Source of the DNA: a phage
Sequence record: PV730300.1
Strand: one strand, 5' to 3'
Length of the DNA stretch: 64,000 bases
Shown: in pieces, positions 1 to 64,000 of the stretch
Position numbering within the stretch: the stretch's first letter is position 1
Layout of the letters: each line of letters begins with the position of its first letter
Program-made: the position numbers and the translations under genes
Notes under the pieces: generated by a model
Databases searched by the model: none
The model's input: the letters and a program-made list of their open reading frames with translations, nothing else
Told to the model about the DNA's origin: nothing

Positions 1-31
1 AGATTTAAGTTCAGAGAAACTTTGGTTTAAA

Positions 32-1651
32 ATGGAAATTAGTCAAAACATGCCAGGTTTTAAAGAAGAACCTTTGGTGCCGACTTTGACTGTAACCCTC
101 CTGGATAAAAGTGTTCATTATGTCAGTTTAGGATTCTATGCTTCAGATATTTCAGAAGATGGTAAAACAGCCACAATCAAGCTAGATTTTGGTAATATCT
201 TTTCTGGCCCTAATAATGATATTCCTTTGGATATGAGTGCCGTAGACAATATTTTCTTCTCTTTGATTACAGCAAGGTATGAAAAAATAGAGGAGATTGT
301 ACCTATTGACAGTCAAGAGGCTTGGTTTACTTTCACTCTTCTTGAACCTACTTCTGGTTATAGTATGATGAAAGTCAGCAACCTTGTCCAGCCTGAACAT
401 GATATTCGCATGTGCACATCTTATGATGATATGTATAACCTGACTCCAGAGAGAGTTATTTATAATACATATGCACTAGGTTATCGTGGAATGATTAACC
501 ATTACAACGGAATGTCTCACTATTATGAGTTCTCATGGAACGGAACATCTTGGGCTTTAAATAGATCTGTTTTCCTGAATCCGGCTACAGAAGCTTGGCT
601 TAACAGTTTCCATTCTATAGCTAATGAAAATGGCTACACAATAATGAACTCTTTGAGTTTTGAGTTGATGAGCACAGTTTGTCCTGTTGAATGGGTCCAG
701 CATGATTGGAACGATGCTCTTGCAGCAACAGGGTATAAGCCTCCTAGTTACGTGTTGTCTCCAACTATTGACGAAGGCATGGAATATTTGCAAAATGTTA
801 TTAACAAAATAGCATCTATTTCTCAAGCTAATAACATTCCAGTCGTCATTCAAATTGGTGAACCTTGGTGGTGGTATAATACAGCAAGTAAAATGCCTTG
901 CATATACGATTACACTACCAAACTGGCATTCAACACAGAAACTGGCTTATTTGCACAAGATGCAGGAACAATAGATAATTATAAAACAGGAACGCCGTTT
1001 GACGAATACTATGCGTTTTTGTCTCGTAAACTAGGATTAAGAGTTACAAAGTTTGCAACAGACACTAGAGCAACTTATCCAGGAGCTAAAGTAACATTGC
1101 TGCCATTCTTACCATCAATTATCGGCAATGGTTTAATGGAGAAAGTTAACTTTCCGTCTGATTACTACATTCCTGAAGCTTTTGATTTTTATTGTTCAGA
1201 GTGTTACGACTGGCTTCTGGAAGGTAAAATGATGAAAGCATTTGATGCAATTACCATACCACATGAAAAATTAGGTTTTGAATATTCTGATATTCACTAT
1301 CTTGCAGGTTTTGTTCCAGATGCTACTCTTGCCCCTTTGTATGGCTTTGATCCTGAATCAAACTACCGCACGTATCTTTGGAAAATGATTATAGGTAACA
1401 TAGTGTTGAACGCCAATAAGTTTGACGGACTTACACAATATATATGGGCCTATCCTCAAATAATGCACGATTCTATCACGGTAGTTAATTCTCAATCCCA
1501 AGTTTTCTATATGGGTAACGTGCCTTTGAACGCTTATTTACAGGATATCACTCTTAAGCAGGTAAATGTTGAGATTGCCACCCTAAGTGGAATTACATTA
1601 GCCACTAAATCTGGAGAAGATTTAGTAACAACACAAAAATTTTATATATAG
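32..1651 (+). CDS. hypothetical protein, probably virion/tail-associated (539 aa)
   Basis: Long ORF opening a co-directional block of tail genes; next gene starts 9 nt after its stop; no catalytic motif recognised. Confidence 0.5.
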   Translation: MEISQNMPGFKEEPLVPTLTVTLLDKSVHYVSLGFYASDISEDGKTATIKLDFGNIFSGPNNDIPLDMSAVDNIFFSLITARYEKIEEIVPIDSQEAWFTFTLLEPTSGYSMMKVSNLVQPEHDIRMCTSYDDMYNLTPERVIYNTYALGYRGMINHYNGMSHYYEFSWNGTSWALNRSVFLNPATEAWLNSFHSIANENGYTIMNSLSFELMSTVCPVEWVQHDWNDALAATGYKPPSYVLSPTIDEGMEYLQNVINKIASISQANNIPVVIQIGEPWWWYNTASKMPCIYDYTTKLAFNTETGLFAQDAGTIDNYKTGTPFDEYYAFLSRKLGLRVTKFATDTRATYPGAKVTLLPFLPSIIGNGLMEKVNFPSDYYIPEAFDFYCSECYDWLLEGKMMKAFDAITIPHEKLGFEYSDIHYLAGFVPDATLAPLYGFDPESNYRTYLWKMIIGNIVLNANKFDGLTQYIWAYPQIMHDSITVVNSQSQVFYMGNVPLNAYLQDITLKQVNVEIATLSGITLATKSGEDLVTTQKFYI

Positions 1652-1659
1652 GAGTAAAA

Positions 1660-3300
1660 ATGTCAACTACAATTACTAATTTACCTGAAACATCAAAAGT
1701 TAATGGTTCTGATTACCTGGTTTTAGACCAACCTGATAAGACTGTTAAAAGCACAGTTTCCAACTTTCTTACTGACACTGGGGTGGTTTTAGCCACCCAG
1801 TTGAAAGATACAGATGGAGCAGGTTTAGTTAACACATCTAGCGGAGATTCAGTCCAAACCGTTATTGATTATCTGATAGATACTGACCTGGCTCATCTTA
1901 GTAATCTGGCTACTGCCAAAGCGTCTACCATTAAAGCCAACAACATTAATATTGCTTATAAATATGGTAATGTTTCTTATCTCTCTACCGGCACTACTGG
2001 TACGCCTTCAACTGGTAACGCACATACTTTTTATGATGCAACTGGTAAGGGGTTTAAGATAAATGCACCGCAACGGCAGAAAAACACTTCTGGTGTAATA
2101 GCATTCTCGGAAGTATGGACTAAGTTAGATTTAGACCCTACTCTATTCGAAAAAGCAATATCGCTAGGAATTGGTACATTCATGTTCTATACCTGGACAG
2201 CGCCAGTACAGACATATAAAGATTTCCTCGACCTTGCGAGTATTTACGGATTTGATGTTATTTTACAGGCAGTACCAAATAGTACGTATTCATCCGACCT
2301 GGACGCGGATTTCGCTAAACTGTCTCCTTTATTCGACCATGACGCTGTAGTAGGGTTATACCTATTCGACGAGCCGAACTTGTCTACATACCCTCTTACC
2401 CGCCAGGGTGAGATTATTGCTAAAGCGAAAACACTTAGTAACCTACCGCTGTACGCCGCTAGTAATGCAGAAGTTAACGGGGAATCTCTACCACTCCATA
2501 TGGATATTGATTACGTATTTACATCCCAGTACGCGCATTTCATAGGTGCAGTTGGTATCCGTCGATACGCTGCCTCTATGTGGTCGGCTATGGAGGAGGA
2601 GGGGATGAGGGCAGGACGTATCATCCCGTTACTAACAGCGTATTGGTATGAGAACGAGGCCCCAACTTTAAAATCCGCACAGATTACAGCGGTTAATAAC
2701 TTCATCTGTAAAAACTTTTCTAAGATTGGCATGTGGGCTTTCTATGCTAATAAAAATGGGCACTTTCTGGAAAACGATGACCAGATATATAATCTCGTGA
2801 AACAAAGTCTTGCCATCCGCAAGAGTAAAATAAAAGACTGTAAGTTGATACGTACACTATTCCGAAAGGCTAACGCCCTGCCCGCTAACTGCTATAAATA
2901 CCAGACAAAACCAACTGTCGTAGGGGATGTGTTCTGGCTAGATCCTGCATCAACCGCTACATGGAACGACCCCGCAGGAGTTATTCGAATTAAGACAGGG
3001 GAGCAATTCGCCATAAACTTTGGGCGACCAGTACGTCTGGAGGCGATTATAGCAGCTTTCACCGACAACAACGGTTCAAGTAACAGCGCCACCCTGTCCC
3101 TCACTTTCAACCCAACTATCGCATCTGGTAGGGTGTATGATACTACTGTCACAAAAGTAGGCGGCGGCGATTTTGAGTGGTTTTTTACGGATTTATCGAA
3201 CCCACCACATTTAGTTACTACAGTGGCTATAAAGGTTGTATCGTCTACTGGCTCTGACTATCTGATATTGGAGCGTATTGGTTTTGTAGTAACTGAGTAA
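1660..3300 (+). CDS. putative tail fiber/tailspike protein (546 aa)
   Basis: N-terminal LPETSKVNGSDYLVLDQ-type segment typical of fiber/spike anchor regions; sits in tail module; followed by terminator. Confidence 0.5.
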   Translation: MSTTITNLPETSKVNGSDYLVLDQPDKTVKSTVSNFLTDTGVVLATQLKDTDGAGLVNTSSGDSVQTVIDYLIDTDLAHLSNLATAKASTIKANNINIAYKYGNVSYLSTGTTGTPSTGNAHTFYDATGKGFKINAPQRQKNTSGVIAFSEVWTKLDLDPTLFEKAISLGIGTFMFYTWTAPVQTYKDFLDLASIYGFDVILQAVPNSTYSSDLDADFAKLSPLFDHDAVVGLYLFDEPNLSTYPLTRQGEIIAKAKTLSNLPLYAASNAEVNGESLPLHMDIDYVFTSQYAHFIGAVGIRRYAASMWSAMEEEGMRAGRIIPLLTAYWYENEAPTLKSAQITAVNNFICKNFSKIGMWAFYANKNGHFLENDDQIYNLVKQSLAIRKSKIKDCKLIRTLFRKANALPANCYKYQTKPTVVGDVFWLDPASTATWNDPAGVIRIKTGEQFAINFGRPVRLEAIIAAFTDNNGSSNSATLSLTFNPTIASGRVYDTTVTKVGGGDFEWFFTDLSNPPHLVTTVAIKVVSSTGSDYLILERIGFVVTE

Positions 3301-3309
3301 TAATACATT

Positions 3310-3335
3310 CCCCTCTTAGGAGGGGTCTTTTTCTT
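3310..3335 (+). terminator. rho-independent terminator
   Basis: CCCCTC-ttag-GAGGGG hairpin followed by a T-run, directly after the stop of 1660-3300. Confidence 0.6.
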
Positions 3336-3355
3336 AGAAAAACAAAGAGGTACTT

Positions 3356-3508
3356 ATGAACGAATTATTCTCCCAAGGCGGTATTGCCCCAGGTATTACT
3401 GCCATTGGTCTTAGTGCTGCCGGAGTATTAGTTCACTCTGCTGGTAATGTGGACCTTGGGGAATTAGCTGCATATCGTGATTTAAAAAGTAATGAGAACG
3501 CACTATGA
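3356..3508 (+). CDS. small hydrophobic protein (50 aa), not in ORF track
   Basis: ATG preceded by AAAGAGG RBS; hydrophobic GIAPGITAIGLSAAGVLV stretch; stop overlaps next ATG (ATGA). Confidence 0.35.
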   Translation: MNELFSQGGIAPGITAIGLSAAGVLVHSAGNVDLGELAAYRDLKSNENAL

Positions 3509-3747
3509 GAAAATTTTTAATAGGTATGTTCTGTACATATCCTGATAATAAAGTCAGTTCTACGAAAGTCTGGAACGCTGTAGGCATGTCGGTTATGACA
3601 GGCATGTTTATCTTTTTAGGAATAGAAAAAGAAATTCCTGAATGGATGGGTTGGGCTTTTGTTTTCATGATAACTCCTTCTCGCCTCATGAAAAATCTTA
3701 TTGATTTACGCTGGGGCAGATCACAATCTACCAAAGAGGATGACTAA
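3505..3747 (+). CDS. small membrane protein (80 aa), holin-like candidate
   Basis: Two hydrophobic segments; translationally coupled to flanking genes; the antisense ORF 3411-3734 is judged spurious. Confidence 0.4.
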   Translation: MRKFLIGMFCTYPDNKVSSTKVWNAVGMSVMTGMFIFLGIEKEIPEWMGWAFVFMITPSRLMKNLIDLRWGRSQSTKEDD

Positions 3748-5234
3748 TGGACGAATATGGTTTGACAGATGCGGGATTTGTAATCCCGACTTTTGACGAT
3801 GTTTTAAACAACTACATGACAGCAGTAAAAAACACATTTGGTGCAGATGCAGCCACTTCGGAAGATACTGTGATCGGACAACTGTTTAGAATAATTGCAT
3901 ACACAGATTACACATTGTGGGAAGGTATGCAAGGTGTTTATAATACTCAAACACTGGATGGTGCAGAAGGTATTTATCTTGATGAAATCTTTTCTAAACG
4001 CGGTTTCTATCGAGCAGGTGCAGCAGCAAGTACAGGTTATGCATATGTTAAGAGTAATAACAAAGCAGCTTGGACTTATGAGCTAGGCACGGATATTTAC
4101 TTCAACTCTGATAGTGATATGAACTACTATGTTAGCACACCAACCATGTTGAATGCTAAGATTGCAGCTTATCAAATCTCTCGTGCTAATGCAACTGCTA
4201 CAGGTGTTCCAAATATTACTTTTTATGCACAAAGTGCGGTCGATGGAGGACTAAACAGCAAAACACTTGCACCTGGTTCTTCTACATTTATAACCGATCT
4301 TGAAACTTTTATCAAGGCAAATTTAACAGAAGCTGATCGTAGTCTTGTATTTTCTGATTCAGGTAACTTATCAATTGGTTTTACTTCTTTAACCAGTGAT
4401 ACTCCAGTGGGGCTGGTAACTCCTATTAAATTTTATGCTAGTGTTCCGGTTGGAACCAAGTGGAGTGAGATTCCGGTAGTTGCAGCAGAGAAAGGATACA
4501 ATCCTGTTGGTGTGGAGTCTATTACAGGGATATCTTCTACCTTTACAGGTTATCTTGACAGTGGTAACTTCTATTCATTTTCTCCTGGTCGAGATGTTGA
4601 GACAGACGCAGAATTCCGCTCTCGTTTCAATGACAACGTTGATGAAGCTAACGCAGGGACACGAGCAGCTATTGTGAAAGCTCTGTTGCTTACAGATGGT
4701 GTTACTAAGGTGAAGATTTATGATAACCCTACGTTACATGATCAAGAACACGCTCCAGCTATGACTTTCCAGACTATAGTTTATGGTGGCAGTGCAGAAG
4801 AAATTGCAAATGTTATCTATAAAACCAAACCAATCAACACTTTGACACACGGAACAACTAACATAACAGTTACAACAGAAGATGGAGGACAAGAAATTAT
4901 TCGCTTCTCCCCTGGTGCTTCTGCTACGTATTCTGTAAAACTTGTTTATCAAACTGTCAACGGAACAACTTTAAGTGGAACAGAAAAACAAAACATCGTA
5001 GAAGCTTTACAAAACCTGCAAGCTTACTTTGAGTTAGGTTCTTCAGTAACGAACGATCAAATCAAAGGTGTTATTTATGCAGCACTTGCTTTTGGACGCT
5101 TGACTTCTCTTCGTGTTTATGTTAAACTTAATACTGAGGATGACAGTAAATATACAGAGAATAATATAGTTCCTGCTTATAATGTTGTCCCTTCTTTTGA
5201 CCTTGATAACATTTCTTACGAGTATGGAGTGTAA
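3747..5234 (+). CDS. baseplate J-like protein (495 aa)
   Basis: N-terminal segment resembles baseplate-J family N-termini; followed by the small protein / fiber / fiber-assembly gene order seen in P2-like tail modules. Confidence 0.5.
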   Translation: MDEYGLTDAGFVIPTFDDVLNNYMTAVKNTFGADAATSEDTVIGQLFRIIAYTDYTLWEGMQGVYNTQTLDGAEGIYLDEIFSKRGFYRAGAAASTGYAYVKSNNKAAWTYELGTDIYFNSDSDMNYYVSTPTMLNAKIAAYQISRANATATGVPNITFYAQSAVDGGLNSKTLAPGSSTFITDLETFIKANLTEADRSLVFSDSGNLSIGFTSLTSDTPVGLVTPIKFYASVPVGTKWSEIPVVAAEKGYNPVGVESITGISSTFTGYLDSGNFYSFSPGRDVETDAEFRSRFNDNVDEANAGTRAAIVKALLLTDGVTKVKIYDNPTLHDQEHAPAMTFQTIVYGGSAEEIANVIYKTKPINTLTHGTTNITVTTEDGGQEIIRFSPGASATYSVKLVYQTVNGTTLSGTEKQNIVEALQNLQAYFELGSSVTNDQIKGVIYAALAFGRLTSLRVYVKLNTEDDSKYTENNIVPAYNVVPSFDLDNISYEYGV

Positions 5235-5236
5235 AA

Positions 5237-5866
5237 ATGGCAGTGAGTGTTGACCATGTAACAACTTGGGCCAGTATCAACGAAGATGTTAAAAACCTTC
5301 TGATTGAAGATTTTAAATCTTCTCCTAACATTGTCAAGCTCCTCTACATCGTATCCAGTGAAAAGCAAAAGATAGATCAGGCAATGATCTATCTTGCTAA
5401 ACACCGCTTGATCTCTACAGCCACAGGCAAATACCTAGATATTCTAGGGGAAGAAATGGGGATCGAACGTAATGGCTCTGATGATGAAGAGTATAGAACA
5501 ATATTAAAAATCAGGGCTTACCGCGTAGCCTCATCGGGGACTCGTGGTGACATAATTGATATCTTCGCCCGTTTCACAGGAACAGAGCGTGAAACGCTTA
5601 ATACTTACGTAGGTTTGAATAAAACCTTTGATGTGTTTTTCTACAACCTGTGTCTTCAATCTGATCAAGCTTTAGAGCAGTTGCTAAGTGTTTTCCCTAT
5701 TATTAGTAGCTACCGTCTTGGAGCAAAAGCAGGATCAGCTTTTGGTTTTAGTTCTTATTATGCTACCAAACCGCCTCATGGTATTGGTGGTTTAGGTTCC
5801 CTGTACATGGAATCTACTGGGGATGAAACAGGACGCATGTGTACGCTTCTCAAGCAAATAGATTAA
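5237..5866 (+). CDS. tail/baseplate protein (209 aa), gpI-like position
   Basis: Position between J-like protein and tail fiber; GGAGTG RBS; function from context only. Confidence 0.4.
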   Translation: MAVSVDHVTTWASINEDVKNLLIEDFKSSPNIVKLLYIVSSEKQKIDQAMIYLAKHRLISTATGKYLDILGEEMGIERNGSDDEEYRTILKIRAYRVASSGTRGDIIDIFARFTGTERETLNTYVGLNKTFDVFFYNLCLQSDQALEQLLSVFPIISSYRLGAKAGSAFGFSSYYATKPPHGIGGLGSLYMESTGDETGRMCTLLKQID

Positions 5867-5875
5867 GGAGTTTAA

Positions 5876-6937
5876 ATGGCGAAGCCAATATATTATCCTG
5901 ACTGGGCTACACAAACTGTAACGCTCCCAGGAACTTTAAACACAAACAAAATTAGACCTAAAGAAACCATCCGCACAGTTGGTATGGATTATGGTCAAAT
6001 CATGACTTGCGAAGAAATGAACTGGATTCTTAATAATATCGGTTTATGGATTCGCTATTTGGTGGATGACTTTCTTCCAACTTTACCTAATACCTACTTG
6101 CCTTTAGTGGGAACTAAGATTACAATGGCAGGTGATGCTACTGGTGAGGCTACTTGGAACGGTAACAAAGAAGTTACTTTATCTATCCAAGTTCAAGATA
6201 ACAGTCATAATCACTTGTCGGCAAACATTACAGATGCCACTAGTTCAACAGTAACACCAAACGTGTTGGTAAAACGTGATGCGGGTGGTGCTATTTATGG
6301 TGGCGATGTTTATGTTAACGGTACTTCCACAACAGATCCTGCAACACTGTTCTTCAAAAACTTCGCAGGACAAACAAATGGTGAGATTTCTGCCGAGTAT
6401 CAAAGCGGAGGTCAGCTTTACATCTATCGTAGAAATCCTAGCACAGGTAATGTATCGGCAGGTGTTCGTTTATATGATGCAGGTTATGTTCTAATAGACA
6501 GTCCAAGATCAAACAGTGGGCAAGATACTTCTAACGGAAACGCTTTAGTTCGCTTAGATTATCTGAATTCTCGTTTGACTTCTCTTCAGAACACATTGCA
6601 GACGAATATTAACACTGTTCAAAACAACCTGAATAGTGTTAACAACAACCTCTCTTCTCGTATAAACAATGTAGAAAGTAATCATCAAAGTCAGATTACA
6701 AATAACTACAACTATGCTAACGGAACCTTTGTAAGAGATATTCGTTATACTAGCCAAGGTGTGTATTATCCCCCAGGGAACGAGGTTTCTTGGACTTATA
6801 TCTGTTCTTCTGGTTATGTTCTTTCTGGTATTATCGTACAGGAAACAGGACGTAGCTCTGCGGATAACATCGGTGGGGTTTACTTCAAACGCCTCCAGCG
6901 CAACGTTAACGGAAACTGGTACGATATTGGAGGCTAA
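5876..6937 (+). CDS. tail fiber protein (353 aa)
   Basis: Central N/Q/S/T-rich heptad-like segment (LQNTLQTNINTVQNNLNSVNNNL) typical of fiber shafts; immediately followed by a fiber-assembly chaperone gene. Confidence 0.6.
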   Translation: MAKPIYYPDWATQTVTLPGTLNTNKIRPKETIRTVGMDYGQIMTCEEMNWILNNIGLWIRYLVDDFLPTLPNTYLPLVGTKITMAGDATGEATWNGNKEVTLSIQVQDNSHNHLSANITDATSSTVTPNVLVKRDAGGAIYGGDVYVNGTSTTDPATLFFKNFAGQTNGEISAEYQSGGQLYIYRRNPSTGNVSAGVRLYDAGYVLIDSPRSNSGQDTSNGNALVRLDYLNSRLTSLQNTLQTNINTVQNNLNSVNNNLSSRINNVESNHQSQITNNYNYANGTFVRDIRYTSQGVYYPPGNEVSWTYICSSGYVLSGIIVQETGRSSADNIGGVYFKRLQRNVNGNWYDIGG

Positions 6938-7483
6938 ATGATATTTACAAACTTTAAAAAATATATTCCTGAAGACCCTGAACTAAAAGAATTGGTAGAA
7001 GCAGAGAACATTCTTTTTCTTCGTTGCGATCAAGGTTACGATTGGTATGATTTACGTAGCACAGAGTTCAATAACGATAAAATGAAAGTCGTTTTTGATG
7101 ATCAAAATCGTATTGTGTTTTGGAATACTGATCCTACACTACTTTGCCCTGAAGATCTTTCTATAGCACAAGTAGACTTTAATATAGATACTTTTGAGGA
7201 TATTAGGAACAAGGTTCTGGATTTAGAAACCTTAACTCTTAAGGATAAAGAGTATTCCCGTGAAGAGTTGATGACACAAGCTAGTGCAAAAATTCGCTCT
7301 TTACAAGAAACAGCGGTAGCACTTATAACACCTTTACAGTATGCTAAAGATTTAGAAATGGCTACTGAAGACGAATTAGCTTATCTTAAAAATCTTCAAG
7401 TTTATGTAGTTAAACTAAATCGTGTTCCGCTTCAAAAAGACTATCCTTACGCTATAGATTGGCCTACATTACCGACAGAATAA
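6938..7483 (+). CDS. tail fiber assembly chaperone (181 aa)
   Basis: C-terminal pattern ending KDYPYAIDWPTLP resembles Tfa-family C-termini; located directly after the fiber gene. Confidence 0.6.
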   Translation: MIFTNFKKYIPEDPELKELVEAENILFLRCDQGYDWYDLRSTEFNNDKMKVVFDDQNRIVFWNTDPTLLCPEDLSIAQVDFNIDTFEDIRNKVLDLETLTLKDKEYSREELMTQASAKIRSLQETAVALITPLQYAKDLEMATEDELAYLKNLQVYVVKLNRVPLQKDYPYAIDWPTLPTE

Positions 7484-7492
7484 GGGATCACT

Positions 7493-7828
7493 ATGGAATT
7501 TCAAGAAGCATGGGGACTTGCAAAGGATGCAATAATCCCTTTAATCGGAGTCATCTGGTTCTTTTTCAAACAAAAAATGGATAAATTCGGCTCTGATCTT
7601 GAGGAAATGGAGGAGAAAAGTCGAGAGCTAGAGAAGAAGTTGGTCTTTGTTGAATCAACTTATGCAACTAAAGCCGAACTTACCCAGATGCTAAATCAAA
7701 TTAACTCTACATTAATGGCAAATAATAACACCCTTGAGCAAAAAATTGAAAAGATTATGGACCTCAAGAATGCGACTATCCAAATGATGCTAGATGACAT
7801 AGTTAAACGTACACAGAATAAGGGGTAA
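7493..7828 (+). CDS. membrane-anchored coiled-coil protein (111 aa)
   Basis: One N-terminal hydrophobic helix (IIPLIGVIWFFF) then charged heptad-like region. Confidence 0.4.
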   Translation: MEFQEAWGLAKDAIIPLIGVIWFFFKQKMDKFGSDLEEMEEKSRELEKKLVFVESTYATKAELTQMLNQINSTLMANNNTLEQKIEKIMDLKNATIQMMLDDIVKRTQNKG

Positions 7829-7831
7829 TTA

Positions 7832-10800
7832 ATGGCAACATTCCCAACATATCCAGCAACGTCTCTCGAACAGGGCGTAGACCTGGTTATTTTCTCATCT
7901 AACCAACTCCATGATGTTATTAATGGAAGTGCTACAGAGAGTATTGAAACAGAATCAGGGTTGATACCAACCCTGAGAAAAGCCCTTGTTGACAACTTTT
8001 TCTTTAAAAGCCCATTGGATTGGGCGCAAGGCACAAACGAAACAGTTTTTAACCAACTTCGTTATTTCCAGAATGGAGTATTGAGCGGTTATTACTATGC
8101 CCCTAACGCTACATTGGTTAACCCAATCCCTATGCAAGGGACTCCAGTAGGAGATAACAACTGGGTATTGTGGGGACTGAAAACAGAACAACTAGCAACA
8201 GAAGTCACCCCGTGGGTATACTCTGGTGCAACGGGTTATGAAACAGTAATTAGTCCTCCTTACATCTTTGATAGTGCTATTGTTACGATCAATGGTGTTA
8301 TTCAGGTTCTGGGGGAAGCTTTCCGTATAGAAGATAGTAAGATCATCTTATCTGAACCTTTGGGACACGATCCTGCAACAGGACTGCCAAACAAGCTTTT
8401 TGCTTATATTGGTAAAATCGTAGCTTCAGCAGATACAGATCCTAACCTAGAGAATCGTCTTGTTAGTTTAGAAACAAAAACGGAAGAACTAACAGAAAGC
8501 ATGGATAAAGTCCCTCTGCAAACTATTGCTCGTAAATATGGTTTGTTAGATGATGAGGTGGCTTACGCAACAGCAGGTCAATCGTTAACAGGGATTAAAG
8601 CTCTGTATGATCCAGTAGCACAGTCTTCCTACACATTACCTCCTAACATCACAGGAACTTTAACATCCTTATCTGTTTCTGGAGTAATGACTTATTCTGG
8701 TGGGTCTGTAGATCTTTCTGCACTAGCTGTTGAACGTGGACAGTTTGTTCATTTGCCTACAAGCTTTGGTAATAACGTAACTCTGACAGCTAAAAATCAG
8801 ACGATTGGACGTGGTGCTGGTCGTTATCGTTGGGCTGGAAGTTTACCAAAAAGTATTTTGGCCTCCGATACATTGGAGACAAGCGGTGGATTAGGTCCAA
8901 ATGCATGGGTTCTGACCAATACAGAAGGACTGTTAACCCCTCGTGGTGGAACATACAACGACTTATTCGATGTTGTCTACTTGTCAGAATTTGCTAACAA
9001 CACAACAGCATATACCACACCAGAAGCAGCTTTCCAAGCAGCACTGTTAGCAGCAAAAGCTTCTAAAAGCAAGATTCTCGATGCTTACGGTTGTGATATG
9101 ACTTTCACGACAAGCTCTTTTGATATTCAAGGTATCACTTTGCGTGGGGGTGTGTTCCGTGGTCAACGCGACTATCGTGTGCAAAATGCTACAGTAGAAG
9201 GCACAACTTTCCGTAACTCTCGTGTTATGTATTGGGGTGGTGCTGTGCGCATGTTCGATTGTTTGTGGGACGGTGCTCCTCGCGCAGGTCAAGTTGGTAG
9301 CTTGGTATTCCAAGGCAACCCAATATCAGGTACTTTTGAAATTGATAACTGTACTTTTAAAAACGGGTTGTATGGCATCCTTCAACAAGGAACAGGGGAA
9401 CCAGTAACACGTGGTGTCTTCCGTAACCTTACCTTCATGGACATGCAAGGTGATGCAATAGAACTGAACGTCATCAATAAACATTATGACGATGGTTGTG
9501 TGATTGAGAATATTTACCTGTCTAATATCGATGGGACTAACGCTCCTATTCCTCTGTCCAACTGGGGTATCGGTATCGGTGTAGCTGGTAAAGGACCATA
9601 TGGTTACGGAATCCCTGATGATCAATATTGCAAGAATATTACAATTCGTAACGTTTTTGCAAAACGTTGTCGTCAGATTGTCCACGTAGAAGTTGGTCGT
9701 AATATCTCTATCGAAAACATTCATGGCGATCCAGACCAGACCGTATCTGTTGGGACAGGTTTGGCAACTGGCGCAGTTGTAATGTATGGAAGTAAAGATT
9801 TTACGATTGACGGTGTTTACGGAGAGCCTAAAACAGACGGTAGCACACTTGCAAGTAATATCCGTATGATTTATTTGGAGTGGGGAACTAACGCAGTTCT
9901 GGATGAAGAGGGTAATCCGGTAGTTCCGGCACAGGGCAGACCTTCAAATCCATGCTTTAACTATTCTGTTCGTAACATTCACACCAAAACTGGGCGTGTT
10001 TTTGCGGGAGTTTCCGCTGGACCAGGTTATGAAAACAGAGTTAGCTTTGAAAATATTCGTTGCGCTGCATTGCAGTTGTTCGGTATAGCTTCTTGGCTTT
10101 CAATGTCTAACATCACCTGTAATATCTTCGATTGTGTTGGTCAACCTGAATCTGGTCCAGGGACATTTTATGATGGATTCTTCCGTAGAGAAAAATCTGT
10201 TCTTGAAATGGTTAACGTAAACTGTTACCCAGATGGCAAGACGATGGTTACTGGTCGTCCACAGTGGAGCCGTTGCCGTTACTCTGATATTCATCGTGTC
10301 AACTGTAATGTTGAAGCTAATATGTATACCAATATCGCAGGTGGTATTGGAGCTATTGTAGGGACAACGGGCAAAGTTTATTACTTAGAGCCTAATCCTA
10401 GTCGAAACATTGATGGAATGCATTTCCCAACAGGGAAAGAGTTTGACAAAGGTGATATGATAGTCAAGGCGGATAATACGTTCTTCCTTGTAACAACAAG
10501 TGGGGCATATATTCCAGATATCCCAGCTTTCGGTATTCGAGCTACACAGGCAGGAGATACCTTCCTAACACAGAACTTGACTCCTAACGGGACAGCAACA
10601 AATGCTTCTTGGTTGTATCATTACCCTCTGTCAGCAGGGACACGTATCCGTATTCCTGGTGCTGGCGTAGGTGGAGCAGATTTGGACACAGTTATTACTC
10701 GTGCACCTTATCAAGATAATGATACGTGGACTAACCCAGTTAAAATAGACATTGCAGATCCAATTGTAACGCCTACAAGTGCTGGAGTTAGAATTAAAAC

Positions 10801-10885
10801 CATACCTAATGATTCCAGCAATGTTTCTGTAGGTAATACTGCGGTTATTCGCCCAACGCCAGTAGTAGATGTGCCAACAACCTAA
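7832..10885 (+). CDS. tailspike/tail fiber protein with predicted right-handed beta-helix (1017 aa)
   Basis: Largest ORF of the tail module; repeated N/G/T-rich rungs (NCTFKNGLYG, NISIENIHGD, NITIRNVF) as in pectate-lyase-fold depolymerases; terminator follows. Confidence 0.55.
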   Translation: MATFPTYPATSLEQGVDLVIFSSNQLHDVINGSATESIETESGLIPTLRKALVDNFFFKSPLDWAQGTNETVFNQLRYFQNGVLSGYYYAPNATLVNPIPMQGTPVGDNNWVLWGLKTEQLATEVTPWVYSGATGYETVISPPYIFDSAIVTINGVIQVLGEAFRIEDSKIILSEPLGHDPATGLPNKLFAYIGKIVASADTDPNLENRLVSLETKTEELTESMDKVPLQTIARKYGLLDDEVAYATAGQSLTGIKALYDPVAQSSYTLPPNITGTLTSLSVSGVMTYSGGSVDLSALAVERGQFVHLPTSFGNNVTLTAKNQTIGRGAGRYRWAGSLPKSILASDTLETSGGLGPNAWVLTNTEGLLTPRGGTYNDLFDVVYLSEFANNTTAYTTPEAAFQAALLAAKASKSKILDAYGCDMTFTTSSFDIQGITLRGGVFRGQRDYRVQNATVEGTTFRNSRVMYWGGAVRMFDCLWDGAPRAGQVGSLVFQGNPISGTFEIDNCTFKNGLYGILQQGTGEPVTRGVFRNLTFMDMQGDAIELNVINKHYDDGCVIENIYLSNIDGTNAPIPLSNWGIGIGVAGKGPYGYGIPDDQYCKNITIRNVFAKRCRQIVHVEVGRNISIENIHGDPDQTVSVGTGLATGAVVMYGSKDFTIDGVYGEPKTDGSTLASNIRMIYLEWGTNAVLDEEGNPVVPAQGRPSNPCFNYSVRNIHTKTGRVFAGVSAGPGYENRVSFENIRCAALQLFGIASWLSMSNITCNIFDCVGQPESGPGTFYDGFFRREKSVLEMVNVNCYPDGKTMVTGRPQWSRCRYSDIHRVNCNVEANMYTNIAGGIGAIVGTTGKVYYLEPNPSRNIDGMHFPTGKEFDKGDMIVKADNTFFLVTTSGAYIPDIPAFGIRATQAGDTFLTQNLTPNGTATNASWLYHYPLSAGTRIRIPGAGVGGADLDTVITRAPYQDNDTWTNPVKIDIADPIVTPTSAGVRIKTIPNDSSNVSVGNTAVIRPTPVVDVPTT

Positions 10886-10891
10886 TGGAAC

Positions 10892-10916
10892 AGAGGGGGA
10901 TTCCCCCTCTTCTTCC
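10892..10916 (+). terminator. rho-independent terminator (weak T tract)
   Basis: AGAGGGGG-att-CCCCCTCT hairpin then TCTTCC, just after the tailspike stop. Confidence 0.45.
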
Positions 10917-10946
10917 AATAGAATGGTCTAATGATAGGAGAGATAA

Positions 10947-12971
10947 ATGAATTTAACAAGACCTAATAGTGCGATAGCCGATCTGGTAGAAGCTACTTAT
11001 CGAAAACGTCGCAGCTTTGAGGCAGGTTTTACATTACGTAATTCCCGTGAAGTTTTGCTGTTAGCAGCAGAAGGGAATTATTACCAATGGAAAGGAACTT
11101 TTCCTAAAGTAGTTCCAGCAAACTCTACGCCAGCCACCACAGGTGGTATTTCTTCCCTTGCATGGCAAAGTGTTGGGACCGCTGATGATATAGCAATTAT
11201 CAATGCCAAGTTTACGGCAATGCAGCAACAGATTGATGATCTGTCGGAAACAATACCTGAAGCTGGTAAATCGGCTTATCAGATCGCACTTGATAATGGT
11301 TTTGTTGGAACAGAAGCACAATGGCTTGCTTCTTTGAAAGGGGATACTGGTGCTCAACTTAATATTAAAGGATCATTAGCAAGCACTAGTGAGCTACCAT
11401 CTACAGGTAACGTTGCAGGGGACGGTTATATCGTAGGCGATGTAATCTATGCTTGGGATGGTTCTGTTTGGAAGCTTATTTCTTCTCTTGGACCAGAAGG
11501 GAAATCAGCTTATGAGGTATGGTTGGCAGATGGTAATACAGGATCTGTTTATGATTTTCTTACCTCTATAAAAGGTGATAAAGGTGATGTTGGTCCTACA
11601 GGGCCACAGGGAGCACCTGGTGTTAACGCCAACGGTTTTGATTATCGTGGAGATTTGCCTTCTACAAGTAACTTACCACAACCTAACTCTGAAAACGTAA
11701 GCCAAGCTTATTCTATCAATGGTAATCTTTATGTCTCTAATGGGACAGCTTGGGTCAACATGGGTAATATTGTTGGTCCTCAAGGTCCACAAGGTGAGGC
11801 AGGTAAAGACGGTCTTGATGGAACAGATGGAGATGAAGGGAAATCTGCATATCAAAGTTGGCTGGATGCTGGTAATGAAGGGACAGAAGTAGATTTTATT
11901 GCCTCACTTAAAGGTCCAAAAGGAGACAAGGGTGATCAAGGAGAGCGAGGTCCACAAGGTGAACTAGGTCCACAAGGACCAGTGGGTGCAACAGGATCAG
12001 GCTTAGAGATTATCGGGGTTCTGAACAGTGAAGCTGAACTTCCTCCTACTGGAGAAGTAGGTGATGCATATAAAATTAATAATGATTTGTATGTTTGGAT
12101 TCAAGATGCTACGGAATGGATGAATGTTGGCAGTCTTGGAGGAACATCAATTACAGCTAAAGGTCATGTTCCGAACAGTGAAGCTCTCCCTGTTTATAAT
12201 AACTATGGTGATGCCTATTTAACTGAAGACACTAGTAATCTTTACATCTATACCTACGATCAAGACACCAATTCCGCATCTTTTGTTGACATGGGAAGTA
12301 TTAAAGGCGACAAAGGTGAAAAAGGGGATAAAGGAGATAAGGGTGATCCTGGAACAAACGGAACCAACGGTACTAATGGGACCAACGGTAAAGACGGCGC
12401 ACAGTGGTTTGTAGCAACAACTAATCCAGTCGCAGGTGATGGTGTTATCAATGATTACGCTTTCAACACTACCACTGGAGCAGTGTTTAAGAAAACAGAT
12501 TCTTCTACGTGGACACTTATAGGAACTCTTCCTAGTATACCAGAAGCACCTCAAGACGGCTTGACGTATGGTCGTTCTGATGGGAACTGGATCGAAATAT
12601 CAGGATCAGATCCTACAGAAGCTATAACACCAACTAAAGTTACAGCAGGTTTCATGGAACTTGAAACAACTACTGCCAACTCTGGAGCATCTTGGACTCC
12701 TTCTGGAACTTCCAATATGTATGTTGTTACAGTAACTGACGCTCTGACAGTTGGAGCATGGCCTGGTGTCACTGGCTCTACAAAGCCTAAAGCGTTTTCA
12801 GCAATGATTTATTTGATTCAAGATACAACGGGACACACGGTTACACTAGATGCGTCTTATGGAGCACTGAATGATACAGAAATAGCAACTACTGCTAACG
12901 CAGTAACAATTTTGCAATTAACGTATCCTGGTGTGGGTAATGTCGTGGACATGGTTGTTGTAACACGATAA
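10947..12971 (+). CDS. collagen-like repeat tail fiber protein (674 aa)
   Basis: Several Gly-X-Y blocks (GDKGDVGPTGPQGAPG; GPQGPQGEAGKDGLDGTDGDEG; GPKGDKGDQGERGPQGELGPQGPVGATG; GDKGEKGDKGDKGDPGTNGTNGTNGTNGKDG). Confidence 0.7.
   Translation: MNLTRPNSAIADLVEATYRKRRSFEAGFTLRNSREVLLLAAEGNYYQWKGTFPKVVPANSTPATTGGISSLAWQSVGTADDIAIINAKFTAMQQQIDDLSETIPEAGKSAYQIALDNGFVGTEAQWLASLKGDTGAQLNIKGSLASTSELPSTGNVAGDGYIVGDVIYAWDGSVWKLISSLGPEGKSAYEVWLADGNTGSVYDFLTSIKGDKGDVGPTGPQGAPGVNANGFDYRGDLPSTSNLPQPNSENVSQAYSINGNLYVSNGTAWVNMGNIVGPQGPQGEAGKDGLDGTDGDEGKSAYQSWLDAGNEGTEVDFIASLKGPKGDKGDQGERGPQGELGPQGPVGATGSGLEIIGVLNSEAELPPTGEVGDAYKINNDLYVWIQDATEWMNVGSLGGTSITAKGHVPNSEALPVYNNYGDAYLTEDTSNLYIYTYDQDTNSASFVDMGSIKGDKGEKGDKGDKGDPGTNGTNGTNGTNGKDGAQWFVATTNPVAGDGVINDYAFNTTTGAVFKKTDSSTWTLIGTLPSIPEAPQDGLTYGRSDGNWIEISGSDPTEAITPTKVTAGFMELETTTANSGASWTPSGTSNMYVVTVTDALTVGAWPGVTGSTKPKAFSAMIYLIQDTTGHTVTLDASYGALNDTEIATTANAVTILQLTYPGVGNVVDMVVVTR
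12304..12398 (+). repeat. tandem triplet-codon repeats (GXY block) inside the collagen-like fiber gene
   Basis: aaaggngan-type 9-nt units followed by four ggaaccaacgg-like units. Confidence 0.6.
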
Positions 12972-12975
12972 CAGA

Positions 12976-12999
12976 AGCCCCGAAAGGGGCTTTCTTTTT
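12976..12999 (+). terminator. rho-independent terminator
   Basis: AGCCCC-gaaa-GGGGCT hairpin followed by TTTCTTTTT. Confidence 0.65.
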
Positions 13000-13012
13000 A
13001 TGGAGGGTTTAA

Positions 13013-14773
13013 ATGTTTCCAATTCCAATATTTACTATTATGACTAGCACTGGTGTCGTTCCTCTGCCAGCAGGTATTGTTAAAAAAGTGATTACTTTAG
13101 ATTACCCAGATAACGCTGGTAATTCTAACAACAGTTTAGCAATTTTGCTTAATGATGGTAGATTGTTTACTCAAGGCGCAAACCTCTTTGGTGAGATTGC
13201 AGATGGAACTCGTAGTGCACGATTCAATAATTTCCACTTAGCTTCTACTGTAGTAGCGGACGTGTTTACCGCAGATCGTTGTTTTGTTATTAAAACTAAC
13301 AGTGGTGGATGGCAATATTCAGGATTGACAGCAGGGTTGGTAGGATCTATAGCAGCAGGTGGTACGGATGCATGTGTAACTACTTGGACCAGCTTTCCAT
13401 CTGTAATAACAGGGACTATTTCTTTAGCCAATCTTAAAGAGGTTAAAGGAGGGTATAACAATACTCTCTGGTTAATGAATAGTGGTGTTCTTTATGGATC
13501 GGGTCAAAACACAGTAGGTAGTTTAGGTGCAAGCACTACTAACGAAGTTTCTACTCCTCGTCAGATAACAAGCGCAGCAGTTGCTTTTGATGCAGGTTAC
13601 AACCAATGCTCTTATGTCAACAATGTGGGAACCTTGCGTGTTTGTGGAGCTAGTAAAGGTTTAGCAGGTAATAATAACACAACAACAGCTTTTGTCAATG
13701 CCAAGATATCCACTACTGAAACAGTGTATGTCAAAGATTACATCAATACAGTTTCCCAGACAATAGTTGTAGGAGATACCTCCGGTGGCACGGGTACAGT
13801 AAACTACTTATATGTTAGATCTAATACAGAAACAACCTACACTAAACTGGACACCTTTGCAGCAGGTTTTTCAACATGGAAATTTCCACCAAGCCGCCAC
13901 TCTTTTTTCGTTGGGATCAATAATTCCTTGTGGGCTATTGGTAAGAACTATACGGCAAACTTAGGTTTGGGATATGATTCTGCGAGCGGAGATCCACTCC
14001 AAGTGGGAAAACCAGTTAAACCTGAAGGAGTGGGTTCCTGGGATATAAACAAGCTCACAAGCGTTCATACGCTGAATATGGATATTACTAACCAATTAGG
14101 TTATCAAGGAACCTTTTTCGTTTATAACGGGAATATGTATTATTCCGGTATTTGGAAAGATGGGAAAGCCTCGTATCTGTTCAATAGTGGTCTAAACTAT
14201 AATAAATTCACACCAATAGCAAGCTCTGTGATTACAGGGGATGTGCTGGCGACTAGCTTAACTACAGATTCTTTAGGAATTTGTATTGTAGGTGGAACTA
14301 AACAGTTGACACATTCTGTTAGCCCAGAAGGAGGTAAACTTTTCAATATTAAATACACTTCTTCTGCCCCTGCAAACATGACAATATCATCTACTGGTTT
14401 AATGACTTTCCATGCAGAAGGTGGTTTTGATGCAGGTATGACAGCCTTAAACGCTGAAGGAACAATTTTATCAGATACCTCTGGAGGATATGCTTCAACA
14501 TTGAGTGTTTACACCCCTAGCTTATCTGCGATGGATGTAGGAACAACACAAACAATGGTAGCAGAAATAACGCCAACAGGGGCAGCAAGCTTACCTGGTA
14601 TGGTTGTTGAGTATACCACTACAGATCCTAGTGTTGCTACAGTAGATCCTACAACTGGTGTAATAACTGGTGTTGGTGACGGTGGTTGTAGGATTGGTTG
14701 CACAGCTACGTATCAAGGTGTTGTTACCGCTTCTGATAGTTCTTATTTAACGGTGAATGCTGTTGCGGGATAA
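13013..14773 (+). CDS. tail fiber / receptor-binding protein with C-terminal Ig-like (Big_2-type) domain (586 aa)
   Basis: C-terminus (...TTDPSVATVDPTTGVITGVGDGG...YQGVVTASDSSYLTVNAV) matches bacterial Ig-like group 2 pattern; last gene of tail block. Confidence 0.55.
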   Translation: MFPIPIFTIMTSTGVVPLPAGIVKKVITLDYPDNAGNSNNSLAILLNDGRLFTQGANLFGEIADGTRSARFNNFHLASTVVADVFTADRCFVIKTNSGGWQYSGLTAGLVGSIAAGGTDACVTTWTSFPSVITGTISLANLKEVKGGYNNTLWLMNSGVLYGSGQNTVGSLGASTTNEVSTPRQITSAAVAFDAGYNQCSYVNNVGTLRVCGASKGLAGNNNTTTAFVNAKISTTETVYVKDYINTVSQTIVVGDTSGGTGTVNYLYVRSNTETTYTKLDTFAAGFSTWKFPPSRHSFFVGINNSLWAIGKNYTANLGLGYDSASGDPLQVGKPVKPEGVGSWDINKLTSVHTLNMDITNQLGYQGTFFVYNGNMYYSGIWKDGKASYLFNSGLNYNKFTPIASSVITGDVLATSLTTDSLGICIVGGTKQLTHSVSPEGGKLFNIKYTSSAPANMTISSTGLMTFHAEGGFDAGMTALNAEGTILSDTSGGYASTLSVYTPSLSAMDVGTTQTMVAEITPTGAASLPGMVVEYTTTDPSVATVDPTTGVITGVGDGGCRIGCTATYQGVVTASDSSYLTVNAVAG

Positions 14774-14778
14774 GAAAA

Positions 14779-14804
14779 GGAGCCAAATGGCTCCTTTCTT
14801 TTAT
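14779..14804. terminator. bidirectional terminator between convergent gene blocks
   Basis: GGAGCC-aaat-GGCTCC hairpin flanked by A-run upstream and T-run downstream; lies between the plus-strand tail block and the minus-strand replication block. Confidence 0.6.
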
Positions 14805-15295
14805 TCAGCGTTCAACCCTTCCCCATGTTCTTGATGCCAAGCTTCATGGTGCAGAGGACACAGCCATAGAACATCTAACGGTTTATCATAATCACAATGA
14901 TGAGCATGAACATCAACAGACCCACACACTTGGCAAGGTTGTTTTATTAACTTTCCATCTCGGAGTGCGTTACCTACAGCTATATGAGCAGAACGTTTTT
15001 TCGGATTCTTTTCGATGTAACGTTTCTTAGCTTCATTAGCCTTATCTTTACCTTTCCCTTTTGCGTAAGCCTCTTTTAAAGCTTTGCGCTCTGGGGTCTG
15101 ATCTCTGTTTTTATCATACTCTTTGTAATATTCAGATTTATCTTTACGATTCTGTTTAACATCTTTCTTATTACATTCTTTGCATTTATTGACGTGACCG
15201 TCAGCCATAGCTTTATGTTTGTAAAATTCAGTGAGGGGCTTTAACACCCCACACTTGAAACAAACCTTAGAAGCAATGCAGGAAGTTTCGACCAT
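14801..15295 (-). CDS. HNH endonuclease (start uncertain; ATG at 15295 chosen)
   Basis: C-terminal CQVCGSVDVHAHHCDYDKPLDVLWLCPLHHEAWH is an HNH motif with zinc-ligand cysteines; the longest ORF (to 15493) overlaps the upstream gene and is probably over-extended. Confidence 0.6.
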   Translation of the reverse strand: MVETSCIASKVCFKCGVLKPLTEFYKHKAMADGHVNKCKECNKKDVKQNRKDKSEYYKEYDKNRDQTPERKALKEAYAKGKGKDKANEAKKRYIEKNPKKRSAHIAVGNALRDGKLIKQPCQVCGSVDVHAHHCDYDKPLDVLWLCPLHHEAWHQEHGEGLNAE

Positions 15296-16196
15296 ATTGC
15301 AGTCCAATAGGGGCAAAAGGAATATCTTCATCGAAGTCCATTGGAGGTTCTTCTTGATTACTTGGAGTTGGTTCTGGTTGTGGTTCAGGTTTCTTAACTT
15401 CTTTCTTCTCTTCTTTCTTAGGTTGTTCTGCGGAACCACGGATGGCAGCAGCAACTTTATCAGACAGAGCCAGAACTTTACGAGCAGAGTCAATCAGATC
15501 TTCTACAGATACAGTCTTAATGGTATGGTCTTTACAAGCATTGAGGATAGCGTGACCAACAGATGCCCCAAGATCATAATCATTAATATCAACGCCACGA
15601 GATTCAGCAATTTCCGATTTCAGTGTGACAGTTGCAGATTGAACAACCCCAGCGATATCGAAAGCATCGCCTTTAACACCATTACGAATCAGTTCCAGTG
15701 CACCATTTACTGCGTGACCAGTTTCCAGACCTACAGTATCACGTTTTTTATAGGATTGCTTAGGAGCATCGTTGGAACCTTTATTGCCAGAAGATTTGTT
15801 AGACTTCTGAACACCATCGGTAGACAATACTGTAATACGAGATTTTTTAGTATTGTAGTAAGTCTTACCGCCTTTATTATCAACGCGATCAATATCAATA
15901 CTTACTTCTACACCTTTTTCAATAGTGATCCAATTATCACCTTCTTTGACTTGCAGGTTTTCATAACCTTCTTTCAGTTCAATGTCACCAAGAGAAATCC
16001 AAACACCTTTCTCATCTGGTTTAGCACCTTTCTCTTTCAGAACAAGAGAAGCTCGGTGAGTTGAAACAATCGTTTTTCCTTCCCAATGAAAAGTTTTAGG
16101 TTCAGCGAATTTATCCAGTTTAACGTAGTCTACGATACCAGTTGCATAAGTTACGGTTTTGCCTTTACGATCAGTTTCAGTATTAATTACGGACAT
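15267..16196 (-). CDS. putative single-stranded DNA-binding protein (309 aa)
   Basis: Basic/Gly-rich linker then acidic DFDEDIPF motif resembling the bacterial SSB C-terminal tip; strong AGAGGAGA RBS; in replication module. Confidence 0.5.
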   Translation of the reverse strand: MSVINTETDRKGKTVTYATGIVDYVKLDKFAEPKTFHWEGKTIVSTHRASLVLKEKGAKPDEKGVWISLGDIELKEGYENLQVKEGDNWITIEKGVEVSIDIDRVDNKGGKTYYNTKKSRITVLSTDGVQKSNKSSGNKGSNDAPKQSYKKRDTVGLETGHAVNGALELIRNGVKGDAFDIAGVVQSATVTLKSEIAESRGVDINDYDLGASVGHAILNACKDHTIKTVSVEDLIDSARKVLALSDKVAAAIRGSAEQPKKEEKKEVKKPEPQPEPTPSNQEEPPMDFDEDIPFAPIGLQYGRNFLHCF

Positions 16197-16212
16197 TATT
16201 ATCTCCTCTATA

Positions 16213-16605
16213 TTACATTAATTTTGCACAGAAAGAGCGGAGTCTTTCCATATCATCTTGCTCTAACAGGTATTTACCTTTACCTATTCCAACTCCAATT
16301 TCACCATTAGGAAAATGAACTATTTGCACTGGGAAACCTCCGAGTTTAATTGTGGCAGCTTTGCCTTCTTCGTCTATAACGTTTCGGATTGTATCTTGCA
16401 GTGAAATGAATTCTTTGTTTGTAACAGTGGTTTCAATTATTTCAGATGTTTCAACACGAGCAGTTAGCTTCTTGTTTCCACCTTGAATAACCAAAATTTG
16501 AAAATAAAAAGAGTTGTCAAGACCTACAACATTTTTCTCAACTAGTGTCAAACTGGTATAGTTTCCATAAACAGTTTCAACAGCTATCTTAGAACGTTCA
16601 GTCAT
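16213..16605 (-). CDS. hypothetical protein (130 aa)
   Basis: ORF in co-directional block; no motif recognised. Confidence 0.45.
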   Translation of the reverse strand: MTERSKIAVETVYGNYTSLTLVEKNVVGLDNSFYFQILVIQGGNKKLTARVETSEIIETTVTNKEFISLQDTIRNVIDEEGKAATIKLGGFPVQIVHFPNGEIGVGIGKGKYLLEQDDMERLRSFCAKLM

Positions 16606-16650
16606 TGAATGCTATCCTATCATAAAATGTTTAATATTGTCAAGCTTTAA

Positions 16651-17244
16651 TTACCAAGGAATATCATCTTCTTCCAATCTGGCATCTACTTGAGGTGGAC
16701 GTGGAACCTTAACCTCTTTCACAAAACGAAGATATGGGAAACGTGTAGCAATTTTAATAACATGTTTGGCATCTTCTCTAACATCTTTGTGCAAGAAGCA
16801 GATCCCTGTTTCCAAGGTTGTTTCAAAATCTTTAGAATAATAACAGTCCTTCCCATCAAATGCAGCCTGGCAGATGGACAGATCGAACTCATTTAGAAAG
16901 GTTGTCATTACGCTTGGTTCCATAATCATAAGGTTGCAAAGCTGACCATCACGTTCAAACTCAAAAACGTGTTTAAGACCAGTAACACCTTCATAATTGT
17001 CAGAAGCCTCTTTGTTTCCTAGTTTACGAATATTGGTTCCCATTAAAGCAGATGCAATTAATCCTTGTATTTGTTCTTCAGTCTGATGTGCAGGAAGGGA
17101 TGTATAGAAATCCAGATCACGTCCAGCAATATCAAGAATACGCCAATCACGAACAGCACCGCCAGCCAAGACAGAATTAGGATCAGCGATCTTTAATACG
17201 GTAAGAATCTCTTTGGCAATATTGATTTGTTTTGATTTAGTCAT
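16651..17244 (-). CDS. minimal nucleotidyltransferase-fold protein (197 aa), CCA-adding-enzyme-like head domain
   Basis: LAGGAVRD...DLD matches the GGxVRD / DxD signature of class II tRNA nucleotidyltransferase / poly(A) polymerase heads; C-terminus ends EEDDIPW. Confidence 0.45.
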   Translation of the reverse strand: MTKSKQINIAKEILTVLKIADPNSVLAGGAVRDWRILDIAGRDLDFYTSLPAHQTEEQIQGLIASALMGTNIRKLGNKEASDNYEGVTGLKHVFEFERDGQLCNLMIMEPSVMTTFLNEFDLSICQAAFDGKDCYYSKDFETTLETGICFLHKDVREDAKHVIKIATRFPYLRFVKEVKVPRPPQVDARLEEDDIPW

Positions 17245-17455
17245 TGATACGCTCCACAGTTACTTTTACAACATCGTCCATATTAATCTCATCCCCCAAG
17301 ACCTCAATAACACCTTCCTCATAAAGTCGAGCACATTCTTCCCACACTTCAGCTTCCGTCATTCCACCTGCAATCTTATTTGCAAGACCTTTAATAACAT
17401 CTTCATTTTGTTCATCAACAAGAATTGAAACATTAAAGCTCACTAATTTACGCAT
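17237..17455 (-). CDS. hypothetical protein (72 aa)
   Basis: AAGGAG RBS upstream of ATG; no motif recognised. Confidence 0.45.
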   Translation of the reverse strand: MRKLVSFNVSILVDEQNEDVIKGLANKIAGGMTEAEVWEECARLYEEGVIEVLGDEINMDDVVKVTVERIND

Positions 17456-17465
17456 TGTTTTCTCC

Positions 17466-17633
17466 TTATACTTCTAAACGGAAAGTTTCTTTAGATACAA
17501 AATCGTATCCACCTTTTTCAAGCCAGTTATTGTAAACCTCATCGGCTTGAGACTCTATCATAAAATACCGAGTGGTAACTTCGTCTCCGACAATACGCAC
17601 AATTTTATAGCAAATCATGATACCATTTCCCAT
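17466..17633 (-). CDS. small hypothetical protein (55 aa), not in ORF track
   Basis: ATG overlaps the stop of the upstream gene (TAATG); fills an otherwise empty 170-nt gap. Confidence 0.35.
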   Translation of the reverse strand: MGNGIMICYKIVRIVGDEVTTRYFMIESQADEVYNNWLEKGGYDFVSKETFRLEV

Positions 17634-17824
17634 TAATCTTCCTCCAGATCAATTTCATTGTAACAATGTATGCAGAAACCATCATTGTGCATATGTTGTT
17701 CATAAGACATATCTTTACCACAAGACCAACAACGGATATCCCCATCGTCCCATTCACGTTCTTCTTCACCTTCAAATTCATCTGGTAGGTAAGGCATACC
17801 AAGACAATCTAAATCGTAATGCAT
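17633..17824 (-). CDS. small zinc-ribbon protein (63 aa)
   Basis: CWSCG...CIHC cysteine pairs; GGAGGAG RBS. Confidence 0.45.
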   Translation of the reverse strand: MHYDLDCLGMPYLPDEFEGEEEREWDDGDIRCWSCGKDMSYEQHMHNDGFCIHCYNEIDLEED

Positions 17825-17837
17825 ATCTCCTCCTATA

Positions 17838-17855
17838 AAGGGGCAGAAGCCCCTT
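17838..17855 (-). other. stem-loop between DNA polymerase and downstream gene (possible attenuator or processing site)
   Basis: AAGGGGC-agaa-GCCCCTT hairpin; no clear U tract on either strand. Confidence 0.3.
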
Positions 17856-17872
17856 ATAAAACAATGAGTTAA

Positions 17873-20470
17873 CTAGTGACAGGACGCCCAGGAATTACCC
17901 ACATCATACCCAGCAGTAAGCTGAACATTAAGATTGTAAAATTCTCCAGCCTTAGTAACAGCTAAAGCAGCAAGTTCACCTGCCCGACTATAAGCTGTAA
18001 ACCATCCACCTTTGGGAGATTCATGAATGTTAGCCCAAATTTGCCCTGTCTCTTTTTCCTTATTATGCTTCCATTCTTCGACTTTAGCAAGGCATTCTTT
18101 ATCAATTTTCTTTTGTTCTTCAGGATCGTCTACTTTCTTCCAACCTAATGATTCAGGTGAAAACCATTTAAATTCTACAAGGTTACGAGAAACTTCAAGC
18201 TGGGCTTCATCGTGATATGCAATCATTTGTTGCACGAAATCTTTATTCTTCCAGTCATCTTTAAAGAAGTCAACACTTAATCCTTCTTCTTCGATCATGT
18301 CGTCATAAATAACCATTGCACGTTTAGCACAGATAACCCCACCACTTTGGAACAGAGAGTTAAGAATCGCGTGAGCAGAACGAGTAGGAACCTTACGACC
18401 GTCAATACCCAAAACATATTGTTTACCAGTCTTAACCCAGAAATCGTTTAAACGTTCTTTAAGACGCGCCAATGGGAATGCAGCTTCCCAGAAAGCATCG
18501 AACACCAATTGACCTGTAAACTTATCGCTACCAATTGTTTTAGCAACCTTGTCGGCTTGTGCACCATAGGTAATACCATACTTAACAGATTTAGCAGGAC
18601 TACGTTCAAATTTACGTCCAATAGTTTCAGTGATACGTTTTGCCATCATTGTGTGAACATCGTTAGGTTTCTCTAACAACAGAGCGTTACAATATTCGTG
18701 TGGCTCCGGCTCGTACCGCCAACAGTAGTGTGATTCAATTTTTGCTTCCAAAGAGTCGAAGTCGTAGCCGATCTGGAAGTATTTAGGAACCTCCACACCA
18801 AACAAGTTACGCATCTCCCATCCAAACAAAGATGTGACACGAGGAATATTAGCTACAGATCTATGCTTCATACGAGAGGTTGCAGCATCACATGTAGCGG
18901 CTGGGGTAGGAATACGACCATCCGCCCTTACTGCGGCTAAGAAACCTTTATCGTATTCTTGATCTTCCTCATCTTCTTCCCAATCAGCACCACCACCTAA
19001 AATAGAATTCCTACGATGCTTATACGTTAAGTATTCTACAATCTGTGTAGCATAAGGGAATTTCTCACCCAAAGCTTGCAGGTTAGGACAGATTTCTTTT
19101 TCCTGACCTTTGGTAAAGCATGGGTTAGTCAATACTTTAAGACCGCGACCTTTACCTTTTGCTATACGCTCTTGAATCTTCCTCTCCAAGGTTTCCGGTG
19201 TGCACTCCAGATGATCACAACGATCCTGACAAAAATTAGAAGATAGAGTTTGCTCAACGTAAGCTCGAATACCTTTCTGAAGTTCTTCCTCGCTCTTTTT
19301 AATCTTGGTGCCAGATTTAAGAGTCAAGTCTTTATCTTTATATTCAGACGGTACCCAACCTAATCCTACAAGCCAGTTTTTAATATGGGTAGTATCGTTC
19401 AATGTTGCAGGTATGTTAGGATCACACAAAGGCTCATCTGCTGCAACTGGCAGTTTCCACTCTTTCCCCAACATCACTAACCACCAATCTCCATCCCTCT
19501 CTTCCAAATGACCATCATGTTTCTTAGCAAAATTGATCATATGGTTAGTTGGCTCTAAGTTCTTTTTAATTTGCAACTTAGGTGGAATAAAAGCCTTAAG
19601 ATAACCTTTTGTTGCTGGTTTAGGTGGCAAAATAGGCTCAACGAGTAAACGAAGACGCTCCATTTCTGCATCCAAAAAAGCAAGGTTCTCTTCTGCTTGC
19701 TTCATGTTAAAAGCAAACCCACGGTGTTCCTGGCGTGTAATAATGTCTGCTACACGTTGTTCAAGTTCAAATGGACCTTCCCATTTATCATAATCGCCCC
19801 ATTCTTCCATAAGGTAATTATATACGCTCGTATTGGCTTTGTTGTCATAGATACAGTAATAAAGCATATCCGCAGCAAAAGTCTTAAATCGATCTTCTTC
19901 TGGAATCTCTTTACGGAAATCTATTTTTACATCACCACCTGCCTTTCGAGAAAGTGCTGCCAAACTATGTCCTGATTTGCCCTCAATCTTTCGATCTGGG
20001 TTTAACACTTTACTCAAAATCAAGGAGTCAATAAGTTTTACCTTATTTTTGCCCCACGTGTTATATTTAACACTGTAATCTAAGCCATAAAACAGTTTTG
20101 TAGCCAACCAGTCGTAGTTGATACCGTTGTGAGCCACAGCCATTTCAACCAGATATTCAGGCTTATCTTTAAAATAACCTTCATGATTAATAAAGTCTGG
20201 GAAATCTTTTAGTTGAAAATGTGTGTAATCTTGCGCCACATATTCTTTAAGAACATATGTGTATTTACCATCTGACTCTTCATAAGGACGCCCATCAAAG
20301 ATGTATTTAGGGCCATCGTGGAAAGCTACTATTTCTCCTGTTTCATGGTTCTCTAAGACAATACAGTGCATTTGAAATGTGTCTTTGAGACGATAAGGAC
20401 TAGCTAAATAATCGATAGTGTCATTATTCAACAATCCGTTTGCTTCAATATCCCATGTAAACTTACTCAC
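17873..20470 (-). CDS. family-A DNA polymerase with 3'-5' exonuclease domain (865 aa)
   Basis: N-terminal WDIEANGL exo motif; GIDGRKVPTRSAHAILNSLFQSGGVICAKRAM and the C-terminal ...NSWASCH tail align by eye with T7 gp5-type polymerases. Confidence 0.9.
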   Translation of the reverse strand: MSKFTWDIEANGLLNNDTIDYLASPYRLKDTFQMHCIVLENHETGEIVAFHDGPKYIFDGRPYEESDGKYTYVLKEYVAQDYTHFQLKDFPDFINHEGYFKDKPEYLVEMAVAHNGINYDWLATKLFYGLDYSVKYNTWGKNKVKLIDSLILSKVLNPDRKIEGKSGHSLAALSRKAGGDVKIDFRKEIPEEDRFKTFAADMLYYCIYDNKANTSVYNYLMEEWGDYDKWEGPFELEQRVADIITRQEHRGFAFNMKQAEENLAFLDAEMERLRLLVEPILPPKPATKGYLKAFIPPKLQIKKNLEPTNHMINFAKKHDGHLEERDGDWWLVMLGKEWKLPVAADEPLCDPNIPATLNDTTHIKNWLVGLGWVPSEYKDKDLTLKSGTKIKKSEEELQKGIRAYVEQTLSSNFCQDRCDHLECTPETLERKIQERIAKGKGRGLKVLTNPCFTKGQEKEICPNLQALGEKFPYATQIVEYLTYKHRRNSILGGGADWEEDEEDQEYDKGFLAAVRADGRIPTPAATCDAATSRMKHRSVANIPRVTSLFGWEMRNLFGVEVPKYFQIGYDFDSLEAKIESHYCWRYEPEPHEYCNALLLEKPNDVHTMMAKRITETIGRKFERSPAKSVKYGITYGAQADKVAKTIGSDKFTGQLVFDAFWEAAFPLARLKERLNDFWVKTGKQYVLGIDGRKVPTRSAHAILNSLFQSGGVICAKRAMVIYDDMIEEEGLSVDFFKDDWKNKDFVQQMIAYHDEAQLEVSRNLVEFKWFSPESLGWKKVDDPEEQKKIDKECLAKVEEWKHNKEKETGQIWANIHESPKGGWFTAYSRAGELAALAVTKAGEFYNLNVQLTAGYDVGNSWASCH

Positions 20471-21264
20471 TATTCCTCCTTTCTAATGTTCTCCAGAACC
20501 CACTGAAGTTCTTTTAAACTTAAACTTCTTACTCCCGCAGTTTTACTAGCTTCAGCTTTAAGTAACGGGTAAGCCTCAATGATACGCGTTTTAAGATCAG
20601 AAGTCAAGGCTTTTAAAAAATAGGTAGATGCTTCAGATAAAGAATCTTCTTCTGATAACACTTTACCTGCACTTGCTCCCGCTCTCCTAACAGCTATATC
20701 GTAGTCTTTACTGTTACCTAATACGAATAATCGATTCTCTCCTAAAACAACGGGAGAACGCTTCTCGTTGCGTTTAATCCATACCTGGAATACACAAGGA
20801 ACATCCCAAGGTTCTCCATGAAGAATAAAAGATCCTTTTGGACATTCTTCTTCGTAAAGAAGATGCATATGGGGATTTAGTTTGTGTGCAAAAAAGATTT
20901 TTTGAAATGTGCGAGGCAAGATAAAACAAATACCACCTTCGTTATCCAGCATTTCAGCACAATGGTTAAAGAATTTAATGGCAAGACTAGCATTTTTTCC
21001 AAAAGGAGGATTACCGACAAAAGCAGTTACACTACCAACAGACTCAACAGATTGAGCTAAAAAATCTGCCTCAATACAATCTTCAAACTTAGGGTCAATA
21101 TCAAAAGAAGTTATGTTTTTAAAACAAGAAGAGAAAGCTCCTTCTCCCGCAGATGGTTCTACGTAGTTAGCTTCCTCTCCAAAAATTTCTTTGATCTTAT
21201 CACATAAGAACCCCGCATAAGCGGGGTTAGTGTAATATTGATCAAGTGTGTTCAACTTGCTCAA
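20470..21264 (-). CDS. DNA methyltransferase (N6-adenine or N4-cytosine class), no adjacent restriction enzyme recognised
   Basis: SAM-binding EPSAGEGAF and catalytic NPPFG motifs; its stop overlaps the polymerase start. Confidence 0.7.
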   Translation of the reverse strand: MSKLNTLDQYYTNPAYAGFLCDKIKEIFGEEANYVEPSAGEGAFSSCFKNITSFDIDPKFEDCIEADFLAQSVESVGSVTAFVGNPPFGKNASLAIKFFNHCAEMLDNEGGICFILPRTFQKIFFAHKLNPHMHLLYEEECPKGSFILHGEPWDVPCVFQVWIKRNEKRSPVVLGENRLFVLGNSKDYDIAVRRAGASAGKVLSEEDSLSEASTYFLKALTSDLKTRIIEAYPLLKAEASKTAGVRSLSLKELQWVLENIRKEE

Positions 21265-21273
21265 TAGTCCTCC

Positions 21274-21705
21274 TTAGTTGTTAGCGAACTCAATAGTGAG
21301 GTCAACTTTACCATCATCAGAAATAACCATGTTTTTAGTATTTTTAAAGATGATATCTACTTTACCTTCACTTACACGACAGAAGGCAACACCATCTGCA
21401 ACTTTATCGATATAATATTTGTAAGAAAGAATACCCACTTTACTACGACCAGCACCTTTTGTGAAAGAAGGGCTTACATCGAAACGGAAACCTTTGGAAG
21501 AAACAACACGGTAAGAACGTCCAGTTGGGATATGTTCAATAACAGAAACATTGTTCTCAACAACTTTTACAGCAAACTCTTCAGGATGATCCTCAACAAT
21601 CATATGTGGGATGGCAAATGCCAACGCTTGTTTGTGTTTAATAACACCAGCACCCAGAGCACCAGCAGCTTTAACTTTTGCATTCAGATCGATTGTCATA
21701 CGCAT
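21274..21705 (-). CDS. hypothetical protein (143 aa)
   Basis: ORF with its own promoter-like element upstream; no motif recognised. Confidence 0.45.
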   Translation of the reverse strand: MRMTIDLNAKVKAAGALGAGVIKHKQALAFAIPHMIVEDHPEEFAVKVVENNVSVIEHIPTGRSYRVVSSKGFRFDVSPSFTKGAGRSKVGILSYKYYIDKVADGVAFCRVSEGKVDIIFKNTKNMVISDDGKVDLTIEFANN

Positions 21706-21739
21706 TTTTACTTCTCCTCTTGTTTGGTTGATGAGACAA

Positions 21740-21767
21740 GTATAAGTCCCTTCCGCAAAGTTGTCAA
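21740..21767 (-). promoter_or_regulatory. sigma70-like promoter for 21274-21705
   Basis: On minus strand: TTGACA, 16-nt spacer, TTATAC. Confidence 0.4.
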
Positions 21768-21769
21768 CA

Positions 21770-21799
21770 GGTATTTTTAATAAAAGGGCCGAAGCCCTT
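21770..21799 (-). terminator. rho-independent terminator after primase-helicase gene
   Basis: AAGGGC-ttcg-GCCCTT hairpin followed on the minus strand by TTTATTAAAAA. Confidence 0.5.
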
Positions 21800-23576
21800 A
21801 ATAGTTGCTATCCGTAGGCAAATTAGCAGGATTGTTGAAATACTGCTCTTTGTCATGCAGAGTTGCAGTTCTAATGTCATAGTAAAACTGCCCTGCCGGA
21901 CCAGTTTCCGAGAACTCACGGTTTTTTAGGATAAAGCAATGAGTCGTATTTCGTTCTACAGGGTCTTCAGCGGCTTTATCTCGTTCCAAAGCCAAGGTAA
22001 TACCAGCGCCTTTAGCCAAGAAACTACTACCCATTGCATCGTCCTCTGTTAAGTGTTCATTGCCACCATTAGCCGATTTCTTAACGTGTGAGATGACGAT
22101 AATAGTTATAGCATACTCTTTCATGATGCGCTTCAACCATGTTGCTAACTCTTCCTGGGCTTGAACATCCATACCAGAAAGCAAATCAGAATAAGGGTCG
22201 ATAACAAGAATTGTTACTCCAAAATAGATGATCATCTCCAAAACTTTTTCTTTGATAGACTCCACATCTGCTCCACGATCATCACACACATAAAAACGTG
22301 GTGATCCATCTTCTCTTTCGTAAAAATCTAGGATTTTTTCTTTATTCTCTTCCAGGATTTGAAATTTCTCTTCCGGTGTTTTCCTATGTAGAGGAATATG
22401 CAGGAACGAGGACAACAGGTTACGAGAATATTTCTTATAAGTTGCTTCCAATGACAGAATACCAAGAGTATGTTCTGGGTGTGCAACGATAATATGTTTG
22501 GTGATCTCATTCACCATCAAAGTTTTACCGATACTGGTCTTTGCCAGAATGACTGTAATCTCTTCCTCTACTAAACCACCACCCAGCATATTTGCAGCAA
22601 CACGCATAAAAGGAGGCAAGGTAATCATCTTGGATTCCAAGCATTCTAATGCAGCTTCATACAAGACATTAGAAGCATAAACACCTGCTGGGGTGTATAG
22701 ACGAGCACTCCAAAAAGCTTTTACGAAATCCTTTGCACGACCTTCTTCCAGATACTGATTGGCATCCTTAAGATCCATCTGCATACGGTAGACTTTGTTA
22801 CGAGGCAACACCTTAACAATATTTTCAAATGCCTCATTACCCGCTTTGTCATTATCCATGCAAACAATAATCTTCTTAAATTTTTCAAAGAAAGGATATT
22901 GTGCCTGAACTTGTTTATACATACTGGTTTCACCAGTTGTGCCACTAACTACTGCTGGAAGTTCATATTTGTTGTCCAAGTTTTCAGACAGCATTTGATA
23001 AGCTGCCAGAGCATCGTGTTCACCACCTGTAATTACCACAGTATGAGAACGGTCTGCAAAACGAATTTGTCCAAAAAGATCTACATCTTTACCTACTTGA
23101 CCAATAGGTTTACTGAAATCTTTAGGATGGATACGACGCTTAAAACCAACCAATTCTTTACCGATGGTAGTTGGATATAAACAACTTTCTACTACCATCT
23201 GATCCCCTTCCTGACGGTATTCATAACGAACACCATAGAAAGATGAAACTTTTTCTTTAATGCCTCGATAACCACGTGGGTTGGTTGATGTTTCTTGAAC
23301 AATTTTACGATGAATCTGTTTATTAAATTCCGAACCCACAATCTCCTCCTCTTCTTCTAAAACTTCACCATTTTCTCGTAACCATTCTACGCTAGGAATA
23401 GTGTATTCACACGCAAAGCACTTAGCACCTTTATGCTCTCCATTAGAATCTAATCCATAAACCATCAAGTTATTACGAGAGCGATCCTTGCCATTTTTCA
23501 TGCAGCGCGGACAACCTGTATGCCCTTCCTTGCTAAGATCAACATCAAATCCATATTTAGTTATAATGTGCGACAC
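21798..23576 (-). CDS. bifunctional primase-helicase, T7 gp4-like (592 aa)
   Basis: N-terminal zinc finger (CPRC...CFAC), TOPRIM-like DNDKAGNEA, DnaB-family Walker A (GKT) region. Confidence 0.85.
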   Translation of the reverse strand: MSHIITKYGFDVDLSKEGHTGCPRCMKNGKDRSRNNLMVYGLDSNGEHKGAKCFACEYTIPSVEWLRENGEVLEEEEEIVGSEFNKQIHRKIVQETSTNPRGYRGIKEKVSSFYGVRYEYRQEGDQMVVESCLYPTTIGKELVGFKRRIHPKDFSKPIGQVGKDVDLFGQIRFADRSHTVVITGGEHDALAAYQMLSENLDNKYELPAVVSGTTGETSMYKQVQAQYPFFEKFKKIIVCMDNDKAGNEAFENIVKVLPRNKVYRMQMDLKDANQYLEEGRAKDFVKAFWSARLYTPAGVYASNVLYEAALECLESKMITLPPFMRVAANMLGGGLVEEEITVILAKTSIGKTLMVNEITKHIIVAHPEHTLGILSLEATYKKYSRNLLSSFLHIPLHRKTPEEKFQILEENKEKILDFYEREDGSPRFYVCDDRGADVESIKEKVLEMIIYFGVTILVIDPYSDLLSGMDVQAQEELATWLKRIMKEYAITIIVISHVKKSANGGNEHLTEDDAMGSSFLAKGAGITLALERDKAAEDPVERNTTHCFILKNREFSETGPAGQFYYDIRTATLHDKEQYFNNPANLPTDSNY

Positions 23577-23588
23577 TTTGTTCTCCTG

Positions 23589-23867
23589 TTAAAATGGTTC
23601 GTTAGTCTCCATCATATATTCTGCTTCTAGTTCTTCCATGTGCTTTCTAAATTGGAAAGCAATTTCTGCTACAGTTACATTTAAATCTTTTTCAAAAACT
23701 TCTGTAGAGCCTTCGTAAAAACGAATACCGTCAATTAAAAGCCCTCCGTGGTAATCCCAATCACTTTCACGAGAAAGCGGGTTAGGCTCTTCATAATAGT
23801 AATCCACCTCCACGACTAAAGCTTTCCCGTTACGAGTGGTGTATTCAAAATCAAAAGTGTTAATCAT
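23589..23867 (-). CDS. hypothetical protein (92 aa)
   Basis: ORF translationally coupled to neighbours. Confidence 0.45.
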   Translation of the reverse strand: MINTFDFEYTTRNGKALVVEVDYYYEEPNPLSRESDWDYHGGLLIDGIRFYEGSTEVFEKDLNVTVAEIAFQFRKHMEELEAEYMMETNEPF

Positions 23868-24811
23868 TATAGCTCCTCAAATAAAAGTCTACGACGCTCA
23901 TTCAACACATCAATGTGATAATGAGTCCTGACATACTTAGCTAATGCTAATCCTTTCTCCATGCAAACATCGGGAGCACTTAATAAGTATTCCGTAATAT
24001 CTTTCCACTCGGAAGGTGTTTCAGCAAAGAATAACAGATCTTTAAACTCTTGTGTATGATAATTCTCACGAGGAGAACAGATCAAAGGTAAACCCTTAGC
24101 ACCTGCCTCAAGAATTTTAAGATTGCTTTTTGCATTATTAAACACGTTATCAATCAATGGCGCAAGACTGATTTGATGACCATCGTAAGATTCCATGTAG
24201 TTGGCATATGGTCTTACACCTTCATAAACACAAGTTGGTGCTACATTTTCCCTGATTACAGACCATTCACGACTACTTAAAACTTCAGAATCCCTACGAA
24301 AACCACATATTGTAAGATCTTTACCAAAATCGGGCAAGATAGCCAAATCTTGTTTATGTGTTTCACTTCCAGCCCAGACTAATGGAGTTTTGGAGTAGCG
24401 ATCACGGGTCAACACAAATTGACCTTCATCGTAAGGAAGTCCATTAGGGATTATGTGCACATTATCATTGTATTGTGAAAGTTCAACTTGCAAGGCAGGT
24501 GTCGTAGTTGTAACAAGGTCACTGTGCTCTAAAAACCATTTTAAATGTTCACGAATACCTGATTCAAAAATACCTTCTAACATGTGTCCTTTTGGAATAA
24601 CTAAAGAGTCATCCAAATCCATAACCATTTTAAAGCCTAGGTTTTTAAGGGCTAAAAAGCCCTCTTTACCTTTTGTTGGCACTCCGTTAAAAACGAAAAC
24701 GTTGTGTTTAGGTTGTGAAGAGAACTGCCTTGAGTAAGGCAGCACTACCCTATGGAAATCGCAGACACTATAATTGATTCCGTTACGATTGTCAAGAATT
24801 ATTTGTCCCAT
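23867..24811 (-). CDS. glycosyltransferase-like protein, paralog 1 (314 aa)
   Basis: Alignable by eye over its length with the adjacent gene (shared CD-HR-V-P, VWAG, SNLKILEAGAKG-P segments); C-terminal E/G-rich segment resembles GT-B donor-binding region. Confidence 0.4.
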   Translation of the reverse strand: MGQIILDNRNGINYSVCDFHRVVLPYSRQFSSQPKHNVFVFNGVPTKGKEGFLALKNLGFKMVMDLDDSLVIPKGHMLEGIFESGIREHLKWFLEHSDLVTTTTPALQVELSQYNDNVHIIPNGLPYDEGQFVLTRDRYSKTPLVWAGSETHKQDLAILPDFGKDLTICGFRRDSEVLSSREWSVIRENVAPTCVYEGVRPYANYMESYDGHQISLAPLIDNVFNNAKSNLKILEAGAKGLPLICSPRENYHTQEFKDLLFFAETPSEWKDITEYLLSAPDVCMEKGLALAKYVRTHYHIDVLNERRRLLFEEL

Positions 24812-24818
24812 ACTTCAC

Positions 24819-25766
24819 CTACAAACTTTCAATAACCTGGCGTCGCAATTCGTTTGCATCTGCCAGATTGTAGTGTGTTCGAACATGTTCCGCTAAGAAC
24901 AAGCCACGATCTTCCCGATAGTTTGGATTGCGAAGAAGCTTAACAATTTCGTAATGCCATTCTGCTTTATTCTCTGCGTAAGCAACAGCACGAGCATCTA
25001 CAGGGTTAAAATAAGGTAACACCTTAGAACAAACAATCGGAATACCTTTTGCCCCAGCTTCCAGGATTTTGAGATTACTTTTGCAATTATTAAAATCATT
25101 ATCTACCAAAGGAGCTATAGCAATAGCATGACTTTCGTAAACACTCATGTAATTATCTAAATCTTTTACAGCAGCTTTATATTTGGCATTTGGTAAATTT
25201 CTGCGAATCTTAATCCACTCTTGTCCCGTGATGCTCTGCGATGCTTCATATCCCGCAATAGTAAGAAGTTCATCATCGAAAGTATTAGAGACTAGTCGTA
25301 AATCGGGTTCGTGACTAGCACCGCCAGCCCATACAACAGGGGTACCGGATGAACGATCATTTGACAAAGTGAATTGTCCACTATCAAAAGGAAGTGCATT
25401 TCGGATCACAACAACATTCCTATTTAAGTGACGGATCTTATATGCCAAGTATTCCGTAGTCACAATAACCACATCAGCAAGTTTAACCATAGCCACAATA
25501 GCATGAGTGTTTGACTCGTATAGACTTGCTAAATAATGTTCTGGATTAAGTTGGTAGAAATCATCTAAATCTACAACAATCTTAACACCTTGACGTTTCA
25601 AAGATAAAACGTATTCTGCACCTTTAGAGTGGATACGGTTAAACACAACAACATCTTTCTTAGGTTGAAGATTATGGTTGTTAAATGGCATAACAATACG
25701 ATGATAGTCACAACCGCTGTGAGGTTTTGCATCAATTTTTAGTTTAGACCATTTTTTATTTGACAT
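24819..25766 (-). CDS. glycosyltransferase-like protein, paralog 2 (315 aa)
   Basis: Tandem paralog of 23867-24811. Confidence 0.4.
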   Translation of the reverse strand: MSNKKWSKLKIDAKPHSGCDYHRIVMPFNNHNLQPKKDVVVFNRIHSKGAEYVLSLKRQGVKIVVDLDDFYQLNPEHYLASLYESNTHAIVAMVKLADVVIVTTEYLAYKIRHLNRNVVVIRNALPFDSGQFTLSNDRSSGTPVVWAGGASHEPDLRLVSNTFDDELLTIAGYEASQSITGQEWIKIRRNLPNAKYKAAVKDLDNYMSVYESHAIAIAPLVDNDFNNCKSNLKILEAGAKGIPIVCSKVLPYFNPVDARAVAYAENKAEWHYEIVKLLRNPNYREDRGLFLAEHVRTHYNLADANELRRQVIESL

Positions 25767-26439
25767 GTGCTAGTGCCTCCTCATAGGAAATTCGGATTTT
25801 CCCATTTTTAATATCCTCTAAAGATGCTTTATATTCTTCCCAGTTAATCCCGATAGCAGCTTCTTTCTCTTCTTTTGTCAGATTAGCAAAAGGCATAGGA
25901 TTGTTTCCAAAAACATCGTCTGGGTGGATATAAGCCATGATACGAAGTGGACAAGGTGTTGCCTGAATACCATGATTCAAACCAGCAGCTTTCAAACGGT
26001 GTCCCCATTCGGCATCTTCAAAACCATAACCGTGAGTGTAAGGGCGGAAATAACCCATCTTCTCAACAACGGCACGAGAATACATTGCAAATTGACACAT
26101 TGCAAGTTCCCAGAGAATAACTTCTCCTTTGCTTCCAACAACTTTATCTTTGAAGTACTCCGGCATACCAAAGAAATCCCATCCTCCAGAAACAGCCTGA
26201 TCTACAAAATATGTTTCCCATCCTTCCATGACTGGGTAGCAATCATCGTCAAAAATAAACCAATAATCATAACCTTCTTCATAGAACTGGTGCATAAGTT
26301 CATTCCTGGCATAAGCTACACCTTTACGATCTGGATCGTTGAATACTCGAAAATCTGCACGTGGATCTGTTACAAGGTAGTCTTTAAGTGGACGGACACC
26401 TACAGTGATAACACCCACTCCGATTTTAATATTTTCCAT
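25756..26439 (-). CDS. glycosyltransferase-like protein with DxD-type motif (227 aa)
   Basis: WFIFDDDCYP resembles the GT-A DxD metal/donor-binding motif. Confidence 0.35.
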   Translation of the reverse strand: MENIKIGVGVITVGVRPLKDYLVTDPRADFRVFNDPDRKGVAYARNELMHQFYEEGYDYWFIFDDDCYPVMEGWETYFVDQAVSGGWDFFGMPEYFKDKVVGSKGEVILWELAMCQFAMYSRAVVEKMGYFRPYTHGYGFEDAEWGHRLKAAGLNHGIQATPCPLRIMAYIHPDDVFGNNPMPFANLTKEEKEAAIGINWEEYKASLEDIKNGKIRISYEEALAHVK

Positions 26440-26447
26440 TTTCTCTC

Positions 26448-27011
26448 CTAAATAGTTTTACTGTGATCATGACAGTGTAATAAATGATGTATAGACCGTT
26501 GAGGATTTGTTTGACCTAATCTGTAAATGTGAAACAGATACATTCCCCGCATCAATCCTAACCTCTTTCCTTTTTCATGTAAAGTGCGAGAGAAAATTAA
26601 GTCAAATTGGATAGATTTTTCTTCGAAAGGAATTTCATTCCACAGTGATTTCCTAAAAAGCAAAAAGAAACCAGCTAAAGGTGTTCCAAAAGGAACTTCT
26701 TCAACGTTTGTTTTATGATATTCCCGTGCAATTTTAGCATATTCTATGTGATTTAGAATGTCTGGGTCATCATTAATTTGGTTAGAGAAAAGCTGATAAC
26801 CACTACCCAGCCTATTACAAGTTGCACCTATTACATCAAAAGGTGGGTTTGACATAATAAGCTCTTCAAGCATAGATGGTTGATCAGGTAGGAGGAACAT
26901 TGTATCGGTATCTCTTAAACACACCCAACTATCATCTGGAAGAACGGCAATAGCTTCATTAATAGCCTTGCCGATATTTCCTGTCAGATAGGGAGTAATA
27001 TAATAAATCAT
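26448..27011 (-). CDS. glycosyltransferase-like protein (187 aa)
   Basis: CLRDTDTMF DxD-like motif; same operon as the other three GT-like genes. Confidence 0.3.
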   Translation of the reverse strand: MIYYITPYLTGNIGKAINEAIAVLPDDSWVCLRDTDTMFLLPDQPSMLEELIMSNPPFDVIGATCNRLGSGYQLFSNQINDDPDILNHIEYAKIAREYHKTNVEEVPFGTPLAGFFLLFRKSLWNEIPFEEKSIQFDLIFSRTLHEKGKRLGLMRGMYLFHIYRLGQTNPQRSIHHLLHCHDHSKTI

Positions 27012-27027
27012 TCTCCCCTCCGTTATA

Positions 27028-27219
27028 TTAACTGTCAGCTACAATCCCACGTTTAATCATTTCTTGTTGGATTTGGATCACACGATCTCGTGCTTCCATA
27101 TATTCTTTAAAAGATTCTTGAAGATGGTCACGAGCTACGTCTCGTAGCTTAATCAGTTTGTCGTTTGTCACTTCTTGAAGAGAGATTTCGCCAGTTTCAT
27201 TGGTCCCAAGCGTTTTCAT
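27028..27219 (-). CDS. hypothetical protein (63 aa)
   Basis: Small ORF in co-directional block. Confidence 0.4.
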   Translation of the reverse strand: MKTLGTNETGEISLQEVTNDKLIKLRDVARDHLQESFKEYMEARDRVIQIQQEMIKRGIVADS

Positions 27220-27475
27220 TTACAACCTCCTTAATAGCTACTGCACAGTTCTTACAAATACATTGACCTTTGTTCTTAGAAATTTCAATGTAAGGTTCAT
27301 TTTCGTTTTCTCCGCGTCGTGAGTCGTATATTACTGTATTGAAGCAGACAACGCAAATGTTTTTAATAACGACATATTTTTGCACTTTCTGTTTAGTGCG
27401 AAAATTGACTTCAATGACTTCTCCCATCAGTGAATCTCCCCTAAAATGTTGTTTTGAGACATTACTGCGGAGCAT
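27197..27475 (-). CDS. small cysteine-rich protein, possible zinc ribbon (start uncertain)
   Basis: CVVCF...CICKNC cysteine pairs; N-terminus may start at the internal MGEV. Confidence 0.35.
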   Translation of the reverse strand: MLRSNVSKQHFRGDSLMGEVIEVNFRTKQKVQKYVVIKNICVVCFNTVIYDSRRGENENEPYIEISKNKGQCICKNCAVAIKEVVNENAWDQ

Positions 27476-27774
27476 TCTACAGCATCATGAGTCCTTGCAA
27501 AACGCTCCCACAACACAGCATCTACTTTAAGAACCATACAAGGATAAATACTGTCGTTGATCATATCAATGCTATATTTATCTACATCCTTTTCATCTTC
27601 CATAAACAAAGTAGCGTATGCTTCTAAATGCTTACGGGTGTAGTATACATCCTCTTCGGTAAGACCGACAACCAGGTAACTTGCTACAACAACAGTATTA
27701 TCTTCTTGCATTTTAACTCCCCTTTGGTAGATAGAAACCATGCACTTTATCTCGATAAACAAGACGCATATCAC
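27427..27774 (-). CDS. hypothetical protein (start uncertain)
   Basis: ORF overlapping its neighbours at both ends; real start probably internal. Confidence 0.3.
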   Translation of the reverse strand: MICVLFIEIKCMVSIYQRGVKMQEDNTVVVASYLVVGLTEEDVYYTRKHLEAYATLFMEDEKDVDKYSIDMINDSIYPCMVLKVDAVLWERFARTHDAVECSAVMSQNNILGEIH

Positions 27775-28234
27775 GTTCCCAGTGTGTCCTTATATTCCGT
27801 TTCTTGAAGTATAGAGCACCTTTAGTAACATCTAAAACAGACCGCAATTCAGGAAAATGTTTCTCTAAATAAAGTAAACGCTCCGCTATTGCTTTTGCTT
27901 CCTGCCACTTATCTTTCTCTGTTACGTTAAAAGTTTTCGCATATGAGAATTGTCCTTTCTGGAACAAGACTCCTCTGACTGTGTTAGGGAAGTAGGTATC
28001 ATTTCTTCTGTTGATTACCACATTCCCAACGGCATTCATTCCTTTTTTACCCAGACCGCGACCTTCTGCGTAAATTGCACAAGCTAATAGAATTTTATCA
28101 TTATATTGCTTTGTACATTTGTGAACTACTTTAGCGGTTTTTACGTTTGCAGCTTCGGCTTTCGCCACAACAGGTGTAAATGTAAAAGCAGTTAAGGATA
28201 GTAACGCAACTGTTACAAAGTTTTTTATCAGCAA
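27713..28234 (-). CDS. secreted SleB/CwlJ-like cell-wall hydrolase (endolysin candidate), TTG start
   Basis: N-terminal signal-like hydrophobic segment ending AKA; YAEGRGLG...NAVGNVVINRRND...FPNTVRGVLFQKGQFSYA matches cell-wall hydrolase family 2 pattern; AGGAGG RBS 7 nt before TTG. Confidence 0.6.
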   Translation of the reverse strand: MLIKNFVTVALLSLTAFTFTPVVAKAEAANVKTAKVVHKCTKQYNDKILLACAIYAEGRGLGKKGMNAVGNVVINRRNDTYFPNTVRGVLFQKGQFSYAKTFNVTEKDKWQEAKAIAERLLYLEKHFPELRSVLDVTKGALYFKKRNIRTHWERDMRLVYRDKVHGFYLPKGS

Positions 28235-28334
28235 ATTTTGCCTCCTTTTTAAGTTAACGAATTTCTAGTATAACACGATAGAGGCTTTATTGCAAGAGGG
28301 GGGATTTCTCCCCCTCAAAATCATTTGTTAATTA

Positions 28335-28937
28335 TTATGGACATTCATACCATTCTTTTTTACCACCGAAGGCCATCACCACATCACAAATATCCAGACC
28401 AGCTTTACCTACACCATATGCTTTCAGCTTCCATTCCCCATCTTCACGAACCAAGGAAGCCACGTGGCAGATTGTGTTGCCAGCTACTTCAGGAGCCAGG
28501 AAGTCAAAATCCAGAATTTCCACATTGCGCTCGGAGTCGAAGATTTTAAGCATACCTTCAGAAGCATGACCAAAACGTTTCAGACCTGTATCATCATCAA
28601 TGGTCAGGACAAAGGCAATCTCTTGTGCATCAGGAGAGATTTTAGCCAGAGTAATATCAATCTGCTCCATGCTGCCAGTTCCATCACGAACATCGTCACC
28701 AGCGAAGGTAGAACGTTCAGGATCAAACTTGTTAGCATAGCAAACCAGGTGACGTGCAGACAGCATTTCAGGATTGCCAGCGGCATTGTGACGACAAACC
28801 AGTGCACTTACATCCAGATCCAGTTTAGAATCAGATTTCCAAGAGAATTCCAGGCGCAGTTCTTTCAGAGCCGGAGCAACTTTCTTCAGGGAAATTTTTT
28901 CGCTAGAGCCTTTTTTCAGGGAAATTTTATCAGTCAT
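28335..28937 (-). CDS. TerD-family protein (200 aa)
   Basis: N-terminal ISLKK repeats and GDDVRDGTGSMEQIDI...LTIDDD Ca-binding-like acidic motifs typical of TerD domains. Confidence 0.65.
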   Translation of the reverse strand: MTDKISLKKGSSEKISLKKVAPALKELRLEFSWKSDSKLDLDVSALVCRHNAAGNPEMLSARHLVCYANKFDPERSTFAGDDVRDGTGSMEQIDITLAKISPDAQEIAFVLTIDDDTGLKRFGHASEGMLKIFDSERNVEILDFDFLAPEVAGNTICHVASLVREDGEWKLKAYGVGKAGLDICDVVMAFGGKKEWYECP

Positions 28938-28952
28938 CTTTTGTCTCCTCTA

Positions 28953-29222
28953 TTATTTAAGTGTAATACCAGTTACAGTCAATTCTACTTCCAAAAGCTT
29001 AGATGTGTTTTGGATTGATACTAATTGTGCATGATGGTTTAGTTCTACAGCAGAACAATCATTTTCCCCATCATCTACTTTTAAATAAACAATGATTTCA
29101 CTAAGGTCTAAACCATTTTCGTCAAATGCATTTTCATAGACGAAAGTATCTCCTACATCCAAATCTTTAATGGTAAGGCATCGTTTATTTACTTTTTGCT
29201 CATCAATTTCGAAGTTTAACAC
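28953..29222 (-). CDS. hypothetical protein, paralog of 30244-30522 (89 aa)
   Basis: Shares KDLDVGDTF...LEVELTVTGITLK pattern with 30244-30522. Confidence 0.45.
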   Translation of the reverse strand: MLNFEIDEQKVNKRCLTIKDLDVGDTFVYENAFDENGLDLSEIIVYLKVDDGENDCSAVELNHHAQLVSIQNTSKLLEVELTVTGITLK

Positions 29223-29451
29223 TTCTTCCTCCTAATGTTATCTCCGGTTTGTATATACGAAGAATTATAGCATTTTCATTTTCTTTGTCAACCCATTCTT
29301 CATAATCGGGCCATACATGAATCTCTACTCTACTTACAATATCTTCCATTCGCACAGTCCCAATGAAATACTCTTTGAGACTGCGTATAATGAAAGCTTC
29401 TCTCTCGCGCCAATAATTTTCTATGACTTGAGAGGCAAGCTCGTCGATCAT
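29203..29451 (-). CDS. hypothetical protein (82 aa)
   Basis: ORF coupled to neighbours. Confidence 0.4.
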   Translation of the reverse strand: MIDELASQVIENYWREREAFIIRSLKEYFIGTVRMEDIVSRVEIHVWPDYEEWVDKENENAIILRIYKPEITLGGRSVKLRN

Positions 29452-30242
29452 TTTTTAGCACCTACTTTAACAACCCACTCTCCGAACTCTTCAGATAAGA
29501 GTTTGTCATAAAGCTCTGAATCTGTCAAGTCTAAATCTTTAATGCCAATAAAACCAACATTATCATAAGCATTTGCCAGTTCTTTCAGGAAGCCAAACTT
29601 CTCATTACCAACGCCAACCATGAACCAATAGATAGGCTTATTCTTATTTTCTTCAATAAGACGACGAACAGCACTAGGATCACCATTCTCACCATCCGTC
29701 TGGAAGAATACAACACCAGGGGTAACGTCAGCACCTGGTTCAGATACAGCTACAACTTTTTCACGCTCTACAGACACTGTTTCAGTTTTACCAAGCAGAC
29801 GATTAAAGAAGCCTTTCTTTGGAGCCTCCTCTTGTACCACTTGTTTAGTGGTAATATATTTAGTAACAGTGCCAAAATACTCATCGTAGATATCCGCCAT
29901 TACAGGGGCGTAATTTGTTCCACCTCCGATACGAACATTACGCATACATTTACCAACATAGTCATCGTAAACATCTGCTGTTGCTGGAGTAAGCTCTTGG
30001 GAACTCGTATTGAAGGCCCACATATCAATTTGTTGATTATCGTCGAACAGCATACCAAAAGGAAGCAGTTTACCTACAAAATCACTCACTACCCCACTAG
30101 AATATAGACCATGCATACTACCAGAAATATCTAGAGCACATGCTACACGAAGAACAATCTTACCTTCATTCAGGTTCTTATTCTTTTTCAGAGAGAAAGC
30201 AAGGTTTTCTTGACGTTTTTTCAGGCTGATTTTCTCGGACAT
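29448..30242 (-). CDS. vWA-domain protein (TerY/TerF-like) with TerD-like N-terminus (264 aa)
   Basis: MIDAS-type DISGSM motif; N-terminal EKISLKK as in TerD family. Confidence 0.55.
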   Translation of the reverse strand: MSEKISLKKRQENLAFSLKKNKNLNEGKIVLRVACALDISGSMHGLYSSGVVSDFVGKLLPFGMLFDDNQQIDMWAFNTSSQELTPATADVYDDYVGKCMRNVRIGGGTNYAPVMADIYDEYFGTVTKYITTKQVVQEEAPKKGFFNRLLGKTETVSVEREKVVAVSEPGADVTPGVVFFQTDGENGDPSAVRRLIEENKNKPIYWFMVGVGNEKFGFLKELANAYDNVGFIGIKDLDLTDSELYDKLLSEEFGEWVVKVGAKK

Positions 30243-30243
30243 A

Positions 30244-30522
30244 TTATTTCTCCTTCTTAAGTGTAATATTGGTAACTTCTAAATCTACTTCCACCATATT
30301 TGTATCTGGTGGGATGCAATGAGTATAGCCTCGTTGTGCTAGTGATCCATTAATACAAATCGCACTGTTTGTGGAATTTTTAATGAACACCAAGTTACGG
30401 TAGGTATCCAACCCTGCGTCTTCATAGGCATCATAATACATGAATGTGGCCCCTACGTCAAGATCTTCGAAAGCAATAGGTAAATCCTGACACTTTTCTT
30501 CTTGAATATTGAATCTAAACAC
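30244..30522 (-). CDS. hypothetical protein, paralog of 28953-29222 (GTG start)
   Basis: GGAGG then GTG start gives an N-terminus aligned with its paralog; longer track ORF would overlap the upstream gene by about 70 nt. Confidence 0.45.
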   Translation of the reverse strand: MFRFNIQEEKCQDLPIAFEDLDVGATFMYYDAYEDAGLDTYRNLVFIKNSTNSAICINGSLAQRGYTHCIPPDTNMVEVDLEVTNITLKKEK

Positions 30523-31078
30523 GCATACCTCCTCTACCAATTTTGAAGCCCAAATCGTAAGCTTCCTTAGTGATCTTTTGTAACTCACTTATAGGAAGTG
30601 TTACAAGAGGATCATCTTCTTCAATTTCCATCTTGTCATCTTCTGTTTCAATGAGAGTATTATGCACTTTGTGATAAGGGTTGTCAACACGTTTAAACTT
30701 ATTCTTTTCTGTGCTGAAAAAACAATCTGGATCTTCTTCACCATCACCCCAACCTTGATTAGGATCTCCGTCAGATTGTTCTGTAGGGATTTCACCTGTA
30801 AAGTACTCTTCCAGCACCATAGCGATACCGTCCCTTGGATTTGAGGAATGCATTAAATCACAAACCTTACCCCAATCCATAGCCCATTCGAACCGTTCAC
30901 GAACGCCATTTTCATCCTCCTTTCCAGAGAAAACACAACCATAACTATCATAGTTGCCATACATCTCTTCAATAACAGCACCGTCCTTCAAAAGAAAGAG
31001 ATAACAAGGTGATCCGTCGAAAGAAGTAGAAAGGGCAGCTTTGCCCGATTCCTTACACAAAAAACTAAAACAACCCAT
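30515..31078 (-). CDS. hypothetical acidic protein (187 aa)
   Basis: ORF; Asp/Glu-rich C-terminal half. Confidence 0.45.
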   Translation of the reverse strand: MGCFSFLCKESGKAALSTSFDGSPCYLFLLKDGAVIEEMYGNYDSYGCVFSGKEDENGVRERFEWAMDWGKVCDLMHSSNPRDGIAMVLEEYFTGEIPTEQSDGDPNQGWGDGEEDPDCFFSTEKNKFKRVDNPYHKVHNTLIETEDDKMEIEEDDPLVTLPISELQKITKEAYDLGFKIGRGGMRV

Positions 31079-31281
31079 TACAAACCCTCCTTCAGATTAT
31101 CAAGAGCTACAGTGGTTTCACAAAAGTCTCCATACGTTTTATGATGTTCCAGAAAAGCTTCGGGTCCACCCCAATCATTGTCTTGTGTATTCCAGCCATC
31201 AATAAAAGCATCTTCAATGATTGTGATCAGTTCTTGTCGGGTTAACTGGATAATATTAGGGTCGTTATCGTAGTTAAACAT
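31078..31281 (-). CDS. hypothetical protein (67 aa)
   Basis: ORF coupled to neighbours. Confidence 0.4.
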   Translation of the reverse strand: MFNYDNDPNIIQLTRQELITIIEDAFIDGWNTQDNDWGGPEAFLEHHKTYGDFCETTVALDNLKEGL

Positions 31282-31447
31282 CCTCTTCCTCCTCTAAAAT
31301 ATGGAACCCGTAATTACAATAGTCCTGAAAGGTTTCGTGCGCAAGATCTTCTATATCCTCTTGAGACATATCATCTTCAATTTCGATATCCACAACCTCA
31401 TTGCATCCACACCAAGCAGTTTCAATACTCACTCGTAATATTTTCAT
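31274..31447 (-). CDS. small acidic protein (57 aa), not in ORF track
   Basis: ATG overlaps the upstream stop (TAATG); ends overlapping the next start. Confidence 0.3.
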   Translation of the reverse strand: MKILRVSIETAWCGCNEVVDIEIEDDMSQEDIEDLAHETFQDYCNYGFHILEEEEDV

Positions 31448-31641
31448 TACTCCTCCTCATTGAAGTCAATATCTGCAAGGAGTTGGAATTTACGGAAGTT
31501 ACGACAACCTTCATAAATATAACAATCACGACAAACTGCTAGAACACTTGGGGGATATATGCCTCCCATCGGTGCGAATCGTTTTTCGTCATCATAACGG
31601 ACACCAATGTCTTCATCAATTATATAGATACGGATTCTCAT
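31447..31641 (-). CDS. hypothetical protein (64 aa)
   Basis: ORF coupled to neighbours. Confidence 0.4.
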   Translation of the reverse strand: MRIRIYIIDEDIGVRYDDEKRFAPMGGIYPPSVLAVCRDCYIYEGCRNFRKFQLLADIDFNEEE

Positions 31642-32750
31642 TTACCAAGCCCTCGTTTCACAGCAGCTACCATCCCGTCTTCCAGAGATTGAACTTCATT
31701 AATATAATCAACACGAGCAGCACGGGCTTCCGTATTGATGCGGTTAGTTTCTTCCAACATCTTAACCAAGTTTTCCTGATCGTGACGCAGAGTTTCAATA
31801 TCCAACACTTGACGGTTAGCCAGTGCTGCTGCTTCGATTTGATTCTGTGTGGCAAGATCGCTACCCAGTTTAATTGCCAGGTTAAATTCATCAAGAACGT
31901 TATTCTGCGTCTCTGCTGCTTTCATTTGACGTAAGCTTTCGATATACATTGAGAAGTTAGCAGAGTAAGCAGGAATAACATTATTTACTATGTTACGCGC
32001 AGATCGCATTAAGCTTGCAGAAACTTTTTGCATACCTTGTACACGCGGTCCCATTTGGACACACAGTAGGCGCAATGCTTTTAAATCTGCAATACGAATC
32101 TCCAGAAGATCCAAAGTATCTCGGATCACTTGTCGCTGTTCTACTGCATCTTCTGGAAGAGCAGCCAAAACTTGTTCTTCTTTTTCATAGGTTGCTGTTA
32201 GAAGCTGCATATCTCGGTTCAAACTTGCAGCATATTGTCCAATAGCTTGATGTAGCTTTTCAAGATATACCAAGGAATCTTCTTCTTTGCGAATATCCAT
32301 TTGAAGGTTCTTTACCAACTCTTCAATACGGTTATTAACATTATCAAACTCCCCGAACAGGTCTTCTTTCATACCCATAACTTTTTTAATGAGTTTAGTA
32401 ATACCTTTGCTTTGTTTAATAGAGTTTGGATCAAGTTGTTTTGCCTGTTTAATCAAAGCTGTGAGTCGTTCACTCATCTGATCGCCTTGATTACTACGTT
32501 GATGTTTTAATACCTCGGCATTCAAGGAACGCAAGGTTGTTCCTGCCTCTGCCCCAATCTCTTCGATCTCTTGTCGGGTCATAGAAGGCAAAACTGGAAC
32601 TTCTTGCGGTGCTGCTGGTGCGTAAACAGGACTGGCATCTAACACGCTTGGAGCGAATACAGATTTACTTGCATCTGTTGTTGCAGCGAATACACTCATT
32701 TCAGACTTCTTCTGACCACCAGTAGCTGCTTTTAAAAATGGACTTGTCAT
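31638..32750 (-). CDS. TelA-like (toxic anion resistance family) protein (370 aa)
   Basis: Size and extended coiled-coil character typical of TelA/KlaA proteins; sits with TerD, vWA and TerC genes. Confidence 0.5.
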   Translation of the reverse strand: MTSPFLKAATGGQKKSEMSVFAATTDASKSVFAPSVLDASPVYAPAAPQEVPVLPSMTRQEIEEIGAEAGTTLRSLNAEVLKHQRSNQGDQMSERLTALIKQAKQLDPNSIKQSKGITKLIKKVMGMKEDLFGEFDNVNNRIEELVKNLQMDIRKEEDSLVYLEKLHQAIGQYAASLNRDMQLLTATYEKEEQVLAALPEDAVEQRQVIRDTLDLLEIRIADLKALRLLCVQMGPRVQGMQKVSASLMRSARNIVNNVIPAYSANFSMYIESLRQMKAAETQNNVLDEFNLAIKLGSDLATQNQIEAAALANRQVLDIETLRHDQENLVKMLEETNRINTEARAARVDYINEVQSLEDGMVAAVKRGLGK

Positions 32751-33337
32751 TCTTCATTCTCCTCTTCTGCATCTCTTATATATGGTGAAACACCGTACTC
32801 TTTAGCTACTTTAACCCAATCATCCCATTTATACAACCATAATTTTCCTTCAGTTCCTTCTTTATCTGATTTCAACCACATATTAGGTTGCTTGCCTGGA
32901 TACATGCGATTAGGTTTACGATTATAACCTCTGACACATCTTGTCGCAAACCTATCTACCAGAACAAGAACATACTTATATTCGTGGTTCAACGGTTCTT
33001 TGGAAGTGGCTTTAGGATTAGCCCCTAATTCTGCTGCCAGTTTTTGCCAATGAGCACCGTGTCTACTAAATTTACCCATACAACCATCAATAGCATGAGC
33101 AATTTCGTGCTTCATTGTATCCACGATCATATCTCTTGTAGAGTTCTTATGCAAGTGCCAATTTACAACAACAATTTTATCTCGGTAGTTGCACCAACCG
33201 AAAGAGTTATTCACTTTGTTTCTAACACAAGCTTTATATCCTGCTTCACGTAACATGTTGTAGTAAACAGGAAAATCTTCTTTTATTTCCTGCATCACTT
33301 CCCACCACAAGAGTTGCAAGTCTCTCTCGGTATGCAT
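32747..33337 (-). CDS. SprT-like zinc metallopeptidase (196 aa)
   Basis: HEIAH (HExxH) motif in a SprT-like setting; overlaps the TelA-like gene stop. Confidence 0.5.
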   Translation of the reverse strand: MHTERDLQLLWWEVMQEIKEDFPVYYNMLREAGYKACVRNKVNNSFGWCNYRDKIVVVNWHLHKNSTRDMIVDTMKHEIAHAIDGCMGKFSRHGAHWQKLAAELGANPKATSKEPLNHEYKYVLVLVDRFATRCVRGYNRKPNRMYPGKQPNMWLKSDKEGTEGKLWLYKWDDWVKVAKEYGVSPYIRDAEEENEE

Positions 33338-33340
33338 AAC

Positions 33341-33934
33341 TTACACCTTAAAAGCGAAATACGTGGTCGTGGCTTCAAAATCAGGGCCAGATAAACTTGC
33401 ACTGAAATCTGAAATATTTGTAATTAAAAAGCTTTTATGCATACCTAACACAGCCACGCTTTCAATATCTTCTACTAACATTTCAATCATGTTAGAAACA
33501 TGGCTGAACGTAGAGTTTTGTTTTTTGATGGTGTAGAAAGAAAGATTCCCACCTGCTGTATAAGATACCTCTTCAAAATCTTTAATCGTATATTGTGTGC
33601 CATCAGTAAAGAAAATGGTAGCTTTATTAGTAGCACGTTTCTTGTTTTTTGGTCCTTTTTTACGTTTACTGCGAGTAGGCAAACCGTTTGGAAATACCGT
33701 AGCTACAAATTCTTCAGGAGAAACCTCCTTACCGAAATCATAACCGTAAGAAACAGCGTCTATAAACTCGTCGTCTTCATTTTTAAAATAATGAAAATAG
33801 GGCCAATTTGAGAGATTATCGAGCATCTTATGCTCATCCACAGCAGAGAACGTATCCCTCAAAGCACGTGTGATTTGTAAAGCATTAGGCAAACTTTTAA
33901 CACCTGTAATGGAAGTACGAATAGAAATTGTCAT
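33341..33934 (-). CDS. hypothetical protein (197 aa)
   Basis: ORF; basic KRKKGPKNKKR patch. Confidence 0.45.
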   Translation of the reverse strand: MTISIRTSITGVKSLPNALQITRALRDTFSAVDEHKMLDNLSNWPYFHYFKNEDDEFIDAVSYGYDFGKEVSPEEFVATVFPNGLPTRSKRKKGPKNKKRATNKATIFFTDGTQYTIKDFEEVSYTAGGNLSFYTIKKQNSTFSHVSNMIEMLVEDIESVAVLGMHKSFLITNISDFSASLSGPDFEATTTYFAFKV

Positions 33935-33948
33935 TGTTTTTCTCCTTA

Positions 33949-34386
33949 TTAACGTCGCTTGCTACGAGATGAACTCTTTTTACTTAAAGGGCTATTGTAA
34001 GATTTACGAGTTGTATAGCTACTATTTGTTTTAAAAGTTTGTCTCGGCTTTTCATAAGTTTTTATCTCTTGCTTAGGCTTACCATAAAAATTAGTTTTCG
34101 GTTTAGGTGTATTATAATGCTTATTAATAATCGTTCTGTTATCGTTATAATCCCCACTGTTACGATTACCACCACCACTCATCATATGCCCTAACAACAT
34201 ACCTGTAGCAAACTCACCAACACCGCTACTACTAGAACCGCCACCATTGTTGATAATAGTTGTATCTCCGTCAGATCCTTGTTGAGCGTATTGTTGAGGA
34301 GGTTGTTGGTATTGTGCAGGATTTGTTTCATCCTCGCAAGCTGTTAAAAAGATACAACCAATTAAAATCAGTGCTAGTTTTTTCAT
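33949..34386 (-). CDS. lipoprotein, Gly/Ser-rich (start at internal ATG)
   Basis: MKKLALILIGCIFLTAC signal peptide with lipobox cysteine; GAGGAAAG RBS before this ATG. Confidence 0.5.
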   Translation of the reverse strand: MKKLALILIGCIFLTACEDETNPAQYQQPPQQYAQQGSDGDTTIINNGGGSSSSGVGEFATGMLLGHMMSGGGNRNSGDYNDNRTIINKHYNTPKPKTNFYGKPKQEIKTYEKPRQTFKTNSSYTTRKSYNSPLSKKSSSRSKRR

Positions 34387-34573
34387 ATTTGCTTTCCTCA
34401 TTTTGACTATTAATACACCTGTGTTTGAAATCTCCAGAGAAGCAATAAAGTTGCTCTCCATCTCGGTATAAACTCACTTTACTGCCGTTGATTACGCTTG
34501 TCAATACAAAAATTACAACAAACAACCCTATTGCAAAACAAATATTTTCAAACACAACCAACAAGTATTTCAT
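34328..34573 (-). CDS. small membrane protein (81 aa)
   Basis: One hydrophobic helix; overlaps the lipoprotein gene start. Confidence 0.3.
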   Translation of the reverse strand: MKYLLVVFENICFAIGLFVVIFVLTSVINGSKVSLYRDGEQLYCFSGDFKHRCINSQNEESKYEKTSTDFNWLYLFNSLRG

Positions 34574-34920
34574 TTTAAAAATACCTCATCATCAGTTTCA
34601 TTATCCCAGAAGAACAAATCCCAACCATTCGGATCATTCCATTTGGCTGCTGGAGAAGTCCATATTTGTTCGATATCAATATTCAAAACTTCACCGTTTC
34701 GTTTTGAAACAGCTTTAGTTAATTCCCAACGAGATACAGGCTCTACTTCTCCTGAACCACTTCCACAACAAGCTACAACATTAGGAGGCAAATTAATTGG
34801 ATCTTTGGTCACAATCATAACGCTTACCCCAGGGTAAACTTTTGAAAGATAATCTAAAACGTAATCCACATCACCAGATAAATCCCAAATAAGTTCTTGA
34901 ATTTCATCAAAATTATTCAT
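34570..34920 (-). CDS. hypothetical protein (116 aa)
   Basis: ORF following the TerC gene. Confidence 0.45.
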   Translation of the reverse strand: MNNFDEIQELIWDLSGDVDYVLDYLSKVYPGVSVMIVTKDPINLPPNVVACCGSGSGEVEPVSRWELTKAVSKRNGEVLNIDIEQIWTSPAAKWNDPNGWDLFFWDNETDDEVFLK

Positions 34921-34962
34921 AAGTCTCTCCTATAAAATAGCCTCCCGAAGGAGGCTCATCTA

Positions 34963-35937
34963 TTAAACAGCAGCTTCTTCTTTTTCAGGGAAGATAAAGC
35001 TTGCAATAACACCCAGAGCTAATGTGCCTAGAACAATCATCAGACTTACGTTAGGGGAAATATCATGCGGGAGGAATGACCACTTGGCATGAAGTGTTTC
35101 ACCGAACGGGTGATACATAAGTTTAGCACCAACAAACACCAGAACCACAGCAACAGCTTTCTCTAAGTGAACCAGATATTTCACAGCTACACTCAACACA
35201 AAGAAAAGTGCACGTAAACCAAGAACAGCCATCAGCATTGCAGAATAAACTAGCAGAGGTTCTTGTGTCACACCGATCACAGCCGGAACTGAATCAAAAG
35301 AGAAGACAATATCTGTAAGCTCAATAACAAACACACAAAGAAGAGCAGGAGTTGCATATTTAATACCATTCTTAATGGTGATGAACTTTTCACCATCCAG
35401 CGCATTGTGCACAGGCAGAACTTTACCTACTAAACGAACAGCCCAATGCTTAGAGTAATCAATATCCTCTTCTTCGTCACCACCTTTGATGATAGCCACG
35501 GCAGACCAAGCTACAATCAAACCGAACAACACTTGGACCGACCAATGAAGGTTAAACAAAGCGGTCCCTGCTGCAACAAAAATACCTCGGAAGACAATGG
35601 CTCCTGCAATCCCCCAAAGTAAAATCTTATGTTGGAGATGTGTACTCTTAATTCCAAAGCTTGCAAAAATTGCCATGAACACCATCAGGTTATCTACAGA
35701 AAGACTCTTTTCCAACACATAGCCACTTAAGAAAAGCGCGGCAAACTCTTTACCATGTTCTACCCAAATGAATGCGTAATATCCTAAAGCTAAAGCAATC
35801 CAAAAAACAGACCAAAGCAAAGCAGATTTAATTCCAATTTCTTTATTCTCTTTATGACCAAAGAAATCGATACCAATAGACAATGCCAAAATACCAACTA
35901 AAACAACTACATCAATAATTGGGAAACCGAGTTGCAT
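34963..35937 (-). CDS. TerC-family integral membrane protein (324 aa)
   Basis: Multiple transmembrane segments and the TerC-type EKSLSVDNLMVF motif; preceded by an early-type promoter-hairpin cassette. Confidence 0.75.
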   Translation of the reverse strand: MQLGFPIIDVVVLVGILALSIGIDFFGHKENKEIGIKSALLWSVFWIALALGYYAFIWVEHGKEFAALFLSGYVLEKSLSVDNLMVFMAIFASFGIKSTHLQHKILLWGIAGAIVFRGIFVAAGTALFNLHWSVQVLFGLIVAWSAVAIIKGGDEEEDIDYSKHWAVRLVGKVLPVHNALDGEKFITIKNGIKYATPALLCVFVIELTDIVFSFDSVPAVIGVTQEPLLVYSAMLMAVLGLRALFFVLSVAVKYLVHLEKAVAVVLVFVGAKLMYHPFGETLHAKWSFLPHDISPNVSLMIVLGTLALGVIASFIFPEKEEAAV

Positions 35938-36013
35938 TCTTTTCTCCTCTCTTTGCGGGGAACTATTCCCCGCTTCATGTGATATATCTTACTCTTTTTA
36001 AGAACTGTGTCAA
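35938..36013 (-). promoter_or_regulatory. early-type promoter-hairpin-RBS cassette driving the TerC gene
   Basis: On minus strand: TTGACA, 16-nt spacer, TAAGAT, ATATCACAT, GCGGGGAA-tag-TTCCCCGC hairpin, AAAGAGAGGAGAAAAGA, ATG; same layout as the 57.6-64 kb cassettes. Confidence 0.6.
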
Positions 36014-36016
36014 CAC

Positions 36017-36238
36017 TTATTTTGTTGAATGAGAGGAAAAGATTCCTCGTAATACCGCCAGAATAAACGAAACACAAACCACGGTCCAGAAGGTTACTGG
36101 GACAGTGATATCTGCATGACCCATAACTTCAGCAACATAGTTGTAAGCCAGCAACAGTAACCAAGCTGGAATCAAACTAAGCATAAAAGCAATAACAAAA
36201 AAGCTTACCACTGCAACAATACCTGCAAAAACACCCAT
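36017..36238 (-). CDS. small membrane protein (73 aa)
   Basis: Two hydrophobic helices. Confidence 0.4.
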   Translation of the reverse strand: MGVFAGIVAVVSFFVIAFMLSLIPAWLLLLAYNYVAEVMGHADITVPVTFWTVVCVSFILAVLRGIFSSHSTK

Positions 36239-36250
36239 ACTAATCTCCTC

Positions 36251-36724
36251 TTAAAGTTTATAAATAGTTACATCGTGACCTGTTTTTACTAAAGTTTCTT
36301 CAATCATCACTTGGATGATAGCCCAATTACCTCCAGCATATCCAGCGCCAATCATAGGTAAGCCGATCTTACATTTTTGGTCACGGAGAAGCAAATCATT
36401 AGCCATAGCTATTAGTGCATCGTAAAGTGCATCATAGTCCAACTGACGACCTTTAGCATTGTATCCGTAACGGTATTGCCCGTATAGATTATATACCAAA
36501 GGGTCTGATTGTTCGTCTGGCACCCCTAAACTAAAAGAACCTAACTTACTTTGATCACCAGCCATTGTGTCTAAATCTGCCGCATATGCATAAGGGAATG
36601 CTCGTTTAATTTGCGGAGCAATTCCTGCTCCCATGTTACACATACAATTGCAACAATGAGCAATAACAGTTACTTCACCTGCTTTAGCGGCATCAATAAG
36701 ATTACCTGTTTTCGTTTTAAGCAT
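36251..36724 (-). CDS. macrodomain protein, TARG1/OARD1-like (157 aa)
   Basis: IAHCCNCMCNMGAGIA and C-terminal IGLPMIGAGYAGGNW...DVTIYKL align by eye with TARG1 (LAHCISEDCRMGAGIA ... LSMPRIGCGLDRLQW...DIKITVYTL). Confidence 0.6.
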   Translation of the reverse strand: MLKTKTGNLIDAAKAGEVTVIAHCCNCMCNMGAGIAPQIKRAFPYAYAADLDTMAGDQSKLGSFSLGVPDEQSDPLVYNLYGQYRYGYNAKGRQLDYDALYDALIAMANDLLLRDQKCKIGLPMIGAGYAGGNWAIIQVMIEETLVKTGHDVTIYKL

Positions 36725-36736
36725 TTTAGCTCCTTA

Positions 36737-37564
36737 TTACAGAATGTGTTGTTTTGTGTAACGATCCAAGAATTCAAAGTTTTCAGCATACTTTGAAATT
36801 CGGTTGTAACCTTCTCCCAAGCATCCAAAGAAAAGTTGCTCTACATAGTAGTGTGGCAATTGACTAAGAATGATTTTGAAGTCTTCATGATTTTGGCCCA
36901 TAAGATATTTAATAGGACGAACAAGACACTGTGCATCACGTTCTTCATTAATCATTTTAACAAATGCTTCTGGTGTATTAATGTAGTTAAAATTCAGTTT
37001 AGCTTCGGTATCTGCTTGATTACCTTCATATTTTGCAAAATACAGGAAGTAAACATCATTTTTAACTTGATTTTCATCAAGAATCTCAATCAGTTTGTCT
37101 TCATGCGTTCCAGTGATATTTACATCATCAATGAATACAAGCTTCTTATCACCCCAGAATTCTTTGTTGCAGTAGAATGTATCCCCATCAATAAGTTTCT
37201 TACGACTAGCTTTATCCAAGAAACCATAATCGTTGATATAGCTAACTTTACGATGAATAATGTCCAGTTCTGCTGAACGACCTTGATCATATTGTGATTG
37301 CAACATGTTAAAGTAATTAATAAAATGATCTGTCATCATTGTTGCAGCATTATGCACATGGTTGTAAGGAGAAGGAATGATAACAAATTGTTCCCCAATA
37401 TGTTTCATTGCCACTTGAGCAAAAAACTGAAGTGCCAATTCTTTACCCATACGACGCGCGGCTTGGTTACTACCAAATTTCAATTTTGAATAATCTTGGA
37501 TATCAAAAGTAGCAGTTTCCAGGTCATCAAATTTATTTGCAAAAATTTGAGTTTGATTACGCAT
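36737..37564 (-). CDS. phosphoribosyltransferase-domain protein (275 aa)
   Basis: KLVFIDDVNITGTHED resembles the PRPP-binding motif of type I PRTases. Confidence 0.55.
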   Translation of the reverse strand: MRNQTQIFANKFDDLETATFDIQDYSKLKFGSNQAARRMGKELALQFFAQVAMKHIGEQFVIIPSPYNHVHNAATMMTDHFINYFNMLQSQYDQGRSAELDIIHRKVSYINDYGFLDKASRKKLIDGDTFYCNKEFWGDKKLVFIDDVNITGTHEDKLIEILDENQVKNDVYFLYFAKYEGNQADTEAKLNFNYINTPEAFVKMINEERDAQCLVRPIKYLMGQNHEDFKIILSQLPHYYVEQLFFGCLGEGYNRISKYAENFEFLDRYTKQHIL

Positions 37565-38213
37565 TTACAATTTCTCCTCTTTTAAGTTTCTCTAGTAAGT
37601 CGTTAGGGTTCTTAATATGACAGAAGTTAAATCCTAAGTCAACACATTTTCCATCATATTCTTCACTATCGCCTACGTGCAATACTTCGTGCCCTAACAG
37701 AGGGATCGGAGAATACGTGAGCGTGCGAGCAAAGAATCGCGGATCTGGTTTACAAAGTAAAGCTTCATCCGAGAAATGGGTGAACTCAAAACAATTCCAA
37801 CTATCAAACTTACAAGCACGACGCAGGATATCCCCTGATATAAAGTTGGTATTGCTCTTAATACTCAAATCATAACGTCCCGAAAGATACAGCAAGTACA
37901 TCGGCAGATCCACGGCTACGTGTGGTGGAAACTTAAGGAACCACTGTTCACACTCAAAACGAAGCTTTGCAGACTTCCAAGGCGTTATCCCAAGTTCAGA
38001 ACCAAGTCTTTCCCAGGCGTATGCTGCACACTCGGCTTTGCCTTGAAGTGCTGCATTATCCAGTTCCTTTTTGATCTTCTTATAAGCTGCTCTTGCTTCC
38101 ACTTCTGTAATATCTCCATATTTTGCGATAGTCCAGGCTCGCATATCTGCGTAATTGGAGTTTGCTGTGATCAGTGTGTTCCATACATCAAAAGAGATAT
38201 GTTTAATAGTCAT
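37557..38213 (-). CDS. HAD-superfamily hydrolase-like protein (218 aa)
   Basis: N-terminal FDVWNTL (haloacid-dehalogenase-type motif I variant) and distal HVGDS motif. Confidence 0.5.
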   Translation of the reverse strand: MTIKHISFDVWNTLITANSNYADMRAWTIAKYGDITEVEARAAYKKIKKELDNAALQGKAECAAYAWERLGSELGITPWKSAKLRFECEQWFLKFPPHVAVDLPMYLLYLSGRYDLSIKSNTNFISGDILRRACKFDSWNCFEFTHFSDEALLCKPDPRFFARTLTYSPIPLLGHEVLHVGDSEEYDGKCVDLGFNFCHIKNPNDLLEKLKRGEIVNA

Positions 38214-38214
38214 A

Positions 38215-38820
38215 TTAAGCCCACCATGCGTCTAAGTTAAGATTACTGTCCACTACCACTTGTTCTATGTGGTAGCCTTTTATCTGTATCCCACTGTTCA
38301 AGAGCATATCATACGCTTCATTGAAACGCAACTTATCTTCTGCGGAATATAAGCGAGCATTATAAAATCGGTAATCAATTTCTTCAGCATTAGAAGAAAT
38401 ACGGAAGAAGTTTGTTTCTACTTCGGGGTCACTTGCTGAAGTCTTAATGTGAACTTCTCCGTAATTTTCTTTACTTAGATCCATGAAAAGAACACAGGCA
38501 ACATGTTTAAACATTCGTTCCAGTTTGTAACGAACAACATTGAAACCTGCATTCTCAAGTTTTTCTACACACTGCAACATTAAAGTAGTGTCGAGATCGC
38601 TTTGATACTTTGTTAACATACGATCACGTTGAGACTTTGTATCCCGATGTAAATCAATTGTTGTGCATTTGGCACCAATAATCTTAGCTGCTTTCATCAA
38701 CTCTTCAGAACTAACGTTAGATAAAGTAAGATGAAAATGGGCTTTCCACACTTTTTTAGCAGGGACACCAAAAGATTTATCCCCACTATTCGGCATGTTG
38801 ACTACTACACTATGTTGCAT
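38215..38820 (-). CDS. hypothetical protein (201 aa)
   Basis: ORF between the HAD-like gene and nrdG operon; no motif recognised. Confidence 0.45.
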   Translation of the reverse strand: MQHSVVVNMPNSGDKSFGVPAKKVWKAHFHLTLSNVSSEELMKAAKIIGAKCTTIDLHRDTKSQRDRMLTKYQSDLDTTLMLQCVEKLENAGFNVVRYKLERMFKHVACVLFMDLSKENYGEVHIKTSASDPEVETNFFRISSNAEEIDYRFYNARLYSAEDKLRFNEAYDMLLNSGIQIKGYHIEQVVVDSNLNLDAWWA

Positions 38821-38835
38821 TACTTATCTCCTCAC

Positions 38836-39027
38836 TTAAAATGGAAGTCTTTGAAGTTCATCTCCTCCGATATCAAGTAATTTAGCAACATCTTGATCAG
38901 AAAGCAACTCTTTTCTTTGTAAAATATCTACAAGGGTTGCAAGAATGTCCTTAACGTCCCGATCACTGTTCTTCAAAAGTTCTCCTGCCGTCCCTACTCT
39001 ATCTCCTACAGCAAAATATGTAACCAT
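38836..39027 (-). CDS. small hypothetical protein (63 aa, start at internal ATG)
   Basis: AGGAGG RBS before internal ATG; longer form would overlap nrdG. Confidence 0.35.
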   Translation of the reverse strand: MVTYFAVGDRVGTAGELLKNSDRDVKDILATLVDILQRKELLSDQDVAKLLDIGGDELQRLPF

Positions 39028-39040
39028 GAAACCTCCTAAG

Positions 39041-39511
39041 TTAATCTGATTGCCAACCACTTGCCGTTTTGGTCCATAATCTTTGATTATCTGACCCTCT
39101 GAAAGGTTTTGTAGTTGGATTGTTTATTTCATACTTTCCGTCTACAATAATGTCAACAAGATTTTTAATATACAAAGGCACTTCCTCAAAAGTATATCCT
39201 GTATACACCATTATATCTTTGCTTGACCCATAAACATCTCTAACCTTTTCTATAAGGTTTTTAACATTGTAAATATTCTGCGGATCTAATGGCTCTCCTC
39301 CTAAAATTGTTAAACCTTTTACAAACGGTCTTGACAAATCTTTTAAAACTTGCTCTACATTTTCGTGAGTAAACGGTTTCCCATAAGAATAAGACCAGGC
39401 TTTTTGGTTAAAACAGCCACGACAACCGTGGCTACAACCACTAACCCAGAGGGAGCACCTAACTCCCTCACCATTAATAAGATCTACAGGTTCGTATCCT
39501 GCAAAATTCAA
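39041..39511 (-). CDS. nrdG: anaerobic ribonucleotide reductase activating protein (radical SAM)
   Basis: CSLWVSGCSHGCRGC (CxxxCxxC-type cluster) near N-terminus; size and position next to nrdD. Confidence 0.85.
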   Translation of the reverse strand: MNFAGYEPVDLINGEGVRCSLWVSGCSHGCRGCFNQKAWSYSYGKPFTHENVEQVLKDLSRPFVKGLTILGGEPLDPQNIYNVKNLIEKVRDVYGSSKDIMVYTGYTFEEVPLYIKNLVDIIVDGKYEINNPTTKPFRGSDNQRLWTKTASGWQSD

Positions 39512-41334
39512 AAATGTTTCTCCCTTTGCAAAACTTCCTGCATTTTACCTTTGTTATAAGGCCGTGAATTAGGGGCAGAAAGATACCCTGATACACGTCT
39601 AACTACAGAAATAGTTTCTTCTTCATGGTTGCCACAATCAGGACACTCAAACCCTTTAGCCGTTGCCTTAAATTCCCCATGAAAACCACACTTAAAGCAT
39701 TGATCCACGGGCTGATTAATACCAAAATAGTGAATATGTTCATAAGCGTAGTCTACTAAAGTCTCCAAAGCTTCTAAGTTATTCTTTAAGTTTGGTGTTT
39801 CGACATAACTTATGTTACCACCATTACTAATCTGTGCAAAACCTGCTTCATAATCCCATTTTTCAAAAGGATTTGTTACCAACCATACAGGTTGATGAAA
39901 AGAGTTAGTAAGATAGTCTCTTTCTACCAAACCTGGGTATTTTTCATTTAAAGCTGTTGCAAACTTATAGCACAAAGATTCTGCTGGAGTTCCATAGAGA
40001 CTAAACGCCAAATTAGATCGTTCTTTAAACACAGCACACACATCTTTCATATGTTGCAGAATGTTTTTACCAAGTTCCTTTTTATCTTTTTCTTCTGGAT
40101 AAAGGATTTCCAAAGCTTCGGCAAGACCTACATAACCAATACTAATAGAAGCATAACCACCTTCAAACAAAACACCAATTTCATCGTTGGCATTTAAACG
40201 CGCTAAAGCCCCTTCCATGAAAAGAATAGGGTTTTCAGATGCTTTGGTATGTCTGATACGGTTTACACGTAGCATGTGAGCATCGTAGGCTATCTCCATA
40301 TGTTTATTAAGAAGATCGGTGAAAGATTCTCCTTTACTTCTCGCTTCCGCAGCGATCAGAGGTAAGTTGATAGAAACTACTCCAAGGTTGAATCGTCCAT
40401 CGTATTTTTCTCCTTGTTCGGTGGCATAGTGAGAAAGGAAGCTTCTGCAACCCATGCTTGTAACCTTGCCATCTGAAGATCCTGTGACTTCCATGTTCAG
40501 TGGAACAGAGATGAAATCAGGGTAAATCCTTTCTGCACAACATTCCATTGCCAGTTGCTTGAGATCGTAATTCGGGTCACCCGGTTTCATATTCACCCCG
40601 TCTTTCAGGAAGAACACGACTTTCGGGAATACTGGGGTCACGCGATCCTTCCCAAGACCTCCTGTATGAACCTTTAAATAGTTCTTAGTGATCATTCGTC
40701 CAAAAACAGAGGTGTCCAAGCCGAGGCTGATAGTGATGAATGGTGATTGACCATTCACACTCATCAAGGTATTAACTTGATACAGAAGTGTTTGCATTGC
40801 GTCATAAACAAGACTGTCCACCACTTCCATCGCCCTTTTCTCTAAGTCCTCTGTATTAGGACCACGATAATTTTTGCTGAGATTATTAAAGATTTTGTTG
40901 TAGCTTTTTTCTACGTATTGTTTTAATCCCTCGTCAATATGCGCACAAGTCTGTCCACCATACTGGCTCGATGCTACAGCTTGGATGATTTGAGTTAGCA
41001 CTGTGGTAGCTACTCCAATAGATTTTGGTTTTTCTATCTGTGCAGCACCGATCTTAAAACCATTTTCTAACATATCTTGGTAATTAACAAGACAACAGTT
41101 TGTAAGAGGAGAGAGCAGATAATCCAAGTCGTGAATATGTCCAAAACCTTCTGTATGCCATTCTGACAAGTTTTTTGGCAGTATCTGTGTCATTGCCATA
41201 TGTTTGCTTAAAATCCCCGCCAAGAGATCCCTGTGTGTGTTAACGAGGTGGGAAGGTTTGTTTGCATTCTCTCTAGTGTATGTTTCTGAAGTGCGATCTA
41301 AAAAAGAAAAAACATCTTGGTACAAATCTTTCAT
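39508..41334 (-). CDS. nrdD: anaerobic ribonucleoside-triphosphate reductase (class III)
   Basis: C-terminal zinc ribbon (CFKCGFHGEF...CPDCGNHEEE) followed by the glycyl-radical motif RRVSGYL. Confidence 0.85.
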   Translation of the reverse strand: MKDLYQDVFSFLDRTSETYTRENANKPSHLVNTHRDLLAGILSKHMAMTQILPKNLSEWHTEGFGHIHDLDYLLSPLTNCCLVNYQDMLENGFKIGAAQIEKPKSIGVATTVLTQIIQAVASSQYGGQTCAHIDEGLKQYVEKSYNKIFNNLSKNYRGPNTEDLEKRAMEVVDSLVYDAMQTLLYQVNTLMSVNGQSPFITISLGLDTSVFGRMITKNYLKVHTGGLGKDRVTPVFPKVVFFLKDGVNMKPGDPNYDLKQLAMECCAERIYPDFISVPLNMEVTGSSDGKVTSMGCRSFLSHYATEQGEKYDGRFNLGVVSINLPLIAAEARSKGESFTDLLNKHMEIAYDAHMLRVNRIRHTKASENPILFMEGALARLNANDEIGVLFEGGYASISIGYVGLAEALEILYPEEKDKKELGKNILQHMKDVCAVFKERSNLAFSLYGTPAESLCYKFATALNEKYPGLVERDYLTNSFHQPVWLVTNPFEKWDYEAGFAQISNGGNISYVETPNLKNNLEALETLVDYAYEHIHYFGINQPVDQCFKCGFHGEFKATAKGFECPDCGNHEEETISVVRRVSGYLSAPNSRPYNKGKMQEVLQREKHF

Positions 41335-41434
41335 TATTAATCCTTATTTTGTGAGTAGAACTATTATTCTACCTCTTCCAACCGAAAAAAGCTTTGAGGA
41401 AAATCAAAAAAGGCGCAAAGTGCGCCTTTAAGTT

Positions 41435-42784
41435 TTATCGTTTGGAGAGGAATTGTCTTCCCATGATCTTACCGTTCTTTACAGCGGTCCCATCGTGTCC
41501 ATTATAATCCCAAGTTCCATCAATGTTACGCAAGAAGCTATCACGAACAGTGTAGGCTTTACCGTTCTCTACTTTACTTTCTTCAACAATGATTGCCATA
41601 ACAAGCTTATTTTCAATTTCGGTAGTAACCGATTCTTTAATACCCTCTGTAACTTCACGATCATATTGGATATAAACTCGCTCCTCGGTCACTTGCACGT
41701 CTACCACATTTTTAAATGTGTATGTCTGCTGTGTAGTGTAAAGGACACGAACAACACTCTTCTTACCTACTGGCGGCTTCTTACGAGGCTTACGGTAACG
41801 TGGAGACGGGTTAAGTTTAATATAGCCTACAATGTCTGATCCATCTCCAGAGTGGCTCCAATAAAGTGTCTCTGCCAACAAACCTTTTCCTTGGTCCCCA
41901 TTTCGAAAAAGAACATCAACAGGACCATCACAAGGGCGTTTACCTCCGATGTGGGCTTGGTATTTTGCTGTTCTTGGGAGAACAAAATATTCTTCAATCT
42001 GCCATTCACTATCGTATTTCTCCCATTCAAAGTGGTTGGCTTTGCATACTTCTAAAACACCATTTTTGTAACGGACTTGAACAAAGTCCTCACAAGGTTG
42101 AATACCTGTATTAGGAATATAGGTAGGCTCTGTGTCTTCTGGTTCAAAAGTCTTTTTTTGTTGTTCCACATCTTCCACTTTTCTTACATGCTTAGTATAA
42201 AACATATCTTTAAACTCCTGTGCTTCAACCTCAACTGCAAATTCATGTTCTCTGACCGCCGGAGGCACAAGACTTCCACACTCAAGATGTAGAGCATCCA
42301 GACCTGCCATTTTATCGTAAAAGATAACTTTTCGATACTTCTTACCGTCTTCTGGAATAGCAGGGTCTACTCGTTTAAGACGGGAAGCATCGCTTTTAGT
42401 CCAAAAACTCTTCCCTGTTGTATTATTGAAAGTAGTAATCATTTCTCCAATTTCTTCTTCAGAAAGGTTACTAGTGTCTGTGTAAACATCTTCAATTTTT
42501 AGCATTTTAGTTTTCTTAAAAATTAAATCTAGCATTGCATCTCCTGTAAAACGTAGTTCATTATCTCCTACTGTCGGCTCTCCATTAAATTCATCGGTCC
42601 CGACTGTGTGACAGATGTATGGAAAATTTGTGCAACCGTGTAAAAGAGCATATTGTCCTGTAAGTTTAGGATCTGTCTCTTTAGTCCAACCATATGCAAT
42701 CTCAATAGCTTTGCAAAGCCTATCGAACAAGCCCCGATTGTTTGCCGCTGTTACCAAATCTTGCTTATGTGCATATACATTCAT
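41435..42784 (-). CDS. hypothetical protein (449 aa)
   Basis: Large ORF; no motif recognised by eye. Confidence 0.5.
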   Translation of the reverse strand: MNVYAHKQDLVTAANNRGLFDRLCKAIEIAYGWTKETDPKLTGQYALLHGCTNFPYICHTVGTDEFNGEPTVGDNELRFTGDAMLDLIFKKTKMLKIEDVYTDTSNLSEEEIGEMITTFNNTTGKSFWTKSDASRLKRVDPAIPEDGKKYRKVIFYDKMAGLDALHLECGSLVPPAVREHEFAVEVEAQEFKDMFYTKHVRKVEDVEQQKKTFEPEDTEPTYIPNTGIQPCEDFVQVRYKNGVLEVCKANHFEWEKYDSEWQIEEYFVLPRTAKYQAHIGGKRPCDGPVDVLFRNGDQGKGLLAETLYWSHSGDGSDIVGYIKLNPSPRYRKPRKKPPVGKKSVVRVLYTTQQTYTFKNVVDVQVTEERVYIQYDREVTEGIKESVTTEIENKLVMAIIVEESKVENGKAYTVRDSFLRNIDGTWDYNGHDGTAVKNGKIMGRQFLSKR

Positions 42785-43335
42785 AATAACCCTCCTCGTT
42801 TTATTGCAATAGATGCCCTAGGCTCTGCGATACCAGTGGCGTATAAATATGGATGACCTTGTGGAGAAGTTCTCATCCCAAACGAACCTAATTCTAACCC
42901 ATACATATCTTCCACGTCAAGACCAATATCTGTCTCTATGATTTGAGTTTGAACTTTGTAATACGTCCAAAAGAAATAGCGCATAGTTTCGGCATATTCT
43001 TTGACGGACGCTCCTGGATAAAACTCAATAATTTCCAACTTTAAGAAAATGTTAAAATGAGCATCATCCAATTCTTCTTCTGTTCGGTAGCAAGGTGTTA
43101 GAGCCATATAAGGATGATCTGTTGAAAATTCAAACCCATCTTTCTCCATCTGGAGGAAAGACTGCTCTGCACTGGCTACGTAGAACTTACCATTAGGATG
43201 CCCCAAGGGGCGATCCTCTTTACCTTCTGGTAATGTATATGCAAGGATATCCGCATCTACAAGATAAGGGACTTCCAACATCTCCGCAAATCGCCCGTAG
43301 TAATCAATAGCTTGAGCAATAACAGCTACGTTCAT
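42781..43335 (-). CDS. hypothetical protein (184 aa)
   Basis: ORF coupled to neighbours. Confidence 0.45.
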   Translation of the reverse strand: MNVAVIAQAIDYYGRFAEMLEVPYLVDADILAYTLPEGKEDRPLGHPNGKFYVASAEQSFLQMEKDGFEFSTDHPYMALTPCYRTEEELDDAHFNIFLKLEIIEFYPGASVKEYAETMRYFFWTYYKVQTQIIETDIGLDVEDMYGLELGSFGMRTSPQGHPYLYATGIAEPRASIAIKRGGLL

Positions 43336-43583
43336 GATCTTCCTCCTGTGCGGAAAGCGCGTTTAGTAATGTTGGACATAATGATTAAATCTTGTAAAGT
43401 CATATCTGGGAACTGTTGTTCTAAAACTCCCTCAACAGCACCTATAATATCTGACAATTCAACAAGTTGCATTATTTTGCAATCCTGCGCAACAGCATCA
43501 AAAAGTTCTTCTACTTCCTCTTTAATCTTTTCTATGCTGCCGTAAGGTTGTTTCTTAATGTCTGTTATGTGATACCCTGCCAT
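43332..43583 (-). CDS. MazG-like nucleotide pyrophosphohydrolase candidate (83 aa)
   Basis: Small helical protein with clustered acidic residues (EKIKEEVEEL...ELSDIIGAVEGVLE) as in MazG-type dimeric NTP-PPases. Confidence 0.35.
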   Translation of the reverse strand: MAGYHITDIKKQPYGSIEKIKEEVEELFDAVAQDCKIMQLVELSDIIGAVEGVLEQQFPDMTLQDLIIMSNITKRAFRTGGRS

Positions 43584-45176
43584 TTAACGATCCTCTCTGA
43601 TTTGATTAATCTTACGAGCAAGGGCAGCTATAAGCTTATCTTCTTCAGATACAGGAGCCGTGCTCTTACCTAAACGATGCATGTCTAAAATCTCTTGAAC
43701 AGTCCGGTTCCATTGCAGACATTTAATACAACGTGTATGTGCAACATACAGAAGATTTCGTTCTGATTCTTCAAGACCTACCCACTCACCCTTCTTATCA
43801 TAATTAGAAGGGAAGTCATTTGCAACAATAACCTGATCCCATTCCAAACCTTTTGATTTGTGGGCTGTAGTTAAAGTAACTTTAGCCGTTGGAGAGTTAC
43901 GGTGCATACGTAAAGTGTATGCAATATTATTAGCTTTACCAGAAACAACAATGTTTAAAAGTCGTTTTGCATCAGGATCTGATTCTGCACACTCTACAAA
44001 TTCTTCCCAAGAAGTGTAAGGGAGAACTGTCTCATGCTTAACTTTGTCCAAATCACCTCTACGTAAAGCATTAACACTATCAACCATAGAAATGAAATCT
44101 TTGGTATCTACGTTAATAATAATCTCTTCTCCGTTAGCGATTCGGTCCATAGCTTCGAGCAACAGAGTCAAATTCTTACGGAAAATAATGGTGTAAGGTT
44201 TACTATAATCTACCACATCAGAATGAAAACTTCCAGTGACAGTATCATAACCTTTGCCTACCAGCGGATGCTTCAGAGGTGAGCGATCAGAAAGGATCGC
44301 ATTAGCAATGTCCGCAACTTTAGGACCAAAGCGAAAACAAGCTGTCAGAGGCAACTCAACCCCATATGTAGCCGTTTGCTTCATCATGTTCTGGCTTCCA
44401 CGGAACTGATAAATACTCTGAAACTCATCACCCACAACAACAATACGTTTAGCCGATTTAGCATTGCGAAGGATAGACAGGAATGCAGGGTTAACATCCT
44501 GGAATTCATCTCCAAAAATAATATCGTATCCTAAATCTTCTTTACTCAATTCAAAGAGTTTCACATAGGTGTCATGAGTCATAATGGTTTCTGATTTAGG
44601 ATCAATACGCTCCCGCCAAAGTTGCTTCGCATATTTAACAACTTCGTTAATAAGTTTTTGTTCGTTGATGTTCTTACGTTTAAGATCTGACATATGCACT
44701 TTAGGAAAATGTTTATGTCCAATATGTTCATCGTCAGAAAACTCGTATTTAGCTAAAGTTTGTTTTACCATTAACCCGATCATTGCACGAGTCAGTAGCA
44801 CTTTACCATTCTTATCGATCAAGTTCTGAATCTTGAATTTTTTAGCAATCTCACTACCAGTTCCAGCTACGTTAACATATTGACCTTCTGGACGAGACAA
44901 TTTGTGTCGAAGGTTTTGTGGAAGACGCTGGTAGCAGATAGAATGTAGCGTTCGGCACATAACATTAGGCGGCATTTTACGTCGAGCTTCCTCTGCCATA
45001 CTTTTGTTAAACGCCAAGTATAGAATACTATCATTTGTGCCATTAGCCAACATATACAGTGTTGACGTTTTACCTGATCCAGATTTAGCTTGAATTGTAA
45101 CGAAACGATTTTCTTTATACCCGCTTTCAATAGCGTATTGTTCCTCGGTAGGTGTAAAACTCAATTGTGTAGACAC
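43584..45176 (-). CDS. superfamily-1 DNA helicase, UvrD/Dda-like (530 aa)
   Basis: Walker A AKSGSGKTS; GDEFQD; VVVGDEFQSIY; C-terminal TTAHKSKGLEWDQV and YVAHTRC motifs. Confidence 0.8.
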   Translation of the reverse strand: MSTQLSFTPTEEQYAIESGYKENRFVTIQAKSGSGKTSTLYMLANGTNDSILYLAFNKSMAEEARRKMPPNVMCRTLHSICYQRLPQNLRHKLSRPEGQYVNVAGTGSEIAKKFKIQNLIDKNGKVLLTRAMIGLMVKQTLAKYEFSDDEHIGHKHFPKVHMSDLKRKNINEQKLINEVVKYAKQLWRERIDPKSETIMTHDTYVKLFELSKEDLGYDIIFGDEFQDVNPAFLSILRNAKSAKRIVVVGDEFQSIYQFRGSQNMMKQTATYGVELPLTACFRFGPKVADIANAILSDRSPLKHPLVGKGYDTVTGSFHSDVVDYSKPYTIIFRKNLTLLLEAMDRIANGEEIIINVDTKDFISMVDSVNALRRGDLDKVKHETVLPYTSWEEFVECAESDPDAKRLLNIVVSGKANNIAYTLRMHRNSPTAKVTLTTAHKSKGLEWDQVIVANDFPSNYDKKGEWVGLEESERNLLYVAHTRCIKCLQWNRTVQEILDMHRLGKSTAPVSEEDKLIAALARKINQIREDR

Positions 45177-45190
45177 GTATTTCTCCTCTC

Positions 45191-45706
45191 TTAATAAAAA
45201 CTCTTGACAATCCTCATCATTTCCTTAGCTCTGTTGGCATAAGGTTCTTTTAGATTAGGTGGCAAATGTGCATTAATGTACCCCATTTGTTTTTCCCATG
45301 TCCACTTATCTTTAAATCTTGGCATGGTGTCTCCTGCTAAACTGTTTTCTTTTCGTGTTTGAATAATCCAATTACATGGAAAATGCACACCACCTTTACG
45401 GAAGGGAATATAATGTCCCAATGTGAATGCCTTATTGTTCTTTAAACGTCCAGCTAAATTAAGATTAACAATAAGACTACGAAACACGTAGTATTGATAA
45501 AGATTGTCAACAGTATATACAGAGTAGTATGCTCTAAGTGCATTATCTCGACTAAGATTACCAACATCCAAACTGCACCAGTTTAAATTACTTGGATCGT
45601 AGTTGTGATTATCAATCCATTCTTCTCTTTCCTCAAATTCTGCATTAACAGCGGATTGCCCTGCCGTAGATACAAAAAGAGAATTTGCATCAAAGAACAT
45701 ACTCAC
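45191..45706 (-). CDS. hypothetical protein (171 aa)
   Basis: ORF in block. Confidence 0.45.
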   Translation of the reverse strand: MSMFFDANSLFVSTAGQSAVNAEFEEREEWIDNHNYDPSNLNWCSLDVGNLSRDNALRAYYSVYTVDNLYQYYVFRSLIVNLNLAGRLKNNKAFTLGHYIPFRKGGVHFPCNWIIQTRKENSLAGDTMPRFKDKWTWEKQMGYINAHLPPNLKEPYANRAKEMMRIVKSFY

Positions 45707-45714
45707 TCCCCCTT

Positions 45715-46068
45715 TTAGTTTACATCGTTTAGAGCATTACCAATTTTTAAGATAATAACATCGTTAAGAGCTTCTTCTCCATTAAGGCCAGAGAAAGCAG
45801 GAGTAACGAAAGTTACCATATAATAATGGTCTTCTTGTAGGATTGCGATAACGCCGTCTAGTTTAACATCTCCTGTGAAACGAAAAACTTTCAACTTTTG
45901 TTCTAAAGGAAGATCTCCTTCAACATTTAAAACCATATCTCCGACACCAAACTTTTCTGCCCCGATGTAGATGTAAGCTTGGTCCTCTTTTTTATGGTAA
46001 TACAATGTTGCTTGTTTGTCTTGTAGTGTTGTGATACCAAACACATCTACATCAATAATATTTTTCAA
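45715..46068 (-). CDS. hypothetical protein (TTG start chosen)
   Basis: GGAGGAGAA then TTG overlapping the upstream stop; longer track ORF would overlap the upstream gene by 60 nt. Confidence 0.4.
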   Translation of the reverse strand: MKNIIDVDVFGITTLQDKQATLYYHKKEDQAYIYIGAEKFGVGDMVLNVEGDLPLEQKLKVFRFTGDVKLDGVIAILQEDHYYMVTFVTPAFSGLNGEEALNDVIILKIGNALNDVN

Positions 46069-46433
46069 AAATTCTCCTCCCAAATCCAATAATTGTCTAC
46101 ATAAGTAGGATGCCTTTTGTCCCACTCTTTTCTAGCCCAGGCCACGGCTGCTACCAATACATCTCCATGACAAGGTTGAGGTGAGCAGTAGCAAACTAAA
46201 TCTTTCCCTTCTAACTCTAATAAATCTTCAAGAGTGATCTTACCACAACGAATTTGCTCCCACAACCACTCTTTATACCTTTGTATGGTTGATCCTCGTG
46301 GTTCATCATCTTTTAACTTAAAAGGATTTGCAAACTTAGAGGCTTTTAGTCCCATATGTGGCATTGCTCTACCAATATAAACAGCACCCTCTGGGATTGT
46401 TTTGCCTAAATGGTAAAAGTTTAATACCTTCAT
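46065..46433 (-). CDS. conserved-looking hypothetical protein with cysteine/histidine cluster (122 aa)
   Basis: GRAMPHMGLKASKFANPF...LVCYCSPQPCHGDVL motif block; family not identified. Confidence 0.45.
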   Translation of the reverse strand: MKVLNFYHLGKTIPEGAVYIGRAMPHMGLKASKFANPFKLKDDEPRGSTIQRYKEWLWEQIRCGKITLEDLLELEGKDLVCYCSPQPCHGDVLVAAVAWARKEWDKRHPTYVDNYWIWEENF

Positions 46434-46434
46434 A

Positions 46435-46797
46435 TTAACCTAAACACATACGTGCGATCAGACCTTGGATGAGTTTATCTGCTTCTTCACGATCATAGTC
46501 GGTATCTTCTATACCACCATCTTCGTCACGATAAACTTTACCTTCCAGGTACCCAGCATCGATCAAACCAATAATCAAATCAAACTGCCAGCAAGAGTTA
46601 CCGAAAGGGCGTTTTCCACTGAAACTGTCTTCTTCTTCCCAAAGTGTAGAGAGCAGTCGTCTGAAATATTCACGCACAGTAACAGTGCCAAGATCATCGT
46701 CTTCAAAAACAACATCTAAAGCATCTGGTTCAGCTTTCTCTACAACAGGCACATAACGTTGACCATTAATAACAACATCTACGATTGTTTCTCTCAT
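46435..46797 (-). CDS. hypothetical protein (120 aa)
   Basis: ORF in block. Confidence 0.45.
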   Translation of the reverse strand: MRETIVDVVINGQRYVPVVEKAEPDALDVVFEDDDLGTVTVREYFRRLLSTLWEEEDSFSGKRPFGNSCWQFDLIIGLIDAGYLEGKVYRDEDGGIEDTDYDREEADKLIQGLIARMCLG

Positions 46798-47156
46798 TTT
46801 TCCTCCTTTTTGTATTCAATGAACATATCTGCATAGTAAGCTTTACGTTCTTCAAATTTAGCAGGGTTTACCACAATGAACAACACCTTTCTGTTGTCTT
46901 GTGGTTCTTTGACTGTAATATATAAATCTTTTGTGCAATAGAAACCTGTGGCTTTGTAAGCGTCACCCCAATTATCCACTCCACGATCTATACGATCAAA
47001 CTTACAGTTATACTTTTTATCATCCACCTGGTAGACAGCTTCACCACCATACCAAGTGAAGAATTGGCTACCTTCCACCCCAATCTTGAAACCATCACGG
47101 GCGGCTGTAGCATTGGTGGCAATCATCAACATCAGGACACAAAGTAGCCTTTTCAT
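46794..47156 (-). CDS. secreted protein (120 aa)
   Basis: N-terminal signal peptide MKRLLCVLMLMIATNATAA. Confidence 0.5.
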   Translation of the reverse strand: MKRLLCVLMLMIATNATAARDGFKIGVEGSQFFTWYGGEAVYQVDDKKYNCKFDRIDRGVDNWGDAYKATGFYCTKDLYITVKEPQDNRKVLFIVVNPAKFEERKAYYADMFIEYKKEEK

Positions 47157-47462
47157 TTAGAATTCCTCTTCAGTCTTCTGTCGGTTTTTGAAGAATACTA
47201 CGTCATATACCTCTCCGTAACCATCATTTACACAAAACATAATAAAACGATCATCTTCTGCTGTTGGTGCACGATGTTCAAGTTCAAAACTTTCAATAAA
47301 ACCGCGTGAATTTACGTAGTAGATTTCATCCTCACCAGAGAACATCCAATCCCTGTCTATCAGATAGAAAGCTAAACTCACAGGCGACAACTCATCCTTC
47401 ACAGAATCATTGTACAGCATGTGGGCTGCAACTGCCAAGCTTAAAGTCGGATTATACAACAT
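47157..47462 (-). CDS. hypothetical protein, tandem paralog A (101 aa)
   Basis: Alignable with 47462-47770 (shared DEIY...FIM-FCVN-G-GE...VVF-K pattern). Confidence 0.5.
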   Translation of the reverse strand: MLYNPTLSLAVAAHMLYNDSVKDELSPVSLAFYLIDRDWMFSGEDEIYYVNSRGFIESFELEHRAPTAEDDRFIMFCVNDGYGEVYDVVFFKNRQKTEEEF

Positions 47463-47770
47463 TACACCTCCTCGTCAGACTCATCTGCTTTAGAGAATAC
47501 AACATTAAACGTTTCACCGCAACCATTATTTACGAAATACATGATAAAGTTTTCATCTTCGTCTACAGGGCCACGGTATTCCAGTTCGTAGCTATACAGA
47601 GAACTATCGCTTGTGGCTCCCTGCGGATACCAGAAATAGATCTCATCGAAAGATTTAACCCACTTCAAACCTGTACGATCCTCAAACACTAATGAGGAAG
47701 GATTGTCAGCATCTTTGACAGCTTCTTCATAATCCTGGTGGAACTTGACTGCTGTTGATAATGTGCTCAT
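47462..47770 (-). CDS. hypothetical protein, tandem paralog B (start at internal ATG)
   Basis: GGAGG RBS before internal ATG gives 102 aa matching its paralog; track start is a GTG 13 codons upstream. Confidence 0.5.
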   Translation of the reverse strand: MSTLSTAVKFHQDYEEAVKDADNPSSLVFEDRTGLKWVKSFDEIYFWYPQGATSDSSLYSYELEYRGPVDEDENFIMYFVNNGCGETFNVVFSKADESDEEV

Positions 47771-47943
47771 TATGCCTCCTCGTAATGTTTGCAAACAACG
47801 TGTCTCCACGTCTTCTTATAATGTTCTCGCTTCGTCATAGCTTCTTGATAAGAGGGAATACGCTGTAACAGAAGTCTCCATTCGCAGTCTACGCCCATAC
47901 GTCCGTACAAAGCATAACGAACATTGTTTTTCTTGTCTTGCAT
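47770..47943 (-). CDS. small basic protein (57 aa), not in ORF track
   Basis: GGAGGG RBS; stop overlaps the next ATG (TAATG). Confidence 0.35.
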   Translation of the reverse strand: MQDKKNNVRYALYGRMGVDCEWRLLLQRIPSYQEAMTKREHYKKTWRHVVCKHYEEA

Positions 47944-47962
47944 ACTCCCTCCGATCAGTTAA

Positions 47963-48160
47963 TTAAACTTTTTCCCAAGTACCAAAAGCACAGGAAGGGT
48001 AGATTCCAACTTGAGGGTTTCCGTTATCATCTTTGAAAGTAAAACTGTTGTTGTCTTTATCAAGAACTGTAGAATAAATCTTACCAACAGTAACGCAGTT
48101 GGAAGCTTGACCCAGTTCAGTGAGAGTAAGACATTTCATTTTCTGTTTCTTTGTAGCCAT
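47963..48160 (-). CDS. hypothetical protein (65 aa)
   Basis: AAGGAG RBS; own promoter upstream. Confidence 0.45.
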   Translation of the reverse strand: MATKKQKMKCLTLTELGQASNCVTVGKIYSTVLDKDNNSFTFKDDNGNPQVGIYPSCAFGTWEKV

Positions 48161-48190
48161 TTATAAAATCTCCTTAGTAAGTGAATCTTT

Positions 48191-48220
48191 ATTCTACACA
48201 AAGAGCTTTGCACATGTCAA
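48191..48220 (-). promoter_or_regulatory. sigma70-like promoter for 47963-48160, flanked by an 8-bp inverted repeat
   Basis: On minus strand: TTGACA, 18-nt spacer, TAGAAT; ACAAAGAG / CTCTTTGT inverted repeat brackets the -35. Confidence 0.4.
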
Positions 48221-48242
48221 GTAACTCTTTGTCAGATTAGTC

Positions 48243-48512
48243 TTAATGATTAGTGATGTTGATGACAATCTTAGTTTCAACCTTAGCCCAACAGTAGTCT
48301 GCTTCATTAAAACGACTAGTCACAATGTATTCTCCTGCACGAGAACCTGTTAAGCACACTGCACCTGTATCTGTAGCTAAGTAGTAGTCCCGTTCTTGTT
48401 CACTTACTTCTGAATCGTAGTAGTAGAAAACAGACATAGGTTCAATTTCATCTAAACGATATAATTTTGGAACAGGGGATTTCTCGATAAACTCGATAGA
48501 AGTCTTACTCAT
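48243..48512 (-). CDS. hypothetical protein (89 aa)
   Basis: ORF coupled to downstream gene. Confidence 0.45.
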   Translation of the reverse strand: MSKTSIEFIEKSPVPKLYRLDEIEPMSVFYYYDSEVSEQERDYYLATDTGAVCLTGSRAGEYIVTSRFNEADYCWAKVETKIVINITNH

Positions 48513-48706
48513 TTGTTTTCTCCTAGATCTAAACTAATTAAGAAGTCACGAAGGATGATCATTTGTTCTGTAGATAATGATAATACACCTTCTCCATAAA
48601 TATCACCAGACCATTCAGCAGTTAGATCTAGTGTACCAGTACCAGGAAACCAATCAATAGTGATCTGATTACCATTAGAGTCAGGTAGTATTTCACTGAC
48701 TAACAT
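48509..48706 (-). CDS. hypothetical protein (start at internal ATG, 65 aa)
   Basis: AGGAGAG RBS before internal ATG. Confidence 0.4.
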   Translation of the reverse strand: MLVSEILPDSNGNQITIDWFPGTGTLDLTAEWSGDIYGEGVLSLSTEQMIILRDFLISLDLGENK

Positions 48707-48875
48707 AACACACTCTCCTATTATTGTTCTTGATCTTACGATCATCTACCGATAAGAACAAGTACTTAAATCTCTGTTCTTCGAACATCTAACGATAGAG
48801 ATTAATCTATTACATAATCTATACTCGCTATCGCTCGACCCTTCGGGGTTAGGGTAGCATATTTTTTGAAAAAAG

Positions 48876-49199
48876 TCAACACTTATTTTTGGTAAGTAGA
48901 TAAATCAATTGTTCACCTGCCTCTGGTGCATATAGTGCTTTAGTATCGAAGTCAAAGAAGTGAGTGACTCCTGTTACTTTGGATGCATGAATAGATAATC
49001 GTGCAAGCTTAAGCAGATTATCCATTTCCGCAATCTTTGCACGAAATACTGCACGTGTAGCGTCAAAAGCTGCATGTGGCATGTATTTACGATTTAGACT
49101 ACTACGTTTAAATTTACGATAATCTGCAATGATCTTGTTACGTTCTTTGTTCAAGTGCTTTACCAGTGCAGTATATACATGTGGTTCTTTGTTAGCCAT
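48876..49199 (-). CDS. hypothetical protein (start at internal ATG, 107 aa)
   Basis: GAGGAG RBS before MANKEPHV. Confidence 0.4.
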   Translation of the reverse strand: MANKEPHVYTALVKHLNKERNKIIADYRKFKRSSLNRKYMPHAAFDATRAVFRAKIAEMDNLLKLARLSIHASKVTGVTHFFDFDTKALYAPEAGEQLIYLLTKNKC

Positions 49200-49404
49200 T
49201 GTTAATCTCCTCTTCATATGTTGGTAGTGCATGGTATGCGATCACAGGTGCCAAGTCAAAATAAAAATGACCATTGATAACAGCTATCGTGCCATTGCGT
49301 GTTTTGTTAACTTCACAGAATCCCTTCTTGCCGTTTGCCATGATTACAAGCCACTCTCCGATAGGAACATCCTCAGTACCAGATACTTTAATCCATCCAC
49401 TCAC
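49192..49404 (-). CDS. hypothetical protein (70 aa)
   Basis: ORF coupled to neighbours. Confidence 0.4.
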   Translation of the reverse strand: MSGWIKVSGTEDVPIGEWLVIMANGKKGFCEVNKTRNGTIAVINGHFYFDLAPVIAYHALPTYEEEINNG

Positions 49405-49724
49405 TTTACTTCCCCTTTGTAATCGGACACTATACCAGGTCTTACTTTTGCCTTAAGATGTTTCAACTCTGCCATAGGAGTTGCCACTTGTATAAGGTTA
49501 ATAATTTCAACCTCGTAGATAGTATACTCATAACCCGCATACTTCCCAATGGAATGCAGGTATTTGATAGCATGTTCAGGTGAATCTGCTTCAACATACC
49601 CCAAATCTTTTGTAGTGCGGCCTTCACAGTCGCCTTCTGTAGTTACGTGATAAAGTGTCATAAAACCTCCTCGTAGTAAGGCAAAGCTTTGATTAACTGT
49701 TCTGAAGTGCCATTCTCTGTCCAT
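49401..49724 (-). CDS. hypothetical protein (start uncertain)
   Basis: ORF; possible internal start at MTLYHV. Confidence 0.4.
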   Translation of the reverse strand: MDREWHFRTVNQSFALLRGGFMTLYHVTTEGDCEGRTTKDLGYVEADSPEHAIKYLHSIGKYAGYEYTIYEVEIINLIQVATPMAELKHLKAKVRPGIVSDYKGEVK

Positions 49725-49803
49725 GTAACCCCGTTGTCAAGAGAAACAAACCCTTTCTTATCGATAAATTTACGGAGACAACCAGTGAACTTGTTTTTGT
49801 AGA

Positions 49804-50247
49804 TCATTTCTTCTTTCCTTTCTTTAATTTGTTGTGACCTTTACCCTTATAAAGCTTGTGATTACGAGCAGAGGGGTTATTTTGGTTCTCCAGTCGGCTA
49901 ACAGGTGTATTCCAAAGATTTCCTGCTACAAAAGATGCTGCCACAAGTTCTTCCAGGTATACAAAATCCAAAACAGGTATCTTTGTTTCCCTCATCTTGC
50001 GTTCTACATTAGACAACACGCCTTCTTCCTGACTGTCTTCTTTTTCAATTACAGACCAACCCTCTTCCTGCCAAGCTTCCCCTCTGAACCAAGTTTCCAT
50101 GTTATAACCTTGTTCGTCGAGAATAACACCATCTCGCATCTCAAACCATTCGCCACCACAAAAATGGCGGTGCTCAACACGTCTACCTTCCTTCATTGCT
50201 TCTTTAGCTTCGGGCCAAGTCAGTTTGATGTTTTGGATGTTTTGCAT
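49804..50247 (-). CDS. hypothetical protein with basic C-terminal tail (147 aa)
   Basis: First gene after the divergent promoter; Trp-rich N-terminal half, KGKGHNKLKKGKKK tail. Confidence 0.5.
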   Translation of the reverse strand: MQNIQNIKLTWPEAKEAMKEGRRVEHRHFCGGEWFEMRDGVILDEQGYNMETWFRGEAWQEEGWSVIEKEDSQEEGVLSNVERKMRETKIPVLDFVYLEELVAASFVAGNLWNTPVSRLENQNNPSARNHKLYKGKGHNKLKKGKKK

Positions 50248-50277
50248 TTGTTTTCTCCTTTTGTTTGGTAGGAGTTG

Positions 50278-50336
50278 ATCTTAACAAGATTAAAAAGTAT
50301 GTCAATACTTGATCTGAAATTATTTTCAGGTATCAT
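50278..50336. promoter_or_regulatory. divergent back-to-back sigma70-like promoters
   Basis: Minus strand: TTGACA-16-TAAGAT (same type as the early cassettes); plus strand: TTGATC-16-TATCAT; the two -35 boxes are a few bp apart. Confidence 0.5.
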
Positions 50337-50361
50337 GTATGAACATTAACAAGAGAGGTAG

Positions 50362-50655
50362 ATGATGAACATTACTTTAGCAACTAAGAATATTTCTGAA
50401 ACAATTAACGGTTTTGGTGTGATTGTAGCCTTGCACGGTAACAATGAGAAATGGTTGGCTTCTTTTGAAGAGGATCGTCAACACAACATTATTTTAGATG
50501 CCCCTATAAAAGTTATGCATATCGTTGGTGAAAGCAAAGTGCTCACTTCCTCCCGTTCAAAAGAACAAATTACAAATGAATTAGTAAAACTGCTTGACAA
50601 TGTTCTTAACATGTTTGATAATGCACCCATCGATACAAAACGTGTCTTAATGTGA
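50362..50655 (+). CDS. hypothetical protein (97 aa)
   Basis: AGAGAGG RBS; first gene of plus-strand block. Confidence 0.5.
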   Translation: MMNITLATKNISETINGFGVIVALHGNNEKWLASFEEDRQHNIILDAPIKVMHIVGESKVLTSSRSKEQITNELVKLLDNVLNMFDNAPIDTKRVLM

Positions 50656-50667
50656 GAGGAGAACAAA

Positions 50668-50955
50668 ATGTACTATTCACAAGACGAAGTAGCAAACATT
50701 AAACTGGCAGTGGGAGATCTTATTGTGTCACCTAACTACTATTGGGATAACACAGATTTGGTTGAAGTAGTAACCCATGTTGGAGTTGAAGGTATTGTGC
50801 TCTACACACTAGGTGGAGGTGTTGTTGGGGAAATGGAACGTTATACGACAACGAAGAAACTGGTAAGCTCTTATCACATGTTTTTACACCAAGGTTCGGA
50901 AGAGTATACAGCTTTCTTGTTGAAATTAGATGCAGATCGGGAGAAGGCACGATGA
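50668..50955 (+). CDS. hypothetical protein (95 aa)
   Basis: ORF with GAGGAG RBS. Confidence 0.45.
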   Translation: MYYSQDEVANIKLAVGDLIVSPNYYWDNTDLVEVVTHVGVEGIVLYTLGGGVVGEMERYTTTKKLVSSYHMFLHQGSEEYTAFLLKLDADREKAR

Positions 50956-51308
50956 AAATTGTACACGATGAAATTCAAATAGAAGAAAGTGACCTGATGG
51001 ATTTGGATGCAGTTTTGGGAAAGGTAATCTATGCAGGAATTAAAGCCTTCCGTGAGAAGGCAAACAATAGCACGTTTGTCATGATCCCCACTAAACTGAT
51101 GCGTGTTTTGTATCCAAATAGAAGTGCGCCGTATACAGATGAAGAAGAGGAGACAGGTAGAAGAGAGTGGTTAAATATTTTAGAAAAGATGGAGAATGCT
51201 TTTATTGATAGTGGTAATCCAGAAATCGTGTATGCTGAAGATCAAAGGAAGGCACGATTAGAGGGCCGTCTTTTATTCGCTAGTTATTTTGATAATCTTT
51301 GGAGCTAA
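50952..51308 (+). CDS. hypothetical protein (118 aa)
   Basis: Translationally coupled (ATGA overlap). Confidence 0.45.
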   Translation: MKIVHDEIQIEESDLMDLDAVLGKVIYAGIKAFREKANNSTFVMIPTKLMRVLYPNRSAPYTDEEEETGRREWLNILEKMENAFIDSGNPEIVYAEDQRKARLEGRLLFASYFDNLWS

Positions 51309-51487
51309 ATATGTCTGAATTCTTCACAATGGCTTTCTTAGGGATCTATCTGATTATTAGTGCTGTTGGCTTAATCATGTCTCTAATAGAGGGAATGGGA
51401 ATTAAGTGGAATTGTGCATTCGGTATAGCTCTTATGCTCACTCCGGTTTGGATCTACATCTGCAAAGCAGTTGAACTCATTGGTTAA
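51299..51487 (+). CDS. small membrane protein (62 aa)
   Basis: Two hydrophobic helices. Confidence 0.4.
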   Translation: MELNMSEFFTMAFLGIYLIISAVGLIMSLIEGMGIKWNCAFGIALMLTPVWIYICKAVELIG

Positions 51488-51836
51488 TGGAGGTAATATG
51501 TTTAGTAAAGAAATGAGAGAGGTGATCGCTACTCTGGTAGTAGATCATGGTGTTGAAGTTGAGCGTCACGTTTGGAAAGATGAGCCTCCTTTCTTTGATT
51601 TGGCATCACGGGCTAAAAGTCACATGTATCTCCTTGAAGATGATAAGGATTTTATTCTGCGTATGCGTTATGATCGAGAGTTTAGAATTCCTCTTGACAC
51701 AGATCCTGATGATGTAGTATTGTGGTTGGCAGAGCATTTCGCATTTAACGCTCTACATGGAAGAAGTTTTGGTAATGAACGTTGGGATACCATTTGTCGT
51801 AAACATAATATTGAACCAGAATACGGGAGTATGTAA
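51471..51836 (+). CDS. hypothetical protein (121 aa)
   Basis: ORF in block. Confidence 0.45.
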   Translation: MNSLVNGGNMFSKEMREVIATLVVDHGVEVERHVWKDEPPFFDLASRAKSHMYLLEDDKDFILRMRYDREFRIPLDTDPDDVVLWLAEHFAFNALHGRSFGNERWDTICRKHNIEPEYGSM

Positions 51837-52087
51837 TGTTAAGCGTTAAGCCTAAGATGATCAGTGAAGACCAGAAAGATTTCATTTACAAGTGTGGACG
51901 AATCTGGAGAGAGTATACCAAGGGTAACGAGGTCGTGGTGGTTACTGAACACCAGATTGAAATCTCTGATCTTTTCGGTGATTATTTGCAAGTGATCAAA
52001 TTAGGCATTGACAGAGGTTTGGTGCAGGTGTTAACATTATCCCAAGTTGAAGCAGAACACTTAGACAAAATCATTGTCGAGTTCTAA
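51836..52087 (+). CDS. hypothetical protein (83 aa)
   Basis: ORF coupled to neighbours. Confidence 0.45.
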   Translation: MLSVKPKMISEDQKDFIYKCGRIWREYTKGNEVVVVTEHQIEISDLFGDYLQVIKLGIDRGLVQVLTLSQVEAEHLDKIIVEF

Positions 52088-52100
52088 GAGGAGAAAGAAT

Positions 52101-52265
52101 ATGATCTCTTTAGAATCAATAGCTTTTAAGAAAGGGTATACCGCAGGGTTCAAGTTTGGTATGTTTAATAAAGTAAATCCATACTGTCCAATGACACACA
52201 AAAAGGAATTCGAAGAATGGGAAGATGGATTTTCTAAAGGCTACCAGGCAAAGGGTTGGTTGTAA
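52101..52265 (+). CDS. hypothetical protein (54 aa, start at internal ATG)
   Basis: AGAGGAGAAAG RBS before ATG at 52101. Confidence 0.4.
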   Translation: MISLESIAFKKGYTAGFKFGMFNKVNPYCPMTHKKEFEEWEDGFSKGYQAKGWL

Positions 52266-52274
52266 GGAGAGAAT

Positions 52275-52439
52275 ATGATTTTAAACTTCATCATCAACTT
52301 GTGTTTGACATTGGGACTACTCTGTGCAATAGTATCCCCTCTGGTTGGTGAATATTATTCTGAACTGGCGATGTTTATAGTTCTTGGTGCGGCTATTGCT
52401 AATATGTTTGTCGCTGCGATTTGTATGTTGTGGGAATAG
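52275..52439 (+). CDS. small membrane protein (54 aa), not in ORF track
   Basis: AAGGAGAG RBS; two hydrophobic segments. Confidence 0.35.
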   Translation: MILNFIINLCLTLGLLCAIVSPLVGEYYSELAMFIVLGAAIANMFVAAICMLWE

Positions 52440-52450
52440 GAGGGAAGTTT

Positions 52451-52807
52451 ATGAAAAAATTAATCTTAGCCACATTGCTGGCTACCGTAAGCTTCACCAC
52501 TTACGCTCAAAAATTTGTAGCAGTTAAAACGGATATTGGTAAAGATGTTGTGATCACAGGCAACAAATTTTACTATACACCTGGAAATGGTGTTCTAGAA
52601 GAGTGCCAAGATGTTGAGGCATATACAGGAAAAGAAGATAACACGGAACGTCCTTTTTATTCTATTATAGCTACTTGCAAAAATGAAATAGTAGCTATTA
52701 AACAATACAAAGATGCCCCTGGAGGAGAGTACTTATTAATCAAGAATATTAAGAGTGAAAAAACTGCAAAGTTTACAGTAATTATTTTAAAAGGAGAAAC
52801 GTTCTAA
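52451..52807 (+). CDS. secreted protein (start at internal ATG)
   Basis: Signal peptide MKKLILATLLATVSFTTYA; AGGAGGG RBS. Confidence 0.5.
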   Translation: MKKLILATLLATVSFTTYAQKFVAVKTDIGKDVVITGNKFYYTPGNGVLEECQDVEAYTGKEDNTERPFYSIIATCKNEIVAIKQYKDAPGGEYLLIKNIKSEKTAKFTVIILKGETF

Positions 52808-53946
52808 TGAAATACACTATTTTTGGAGATGTGGCTGTTGTAAATAAGGAATATGGTGTTGAAGCTAATAAACTTCCTGCTGGAGTTTGGGTTGTCAACT
52901 GCGATCCGCACGGTAACTACTCTTTAGTGCGTGGCGAAAGTTTCTCTCTTCCGAACACTCTTTATGGGGAAACTAAAGACCGCGCCGCACATGTTATTAA
53001 AACATTTGCTCGTCGTAGTAAAGAAGGTAAAAATACTGGGGTGTTACTGACAGGGACAAAGGGCAGTGGTAAGACGATGTTAGCTAAACTGATTAGCATG
53101 TCCCTAATGTCCACAGAAGGTTTAGGTATTCCAACCATTTTGGTTACACAGCCTTACACAGATGCTGGCTTCTTAGAATTTATGAGTAAAATTACAGATC
53201 GTGCTGTTGTTTTATTTGACGAATTTGATAAAGTGTACGCTAAGAAAGAAGATCAGGAAGCACTGTTGACCTTGTTGGATGGAACAGGAAGTGGGAATAA
53301 ACTTTACATCCTAACTAAAAATAGTGGTTATATCTCGGAATATTTTGTAAACCGTCCTAGTCGTATCTATTATAGTTTCAATTACGATAAACTGTCTAGT
53401 GAAACTATGTTAGATTACTTGGATAAGAACTTGGTAAATAAAAAACACGTAGATAACTTCCAACGTTTATGGGATGTTAGTACAGAGTTGTCTTTTGATG
53501 TTATTCAAGGTATTGTAGAAGAATTGAATTTCTATCCAAAAATGACTTTTAAAGAATGTCTGGAAATGATGGGTATTTCTTTAGGCAACGATGCTAAATG
53601 GAATGTGGCTTCTATCGTAGCTAATGGCAAAACGCTGAAGGTGAATTGGATCAATAACTGGCACGACTTCACCCCTACTAAGTTTTTGTCGGGTGCTTGT
53701 TCCTTGAACATCTATCTACAAAGCTTGAAAGATGATGAAGTGGAAGCAATGGAAACCAATAGTTATGTTATCCTAGACGAAGATGGCGACCCACATATTG
53801 ATCTATGTGCAACTGCTGATGGTCTAACTTGTGATCTGATTGAAGGTGGTAAGATCCTGGTGATGAGCACTACACCAGGAAACACTCTGCGAGTGGTGCT
53901 GGAGCCTGTAACGCAGCGATCTACCACACTGGGTAGCGTATTCTGA
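52807..53946 (+). CDS. AAA+ / P-loop ATPase (379 aa)
   Basis: Walker A GTKGSGKT and Walker B VVLFDEFD. Confidence 0.65.
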   Translation: MKYTIFGDVAVVNKEYGVEANKLPAGVWVVNCDPHGNYSLVRGESFSLPNTLYGETKDRAAHVIKTFARRSKEGKNTGVLLTGTKGSGKTMLAKLISMSLMSTEGLGIPTILVTQPYTDAGFLEFMSKITDRAVVLFDEFDKVYAKKEDQEALLTLLDGTGSGNKLYILTKNSGYISEYFVNRPSRIYYSFNYDKLSSETMLDYLDKNLVNKKHVDNFQRLWDVSTELSFDVIQGIVEELNFYPKMTFKECLEMMGISLGNDAKWNVASIVANGKTLKVNWINNWHDFTPTKFLSGACSLNIYLQSLKDDEVEAMETNSYVILDEDGDPHIDLCATADGLTCDLIEGGKILVMSTTPGNTLRVVLEPVTQRSTTLGSVF

Positions 53947-53962
53947 TACAGCACAAATAGCT

Positions 53963-53988
53963 AAACCCGCTTCGGCGGGTTTTGTTAT
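53963..53988 (+). terminator. rho-independent terminator
   Basis: AAACCCGC-ttcg-GCGGGTTT hairpin followed by TGTTATATT. Confidence 0.6.
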
Positions 53989-54015
53989 ATTGATTTCAGT
54001 TTAATAGGAAGAGAA

Positions 54016-55023
54016 TTGTTAGATATGCCAGTAAAGAAGAGTATTGAAACATATATGGAAGAATGTAAGCCGATAGCTGAGGCTAAAGGGATTACCATTC
54101 TCGGCACGTATGGAGAAGATAAAGGTGTGCATACGAAGATGATCAATCGTTGTGAGCATGGTCATGAATGGAATACTACAACGTTTCACAGTTTTAAAGA
54201 TGGTCGAGGTTGTCCTAAGTGCGCCTACAGAGAACGTTCGAAAAAGAGAAGCAAAGCTATCACTATTCCAGACCAGCAACACATACAAGATTTTATGAAG
54301 GTAGGTAAATTTAAGGAAGGCACTATTTTCACCAATACAGGGGAACGTAAAGGGTGTGATATAGTATGGATGGTTGAATGTCCTGTTTGCTCTCATGATG
54401 AATATGTGGAAGCTGGGGTGTGTGATGGTAAATTCTATGCTACCGGAAGTCATCTTAAACGTGGGTGTCTCCCTTGCCGCTGTTCTACGAGTTACAAATA
54501 CACAGAGGATCAGACCACCTATAGAACAAGAAAGGAAGTAGAAAGGAGAGGATATATATGGGTAGGATGGATCGGTAAACCTTCAACAATGGGTAAGTTT
54601 AAATATGGATGTAAGGAGCACGGGGAACAGATAGGGCGTGCAGATGGTTTGCTACATAAGGGGAGTGGGTGTCCGCAGTGCGGGGGCCAAAACCAACAAC
54701 AATGTTACATTAATCATATTTATGATGAAGATGGTATTCTTTGTGCACTGAAGTTTGGTATTGCCAATAGTAGTGATCGCCGTATCAAAGAACAGAATAG
54801 CCGCAATGTGTTTACTATGAGACAAGTTCAAGTGTGGCAGTTCCCCACTGTGAAGCAGTGCAAAAATTCAGAAAAGTATTGCAAAAAGGTGTTAGACACA
54901 GAAGCAGTGAGCAAATATGCTATGCCAGACGGCTACACAGAAACAGTGGAGCTATCTTGTTTGGCCTCAATACAAAACATTTATAAACTTTATGGTGGAA
55001 CATTACAGGAGGAAACATGTTAG
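54016..55023 (+). CDS. cysteine-rich multi-zinc-finger protein (335 aa)
   Basis: Several CxxC pairs (GCPKCAY, CPVCSHDE, CLPCRC, GCPQCGG, CKEHG). Confidence 0.45.
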   Translation: MLDMPVKKSIETYMEECKPIAEAKGITILGTYGEDKGVHTKMINRCEHGHEWNTTTFHSFKDGRGCPKCAYRERSKKRSKAITIPDQQHIQDFMKVGKFKEGTIFTNTGERKGCDIVWMVECPVCSHDEYVEAGVCDGKFYATGSHLKRGCLPCRCSTSYKYTEDQTTYRTRKEVERRGYIWVGWIGKPSTMGKFKYGCKEHGEQIGRADGLLHKGSGCPQCGGQNQQQCYINHIYDEDGILCALKFGIANSSDRRIKEQNSRNVFTMRQVQVWQFPTVKQCKNSEKYCKKVLDTEAVSKYAMPDGYTETVELSCLASIQNIYKLYGGTLQEETC

Positions 55024-55382
55024 TTGACGTTCAAATTATGCGCAACGAAAGAATGGACTTCTTTGAAGCAGTAGAGAAACATCTGATCAGATGGGACTAT
55101 GAATTTGTTCCTGCTGGATGTGGACCAGTAGAGCATTTAGCGGAAGACGACGATGTATACATGATCATTCGTCAAGTGTACCAGACAGACCAGTGTGAAG
55201 AAACTCCCGAACTGATTTTGTTTGAGTGTAAAGATCTTGCAAAATATTTTGACTATGGCGGAAAAGAGGGTCATAATCTCTCCAGATACAATAAACGTCT
55301 ACTTATCTTAGACTACATGCGGAACAACAAACACAAACTCATCGACGCAGACGCAGTTTATGGCTACTGGTGGATGGACTAA
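55017..55382 (+). CDS. hypothetical protein (121 aa)
   Basis: ORF coupled to upstream gene. Confidence 0.45.
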   Translation: MLVDVQIMRNERMDFFEAVEKHLIRWDYEFVPAGCGPVEHLAEDDDVYMIIRQVYQTDQCEETPELILFECKDLAKYFDYGGKEGHNLSRYNKRLLILDYMRNNKHKLIDADAVYGYWWMD

Positions 55383-55395
55383 CAAAGGAGAAACT

Positions 55396-55584
55396 ATGGC
55401 ACGTTTAGCAGATAACCCTGTATTCTACCCCGTTCTTGATCTTTATGATGAATTGACATATGTTGTGGAGCGGTATAACTACAATGAAGATCTTTTGGAG
55501 ACAAACCTTAAAGTGGTCCTGATGAAAGCCTATCAGAAAGGGCAACGTGAAATTTTGGAGAGTATGAAAAATGCGAATAACTGA
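55396..55584 (+). CDS. hypothetical protein (62 aa, start at internal ATG)
   Basis: AAGGAGAAA RBS before ATG at 55396. Confidence 0.4.
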   Translation: MARLADNPVFYPVLDLYDELTYVVERYNYNEDLLETNLKVVLMKAYQKGQREILESMKNANN

Positions 55585-56113
55585 TGATTATGTATTCTTC
55601 TTTTCACATAAAGATGTGTTTAGTAATTGGTATATTGCACCCTTTACAGAAACCGAACCAGGTTACAATCAAACATTTAATTGTGTCGAACAATATATGA
55701 TGTGGCGTAAAGCTTTGCTTTTTAATGACCACAACACTGCACAGGCTATTCTGACTCATAGCTTGATACGGAAAGATGAGAAGATCCAAGCTTATTACAA
55801 ACGTATGGGTAGGGCAGTGTCGGATTTTGATAACAACGTATGGGAAGAGAACCGTGAGCGTATTGTTATGCGAGGTTTATGCTTGAAATATGTACAGAAT
55901 CCAGATTTGTATGCAGACTTACACCTTTACCAATATAAAACGTTTGTTGAAGCAAGCCCCTACGATAAGGTTTACGGAATTGGAATGGGGATGTATGAAC
56001 CAGGGGTGCTAAACCCTGCCACCTGGAAAGGGCAGAATCTTTTAGGCAAATATCATAATAAACTGATCGAAATACTTTTCCCAGACAAAATACCGCAAAG
56101 ACGATATTTGTGA
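55571..56113 (+). CDS. NADAR (YbiA-like) domain protein (180 aa)
   Basis: FFFSHKDVFSNWY, CVEQYMMWRKA, NVWEE and FVEASPYDKVYGIGMG match the conserved NADAR blocks. Confidence 0.6.
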   Translation: MRITDDYVFFFSHKDVFSNWYIAPFTETEPGYNQTFNCVEQYMMWRKALLFNDHNTAQAILTHSLIRKDEKIQAYYKRMGRAVSDFDNNVWEENRERIVMRGLCLKYVQNPDLYADLHLYQYKTFVEASPYDKVYGIGMGMYEPGVLNPATWKGQNLLGKYHNKLIEILFPDKIPQRRYL

Positions 56114-56167
56114 TATTTTAACTTTTTTCATTTTTAGAACAAAGGTGTCACTTTGTAGCACAGAAAT

Positions 56168-56207
56168 AAGGCTCCTACAGCACCGTAGAGAGCCTGTTAT
56201 TTTGTCT
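56168..56207 (+). terminator. rho-independent terminator closing the plus-strand block
   Basis: AGGCTC...GAGCCT extended hairpin with internal CTAC/GTAG pairing, followed by GTTATTTTGTCTT. Confidence 0.5.
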
Positions 56208-56355
56208 TATACAAACACTTATCTTTTTCAGTTTGCATCACTAGAATTAGATCTAGGTGGGTTCCTGAAGGTTTACCAATAAGATTAAAGGTTATCTCAA
56301 ATTACCACTACCTGTTATCTCAAAAAATCCCTCAAATTATTTAAACTTTTTAAGA

Positions 56356-56543
56356 ATTTACAAAAGTGAAAGTTGAAAACCAAAATTTAAAGTTTAGGAA
56401 AATTATCTTAAAATGTCAGATACAAAACAAAACTCAAAAGTCAAGGAAAATTTTAAAAATTTTGCGCGCCCACAGTATTTAAAGTTTTTTTGCTTTTACA
56501 AAAATGAAAGTACAAAAGCAAAATTTAAAGTTTACAAAAATTT
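56356..56543. repeat. two copies of a ~45-bp AT-rich direct repeat (about 56356-56405 and 56493-56543)
   Basis: acaaaagtgaaagttgaaaaccaaaatttaaagtttaggaaaatta vs acaaaaatgaaagtacaaaagcaaaatttaaagtttacaaaaattta. Confidence 0.6.
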
Positions 56544-56554
56544 ATGCAGATGGG

Positions 56555-56664
56555 AATGAGAAGAGTTCTCATATGGAAATGCAAATGATAATGATTCGCA
56601 TTTAGGTTTATAAATGAGATTGATTCTTATTTGATAAGGTAAATGATAAGCATTCTCATTTAGA
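56555..56664. repeat. four iteron-like imperfect palindromes, about 27-bp periodicity
   Basis: gaatgagaagagttctcatatgg / aaatgataatgattcgcatttagg / aaatgagattgattcttatttga / aaatgataagcattctcatttaga. Confidence 0.6.
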
Positions 56665-56895
56665 GAATGACGCGCAGGGGTGGTGTTTGTCTCGCGCTCC
56701 CGTGTCCCCTCGCCATGTAATAAGAATAACAGATCCAGCCAGGAAAGCAAGCGATTATTTTTATCTTTACATTTCTTTACAAATATATAGCGCCCAGCCT
56801 CCCGGCGATCGACCTTCCAACCGGTGCCCCTGGTATGTTAGCCCCGCCTTTACGCCGTGGGGGTGGCGCTTCCTCTTCTGTATGTAAAACAGTAT

Positions 56896-56935
56896 AAGCC
56901 CGATCCCTGGGCTTGTCAAGATTATTTTTTGTTTT
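56896..56935. terminator. bidirectional hairpin terminator in GC-rich block
   Basis: AAGCCC-gatccctg-GGGCTT hairpin; T-run downstream on plus strand, TGTTTT downstream on minus strand after the stop of 56922-57188. Confidence 0.4.
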
Positions 56936-57188
56936 CTTGCCAGGATAAGACACCTAACCAAAAATGCATATCGCCCCGCGCCCCTGGTGGGATCTTGCTT
57001 TCCCCGCCGCCACTGCAAGCCCATAAATAACCATCAGCGAACGGATCAAAGTTTTCTATCTCTTCCACCTTATGATCGCCCAGGTTGAGAACGGTTTCAA
57101 CCTTTAAGCCCGTTGCGCTTGCTACCTGGTGCACCGTGCCGCCTTGCCAGCCCAATGAGTGCATAAGGTGTAATGTAGTATTTGTCAT
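56922..57188 (-). CDS. small hypothetical protein (88 aa), divergent from the early array
   Basis: Coherent GC-rich codon usage; upstream TTGCTG-17-TATCAT, then GCGCC...GGCGC hairpin and AAAGGG RBS, a diverged version of the early cassette. Confidence 0.4.
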   Translation of the reverse strand: MTNTTLHLMHSLGWQGGTVHQVASATGLKVETVLNLGDHKVEEIENFDPFADGYLWACSGGGESKIPPGARGDMHFWLGVLSWQENKK

Positions 57189-57296
57189 GGTATCGCCCTT
57201 TCTTTGTTGTGCGCCCTGGTTGGCGCGGTAGAAAGATGATAGCCGTTTCCTTTATATACAGCAAGCAAAAAAGAAAATAAAAAAGATTAAAAAATG

Positions 57297-57325
57297 GTTG
57301 ACGTTCCCCAGGGGGTAGCGTATTA
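57297..57325 (+). promoter_or_regulatory. sigma70-like promoter with about 135-nt leader for first early-array gene
   Basis: TTGACG, 17-nt spacer containing CCCCAGGGGG, TATTAT. Confidence 0.4.
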
Positions 57326-57461
57326 TTCATCTTGTCGAGGGGGGCGAGGCACAACGACAATAAACAAAAGGCGGGCGCGATGCAGGACGGGCAAAGGTGA
57401 GGATCTCCATAATCCACCGTCCACCAACAAAAAACATCATTCATAACCTGGAATTAAGATC

Positions 57462-57659
57462 ATGGCAACATTGCACATAGTAGCGAAAGCAGGACAAATC
57501 AGCGTAATTGTAAACGGTTTTACTGAATTCAGTCATCCCCAGGATGATCATGAAACGGTTTTATCTTTTATTGATTCCTTGTTAGAAATGGGAGTCATTA
57601 CAGAAGATCAGCACGCTACAAAATGCAAGCGCGTTAATCAAATTGCAGAAATAGAATAA
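57462..57659 (+). CDS. early small protein (65 aa)
   Basis: ORF ends 6 nt before the next cassette -35. Confidence 0.5.
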   Translation: MATLHIVAKAGQISVIVNGFTEFSHPQDDHETVLSFIDSLLEMGVITEDQHATKCKRVNQIAEIE

Positions 57660-57665
57660 AAAGTA

Positions 57666-57746
57666 TTGACAACGTTTTTTAATCTGATAAGATGTATCAC
57701 ATAGGGCGGGAAATGGTTTCCCGCCCACAATAGAAGAGAAATCATC
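57666..57746 (+). promoter_or_regulatory. early promoter-hairpin-RBS cassette 1
   Basis: TTGACA-16-TAAGAT, GTATCACAT, GGGCGGGAAA-tgg-TTTCCCGCCC hairpin, AGAAGAGAAATC, ATG. Confidence 0.65.
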
Positions 57747-57899
57747 ATGGCATCATATAGCGCAACAATGATCGTAGCTGGCATCACTGGTAAACCTATG
57801 AGCGGTGGCGGATCTTTCGCTAATATCAATATCGACGGACGTTTATCCCTGGACGCAGCGATCGCCATTGCACGGGATACATTCAAAAAAAGAATGTAA
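57747..57899 (+). CDS. early small protein (50 aa as written; probably continues to 58020 in the +1 frame)
   Basis: ATG defined by cassette 1; ends just after an A7 run (57885-57891); +1 frame stays open to 58020, immediately before the next cassette. Confidence 0.45.
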   Translation: MASYSATMIVAGITGKPMSGGGSFANINIDGRLSLDAAIAIARDTFKKRM

Positions 57900-58023
57900 A
57901 TTCAACAAACAAAATTATCTCGGTTTTGCTATTGAAAAAACCGCGCGTTTTGTGGATTATAAAAGCCCGAAAATGGTTGATACTACACTAAAAGCGCAAG
58001 ATGTAGCGTTTTTGCTTTAAGGC

Positions 58024-58096
58024 TTGACGCTAACGAATAATTTGTTAATATGTTACATAACGCGGGAATAGTTCCCGCTGTTTGTAAGGTGATACA
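58024..58096 (+). promoter_or_regulatory. early promoter-hairpin-RBS cassette 2 (diverged)
   Basis: TTGACG-16-TAATAT, GTTACATAA, GCGGGAA-tag-TTCCCGC hairpin, ATG. Confidence 0.55.
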
Positions 58097-58354
58097 ATGT
58101 TTTACATCAAATTAAAAGGTCACGTTATCGCGTTCAAGGATAAAGCTTTTTACCGGTTAGCTAAATATGCTTTGATCCATCCTCATTATGTTTACATAAG
58201 GGGGCGCGATGAGATAAATATCTTTGATCAAACAACATGCGAAAACATCGAGATCCGCAAGGTTGGCGTACGTGATTATCGTACATCTTTCTACCCTTGC
58301 AAGGATTCCGCAAGTCTTTTTAAGGTGTGCCGATTATTGAAAAAAGGTGGGTAA
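58097..58354 (+). CDS. early small protein (85 aa)
   Basis: ORF defined by cassette 2. Confidence 0.5.
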   Translation: MFYIKLKGHVIAFKDKAFYRLAKYALIHPHYVYIRGRDEINIFDQTTCENIEIRKVGVRDYRTSFYPCKDSASLFKVCRLLKKGG

Positions 58355-58355
58355 T

Positions 58356-58925
58356 ATGGGCCGCGAATATGTGATCCAAACCTGGGTAAAACATGAAGCA
58401 GATGATCCGCGCATCATTCCCGATCATCTTGTCGATGAATCCACGGGCTATAGCGGGGAGCAAATAGGCAACAGATTAGCACGCAGTAACGGCAACGTAA
58501 AAGCGCGCTATGTGCGCCCTGGTTGGCTGGCGAATGGTACCGCTGATTTATCCAGTGCGGAAGATACGAGCGACGGCGCGAAAGATAATCCCTTGTACAA
58601 AATTGATCCGGCTTTTCGTGTCCTGGATGAATATCCCAGCAAGATAGCGGCGCTCGATCAGGCCCTGGAAAGTAAGCGCATCACCTGGACCGCTTACAAC
58701 ATGGCAAAAAACGTACTTGATGGTAAGCTGATCCAGGCTGAAAGGAAATTAGCCAAAATTGCAGCCATAGCCCAGGAGGAAGACGAGGAAACAACGGAAG
58801 AGGAAGAGTACGAAGAGATCCCGCCGTTGTTGTGTGTTGATGCTTTTCCTGATTATCAACCGACAGAGGAAGAAAAAAGGATCGCCCTAGAAAACTTTGA
58901 AAATATTATTGACAACATTTTTTAA
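58356..58925 (+). CDS. early protein (189 aa), acidic C-terminal region
   Basis: ATG 2 nt after upstream stop with GGTGGG RBS; C-terminal codons (IIDNIF) are the -35 and spacer of the next cassette. Confidence 0.5.
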   Translation: MGREYVIQTWVKHEADDPRIIPDHLVDESTGYSGEQIGNRLARSNGNVKARYVRPGWLANGTADLSSAEDTSDGAKDNPLYKIDPAFRVLDEYPSKIAALDQALESKRITWTAYNMAKNVLDGKLIQAERKLAKIAAIAQEEDEETTEEEEYEEIPPLLCVDAFPDYQPTEEEKRIALENFENIIDNIF

Positions 58926-58991
58926 TCTGATAAGATGTATCACATAGGGCGGCGGAATGGTCCACCGCTCAAAACAGAAGAGAGAAAAATC
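58909..58991 (+). promoter_or_regulatory. early promoter-hairpin-RBS cassette 3
   Basis: TTGACA-16-TAAGAT, GTATCACAT, GGCGG...CCGC hairpin with AATGG loop, AACAGAAGAGAGAAAAATC, ATG. Confidence 0.65.
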
Positions 58992-59237
58992 ATGAAACAC
59001 TTATCATCTATCACCAACCACAATGAAATTTTCGTTAATGAAAAAGGTTTCGCCTGGATTCAGTTAAAAGAGATGAAAAATAACCGTCATGTAACGGTTG
59101 TTCGTAAAATTAAAAGCAAGCCTTTTAGTAACTTCTCGATTGATACCGTGCGGATCAAGAATGAAGAATACTTGATCGATAGTCAAATCACTTGGAGCTT
59201 AACGGCATCAGCCGCCGCGCCATATTTCGCAAACTAA
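58992..59237 (+). CDS. early small protein (81 aa)
   Basis: ATG set by cassette; track ORF starts upstream inside the promoter and is over-extended. Confidence 0.5.
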   Translation: MKHLSSITNHNEIFVNEKGFAWIQLKEMKNNRHVTVVRKIKSKPFSNFSIDTVRIKNEEYLIDSQITWSLTASAAAPYFAN

Positions 59238-59247
59238 GAAAAAACGT

Positions 59248-59327
59248 TTGACACTGTTTAAAGTTCTGTTATAGTTTATCACGTAGGGCGGCAATGGTGC
59301 CGCCAACAATGAAAAAAGGTTATCATC
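59248..59327 (+). promoter_or_regulatory. early promoter-hairpin-RBS cassette 4
   Basis: TTGACA-16-TATAGT, TTATCACGT, GGCGGCA-atgg-TGCCGCC hairpin, AAAAAAGG, ATG. Confidence 0.6.
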
Positions 59328-59693
59328 ATGGCTATTAATATCAATGTTTCCTCTTATGCTACCCTGGCTGACACGGCTAAAATCGAATTATCTAGCATTG
59401 AGGCGGTGCATATTAGCGCCCGCCGCTGGTTTCAAAAGTCTTATGGTAATACTTATTTCTCTTTGATGGTTGACGTTGAGATCGGCGGTAAACTGATCGA
59501 GGTGGTTAACGTTCCGTTTCAATATGGCTATGGTGATCATTTTGATACCGTTGCCCTGGAAGAGTTTAGCAAGGTTGTTAATATGGAAGGTAAAGAGTTT
59601 TCGCGCGGCGCGTATCTTTCCCGTTTTTGCCGTGACAATGGGATCACTGTATACAGTCATGCAAGCGATGTTAAACGTAAAAAAGATCTATAA
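59328..59693 (+). CDS. early protein (121 aa)
   Basis: ORF defined by cassette 4. Confidence 0.5.
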   Translation: MAININVSSYATLADTAKIELSSIEAVHISARRWFQKSYGNTYFSLMVDVEIGGKLIEVVNVPFQYGYGDHFDTVALEEFSKVVNMEGKEFSRGAYLSRFCRDNGITVYSHASDVKRKKDL

Positions 59694-59699
59694 AAAGCA

Positions 59700-59781
59700 T
59701 TGACAGCACGAATAAAAAGAGTAAACTGTATTACATCAAGGCGGCGGAATGGTCCACCGCCTAACAAAGAGAGAAATAAAA
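59700..59781 (+). promoter_or_regulatory. early promoter-hairpin-RBS cassette 5
   Basis: TTGACA-16-TAAACT, GTATTACAT, GGCGG...CCGCC hairpin with AATGG loop, AACAAAGAGAGAAATAAAA, ATG. Confidence 0.6.
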
Positions 59782-59964
59782 ATGGCTAAATGCACTATCT
59801 GCAAAAAAGAAATAGTATTAGTTCCAAGTGCAAGTGAACGCGCCGCGCGTTTCGGTGGGAAAGCGTCAGACTACACGAAAATGTTTACTACTCATGCAGA
59901 TTGCCAGGTGGCAAAACGTTCACAAGAAAGCATAGAATTAATGCGTAAACTTTCCAAAAAATAA
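59782..59964 (+). CDS. early small cysteine-containing protein (60 aa)
   Basis: CTIC...HADC; ATG set by cassette. Confidence 0.5.
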   Translation: MAKCTICKKEIVLVPSASERAARFGGKASDYTKMFTTHADCQVAKRSQESIELMRKLSKK

Positions 59965-59966
59965 TA

Positions 59967-60049
59967 TTGACAAAGTATCTTATTACTATATAATGTTTTA
60001 CATAGGGCGCGGGAATAGTTCCCGCCCCACTGAAAAAGAGAGAAAAATC
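59967..60049 (+). promoter_or_regulatory. early promoter-hairpin-RBS cassette 6
   Basis: TTGACA-16-TATAAT, GTTTTACAT, GCGGGAA-tag-TTCCCGC hairpin, AAAAAGAGAGAAAAATC, ATG. Confidence 0.65.
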
Positions 60050-60289
60050 ATGGCTAAATCTAAAATGTACAACGGTCACAAAAACAAAACTCATTGGAAT
60101 GTAAGCCTTTGGATTAATAACGATCCAGGTTTTTATAATATGGCAAAAGAATTTATAGCCGTGAACAACAATAAAGATAACGCCGCGCGTGAAATGATGT
60201 CACTACTTAACGAAATGGGCCAAAATACTACGCCAGATGGCTATAAATTCAGCAAAACCAGTATCCGCGCCGCTATGGTAGGAATGTAA
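60050..60289 (+). CDS. early small protein (79 aa)
   Basis: ATG set by cassette. Confidence 0.5.
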   Translation: MAKSKMYNGHKNKTHWNVSLWINNDPGFYNMAKEFIAVNNNKDNAAREMMSLLNEMGQNTTPDGYKFSKTSIRAAMVGM

Positions 60290-60298
60290 TAAAAGCAG

Positions 60299-60380
60299 TT
60301 GACAACGTTTTTTAATCTGGTAAAGTGTATCACATAGGGCGGGAAATGGTTTCCCGCCAAATGAAAGAAAGGTTATCATT
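60299..60380 (+). promoter_or_regulatory. early promoter-hairpin-RBS cassette 7
   Basis: TTGACA-16-TAAAGT, GTATCACAT, GGCGGGAAA-tgg-TTTCCCGCC hairpin, ATG. Confidence 0.65.
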
Positions 60381-60608
60381 ATGGCTATCGTTATTGTTCG
60401 CGTATCCGGCACGGTTGGAATCTCCCAGGTAGTAGCAGTTATCACCGAGAAGAAAGGGGATGATCTTCACTCCTCCTTGAATAGCTGGGCGGTCGCTAAC
60501 TTTGGGCAATGGTCGAGCGTTGAGTACATCGAATCCTACCAGGTGCCAACGATTAGCCTGACCGATCTCAACGTTGATCGTCTGTTATGCCTGGATGAAT
60601 TAATCTGA
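60381..60608 (+). CDS. early small protein (75 aa)
   Basis: ORF defined by cassette 7. Confidence 0.5.
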   Translation: MAIVIVRVSGTVGISQVVAVITEKKGDDLHSSLNSWAVANFGQWSSVEYIESYQVPTISLTDLNVDRLLCLDELI

Positions 60609-60617
60609 AAAAGATTG

Positions 60618-60698
60618 TTGACACGGGAAAGAAAAAGAGTAAACTGTATTACGTAGGGCGGCAATAGTGCCGCTCATAACAGAAGAGAGATTATCACG
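60618..60698 (+). promoter_or_regulatory. early promoter-hairpin-RBS cassette 8
   Basis: TTGACA-16-TAAACT, GTATTACGT, GGCGGCA-atag-TGCCGC hairpin, AACAGAAGAGAGA, ATG. Confidence 0.6.
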
Positions 60699-60914
60699 AT
60701 GGCTAATATCCGCACACTGTTAAAAAATGCAAAGCAAGTTTTATTTTCAGATGACGAATATTTCAATAAAGACATTACGGGCGTAAAAAATCTTAAAGAT
60801 GTGAAAGATGTGATAGGTATTCGCGGATCTTTACGTAAAGGTGACACATGCGGTAACAAGGTGCAATATAAATTAGATCAGTTTTATGATTTTACTTTGA
60901 CAATTATTTCATAA
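60699..60914 (+). CDS. early small protein (71 aa)
   Basis: ORF defined by cassette 8. Confidence 0.5.
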   Translation: MANIRTLLKNAKQVLFSDDEYFNKDITGVKNLKDVKDVIGIRGSLRKGDTCGNKVQYKLDQFYDFTLTIIS

Positions 60915-60920
60915 AACTAC

Positions 60921-61005
60921 TTGCAAACCTGGTAAAATAAAGTAAACTATATTCATCAAGGCGGTGGAATAGCCCACCGCCTAACAAAGAGAAGAGGAAA
61001 ATATC
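60921..61005 (+). promoter_or_regulatory. early promoter-hairpin-RBS cassette 9
   Basis: TTGCAA-16-TAAACT, TATATTCAT, GGCGGTGG...CCACCGCC hairpin, AACAAAGAGAAGAGGAAAA, ATG. Confidence 0.6.
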
Positions 61006-61176
61006 ATGATCACTTTCGCTACCCGTGAAGCCGCTCGCAACGTTGCACGTAAAGTTAACGCCGCCAACCTGGGCGCTACGCTTAAAGCACCGGTGAAAGA
61101 TGAATCAGGAAAATGGATCTTTCCTGGTCTGCATCACGCTGATAAGCTGGGAACATTAACGCTAAAAAATAAATAA
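61006..61176 (+). CDS. early small protein (56 aa), not in ORF track
   Basis: ATG set by cassette 9; ends 8 nt before the next -35. Confidence 0.45.
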   Translation: MITFATREAARNVARKVNAANLGATLKAPVKDESGKWIFPGLHHADKLGTLTLKNK

Positions 61177-61183
61177 TATCCGC

Positions 61184-61260
61184 TTGACAGTAGCATCATT
61201 TATAAGTAAAGTAACAACAACGGCGGGAAATGGTTTCCCGCTCAAAAAGAGAGAAAAACC
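61184..61260 (+). promoter_or_regulatory. early promoter-hairpin-RBS cassette 10
   Basis: TTGACA-17-TAAAGT, GGCGGGAAA-tgg-TTTCCCGC hairpin, AAAAAGAGAGAAAAACC, ATG. Confidence 0.6.
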
Positions 61261-61614
61261 ATGAAAGCACAAAATGCAATTAAAGAGTACATCCTTGCCG
61301 CTATTGATTATAGCGAGTATGGCATCACGGAAGAGAAAGAGAAGATCGCGGAATTGATGCGCTGTTTTAATTCCGAATACTGGTACCCTGATAATCAAAA
61401 ACGGTACGATCATAGTATTATTAAAGCAATAGCATCATGGTTACAAGGTTTGCCATCAAATATTAATATCGCTTTCGAGTATTGGGAAGTAGATCGGTTG
61501 TTAACATCCTGGGGATACATTACAGAGAATAGCAGAGACGATAAAATCCAACGAGAAAGGGAAAATTATTGGCTTTATATTGCAGGCGTGATCCTTGCTT
61601 GCTCTTATGAATGA
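61261..61614 (+). CDS. early protein (117 aa)
   Basis: ORF defined by cassette 10. Confidence 0.5.
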   Translation: MKAQNAIKEYILAAIDYSEYGITEEKEKIAELMRCFNSEYWYPDNQKRYDHSIIKAIASWLQGLPSNINIAFEYWEVDRLLTSWGYITENSRDDKIQRERENYWLYIAGVILACSYE

Positions 61615-61620
61615 TAAACC

Positions 61621-61693
61621 TTGACAATTTTACAAAACAGTTTAAATTAATAATATAGCGGCAATGGTGCCGCTCATATAAAGAGGAAACAAA
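61621..61693 (+). promoter_or_regulatory. early promoter-hairpin-RBS cassette 11
   Basis: TTGACA, AT-rich -10 region, GCGGCA-atgg-TGCCGC hairpin, AAAGAGGAAAC, ATG. Confidence 0.5.
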
Positions 61694-61840
61694 ATGAATA
61701 CATCTAATCGCGCAGAAAAAATCCAATCTTCCAAGATCCGCAAGGCCTGGAACGAGGAAGTGATCCGCAAAGGCGACAAGCGCAATAAAACAAAGCGCGG
61801 GAAGAGTGACAAATATAATTGGATGGATTTAGAGGATTAA
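61694..61840 (+). CDS. early small basic protein (48 aa), not in ORF track
   Basis: ATG set by cassette 11; followed by a terminator. Confidence 0.45.
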   Translation: MNTSNRAEKIQSSKIRKAWNEEVIRKGDKRNKTKRGKSDKYNWMDLED

Positions 61841-61847
61841 CATAACA

Positions 61848-61874
61848 AGGGCGCAAATAGCGCCCTTTCTTTTT
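61848..61874 (+). terminator. rho-independent terminator inside the early array
   Basis: AGGGCGC-aaata-GCGCCCT hairpin followed by TTCTTTTT. Confidence 0.65.
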
Positions 61875-61895
61875 ACATGCAGAGGATAAACAAAG

Positions 61896-62081
61896 ATGAC
61901 TTTAAACGAGCTTAAAACAGCCTACAACGCAACATTAAAAATAGCCGTGCATTACCGTGATGAATATGGTTTTATCACGCAGGGCGTGATCCTGGGCTTT
62001 TCTGACGATGGTTTGATCTATGTTGATGCACATTATAACAAGGTAAAACCTGAAAACGTCATTAGCATAAAATATCTTTAA
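61896..62081 (+). CDS. early small protein (61 aa)
   Basis: GAGGA RBS; the only array gene with a terminator rather than a cassette upstream. Confidence 0.45.
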   Translation: MTLNELKTAYNATLKIAVHYRDEYGFITQGVILGFSDDGLIYVDAHYNKVKPENVISIKYL

Positions 62082-62087
62082 AAGTGG

Positions 62088-62166
62088 TTGACACCATAAC
62101 CGGACCTGTTAAACTGTATTACATCAGGCGGGGAATAGTTCCCCACCATACAAAAAGGTAAATATT
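62088..62166 (+). promoter_or_regulatory. early promoter-hairpin-RBS cassette 12
   Basis: TTGACA-16-TAAACT, GTATTACAT, GGGGAA-tag-TTCCCC hairpin, AAAAAGG, ATG. Confidence 0.6.
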
Positions 62167-62373
62167 ATGATCACCGCAAAACAAGAGAAAATCATTATCG
62201 ACGTTGCAGCCGTTGCCGCTATTGCTATTATTGGATCTTATTATGATACCCGTTTCCCGTCGGCTATGCATGAGATCGCCGCCGTTGCATCAGTTGGCGT
62301 ACTGTTTTACGTTGGTAAACGCTATTTATCACCAATGATTAACAAGCTGACACCGTGGAAAAATAAAGGTTGA
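62167..62373 (+). CDS. early small membrane protein (68 aa)
   Basis: Hydrophobic helices (IIIDVAAVAAIAIIG, AAVASVGVLFYVG). Confidence 0.5.
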   Translation: MITAKQEKIIIDVAAVAAIAIIGSYYDTRFPSAMHEIAAVASVGVLFYVGKRYLSPMINKLTPWKNKG

Positions 62374-62445
62374 TCCTGTTTTATATTGTGTTATAGTTAT
62401 CGTGTAGGGCGGCAATGGTGCCGCGCCCCCTTTGAGGATGCAATC
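62370..62445 (+). promoter_or_regulatory. early promoter-hairpin-RBS cassette 13 (diverged -35)
   Basis: TTGATC-16-TATAGT, TATCGTGT, GGCGGCA-atgg-TGCCGC hairpin, ATG. Confidence 0.5.
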
Positions 62446-62730
62446 ATGAGTAAAGCTAACACCGTGCTAATGTTTTCCCTGATTAATGATCCCGCTTACT
62501 TGTCCAACATGACGCAGGAGGGTAACACATTAACGGCAACATTCACCAATAAGCTTGACCGAGTGATCATCATCTCACTGAAAACAGTTGGTAAAGGCTT
62601 TTACTCGTTAGCTTATCATTGGATCACTGATACCGATGAGACAAGCCAGGACTATAGCGCCCCATTCCCTGAATCAATGGCGCGGGAGATCATCGCCGCC
62701 GTTGTAAATGATGGTTTGTTTACTGCATAA
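62446..62730 (+). CDS. early protein (94 aa)
   Basis: ATG set by cassette; track ORF over-extended into the promoter. Confidence 0.5.
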   Translation: MSKANTVLMFSLINDPAYLSNMTQEGNTLTATFTNKLDRVIIISLKTVGKGFYSLAYHWITDTDETSQDYSAPFPESMAREIIAAVVNDGLFTA

Positions 62731-62745
62731 AAATTTAGAAAAGGC

Positions 62746-62825
62746 TTGCAATAATTTTGAGATAGTGTATATTTAATTCATAGGGCGGCGGGAATAGTTC
62801 CCAAAGCAAACGAGAGGATTACACG
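62746..62825 (+). promoter_or_regulatory. early promoter-hairpin-RBS cassette 14
   Basis: TTGCAA-16-TATATT, GGGAA-tag-TTCCC hairpin, AACGAGAGGATTACACG, ATG. Confidence 0.5.
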
Positions 62826-62945
62826 ATGAGCAAGTACACAGTAGAATACACGGTAGAAAATCCGGCAGTATCCGAAGGTAAAAAGATGACATTTGCCATC
62901 AGTATAATCGCTTTCGTTGTCACTATCTTATCAATCATCTTATAA
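62826..62945 (+). CDS. early small membrane protein (39 aa), not in ORF track
   Basis: ATG set by cassette 14; C-terminal hydrophobic helix FAISIIAFVVTILSIIL. Confidence 0.4.
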   Translation: MSKYTVEYTVENPAVSEGKKMTFAISIIAFVVTILSIIL

Positions 62946-62955
62946 GGTGCACACC

Positions 62956-63117
62956 ATGAAAACAACAAATATTATCAAAGAGATCGCCCTTGCCGCTGGC
63001 GTTGAGATCGAGGAAGTGATCGCGCTCAATCTTACAGAAAACGATCTGCGCAACTATGAAACGGAAAGCGTGAAAGCGAGCGGCGCGGTCCTGGCATATA
63101 ATCCGGCTAACAAGTAA
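62956..63117 (+). CDS. early small protein (53 aa, start at internal ATG)
   Basis: AAGGTG RBS before ATG at 62956. Confidence 0.4.
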   Translation: MKTTNIIKEIALAAGVEIEEVIALNLTENDLRNYETESVKASGAVLAYNPANK

Positions 63118-63126
63118 GGGCGCAAC

Positions 63127-63333
63127 ATGTTAAGCAATGCAGACAAGAAAAAGATCCAGGCACTGGTAAAGCGTCAACGGTTGGCAAAAAAGGCGGTAAA
63201 AGTTAGTTTGCAACGTGTAATAGACGGAATCATCACAGCAAGCGAACAAGCCGACAACATGCAATATAACAGCAAGCCGCTTAACCTGGTTTGCAGTAGT
63301 CCGGCAAGTAATATTATTTACGCGACACGTTAA
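63127..63333 (+). CDS. early small protein (68 aa)
   Basis: ORF coupled to upstream gene; ends 6 nt before the next -35. Confidence 0.45.
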   Translation: MLSNADKKKIQALVKRQRLAKKAVKVSLQRVIDGIITASEQADNMQYNSKPLNLVCSSPASNIIYATR

Positions 63334-63339
63334 AAAGTA

Positions 63340-63415
63340 TTGACAAGCTGAATCAACCTAATAAGATGTATCACATAGGGGCGACAAGCGCCCCGCCTAA
63401 CAGAGAGATAGAATC
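63340..63415 (+). promoter_or_regulatory. early promoter-hairpin-RBS cassette 15
   Basis: TTGACA-16-TAAGAT, GTATCACAT, GGGGCG-acaa-GCGCCCC hairpin, AACAGAGAGATAGAATC, ATG. Confidence 0.6.
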
Positions 63416-63694
63416 ATGACCATCGCCAAATTATCCGCCGAAGAAATCGAACAAGTGTTAACTACTAACCTGGAACAATGGAAACGTGAGGCAGATATAC
63501 AATCAGCACAACGGCTTAACGAGAAGTTAACACCGGATGATCTGAGTAAGATTATAGATCCTCAATTCTATGAAGATATTCACGACACCGTTTTAAGCGT
63601 CGAGGATGTACTTGATAAGCATTACATTGCTACTGATTTGCAGGTTTACGGGCGTAAAAACTTTATCACTATTCACGACATTTACAATAATTAA
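63416..63694 (+). CDS. early protein (92 aa)
   Basis: ORF defined by cassette 15. Confidence 0.5.
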   Translation: MTIAKLSAEEIEQVLTTNLEQWKREADIQSAQRLNEKLTPDDLSKIIDPQFYEDIHDTVLSVEDVLDKHYIATDLQVYGRKNFITIHDIYNN

Positions 63695-63704
63695 AGGCGC
63701 TAAC

Positions 63705-63815
63705 ATGAATCCGAAAGACATGCAAGCCTGGAAAGGGTATGATGATCTAAGCGCCTTGCGCAATAAGTCCAGCCGTAACCTTAGACGATTGAAAGCAAAG
63801 AAAAAGAAAAAATAG
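63705..63815 (+). CDS. early small basic protein (36 aa, start at internal ATG)
   Basis: ATG after AAAGG; Lys-rich C-terminus; ends 1 nt before the next -35. Confidence 0.35.
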   Translation: MNPKDMQAWKGYDDLSALRNKSSRNLRRLKAKKKKK

Positions 63816-63816
63816 T

Positions 63817-63893
63817 TTGACAAGTCCGCTTAATCTGGTAATATGTATCTTGTAGGGCGGCAATGGTGCCGCTCACAAGAAGAGAGAAAAATC
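63817..63893 (+). promoter_or_regulatory. early promoter-hairpin-RBS cassette 16
   Basis: TTGACA-16-TAATAT, GTATCTTGT, GGCGGCA-atgg-TGCCGC hairpin, AAGAAGAGAGAAAAATC, ATG. Confidence 0.6.
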
Positions 63894-64000
63894 ATGAAAA
63901 TCACAAAAAGCCTAACTAATTATGCAGCACGTCGCGGATTATGTTTAACCGTTGAAAACTTAGGGAAAGAAGACTTTTTGTGTTTTTGGGAGCTTGAAAA
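63894..64000 (+). CDS. early small protein, 3'-truncated by window end
   Basis: ATG set by cassette 16; ORF open to the last base of the window. Confidence 0.45.
   Translation, partial: MKITKSLTNYAARRGLCLTVENLGKEDFLCFWELE

What the first reader, a model, noticed from the sequence alone, without database searches (positions are those of the whole stretch)
36251..36724. TARG1-like macrodomain encoded by the phage: candidate eraser of DNA or protein ADP-ribosylation
The 157-aa protein aligns by eye with TARG1/OARD1-type macrodomains at both signature regions. Established biochemistry: TARG1-like macrodomains (including the DarG antitoxin) remove ADP-ribose from modified substrates, among them thymidine-linked ADP-ribose written by DarT toxins. 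A phage copy could neutralise DarTG-type or other ADP-ribosylating defences, or process an ADP-ribose-containing intermediate of the surrounding Ter/PRTase/HAD pathway.
Basis: partly seen in the sequence, partly recalled or inferred. Interest (0 to 1): 0.75.

Follow-up and report, generated by a model that had tools for sequence, protein, structure and literature searches.

The report
Phage macrodomain, likely anti-defence ADP-ribose hydrolase

Summary
The ORF at 36251-36724 (minus strand, 157 aa) is real. It is conserved in 78 related phage genomes of the phAPEC8 group (Phapecoctavirus and allies).

It is a macrodomain. The AlphaFold2 model has pLDDT 92.7, and the best structural matches are TARG1, Bt_1257, DarG, Poa1p and SCO6735. 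It is not TARG1 or DarG proper: TARG1 Lys84/Asp125 and DarG Lys80 are replaced by Gln83 and Ala130. It carries the His/Asn/Gln/Gly set of SCO6735, which cleaves DarT-made thymidine-ADP-ribose on DNA.

It belongs to PHROG 335, which tblastn finds in 2,984 of 50,697 phage records. Two members have been tested:
- T4 Tk.4/AdfM is needed to resist DarTG2 (37% identical to this protein).
- Vibrio phage Gary Adpp is an ADP-ribose-1''-phosphate phosphatase that feeds the NARP1 NAD+ pathway against aRES (41% identical).

This phage has no NARP1 genes, so an AdfM-like role, removing ADP-ribose from phage DNA, is the best guess (about 0.45). An Adpp-like role is the main rival.

The link to the neighbouring HAD/PRTase_3/Ter genes is not supported. 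That gene pair occurs without the macrodomain in six other loci, and the macrodomain occurs without the pair in most phage lineages.

Verdict: a new member of a known kind, of low to moderate interest.

The parts
36251..36724 (-). Macrodomain gene (157 aa), PHROG 335, SCO6735/Tk.4/Adpp-type. Predicted active-site residues are His23, Asn26, Gln83 and Gly126/Gly128. The ADP-ribose-binding loops are MGAGIA (31-36) and IGAGYAGG (125-132).
36725..36736 (-). 12-nt spacer between the PRTase_3 stop and the macrodomain start. It contains the AAGGAG ribosome-binding site and suggests co-transcription with the upstream genes.
   Evidence: Sequence; ORF ends
36017..36238 (-). Small hydrophobic protein (73 aa, phrog_16065) 12 nt downstream. 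It is conserved next to the macrodomain in Stephanstirmvirinae-like phages. Function unknown, and it is not shown to belong to the macrodomain's function.
36737..37564 (-). Neighbour: PRTase_3 (ComF-like phosphoribosyltransferase, PF15610). It forms a separate conserved two-gene module with the HAD gene and is judged not part of the macrodomain's function.
37557..38213 (-). Neighbour: HAD-family hydrolase, always immediately upstream of PRTase_3 in other phages.
34939..34956 (-). Terminator-like hairpin just after TerC. Together with the hairpin at 41409-41429 it brackets a possible transcription unit NrdD-NrdG-p201-HAD-PRTase-Macro-tm73-TerC. This is a consensus match only.

Best explanation
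The gene encodes a stand-alone ADP-ribose-binding hydrolase of the ALC1/TARG1-like macrodomain class, in the Gln-type branch typified by Streptomyces SCO6735. I think the phage makes it during replication to strip ADP-ribose that a host DarT2-type toxin attaches to thymidines of single-stranded phage DNA, so that replication can proceed. That would make it functionally an AdfM like T4 Tk.4.

Shown here: the ORF, the fold, the class, conservation of the His/Asn/Gln/Gly active-site set, membership of PHROG 335 together with T4 Tk.4 and Vibrio phage Adpp, and absence of NARP1 genes from this phage type.

Taken from the literature: SCO6735 cleaves thymidine-linked ADP-ribose with Gln85 essential; T4 lacking tk.4 becomes sensitive to DarTG2.

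Inferred only: that this particular protein acts on ADP-ribosylated DNA in infected E. coli.
For: - Fold and class.
- Active-site residues. His23, Asn26, Gln83 and Gly128 correspond to SCO6735 His24, Asn27, Gln85 and Gly128 (alignment). Across 73 phage relatives His23 and Asn26 are invariant, Gln83 is kept in 71 and Gly128 in 71.
- The 'mobile loop' has the same length as in SCO6735.
- SCO6735 reverses DarT thymidine ADP-ribosylation in vitro and in cells, and Q85A abolishes activity (PMC9411070).
- T4 Tk.4 is 37% identical over 124 aa (E 1e-21) and falls in the same PHROG 335. Its knockout sensitises T4 to DarTG2.
- The protein matches DarG models over their macrodomain part only (PADLOC 3.2e-10, NCBIfam 2e-8).
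- No Adps or Namat homolog was found by tblastn in the window plus EF1-1 positions 4000-137434, and none is annotated in the EF1-1 tables read, which cover all but the first 4 kb of that record. The Adpp phosphatase needs both partners to give a phenotype.
- Only about one tenth of family members can be NARP1-linked. The family is in 2,984 of 50,697 phage records, whereas 15% of the 4% of phages with NARP1 carry an associated macrodomain.
- In 25 of the 80 closest IMG/VR relatives the gene lies next to a NADAR gene, the enzyme type that phages use against DarTG1 (PMC11825919 listed).
Against: - No experiment exists on this protein or on any Phapecoctavirus.
- The closest characterised relative by sequence is the small-molecule phosphatase Adpp (41% over the full length, E 4e-36), not Tk.4.
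- In a neighbour-joining tree without bootstrap, the window's clade sits among NARP1-linked and NAD-island clades, while Tk.4 and the rV5-like proteins branch outside.
- Adpp and Tk.4 share the same catalytic residues, so sequence cannot separate the two activities.
- The two lysines that help SCO6735 bind DNA (K34, K89) are Ala33 and Gly87 here, and the protein is acidic (pI 5.6 vs 9.8 for SCO6735). T4 Tk.4 is equally acidic (pI 5.9).
- The T4 result comes from a preprint and is genetic only.
Confidence: 0.45

Rival explanations
1. It is an ADP-ribose-1''-phosphate phosphatase like Adpp of Vibrio phage Gary. It would convert the ADPR-1''-P made by RES-domain NAD+ phosphorylases (aRES defence) into ADP-ribose.
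For: - Highest identity to a characterised protein: 41% over 161 aligned positions, E 4e-36. Both are in PHROG 335 and have identical active-site residues.
- The HxCNC motif is shared with yeast Poa1p, the classical ADPR-1''-P phosphatase.
- Relatives sit inside NARP1 operons in Thalassavirus, Pakpunavirus and two IMG/VR contigs.
- Another 31 of the 80 closest relatives sit in NAMPT/NUDIX/NADAR/SIR2/Prs islands.
- aRES occurs in E. coli, Klebsiella and Enterobacter.
Against: - No Adps or Namat was found in this phage type.
- In the aRES study, inactivating any of the three genes abolished the phenotype, so the phosphatase alone does not rescue NAD+.
- E. coli has no known route from ADP-ribose back to NAD+ (my own knowledge).
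- Most family members are not NARP1-linked.
Confidence: 0.22
2. One promiscuous active site does both jobs. The family would hydrolyse whatever is attached to C1'' of ADP-ribose, whether phosphate or a thymine on DNA, so AdfM and Adpp are two readouts of one enzyme and this copy protects against several ADP-ribose-based defences.
For: - T4 Tk.4 and Gary Adpp are 35% identical (E 2e-23), belong to one PHROG and share all catalytic positions.
- Related macrodomains are multi-substrate: SCO6735 acts on both DNA and protein substrates.
Against: No member has been assayed on both substrates. Without NARP1 the phosphatase side would bring no obvious benefit here.
Confidence: 0.15
3. It belongs to the neighbouring p201-HAD-PRTase_3 / Ter module and makes or destroys a ribose-linked nucleotide-like metabolite of that pathway.
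For: - The order HAD-PRTase_3-Macro-small TM protein-TerC is kept across Phapecoctavirus, Justusliebigvirus and related metagenomic phages even where the macrodomain is only 49-54% identical.
- The genes are 12 nt apart and lie between two terminator-like hairpins.
- PRTase plus HAD are the predicted 'signal biosynthesis' part of Ter systems (PMC7824862).
Against: - HAD-PRTase_3 is a self-contained pair. It is found without any macrodomain within 6-7 kb in 6 of 6 loci outside this phage group: Xanthomonas XaC1, a Rhizobium phage, a Brevundimonas phage and three metagenomic or draft contigs.
- A sister lineage keeps Macro, p201 and TerC but has no HAD-PRTase_3 within 6 kb.
- PRTase_3 is in only 157 phage records against 2,984 for the macrodomain.
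- Macro is not listed among Ter components in the summary by the authors who defined the system.
Confidence: 0.08
4. It reverses protein or RNA ADP-ribosylation, or deacetylates O-acetyl-ADP-ribose. Possible substrates are products of the phage's own Sir2-like enzyme or of host toxins that modify RNA.
For: - Phapecoctavirus EF1-1 encodes a Sir2 homolog elsewhere in the genome.
- SIR2 lies 2-3 kb from the macrodomain in the NAD islands.
- TARG1 and SCO6735 act on protein substrates.
Against: Sir2 is about 100 kb away in this phage. No ADP-ribosyltransferase is annotated in the EF1-1 tables read. No family member has been shown to act this way.
Confidence: 0.1

Closest known systems
T4 Tk.4 = AdfM (anti-DarT factor, macrodomain); bioRxiv 10.1101/2025.11.20.689424
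   Same: Same PHROG 335. 37% identity over 124 aa. Same AHxCNC...MGxG, NLYxQ and IGAGxxxGNW motifs with Gln at the catalytic position. Both are stand-alone ~155-aa proteins in E. coli myoviruses that lack NARP1, and both are acidic.
   Different: Tk.4 has a mobile loop about 7 residues shorter and branches outside the window's clade. Its genomic setting differs (tk-vs region). Only Tk.4 has a demonstrated phenotype.
Adpp of Vibrio phage Gary (KNV71_gp137), the ADPR-1''-phosphate phosphatase of NARP1-AP; bioRxiv 10.64898/2026.01.28.702374
   Same: Closest characterised sequence: 41% over the full length. Same PHROG and same catalytic residues. The mobile loop is long in both, and Adpp's is two residues longer.
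   Different: Adpp is encoded between Adps and Namat and works only with them. This phage has neither.
Streptomyces coelicolor SCO6735 (PDB 5E3B) and Bacteroides Bt_1257 (2FG1)
   Same: Best solved-structure matches by sequence and by family profile. Same His/Asn/Gln/Gly catalytic set and long mobile loop. SCO6735 removes DarT thymidine-ADP-ribose.
   Different: These are bacterial chromosomal proteins with basic surfaces (pI 9.8 and 8.7 vs 5.6 here). The DNA-contact lysines K34 and K89 are not conserved (Ala33, Gly87). Identity is about 30%.
Human TARG1/OARD1 (PDB 4J5S)
   Same: Best Foldseek match (TM 0.79/0.88). The loop motifs are very similar.
   Different: The catalytic dyad Lys84/Asp125 is replaced by Gln83/Ala130, so the lysine-adduct mechanism proposed for TARG1 cannot apply.
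DarG antitoxin of DarTG2, and the chimallivirus AdfM (PhiKZ gp104; PMC13309987)
   Same: Same macrodomain class. The protein matches DarG HMMs over the macrodomain part. The proposed task, removing DarT2 marks from DNA, is the same.
   Different: DarG and PhiKZ AdfM use a catalytic Lys (K80, K78). DarG also has a C-terminal DarT-binding domain and an adjacent darT gene. None of these is present here.
Yeast Poa1p (PDB 6LFQ)
   Same: Shares the I-x-H-x-C-N-C motif, with His23 and Asn26 at identical numbering. Foldseek TM about 0.8.
   Different: Poa1p has Ser at the Gln83 position and Phe152 at the Ala130 position, plus a 20-residue insertion.

Membership tests
Macrodomain fold (Pfam PF01661) | Profile match above the curated threshold | tested here: met
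   23.3 bits vs gathering score 22, E 6.3e-5, residues 23-135. Marginal on its own, but backed by PHROG 335 at 5.6e-55 and by profile-to-PDB hits of 1e-10 to 4e-22.
Macrodomain fold (Pfam PF01661) | Three-layer alpha/beta/alpha fold with a central mixed sheet | tested here: met
   AF2 pLDDT 92.7, pTM 0.90. 224 PDB matches at E <= 1e-3, and 49 of the 50 listed are natural macrodomains; the other is a designed protein.
Macrodomain fold (Pfam PF01661) | Two glycine-rich loops that hold the diphosphate and distal ribose of ADP-ribose | tested here: met
   MGAGIA (31-36) and IGAGYAGG (125-132) align with the corresponding loops of TARG1, SCO6735 and Poa1p. Binding itself was not tested.
ALC1/TARG1-like macrodomain class | Closest relatives in sequence and structure are TARG1, DarG, SCO6735/Bt_1257 and Poa1p rather than MacroD, PARG or viral macrodomains | tested here: met
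   The top 19 Foldseek hits and the sequence and profile PDB hits are these proteins and the related T. africanus DarTG. Alphavirus macrodomains come after.
TARG1/OARD1 proper | Catalytic Lys84-Asp125 dyad | tested here: not met
   Gln83 and Ala130 occupy these positions. In 73 phage relatives they are Gln in 71 and Ala in 70.
DarG antitoxin (DarTG2) | Catalytic lysine (K80 in T. aquaticus DarG) | tested here: not met
   Gln83 occupies the position. The equivalence Q85 (SCO6735) = K80 (DarG) = K84 (TARG1) is from PMC9411070 and from the alignments.
DarG antitoxin (DarTG2) | C-terminal DarT-binding domain and full-length match to the DarG model | tested here: not met
   The protein is 157 aa. 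NCBIfam antitoxin_DarG gives 33.9 bits vs a cutoff of 250 and covers model positions 2-147 of 338. PADLOC DarG covers 1-144 of 329.
DarG antitoxin (DarTG2) | Adjacent darT toxin gene | tested here: not met
   The neighbours are PRTase_3 and a 73-aa membrane protein.
SCO6735/Bt_1257 subclass (Gln-type DNA ADP-ribosyl hydrolases) | His24, Asn27, Gln85 and Gly128 of SCO6735 | tested here: met
   His23, Asn26, Gln83 and Gly128.
SCO6735/Bt_1257 subclass (Gln-type DNA ADP-ribosyl hydrolases) | Mobile loop about five residues longer than in TARG1 and DarG | tested here: met
   No gap relative to SCO6735 between Gln83 and Tyr97.
SCO6735/Bt_1257 subclass (Gln-type DNA ADP-ribosyl hydrolases) | Electropositive DNA-binding groove (K34, K89) | tested here: not met
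   Ala33 and Gly87 at these positions; pI 5.6 vs 9.8. T4 AdfM also lacks them, so this does not exclude action on DNA.
SCO6735/Bt_1257 subclass (Gln-type DNA ADP-ribosyl hydrolases) | Hydrolysis of thymidine-linked ADP-ribose on ssDNA | not testable with these tools
   Needs a biochemical assay.
Phage AdfM (T4 Tk.4 type) | Homology to Tk.4 | tested here: met
   37% identity over 124 aa, E 1e-21. Both are in phrog_335.
Phage AdfM (T4 Tk.4 type) | Required for growth on DarTG2-expressing hosts | not testable with these tools
   Needs phage genetics.
Adpp / NARP1-AP | Homology to Vibrio phage Gary Adpp | tested here: met
   41% identity over 161 aligned positions, E 4e-36. Same PHROG.
Adpp / NARP1-AP | Encoded with Adps and Namat, both of which are required for the phenotype | tested here: not met
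   No Adps or Namat homolog at E < 0.1 by tblastn in the window plus EF1-1 positions 4000-137434, and none annotated in the EF1-1 tables read. The requirement is stated.
Ter stress/defence system (as summarised in PMC7824862) | The macrodomain is a recurrent component linked to PRTase/HAD/TerC/TerD/TelA | tested here: not met
   0 of 6 HAD-PRTase_3 loci outside this phage group carry the macrodomain. The component list does not include it.

The most novel reading that the evidence does not exclude
In Stephanstirmvirinae-like phages the macrodomain may have been recruited as a third enzyme of the HAD-PRTase_3 module inside a phage-borne Ter system. Together they would make or destroy a ribose-linked nucleotide signal, or provide an Adps/Namat-independent way of recycling ADP-ribose derivatives. 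The tight gene order kept across about 50% sequence divergence, and a possible single transcription unit, do not exclude this.
Probability: 0.07. Interest if true: 0.7.

Novelty: new member of a known kind. Interest (0 to 1): 0.3.

Why it matters
If the AdfM-like reading is right, phAPEC8-type phages, which are used and proposed for therapy against E. coli, Klebsiella and Acinetobacter, carry a ready-made counter to DarTG2. That would help explain or predict their host range on strains with ADP-ribosylating defences.

The more general point concerns two recent preprints. They gave one phage protein family (PHROG 335, in about 6% of phage genomes) two different jobs: DNA de-ADP-ribosylation in T4, and ADPR-1''-phosphate dephosphorylation in a Vibrio phage. 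The two tested proteins and this one share every catalytic residue. It therefore becomes directly testable whether one enzyme covers both defences or whether specificity lies outside the active site.

None of this changes the basic picture. The gene itself is an ordinary family member.

Tried and rejected
- NARP1 genes. I searched the window and most of the close relative EF1-1 for Adps and Namat with two divergent queries each. Nothing scored better than E 0.15.
- Obligatory linkage of HAD-PRTase_3 to the macrodomain. Rejected: six independent loci have the pair without a macrodomain, and one sister lineage has the macrodomain without the pair.
- Net charge as a discriminator between a DNA and a small-molecule substrate. 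Uninformative, because T4 AdfM is as acidic as this protein.
- Neighbour-joining tree to place the protein with Tk.4 or with Adpp. The window's clade is nearer the NARP1 and NAD-island clades, but internal branches are short and there is no bootstrap, so I do not lean on it.
- Literature on Phapecoctavirus and DarTG. No functional study was found.
- Promoter and terminator scans gave only consensus-level hints.

Full report
**The observation**

The window is a 64-kb piece of a phAPEC8-like E. coli myovirus (Phapecoctavirus, Stephanstirmvirinae). The segment 34000-40000 is 99% identical to phages EF1-1 and anhysbys, and 78 phage records match it.

An AAGGAG ribosome-binding site lies 5 nt before the ATG. 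Existing records annotate it as 'phosphatase', 'putative phosphatase' or 'hypothetical protein'.

**It is a macrodomain of the TARG1/DarG class**

- Pfam Macro is reached just above threshold (23.3 vs 22 bits). PHROG 335 is reached at 5.6e-55.
- By sequence the protein finds solved macrodomains only: SCO6735 (5e-13), Bt_1257 (1e-8), TARG1 (1.7e-6), T. aquaticus DarG (3.6e-6) and Poa1p (1e-3).
- A profile built from 38 homologs raises these to 3.8e-22, 8.9e-20, 5.6e-18, 1.2e-10 and 3.2e-10 for Bt_1257, SCO6735, TARG1, DarG and Poa1p.
- The AlphaFold2 model is confident (pLDDT 92.7, pTM 0.90). Its best Foldseek matches are TARG1 (E 2.6e-12, TM 0.79/0.88), Bt_1257, DarG, Poa1p and SCO6735, ahead of alphavirus macrodomains.

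**It is not TARG1 or DarG proper**

I confirmed my recalled TARG1 and Poa1p sequences as 100% identical to the PDB entries. Alignment with these and with the SCO6735 and Bt_1257 segments gives the residue map:

| This protein | SCO6735 | TARG1 | Poa1p |
|---|---|---|---|
| His23 | His24 | His32 | His23 |
| Asn26 | Asn27 | Ser35 | Asn26 |
| Gln83 | Gln85 | Lys84 | Ser |
| Gly128 | Gly128 | Gly | Gly |
| Ala130 | Ala | Asp125 | Phe152 |

The TARG1 Lys/Asp dyad and the DarG lysine are absent. The residue set is that of SCO6735, including its long 'mobile loop'. For SCO6735, Hlousek-Kasun et al. showed fast removal of DarT-made thymidine-ADP-ribose from ssDNA, protection from DarT in cells, and complete loss of activity in Q85A (PMC9411070).

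The protein also has no DarT-binding domain and no darT neighbour. It scores 33.9 bits against a 250-bit cutoff for the DarG equivalog model.

**A very common phage family with two tested members**

tblastn finds relatives in 2,984 of 50,697 phage records, including T-even phages where the gene is tk.4. All of the following fall in PHROG 335: T4 Tk.4 (1.3e-65), Vibrio phage Gary KNV71_gp137 (1.3e-49), a Pakpunavirus copy, an rV5-like copy, a copy from a metagenomic NAD island, and the window protein.

Two preprints assign functions to members of this family.
- A transposon screen found tk.4 as the single T4 gene needed on DarTG2-expressing E. coli. A clean knockout became sensitive, and the gene was named adfM (10.1101/2025.11.20.689424).
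- Osterman et al. showed that the macrodomain encoded between Adps and Namat in Vibrio phage Gary (Adpp) converts ADPR-1''-phosphate, the product of the aRES defence, into ADP-ribose. NARP1 then rebuilds NAD+ from it, and all three genes are required (10.64898/2026.01.28.702374).

The window protein is 37% identical to Tk.4 over 124 aa (E 1e-21) and 41% identical to Adpp over its full length (E 4e-36). Tk.4 and Adpp are 35% identical to each other. All three share the catalytic positions, so sequence alone cannot tell the two activities apart.

A separate, Lys-type 'AdfM' exists in chimalliviruses (PhiKZ gp104, K78; PMC13309987). It belongs to the DarG-like branch, not to this one.

**Which activity here?**

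I looked for the NARP1 partners. With Adps and Namat queries from two distant phages, tblastn found nothing better than E 0.15 in the window or in EF1-1 positions 4000-137434. The annotation tables for EF1-1 from 4 kb to its end list neither gene. The phosphatase alone gave no protection in the aRES study, so an Adpp-type role has no obvious pay-off in this phage.

T4 also lacks NARP1 (my own knowledge), and its copy works against DarTG2.

Rough arithmetic points the same way. About 15% of the roughly 4% of phages with NARP1 carry an associated macrodomain, against roughly 6% of phages with the family. Most members must therefore do something other than feed NARP1.

I therefore rank an AdfM-like role first, removing thymidine-linked ADP-ribose from phage ssDNA (about 0.45). 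The Adpp-like role comes second (about 0.22), and a promiscuous enzyme doing both comes third (about 0.15).

Three points count against over-confidence:
- The window's clade sits nearer the NARP1-linked and NAD-island clades than Tk.4 in an unsupported neighbour-joining tree.
- The DNA-contact lysines of SCO6735 are not conserved, and the protein is acidic, although T4 AdfM is too.
- Nothing has been measured for this protein.

**The neighbourhood**

All genes from about 25.7 to 47.8 kb are on the minus strand. Around the macrodomain lie, in window order:
- TerD (28335-28937)
- vWA-TerF (29448-30242)
- TelA (31638-32750)
- SprT-like (32747-33337)
- TerC (34963-35937)
- a 73-aa membrane protein (36017-36238)
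- the macrodomain (36251-36724)
- PRTase_3 (36737-37564)
- HAD (37557-38213)
- a 201-aa unknown, p201 (38215-38820)
- NrdG and NrdD

Terminator-like hairpins at 41409-41429 and 34939-34956 may bracket NrdD through TerC.

The order HAD-PRTase_3-Macro-tm73-TerC is kept in Justusliebigvirus and in related metagenomic phages whose macrodomain is only 49-54% identical. That is shared ancestry within one phage group.

Outside the group the association disappears.
- PRTase_3 occurs in only 157 phage records, always directly after a HAD gene.
- None of six such loci has a macrodomain within 6-7 kb: Xanthomonas XaC1, a Rhizobium phage, a Brevundimonas phage and three metagenomic or draft contigs.
- Conversely, a sister lineage keeps the macrodomain, p201, TerC and TelA but has no HAD-PRTase_3 within 6 kb.

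**Context of the family elsewhere**

Among the 80 closest IMG/VR relatives:
- 5 have the full HAD-PRTase_3/Ter context, and one more has TerC, vWA and p201 without the pair;
- 2 sit between Adps and Namat;
- 31 sit in an island with the order NUDIX(NMNAT)-NAMPT-NADAR-Macro-HAD_SAK-SIR2-Prs; 25 of these have NADAR beside the macrodomain, and not every island carries every gene;
- 1 has only a NAMPT fragment nearby;
- 40 have none of my marker genes.

NAD+/ADP-ribose genes are thus the commonest company for this family. That fits either metabolite handling or simple clustering of anti-defence genes. NARP2, NADAR-type anti-DarTG1 enzymes and the macrodomain are all counter-defence functions.

**Novelty and interest**

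The gene is a new member of a known kind.

Two things are worth taking away.
- The T4 'AdfM' and the Vibrio 'Adpp' belong to one family with identical catalytic residues. This makes a head-to-head substrate test the obvious next experiment.
- This phage group offers a natural NARP1-free member to include in that test.

Noticed in passing
[not shown]
   Followed up: partly
window 36737-38213 (-); loci L015, L016, L017, L100, L101, L102: HAD hydrolase followed immediately by PRTase_3 (PF15610) is a conserved two-gene module. It occurs in distant phages of Xanthomonas, Rhizobium and Brevundimonas/Caulobacter and in metagenomic contigs. It sits next to Ter genes in one locus, next to RNA-repair genes in two (RNA ligase, DUF2828; one also has 2H-SAK and a CCA-adding enzyme), and two genes from an NMNAT/NUDIX gene in the Rhizobium phage. 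Substrate unknown.
   Followed up: partly
window 28335-35937 (-): The phage carries a fairly complete Ter set: TerD, vWA-TerF, TelA, a SprT-like metallopeptidase and TerC. Several conserved unknowns lie among them (187, 197, 170 and 116 aa). Others have suggested that phage-borne Ter systems exclude superinfecting phages (PMC7824862).
   Followed up: no
L002 5923-6390 (T4 tk.4) vs L014 2501-2977 (Vibrio phage Gary KNV71_gp137): The T4 anti-DarTG2 factor AdfM and the NARP1-associated ADPR-1''-P phosphatase Adpp were described in separate preprints with different functions. They are 35% identical, fall in the same PHROG 335 and share all catalytic residues.
   Followed up: yes
L013, L028-L029, L039-L056 and others (IMG/VR and Logan contigs): 31 of the 80 closest relatives lie in a recurring NAD+/ADP-ribose island with the order NUDIX(NMNAT)-NAMPT-NADAR-Macro-HAD_SAK_2-SIR2-Prs, on large viral contigs. 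25 of them have NADAR beside the macrodomain, and not every island carries every gene.
   Followed up: partly
EF1-1 PQ571289 22132-23263 (L007 18133-19264), outside the window: Phapecoctavirus encodes a Sir2-family protein plus a small Sir2-like ORF. These are NAD+-consuming enzymes whose products (O-acetyl-ADP-ribose or ADP-ribosylated targets) are typical macrodomain substrates.
   Followed up: no
window 41435-42784 and 42781-43335 (-): Two conserved genes are labelled 'ribonucleotide reductase' (phrog_15930, 449 aa) and 'histidyl tRNA synthetase' (phrog_4806, 184 aa) in PHROGs. Neither has any Pfam or NCBIfam match, so the labels look unreliable. A second phrog_4806 gene exists in EF1-1 (gp81).
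   Followed up: partly
window about 24200-27011 (-): A run of four genes annotated as glycosyltransferases (EF1-1 gp189-192) lies between the primase/helicase and endolysin genes. Their target, DNA or a surface sugar, was not examined.
   Followed up: no
L004 4734-5450 (Escherichia phage ALITA): The Justusliebigvirus ortholog is annotated as 238 aa, overlapping the end of the PRTase gene. Homology to the window protein starts only at locus position 5001, so the annotated start is probably too far upstream.
   Followed up: partly

Follow-up and report, generated by a model that had tools for sequence, protein, structure and literature searches.

Phages Bas60-62, the phi92-like phages now placed in the genus Justusliebigvirus of the subfamily Stephanstirmvirinae, carry a NADAR protein called AdfN^Bas60 (Johannesman et al. 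2025, PMC11825919). Expressed ectopically in E. coli, AdfN^Bas60 neutralizes DarT1 with no requirement for any other phage factor, and it allows RB69, T5 and Bas25 to plate on DarTG1 again, whereas it does not help T5 on DarTG2 (PMC11825919). Removal of ADP-ribose from guanine in DNA together with growth rescue on DarTG1 was found only for AdfN^T4, AdfN^Bas32 and AdfN^Bas60, and full AdfN^T4 activity requires the context of a T-even infection (PMC11825919). T4 itself needs adfN on DarTG1 and a second gene, Tk.4 (AdfM), on DarTG2 (preprint 10.1101/2025.11.20.689424). Other members of the superfamily include the DarG1 antitoxins, E. coli YbiA and a eukaryotic guanine-ADP-ribose hydrolase, the NADAR of Phytophthora nicotianae (PnNADAR, PDB 8BAU). 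DarG1 and the T4 NADARs remove only guanine-linked ADP-ribose (G-ADPr); NADAR-family and YbiA-type enzymes erase G- and C-linked ADP-ribose on DNA and RNA (PMC12945103).

The DNA that we analyzed, a 64-kb stretch referred to here as the window, belongs to a phAPEC8-like E. coli myovirus of the genus Phapecoctavirus, also within the Stephanstirmvirinae. In the 3.5 kb surrounding the gene of interest, phages BI-EHEC, PNJ1809-36 and Mt1B1_P17 show 95-98% identity to it, and phAPEC8 shows 89.5%. The gene and its expression signals are as follows:

55571..56113, plus strand: adfN-like gene for a predicted stand-alone NADAR-family ADP-ribosyl glycohydrolase of 180 aa (ORF, Pfam, AF2, Foldseek, residue mapping, identity to bas60_0111)
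55557..55562, plus strand: ribosome-binding motif GGAGAG, 8 nt 5' of the NADAR ATG (read from the sequence)
56169..56205, plus strand: intrinsic-terminator-like hairpin and U-rich tail at the end of the transcription unit whose last gene is the NADAR gene (RNA fold)

In the ORF list of the window, the reading frame from ATG to stop occupies exactly 55571..56113, and its product matches the Pfam NADAR profile (PF08719) with an E value of 7.8e-36 and 124.2 bits, against a cut-off of 35.1, over profile positions 3-154 of 163. It also matches phrog_1017 (E 7.5e-52). The NADAR domain begins at about residue 8 of 180 and is the only domain in the protein. Searched as a single sequence, the protein matched one solved structure, PnNADAR 8BAU (E 3.8e-15); a profile built from 40 homologues raised this match to 2e-35 and added E. 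coli YbiA (2B3W) at 8e-16. An AlphaFold2 model computed on the alignment of the 40 homologues has a mean pLDDT of 95.6 and a pTM of 0.89. When this model was compared with the PDB using Foldseek, 8bau (TM 0.78, E 2.3e-9) and 2b3w (TM 0.68) were recovered, and all other matches had E values above 2. The preliminary description had placed a NADAR-domain protein at this position, and the ORF, the strong profile match and the fold bear it out; we regard the assignment as beyond reasonable doubt. Neither a second NADAR nor a macro paralogue was found in the 64-kb window, and the neighbors that we scanned (the AAA ATPase, the endonuclease and the small proteins) include no ART domain or DarT toxin.

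The active site is conserved as well. In PnNADAR, ADP-ribose is contacted by E43, K50, K75, G78, R79, V81, Y84, D86, W89, R93, E125, D130 and W133 (Schuller et al., PMC11543638). The equivalent window residues, in the same order, are E40, K47, K77, G80, R81, V83, F86, N88, W91, R95, E127, D132 and Y135. Ten of the 13 (E40, K47, K77, G80, R81, V83, W91, R95, E127 and D132) are identical, and the remaining three are conservatively replaced, with F86 for Tyr, N88 for Asp and Y135 for Trp. Across the 40 homologues, seven of these residues (E40, K47, K77, G80, W91, E127 and D132) do not vary and R81 hardly does; we predict that E40, K47, K77, R81, W91, R95, E127 and D132 are the key residues. The Glu and Lys of the ExxxxxxK motif (E43/K50 in PnNADAR, E36/K43 in T4) are present along with the acidic residue equivalent to PnNADAR E125, and window E40 and K47 correspond to E36 and K43, the residues that were mutated in AdfN^T4 (PMC11825919). 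Missing catalytic residues, which the preliminary description had named as a refutation, are thus not seen: the catalytic and ligand-binding residues of the characterized PnNADAR are conserved.

At the key acidic position the window NADAR has the Glu variant, E127, where DarG1 has Asp and T4-type phage NADARs have His (PMC11543638). K77 is the counterpart of K115 in E. coli C7 DarG1, a residue that is dispensable for catalysis but needed for rescue from DarT1 in vivo (PMC11543638). This position is Lys in the window NADAR, in the Bas60 protein bas60_0111, in PnNADAR and in the aligned phage and bacterial homologues, whereas YbiA has Ala and T4 gp30.3 has Gln; these two NADARs are reported to leave uninfected cells unprotected from DarT1. 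A Lys here may correlate with the ability to rescue uninfected cells, a lead that we draw ourselves from a small number of sequences.

The closest relative linked to an experimentally studied NADAR is bas60_0111 (QXV83846.1; Bas60 is MZ501100.1), annotated as a 'putative YbiA-like N-glycosidase'. It is 59% identical to the window NADAR over 172 aa (E 2e-69) and holds the same position, ending a plus-strand block after a gene for an AAA/FtsH-like ATPase and a hypothetical gene. No other NADAR was found when all 150 kb of Bas60 were searched by tblastn with the window NADAR, YbiA and T4 gp30.3 as queries. As the only NADAR in Bas60, bas60_0111 almost certainly corresponds to AdfN^Bas60. The window NADAR is orthologous to it and syntenic with it. 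Both come from the same phage subfamily, both are stand-alone NADAR domains of about 180 aa with the same active-site residues, and they have in common Glu127, Lys77, the Trp-to-Tyr change at 135 and a seven-residue insertion before helix 72-81. They differ in genus (Justusliebigvirus versus Phapecoctavirus) and at 41% of aligned positions; additionally, the Bas60 NADAR has an extra six-residue insertion in an N-terminal loop, and Bas60 lacks the two small ORFs that separate the endonuclease gene from the NADAR gene in the window.

The other described systems are more distant. In a neighbor-joining tree of 21 sequences, the window NADAR and bas60_0111 form a single clade nested among NADARs of other phages and stand-alone NADARs of bacteria; PnNADAR, YbiA and T4 gp30.3 branch off at increasing distance, in that order. 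PnNADAR is the best PDB match by both structure and sequence, although it is eukaryotic, only about 34% identical to the window NADAR and different in its C-terminal region. YbiA (PDB 2B3W) shares the NADAR fold, a Glu at the E127 position and a TIGR02464 score above the cut-off, but is about 30% identical, lacks the Lys77 equivalent and is encoded in a LexA-controlled chromosomal operon. AdfN^T4 (gp30.3) is likewise a phage orphan NADAR directed against DarTG1 and has the Glu and Lys of the ExxxxxxK motif; its identity to the window NADAR is just 16-19%, it has His in place of Glu127 and Gln in place of Lys77, and it gives no TIGR02464 match, unlike the window NADAR. With Glu rather than His at position 127 and such low identity, the window protein lies outside the T4 gp30.3 clade, and T4-type NADARs and the window NADAR were acquired independently. 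DarG1 (E. coli C7 and G. lovleyi) belongs to the same superfamily, is predicted to catalyze the same reaction (removal of ADP-ribose from guanine N2) and has the K115-equivalent Lys. The window NADAR differs in having no adjacent DarT1, no N-terminal extension and Glu127 instead of Asp (D171 in C7), and its family profile found no DarG1-type NADAR among PDB sequences. By these features it is not a DarG1-type antitoxin.

The gene is widespread and conserved. By tblastn, at least 71 phage records hold the NADAR protein at 80% identity or more, and 719 records match it overall. Copies of about 59% identity are found in phi92-like phages, and copies of 31-46% identity in Vequintavirinae, in myoviruses of Staphylococcus, Listeria, Enterococcus and Bacillus and in other phages. 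The dN/dS ratio is 0.04 against phAPEC8 and 0.06 against Mt1B1_P17, showing strong purifying selection.

Three genes precede the NADAR gene on the same strand:

54016..55023, plus strand: CapR/HNH-like endonuclease gene (ORF, Pfam CapR, PHROGs)
55017..55382, plus strand: small protein of unassigned function (ORF, PHROGs)
55360..55584, plus strand: small protein of 74 aa, function unassigned, overlapping the NADAR start (ORF, PHROGs)

All three (54016..55584) are probably in the same transcript as the NADAR gene. Since the NADAR ORF begins within the preceding 74-aa ORF, sharing 14 nt with its end, the two are likely to be translationally coupled, as judged from their arrangement. About 55 nt 3' of the gene lie the hairpin and its U-rich tail. 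The hairpin (56169-56195) has a folding energy of -21.9 kcal/mol (z -4.8), none of 200 shuffled sequences was equally stable, and the phAPEC8 record has an annotated terminator at the equivalent place. The terminator-like element at 56169-56205 thus indicates that the NADAR gene closes a transcription unit. The preliminary description had put the gene at the end of the plus-strand block, which holds for the transcription unit but not for the strand as a whole: the gene is followed by 1.35 kb of mostly non-coding DNA, and small plus-strand ORFs resume at 57462. A consensus promoter scan returned many weak sites, 35 against 23.7 expected.

Further upstream, the interval that separates the CapR/HNH-like endonuclease gene from that of the AAA ATPase contains a perfect 8-bp GC-rich hairpin, AAACCCGC-TTCG-GCGGGTTT, at 53963-53982. 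Both strands give it a terminator score, and it may divide the plus-strand block into two separate transcripts. The product of 54016-55023, an 'endonuclease' / HNH endonuclease by PHROG, combines a treble-clef zinc finger with two CapR homology domains. Its length differs among related phages (335 aa here, 394 aa for the phAPEC8 protein), which would be typical of a mobile, homing-endonuclease-like gene. The idea that the NADAR belongs to a conserved functional module with the AAA ATPase and the CapR/HNH-like endonuclease was considered and rejected: the three genes are linked within the Stephanstirmvirinae, but not in one Vequintavirinae phage and one Staphylococcus Kayvirus that have NADAR homologues. 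Linkage to all three genes of 54016..55584 is found in Phapecoctavirus alone and not in the more distantly related phages with a NADAR.

The DNA just 3' of the NADAR terminator has features of its own. Positions 56280-56665 form an AT-rich repeat region (24-30% GC) with a pair of 72-nt direct repeats at 56333-56404 and 56471-56542 (82% identity), three repeats of 29 nt and four palindromic sites of about 20 nt, AATGAGAAnnnTTCTCATTT, that start at 56555, 56584, 56613 and 56642 with a spacing of 29 nt. Records of related phages annotate a 'repeat_region' at the equivalent place. Because the array of repeats and palindromes resembles binding sites for a dimeric protein, this putative site array may be an origin or an operator. 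It is followed by a GC-rich island (56650-57450, about 50% GC compared with about 39% for the genome) that is conserved among phAPEC8-like phages and contains one conserved minus-strand ORF (56922..57188; 88 aa; phrog_19316; function unassigned). A host origin of this island was discarded, as megablast gave no match in 5,426 E. coli genomes. No Rfam match indicating a structured RNA was obtained in the 1.35-kb gap at E values up to 1.

The window also encodes a macrodomain protein:

36251..36724, minus strand: candidate partner eraser, a TARG1/SCO6735/DarG-class macrodomain protein of 157 aa (Pfam Macro, PDB matches, PADLOC, T4 Tk.4)

This protein narrowly passes the Pfam Macro cut-off (23.3 bits versus 22). 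Its matches among solved structures are SCO6735 (5e3b, E 5e-13), TARG1/OARD1 (4j5r, 1.7e-6), the Thermus (Taq) DarG (5m31, 3.6e-6) and BT1257, so that the earlier label of 'TARG1-like macrodomain' is a fair one. It is not a full-length DarG: its PADLOC DarG score of 38 bits is far below the full-length cut-off, its NCBIfam DarG score is 33.9 bits against a cut-off of 250, and it lacks the DarT-binding domain. It is 37% identical to T4 Tk.4 (E 1e-21) and 49% identical to bas60_0070. The adfN/adfM pair of T4 means that the logic of two erasers already has a worked example. By analogy, the proposal that the NADAR and the macrodomain serve as two erasers for different bases is plausible, given the T4 precedent and the Tk.4 homologue in this phage; the two genes do not form a single locus: 19 kb separate them, they lie on opposite strands and they belong to different transcription units.

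The macrodomain gene is part of a Ter-like (tellurite-resistance-type) cluster at 28335-38213 on the minus strand, here in a lytic phage, that includes TerD, a vWA-TerF-like protein, TelA, a SprT-like metalloprotease, TerC, the macrodomain, a ComF-like phosphoribosyltransferase (PRTase) and a HAD hydrolase. The trio of macrodomain, PRTase and HAD is present in Bas60 too, and a metabolic role for the macrodomain is possible. Nothing links the NADAR to this cluster. Bas60 additionally has a PRPP-synthetase-like gene adjoining a nicotinamide phosphoribosyltransferase gene, a NARP1-like NAD-reconstitution pair, as well as a sirtuin-family protein (143141-145839; L003:7000-7812), indicating that genes for conflicts over NAD and ADP-ribose are numerous in the Stephanstirmvirinae.

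We propose, with a probability of roughly three in four, that the window NADAR is an AdfN^Bas60 orthologue that strips ADP-ribose from guanine in phage DNA and thereby defeats DarTG1. In this scheme, infection would activate a DarT1-type ADP-ribosyltransferase, which would place ADP-ribose on the N2 amino group of guanine in the phage DNA and so block its replication. The NADAR enzyme would bind the ADP-ribose moiety and hydrolyze the N-glycosidic bond between ribose and guanine, and replication would proceed on the restored, unmodified DNA. K47, K77, R81, W91 and R95 are predicted to bind the phosphates and F86 the adenine, while E40 and E127 would flank the distal ribose. We expect the enzyme to work alone, without other phage factors, and to be inactive on the thymine-linked ADP-ribose made by DarT2. 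The analysis establishes the domain, the fold, the conserved active site, the orthology and synteny with the Bas60 protein and the purifying selection; for the window protein, we infer the substrate, the role in vivo, the timing of expression and the autonomy from other phage factors. The assignment to DarT1 is weakened by the identity of 59% to AdfN^Bas60 and by the Tyr that replaces W133 of PnNADAR. Moreover, guanine-ADPr activity of NADARs in vitro does not always mean protection in vivo, as YbiA and T4 gp30.3 illustrate in uninfected cells. The counter-defense function put forward in the preliminary description agrees with the syntenic, 59%-identical and sole NADAR of Bas60, given that AdfN^Bas60 counters DarTG1 and not DarTG2. 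That idea is supported but not new, and finding the window NADAR in an already known class is no surprise.

The natural substrates may be broader or different. The protein could act on cytidine- or guanine-linked ADP-ribose, in DNA or RNA, deposited by transferases other than DarT1, such as pierisin/ScARP-like toxins or RNA-targeting defense ARTs, with DarT1 reversal as one of several activities or a side activity. We consider this distinctly unlikely as the main function, even though the window NADAR has the Glu127 variant and groups with the NADAR-family branch (PnNADAR and the stand-alone NADARs of bacteria), whose tested members act on both G- and C-linked ADP-ribose, and not with DarG1 or the T4-type proteins, since the tested orthologue, AdfN^Bas60, clearly counters DarTG1. 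To our knowledge, no cytidine-ADP-ribosylating defense system has been described in E. coli, which also counts against it. Such a breadth of substrates extends the anti-DarT1 explanation and does not exclude it. A more general version, which we put forward only tentatively and think unlikely, is that the Stephanstirmvirinae NADAR is a broad de-ADP-ribosylase that, with the AdfM-like macrodomain acting on thymine, would provide near-complete base coverage, including against E. coli defenses yet to be discovered.

The remaining readings fare worse. One is that it is a housekeeping N-glycosidase of the YbiA type, acting on reactive intermediates of the riboflavin pathway as metabolite damage control during infection. 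This would account for the TIGR02464 match ('riboflavin biosynthesis intermediates N-glycosidase', 113 bits against a cut-off of 73.7) and for the several phage records that label the orthologue 'GTP cyclohydrolase II' or COG3236. Both bas60_0111 (109 bits) and PnNADAR (117 bits) exceed the cut-off of this model too, with YbiA itself at 169.5. As the first of these neutralizes DarT1 and the second hydrolyzes guanine-ADPr, the model does not discriminate between functions, and we set the match aside as uninformative. The 'GTP cyclohydrolase II' labels (for example NC_052662.1 gp037 and PQ571289.1) have been carried over in error from RibA-fused COG3236 proteins, since the phage protein holds the NADAR domain only, with no RibA or RibD part. 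In addition, YbiA branches outside the window clade at about 30% identity, the neighboring genes that we scanned contain no riboflavin-pathway domain, and YbiA itself takes off G-ADPr in vitro, all of which makes a riboflavin function highly improbable. We are just as skeptical that the NADAR cleaves an N-ribosylated small molecule in a pathway shared with the macrodomain, the ComF-like PRTase and the HAD phosphatase of the Ter-like cluster. Here as in Bas60, the macrodomain gene adjoins those for the PRTase and HAD hydrolase within the TerD/TerF/TelA/TerC cluster, and some macrodomain homologues in Vibrio phages adjoin a ribose-phosphate pyrophosphokinase gene. The NADAR gene, however, is remote from this group and in a separate unit, distant phages carry it in unrelated contexts, and AdfN^Bas60 works alone in E. 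coli. The shared nucleotide-metabolite pathway raised in the preliminary description thus finds no backing in a context where the two genes are neither co-located nor co-oriented. Finally, the protein might be a non-catalytic binder that blocks an NAD- or ADP-ribose-dependent defense by sequestering a ligand or binding an effector, a kind of role cited for another phage NADAR protein. Catalytic and ligand residues that are intact, invariant in homologues and under strong purifying selection fit an enzyme, and we find this reading exceedingly improbable.

The anti-DarT1 function that we favor rests on a concept and an enzyme class that had been described, as had even the pairing of two erasers, and it poses no new question. 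The NADAR assignment does correct a recurrent mis-annotation of this protein in public records as 'GTP cyclohydrolase II'. If the proposed function is true, the experimentally defined AdfN class would extend to the whole phAPEC8-like genus. These phages, which are often proposed for therapy and biocontrol, would then be predicted to be intrinsically insensitive to DarTG1, and possibly to DarTG2 as well by way of their AdfM-like macrodomain.

Follow-up and report, generated by a model that had tools for sequence, protein, structure and literature searches.

The DNA analysed here, called the window throughout, is a stretch of 64,000 nucleotides (record PV730300.1) whose source is a phAPEC8-like coliphage, a myovirus belonging to Phapecoctavirus. 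It contains an ~800-bp gene-free gap, with a terminated plus-strand operon on one side and an early-gene cluster on the other. The genes around the gap correspond to an ATPase, a CapR-domain/endonuclease, a NADAR protein and small ORFs without assigned function. The bordering genes, the terminator and the direct repeats are the following.

55571-56113, plus strand: NADAR-domain gene (domain assigned by Pfam), last gene of the plus-strand operon
56170-56205, plus strand: intrinsic terminator closing this operon, hairpin GGCTCCTACAGCACCGTAGAGAGCC followed by the T-run TGTTATTTTG, -18.1 kcal/mol
56291-56324, plus strand: two GTTATCTCAAA direct repeats 23 bp apart, with copies starting at 56291 and 56314
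56333-56542, plus strand: AT-rich iteron-like block (23% G+C), made of two 72-nt direct repeats and a partial third copy
56922-57188, minus strand: small conserved ORF of 88 aa, phrog_19316 (no assigned function), immediately upstream of the conserved block described below

A sequence identical to that of the terminator carries a terminator annotation in phAPEC8, and the 88-aa ORF is annotated in EF1-1, anhysbys, phiWec181, EmilieFrey, SPLA5a and BIS47. No tRNA or tmRNA was found with ARAGORN. The palindrome array and the conserved block, both described below, had no blastn match among 5,426 genomes of E. coli and 72,556 plasmids.

The original prediction had described three classes of repeats in the gap after the terminator, namely short direct repeats, a ~45-bp AT-rich repeat present twice about 140 bp apart, and evenly spaced imperfect palindromes. 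All three, and the terminator, were found at their positions, and the palindromes exceeded chance (0 of 3000 shuffles). The AT-rich repeat is indeed present with a spacing of 138 bp, but it is longer than announced: the two copies (56333-56404 and 56471-56542) measure 72 nt and share 82% identity, and a partial third copy is found at 56421-56453. The 10-mer GTTATCTCAAA has no further copies in the 64 kb. Its core TATCTCAA is present in 1 to 3 copies in the syntenic non-coding region of phAPEC8, phiWec181, BIS47 and SPLA5a, and also occurs in HildyBeyeler and in the DRA2/DRA3 repeats of T5. Iteron-like repeats adjoin the palindrome array in every related lineage, with a lineage-specific sequence: Justusliebigvirus has three units related to the 72-nt repeat, and the Vequintavirinae have, in its place, 3 GATC-rich units of ~95 bp.

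The four imperfect palindromes start at 56555, 56584, 56613 and 56642, with an exact period of 29 bp, and follow the pattern AATGAkAAnnnTTCnCATT. A fifth, overlapping site starts at 56578, shifted by 6 bp. When scored with a matrix for the host iron regulator Fur, derived from E. coli, they gave the following predicted sites.

56555-56573: predicted Fur box 1, AATGAGAAGAGTTCTCATA, 14.2 bits (rank 5 in the window)
56578-56602: predicted Fur box 2, a double site; AATGATAATGATTCGCATT at 56584 scores 23.8 bits (rank 1) and its 6-bp-shifted partner at 56578 scores 13.6 bits (rank 6)
56613-56631: predicted Fur box 3, AATGAGATTGATTCTTATT, 19.3 bits
56642-56671: predicted proximal Fur box 4, AATGATAAGCATTCTCATT, 19.2 bits, together with the conserved junction TAGAGAATGAC (matrix and alignment)

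Counting mismatches against the 19-mer GATAATGATAATCATTATC was undiscriminating in such AT-rich DNA, as 59 matches were scored in the window at 13 or more of 19 positions, and the matrix was used instead. Its input, free of any phage sequence, was 13 promoter regions repressed by Fur in E. coli K-12, from which Gibbs sampling yielded AATGATAATCATTATCATT. With this E. coli-only matrix, the palindromes ranked 1, 2, 3 and 5 in the whole window, at scores that compare well with the 7.3 to 21.5 bits obtained by leave-one-out for the 13 genuine host sites. Three sites of at least 19 bits are present in the gap, and not even one was produced in any of 3000 dinucleotide-preserving shuffles of it; for sites of at least 14 bits, four were observed against a mean of 0.006 per shuffle. 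The other 63.8 kb of the window hold a single site of at least 14 bits and none of at least 19 bits. The reciprocal matrix, built from 46 phage 19-mers only, was used to scan 53.5 kb of E. coli DNA, 5.4% of which consists of Fur promoter regions: its 11 top matches all fell in these regions, and 13 of the 13 Fur promoters were reached within the top 17 matches.

The internal layout of the sites points in the same direction. The inverted repeat of 7-1-7 or hexamer type with a 6-bp-shifted partner, seen here at 56578 and 56584, is the classic geometry of Fur clusters (Chen et al. 2007, PMC2189734), and such shifted pairs were also found in T5, HildyBeyeler, EmilieFrey and BIS47. At the other end of the array, the junction TAGAGAATGAC contributes one more in-phase GAGAAT hexamer beside box 4. 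We conclude that the four palindromes are, by sequence prediction, near-perfect, high-affinity binding sites for host Fur. The iterated protein-binding-type sites that had been recognised in this non-coding, AT-rich boundary between transcription units thus correspond to predicted host Fur sites.

It could be argued that the palindromes serve a phage-encoded protein as operators and merely look like Fur boxes, given their regular 29-bp spacing and a slight bias towards TGAGAA...TTCTCA half-sites over the host TGATAA...TTATCA. However, genuine host sites often have GAGAA/TTCTC variants (ryhB, fhuA, exbB, fecI, fhuE), the phage-only matrix recovers the host Fur promoters, and the same sites occur in families with no obvious common regulator (Demerecviridae, Stephanstirmvirinae, Vequintavirinae, Alcyoneusvirus). 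Furthermore, no phage-encoded Fur homologue was detected by tblastn in these phage families. We consider this explanation very improbable: with no phage Fur and the same sites in unrelated families, a shared host protein is the parsimonious binder.

Syntenic arrays of 1 to 7 Fur-class sites were found in 24 of the 24 distinct relatives examined. The lineages bearing them are Phapecoctavirus, Justusliebigvirus, Seunavirus, Certrevirus, Mydovirus and Pectobacterium phage POP18, and the spacing of the sites, 29 bp or 23+6 bp, recurs from one lineage to another. At all 24 distinct loci, the junction with the conserved block is the same, and a box of at least 18 bits abuts it. In the lineages with a single box (SPLA5a, L025, L028), the one retained is exactly the proximal one.

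The same class of sites was also detected in unrelated families: T5 (Demerecviridae), RaK2-like jumbo phages, a 62-kb AT-rich contig and further viral contigs. Clusters of at least 3 sites were present at 27 of 120 viral loci holding a perfect box. Compared to host operators, which have 0 to 2 sites, the phage arrays have up to 7, with a mean score of 21.4 out of 26.1 bits. Several unrelated virulent phage families thus appear, judging from these predicted sites, to recruit the host iron sensor onto early or terminal non-coding DNA. No earlier description of regularly spaced, near-consensus Fur arrays in the non-coding DNA of virulent phages was found in the literature searched, which included the dedicated analysis of the T5 region.

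Next to the proximal box, alignments across relatives revealed a highly conserved non-coding block, with the following features.

56664-56885, minus strand: conserved non-coding block, putative RNA of ~220 nt
56671-56717, minus strand: GC-rich hairpin at the 3' end of the block
56765-56784, minus strand: tandem CTTTACA motif within the block
56818-56837, minus strand: conserved hairpin, retained in 9 of 9 variants
56837-56858, minus strand: invariant run GTTAGCCCCGCCTTTACGCCGT within the block
56891-56919, minus strand: sigma-70-type promoter TTGACA-17-TATACT (11/12), directed into the block

The position of the minus-strand promoter and its 17-bp spacing are conserved across subfamilies and its sequence has diverged (TTGAAA/TATAGT in SPLA5a, TTGACG/CATAAT in CR8 and POP18, TTGCAA/TATATT in BIS47). 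Hairpins of the block are likewise retained despite sequence change. A protein-coding origin of the conservation (minus-strand ORFs 56767-57024 and 56777-56953) was rejected because indels of 1 nt and of 4-5 nt occur in the most conserved run. The block is probably a minus-strand RNA of ~220 nt. The putative RNA was not significantly more stable than shuffled sequences on either strand (z = +0.45, -1.05 and +0.67), its 3' domain hairpin did not discriminate between strands, and little covariation was seen in the block, where a naive stacked-covariation scan was uninformative. Rfam 15 covariance models, searched at a permissive threshold, matched nothing in the gap at E values up to 5; the lone match, a chance-level c4-a1b1 at 55998-56042, lies outside it.

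One sequence, L035, contains an HNH insertion of 730 bp. A group I intron was judged unlikely there, as the non-ORF part amounts to only ~135 nt of the 730 bp.

As to the meaning of the repeats, the original prediction had proposed an origin of replication or a packaging site. Part of the evidence is compatible with it, namely the iterons found beside the array in each lineage, the promoter facing the AT-rich block and the arrays located in terminal repeats elsewhere (T5, BME3 and Muenster), but no direct support was found and the palindromes are predicted host Fur sites rather than phage-specific iterons. In the case of an origin, initiator binding and unwinding would take place in the lineage-specific iterons and the block of 23% G+C, the minus-strand transcript would prime or activate replication, and Fur would be an accessory or gating host factor. 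The lineage-specific iterons, GATC-rich in Vequintavirinae, together with the conserved promoter aimed at a block of extreme AT-richness, speak for this reading, as does the T5 counterpart, which has DnaA boxes and nine DRD iterons. The arrangement also resembles origins of the T4 oriF/oriG type, in which a promoter is followed by a transcript and then by an AT-rich unwinding element: here too a transcript would run from a conserved promoter towards an AT-rich repeat block, but the Fur array separates the putative RNA from that block, unlike in T4. Against an origin, the scan of the gap for DnaA, IHF and SOS consensus sequences was negative (no TTWTNCACA and no WATCAANNNNTTR in 55900-57300), and neither the eight T5-type DnaA boxes (IRC/IRD) nor the nine DRD repeats were found in the gap. 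Moreover, no initiator or helicase-loader gene is annotated beside the locus, the GC-skew turn at ~50 kb tracks gene orientation and not the repeat locus, and we know of no role for Fur in origins or in packaging. Altogether, we regard an origin as unlikely.

A packaging site or terminal-repeat junction of the source phage is more improbable still, hardly to be expected at this locus. In its favour, related arrays lie inside terminal repeats in T5, BME3 and Muenster, and the linear form of several public records from relatives is opened only a few kb from the locus. However, the points at which records of relatives start are scattered, most of them being arbitrary; annotation shows no terminase gene near the locus; and in the window the locus occurs once, at an internal position. 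Termini of BME3, which has a 342-bp direct terminal repeat (DTR), were determined with PhageTerm (PMC12210895). In this phage, the sole Stephanstirmvirinae relative with PhageTerm termini, the DTR lies ~11.9 kb away from the BME3 copy of the locus, as identified by synteny.

A close parallel outside the relatives is the injection-stop region of T5. The injection stop signal of T5 has been undefined since 1968. For the comparison we used 'Repeat Region 3' of the annotation by Wang et al. 2005 (AY587007.1), and the analysis of the region by Davison (bioRxiv 10.1101/866236). In this region, DRC1-4 and palE/palG/palI proved to be Fur-class units, scoring 20.9 to 25.3 bits. Box 3 of the window, AATGAGATTGATTCTTATT, is identical to T5 palI, AATGAGATTGATTCTCATT, at 18 of 19 positions, and blastn aligned 56577-56667 of the window with T5-like phages at 76 to 85% identity. 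Both regions are large non-coding stretches beside early genes, and both contain TATCTCAA motifs (DRA2/3 in T5). They differ in that T5 alone has DnaA boxes, nine DRD repeats, a nick site, palD, which is a perfect SOS (LexA) box, and a position inside a 10-kb terminal repeat, whereas the AT-rich 72-nt repeats and the conserved GC-rich block are found in the window only. The Fur-class sites of T5 coincide with the calculated shear point of first-step transfer and with the 7.9% nick. Terminal locations were found elsewhere as well: arrays are present in the T5 LTR, in the 342-bp DTR of BME3 and in the 20-kb terminal repeat of Muenster, where Fur-class sites lie less than 1 kb from the physical genome end. 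In addition, though this is no more than suggestive, the syntenic array of BME3 is placed ~8% of the genome inward from the DTR, near the 7.9% of T5.

In another reading, the arrays would regulate no gene, and would instead capture abundant host DNA-binding proteins and load them onto first-entering or terminal non-coding DNA, with a consensus LexA box and DnaA boxes joining the Fur sites in T5. Such a complex could serve to titrate Fur, with derepression of iron uptake and RyhB, or could form a nucleoprotein boundary against H-NS spreading, an anchor, or a checkpoint on DNA entry of the kind seen in the T5 injection stop. Being more numerous and nearer to consensus than host operators, and lacking a clear promoter overlap, the phage sites come closer in appearance to a sink or architectural complex than to a tuned operator; the positions in T5, Muenster and BME3, the clusters at 27 of 120 perfect-box loci and the SOS box of palD fit as well. 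Several points nevertheless weigh against capture. Some lineages have a single box, always the one abutting the conserved block, and retention of the proximal box is easier to reconcile with an operator or roadblock than with a pure sink. Binding of proteins to the DNA already inside the cell cannot, alone, halt further entry. T5 destroys host DNA early, so that derepressing host genes would be pointless there. Lastly, Fur is present at ~5,000-10,000 molecules per cell, and 4-5 sites per genome would titrate only part of it unless copy number is high. We hold capture to be doubtful, if somewhat less so than an origin.

A wider proposal, which we put forward tentatively and as one that may well be wrong, is that at least 4 unrelated virulent lineages (T5-like Demerecviridae, Stephanstirmvirinae, Vequintavirinae and RaK2-like jumbo phages), along with uncultivated contigs, have a cis-acting device in common. 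In their terminal or first-entering non-coding DNA, arrays of sites nearer to consensus than those of the host (Fur everywhere, LexA and DnaA in T5) would assemble a complex of host proteins acting as an iron-gated checkpoint for DNA entry or transcription, or as an anti-silencing boundary. The T5 injection stop would be one instance of it, and the phAPEC8-like analogue would be found ~8% into the genome.

The reading that we favour, with a probability of roughly 0.55, is that the array is an iron-dependent operator or roadblock for host Fur. The identity of the Fur boxes, their conservation and their positional coupling to the block are established in silico; what we infer is Fur occupancy, the operator or roadblock action and the RNA itself. 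Once the DNA enters the cytoplasm of an iron-replete cell, ~115 bp (56555-56671) would be coated by Fe2+-Fur dimers. The array would lie in a zone of convergent termination, between the plus-strand terminator and the 3' end of the minus-strand non-coding transcript, with the position of the proximal box locked against the 3' hairpin of this putative transcript. Fur would then block transcription across the junction in one of two ways: it would strengthen the stop at which the minus-strand RNA ends, or it would repress an antisense promoter, weak and on the plus strand, located under the box. Iron scarcity would release this control, and transcription at the head of the early region, possibly also use of the AT-rich iteron block, would thereby be tied to the iron status of the host.

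Some observations fit the operator or roadblock less well. No convincing promoter is overlapped by the array: the plus-strand candidate overlapped by the proximal box, TTGAAT-18-CAGAAT, is weak, and 5 of 17 sequences are without its key -11A or -7T. The strong conserved minus-strand promoter is 230 bp from the array and oriented towards it, meaning that Fur could not repress its initiation. The T5 array lies downstream of terminators with no promoter annotated nearby, the phage sites surpass host operators in number and in match to the consensus, and the putative RNA, as noted above, is no stabler than shuffles and shows little covariation.

Comparison with known Fur-dependent systems shows both resemblances and differences. 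E. coli Fur operators (ryhB, fepA-fes, fhuF, iucA) share with the phage sites the 19-bp motif and the register AATGAtAATnATTaTCATT, the GAGAA/TTCTC variants and the 6-bp-shifted partners, and the phage sites score as high as, or higher than, bona fide E. coli sites. They differ in that the phage has four non-overlapping sites with a 29-bp period, against 0 to 2 separate sites in the host, and in that its array is on a virulent genome, with neither a clear promoter overlap nor an iron-related gene next to it. An analogy, though no more than that, may be drawn with the array of Fur sites upstream of ftnA, involved in anti-H-NS activation, and with titration at loci such as datA or in the FURTA assay, where many sites located off the promoter act by occupancy or competition and not by classical repression; the phage array likewise comprises multiple predicted sites for an abundant regulator away from a promoter. 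Host Fur sites on phage DNA have been described in temperate phages, at the stx1 promoter and with sitABCD on lambdoid coliphages (PMC6969025). In those cases a single operator sits at the promoter of a cargo gene that is expressed from the prophage and is part of the host regulon, whereas the present arrays are on strictly virulent phages and without any iron-related gene.

To our knowledge, Fur boxes, which are textbook elements, have been known as single operators controlling iron genes, and on phages only for cargo genes of temperate phages. If Fur binds the arrays, lytic phages would read or exploit the iron status of their host from the first minutes of infection, which would bear on phage therapy in iron-limited niches. 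The unannotated conserved block of ~220 nt coupled to the proximal box would become a candidate new phage RNA. In T5, the long-puzzling palindromes palE, palG and palI would gain a concrete protein partner, as would palD in the role of LexA site, and host mutants in fur, lexA and dnaA would make the 50-year-old question of the injection stop testable.

The window comes from a phAPEC8-like myovirus (Phapecoctavirus, Stephanstirmvirinae), and its segment 55000-58000 is 98.6% identical to Escherichia phage EF1-1 and 94% identical to phAPEC8 by megablast. The region 56114-56680, proposed earlier as a candidate replication origin or packaging site, falls within a gap of some 800 bp that has no genes. 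The features are the following.

Features in and around the gap (window coordinates)
55571-56113, plus strand: NADAR-domain gene (Pfam, E 8e-36), last of the plus-strand operon left of the gap
56170-56205, plus strand: intrinsic terminator after this gene, also annotated in phAPEC8
56291 and 56314 (spanning 56291-56324): GTTATCTCAAA direct repeats, two copies
56333-56404 and 56471-56542: AT-rich direct repeat of 72 nt, 82% identical, with a partial third copy
56555, 56584, 56613 and 56642: palindromes 1 to 4
56664-56885, minus strand: conserved block
56891-56919, minus strand: sigma-70-type promoter, -35 TTGACA, -10 TATACT
56922-57188, minus strand: small conserved ORF right of the gap (phrog_19316)

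Public records name the NADAR-domain gene either GTP cyclohydrolase II or YbiA-like N-glycosidase; the gene before it (54016-55023, plus strand), an 'endonuclease' in some records, contains a CapR homology domain. Beyond the small ORF lies a plus-strand cluster of small early genes. The early region also holds five plus-strand copies (59284, 60654, 61654, 62405 and 63853; 0 expected by chance) of a 22-nt GC-rich hairpin motif, TAGGGCGGCAATGGTGCCGCTC. In phAPEC8 this motif stands directly behind sigma-70-like promoters ('PHIRE' and 'MEME' promoters), a placement resembling that of promoter-early stem-loops. The three annotated records compared assign no function to the gap, and the anhysbys record covers two of the four palindromes with a plain 'repeat_region', without function.

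All four repeat classes of the original prediction were recovered at 56114-56680, the evenly spaced imperfect palindromes with an exact 29-bp period. The AT-rich direct repeat is longer than the ~45 bp first described (72 nt), and lies in a block of 23% G+C. The GTTATCTCAAA 10-mer has no further copy in the 64 kb. Several myovirus lineages have 1-3 copies of its core TATCTCAA(A) in their syntenic non-coding DNA (window 56291-56324; viral loci L022, 1097-1213, and L017, 1668-1784), and the core is also present in the T5 record at 10040-10067.

By eye, the palindromes look like Fur boxes. Mismatch counting against the classical Fur 19-mer did not discriminate in the window, and an independent matrix was therefore built, with zero phage input, from 13 classic Fur-repressed promoter regions of E. 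coli K-12 (fepA-fes, fepD-entS, fepB-entC, ryhB, fhuA, fur, fiu, cirA, exbB, tonB, fecI, fhuF and fhuE). A palindromic Gibbs sampler returned the motif AATGATAATCATTATCATT. In the 64-kb window, palindromes 2, 3 and 4 were the top three sites (23.8, 19.3 and 19.2 bits) and palindrome 1 ranked fifth (14.2 bits); rank 6 (13.6 bits) was a partner site offset 6 bp from palindrome 2. Genuine host sites of the 13 promoters scored 7.3-21.5 bits in a leave-one-out test, and sites of 19 bits or more were found in 0 of 3000 dinucleotide-preserving shuffles of the gap. Conversely, a phage-only matrix, trained on 46 AATG-N11-CATT 19-mers, was run on 53.5 kb of E. coli DNA, of which Fur promoter regions make up 5.4%. 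Its 11 best hits all fell within these regions and all 13 promoters were reached within the top 17 hits, the sole 'outside' hit sitting just upstream of fecA. Judged by sequence, the palindromes belong to the top class of Fur boxes, and Fur very probably binds them. No Fur homologue was found in these phages by tblastn; that the palindromes are operators of a phage protein appears very improbable.

When the gap alone was used as blastn query, its left part (56114-56450) proved Phapecoctavirus-specific. The palindrome array and ~220 bp beyond are conserved far more widely, in Justusliebigvirus and Vequintavirinae (Seunavirus, Certrevirus, Mydovirus) and in Klebsiella, Cronobacter, Enterobacter, Erwinia and Pectobacterium phages; the array by itself matches T5-like siphoviruses. 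All fetched loci have 1-7 Fur-class sites of 15-26 bits, with a recurrent 29-bp or 23+6-bp spacing. Phage sites average 21.4 bits (maximum possible 26.1), and host operators scored alike hold 0-2 separate sites (mean 1.0). A strong box lies against the junction CATTTGnAGAATGAC in 24 of 24 distinct loci, and the last box is 189-198 bp from the invariant block motif in 22, the two exceptions having a longer 3′ domain (L028) or a 730-bp HNH-endonuclease insertion (L035). Where a lineage has a single box, it is exactly the proximal one, palindrome 4 in the window. What the analysis shows in silico is that the sites are of the Fur class, that they are conserved, and that their position is tied to that of the conserved block.

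The iterons beside the array differ, each lineage having its own set. Justusliebigvirus has three AT-rich ~66-nt units; Vequintavirinae have three ~95-bp GATC-rich iterons, GGTCTCGATCG...GATCGTATTCTC, with two GATC sites each (L021 1240-1440, L022 1230-1420, L028 1500-1690). The latter sit where the window has its 72-nt repeats, and iterons next to the Fur array are therefore lineage-specific. Such iterons in each lineage, the iteron-like repeats and AT-rich block of the gap, which stood up as predicted, and a conserved promoter directed towards the iterons would suit a replication origin with Fur as accessory factor. However, neither DnaA nor IHF sites occur in the gap, the annotated neighbours include no initiator gene, and GC skew only tracks gene orientation; an origin seems improbable. 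The packaging half of the prediction was not supported. No terminase gene is nearby, and in BME3, the sole Stephanstirmvirinae relative with PhageTerm data (342-bp DTR; PMC12210895), the DTR is ~11.9 kb from the syntenic copy of the locus (block motif 11,678; array 11,877-11,990). By synteny, the locus is therefore not a terminal-repeat junction in this closest testable relative, and it is most improbable that the gap is a pac site or terminal junction.

The block at 56664-56885, outside the interval first singled out, is conserved far above expectation for intergenic DNA, with a 45-nt run almost invariant between subfamilies. Its most conserved part has 1-nt and 4-5-nt indels, and the block is therefore not coding. 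A minus-strand promoter with 17-bp spacing occupies the same place in every lineage, across two subfamilies, with varying hexamers and spacer.

Promoter hexamers in other lineages
SPLA5a: -35 TTGAAA, -10 TATAGT
CR8 and POP18: -35 TTGACG, -10 CATAAT
BIS47: -35 TTGCAA, -10 TATATT

The implied transcript would start near 56884, cross an invariant 5′ domain, two UGUAAAG copies in tandem and a GC-rich 3′ hairpin specific to the clade, and end against the proximal Fur box. An internal hairpin (ACC...GGU) is kept in 9 of 9 sequence variants, with varying loop length and compensatory GC/AU changes, and G-U pairs favour the minus strand. Minimum free energies of the block were no better than those of shuffles, covariation was sparse, and no match to the block was found in Rfam, E. 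coli genomes or plasmids. The block probably specifies a ~220-nt minus-strand RNA, perhaps a 3′-UTR-type RNA of the small upstream ORF that carries its own promoter. Invariant in the block (56765-56784), the tandem CTTTACA-N3/4-CTTTACAAA is found behind the Fur array of Muenster as well, an unrelated jumbo phage (MT708547.1, 1036-1056), so that the motif, and hence part of the block, may act as a DNA site for some factor. The L035 insertion (6313-7040 of this locus, IMG/VR 2974574029) carries an HNH-type homing endonuclease gene of 197 aa, co-oriented with the putative RNA and with its own Shine-Dalgarno sequence. It interrupts the invariant CCGGCGATCCACC part of the block and has a partial target duplication, GCCGGCGAT / CCAGCGATCC.

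In T5, the 1.2-kb non-coding 'Repeat Region 3', at the inner end of the left terminal repeat, is the presumed site of the injection stop signal and has been described as a 'bewildering array' of repeats; DnaA boxes were assigned there by Davison's comparison, without mention of Fur or LexA (bioRxiv 10.1101/866236). We scanned the published repeat coordinates (AY587007.1, 9330-9637 and 10026-10064). Three of the palindromes are Fur-class boxes: palE/DRC1 at 20.9 bits, palG/DRC3 at 25.3 bits and palI/DRC4 at 22.2 bits, all with a second site offset by 6 bp. palD (TACTGTATAAATATACAGTA), which recurs at 6137, matches the SOS-box (LexA) palindrome CTGT-N8-ACAG perfectly, and TATCTCAA, the core of the GTTATCTCAAA repeats in the window, is present in DRA2 and DRA3. 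The first-step-transfer shear point calculated by Davison (9618; bioRxiv 10.1101/866236) falls within palI, and the 7.9% nick is annotated at 9661. The T5-like phages HildyBeyeler and EC122 have the same layout. The T5 literature searched does not mention these Fur-class, SOS-box and TATCTCAA readings.

Fur-class boxes lie within terminal repeats of three groups: the T5 LTR, the BME3 DTR and the 20-kb PhageTerm terminal repeat of Muenster. The BME3 DTR (PP239276, 146957-147298 and 1-269) has boxes of 24.0 and 18.3 bits; this record holds three DTR copies, two apparently tandem across its ends, which looks like an assembly artefact. The syntenic BME3 array is ~8% of the genome inward from the DTR, close to the 7.9% first-step-transfer point of T5, an agreement that may be coincidence. 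Muenster, a RaK2-like phage, has a 5-site array less than 1 kb from its physical left end, and more boxes flank the first early promoter, TTGCAA-17-TATAAT (1218-1247; Fur-class boxes at 780-905, 1073-1094 and 1300-1320). Its leader is full of CAGTACTGA repeats. An exact-pattern search of IMG/VR for near-perfect Fur boxes gave at least 120 loci (L043-L162), with clusters of 3-7 separate strong sites in 27 of 120 among the matches listed (for example L060, 2542-2751). The cluster-bearing contigs among them, of very different size and composition, include RaK2 and a very AT-rich one of 62 kb, in which a 1.2-kb non-coding region has seven sites. By these counts single boxes are common; arrays recur among phages and may be widespread.

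At the array, Fe2+-Fur would cover ~115 bp where two units would converge, the plus-strand operon with its terminator at 56170-56205 and the putative minus-strand transcript with its 3′ hairpin at 56671-56717. We favour, at a probability of roughly 0.55, that Fur acts as an operator or roadblock keeping transcription from crossing this junction, a reading supported by the lineages that retain the proximal box alone. Fur might do so by strengthening termination of the minus-strand RNA at its weak U-tract terminator, or by repressing a weak plus-strand antisense promoter, TTGAAT-18-CAGAAT, overlapped by a box; iron limitation would release its control. Against this count the lack of convincing promoter overlap with the array and a site number and quality 'better than host', which suggest instead a device for host-factor capture or an architectural one, the main rival and a possible though rather unlikely one.

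In the full-text literature searched, the only link between Fur and phages is the Fur box of sitABCD on temperate lambdoid phages; Fur is not reported there for phAPEC8, T5-like/Tequintavirus or Vequintavirinae phages, nor is an RNA described for rV5/phAPEC8-like phages. New here are Fur operators, known as such, in regular arrays on the non-coding DNA of virulent phages. The finding gives a new reading of a classical T5 region that had no prior explanation, one that host mutants can test, and draws attention to a conserved RNA-like phage element missing from annotations.
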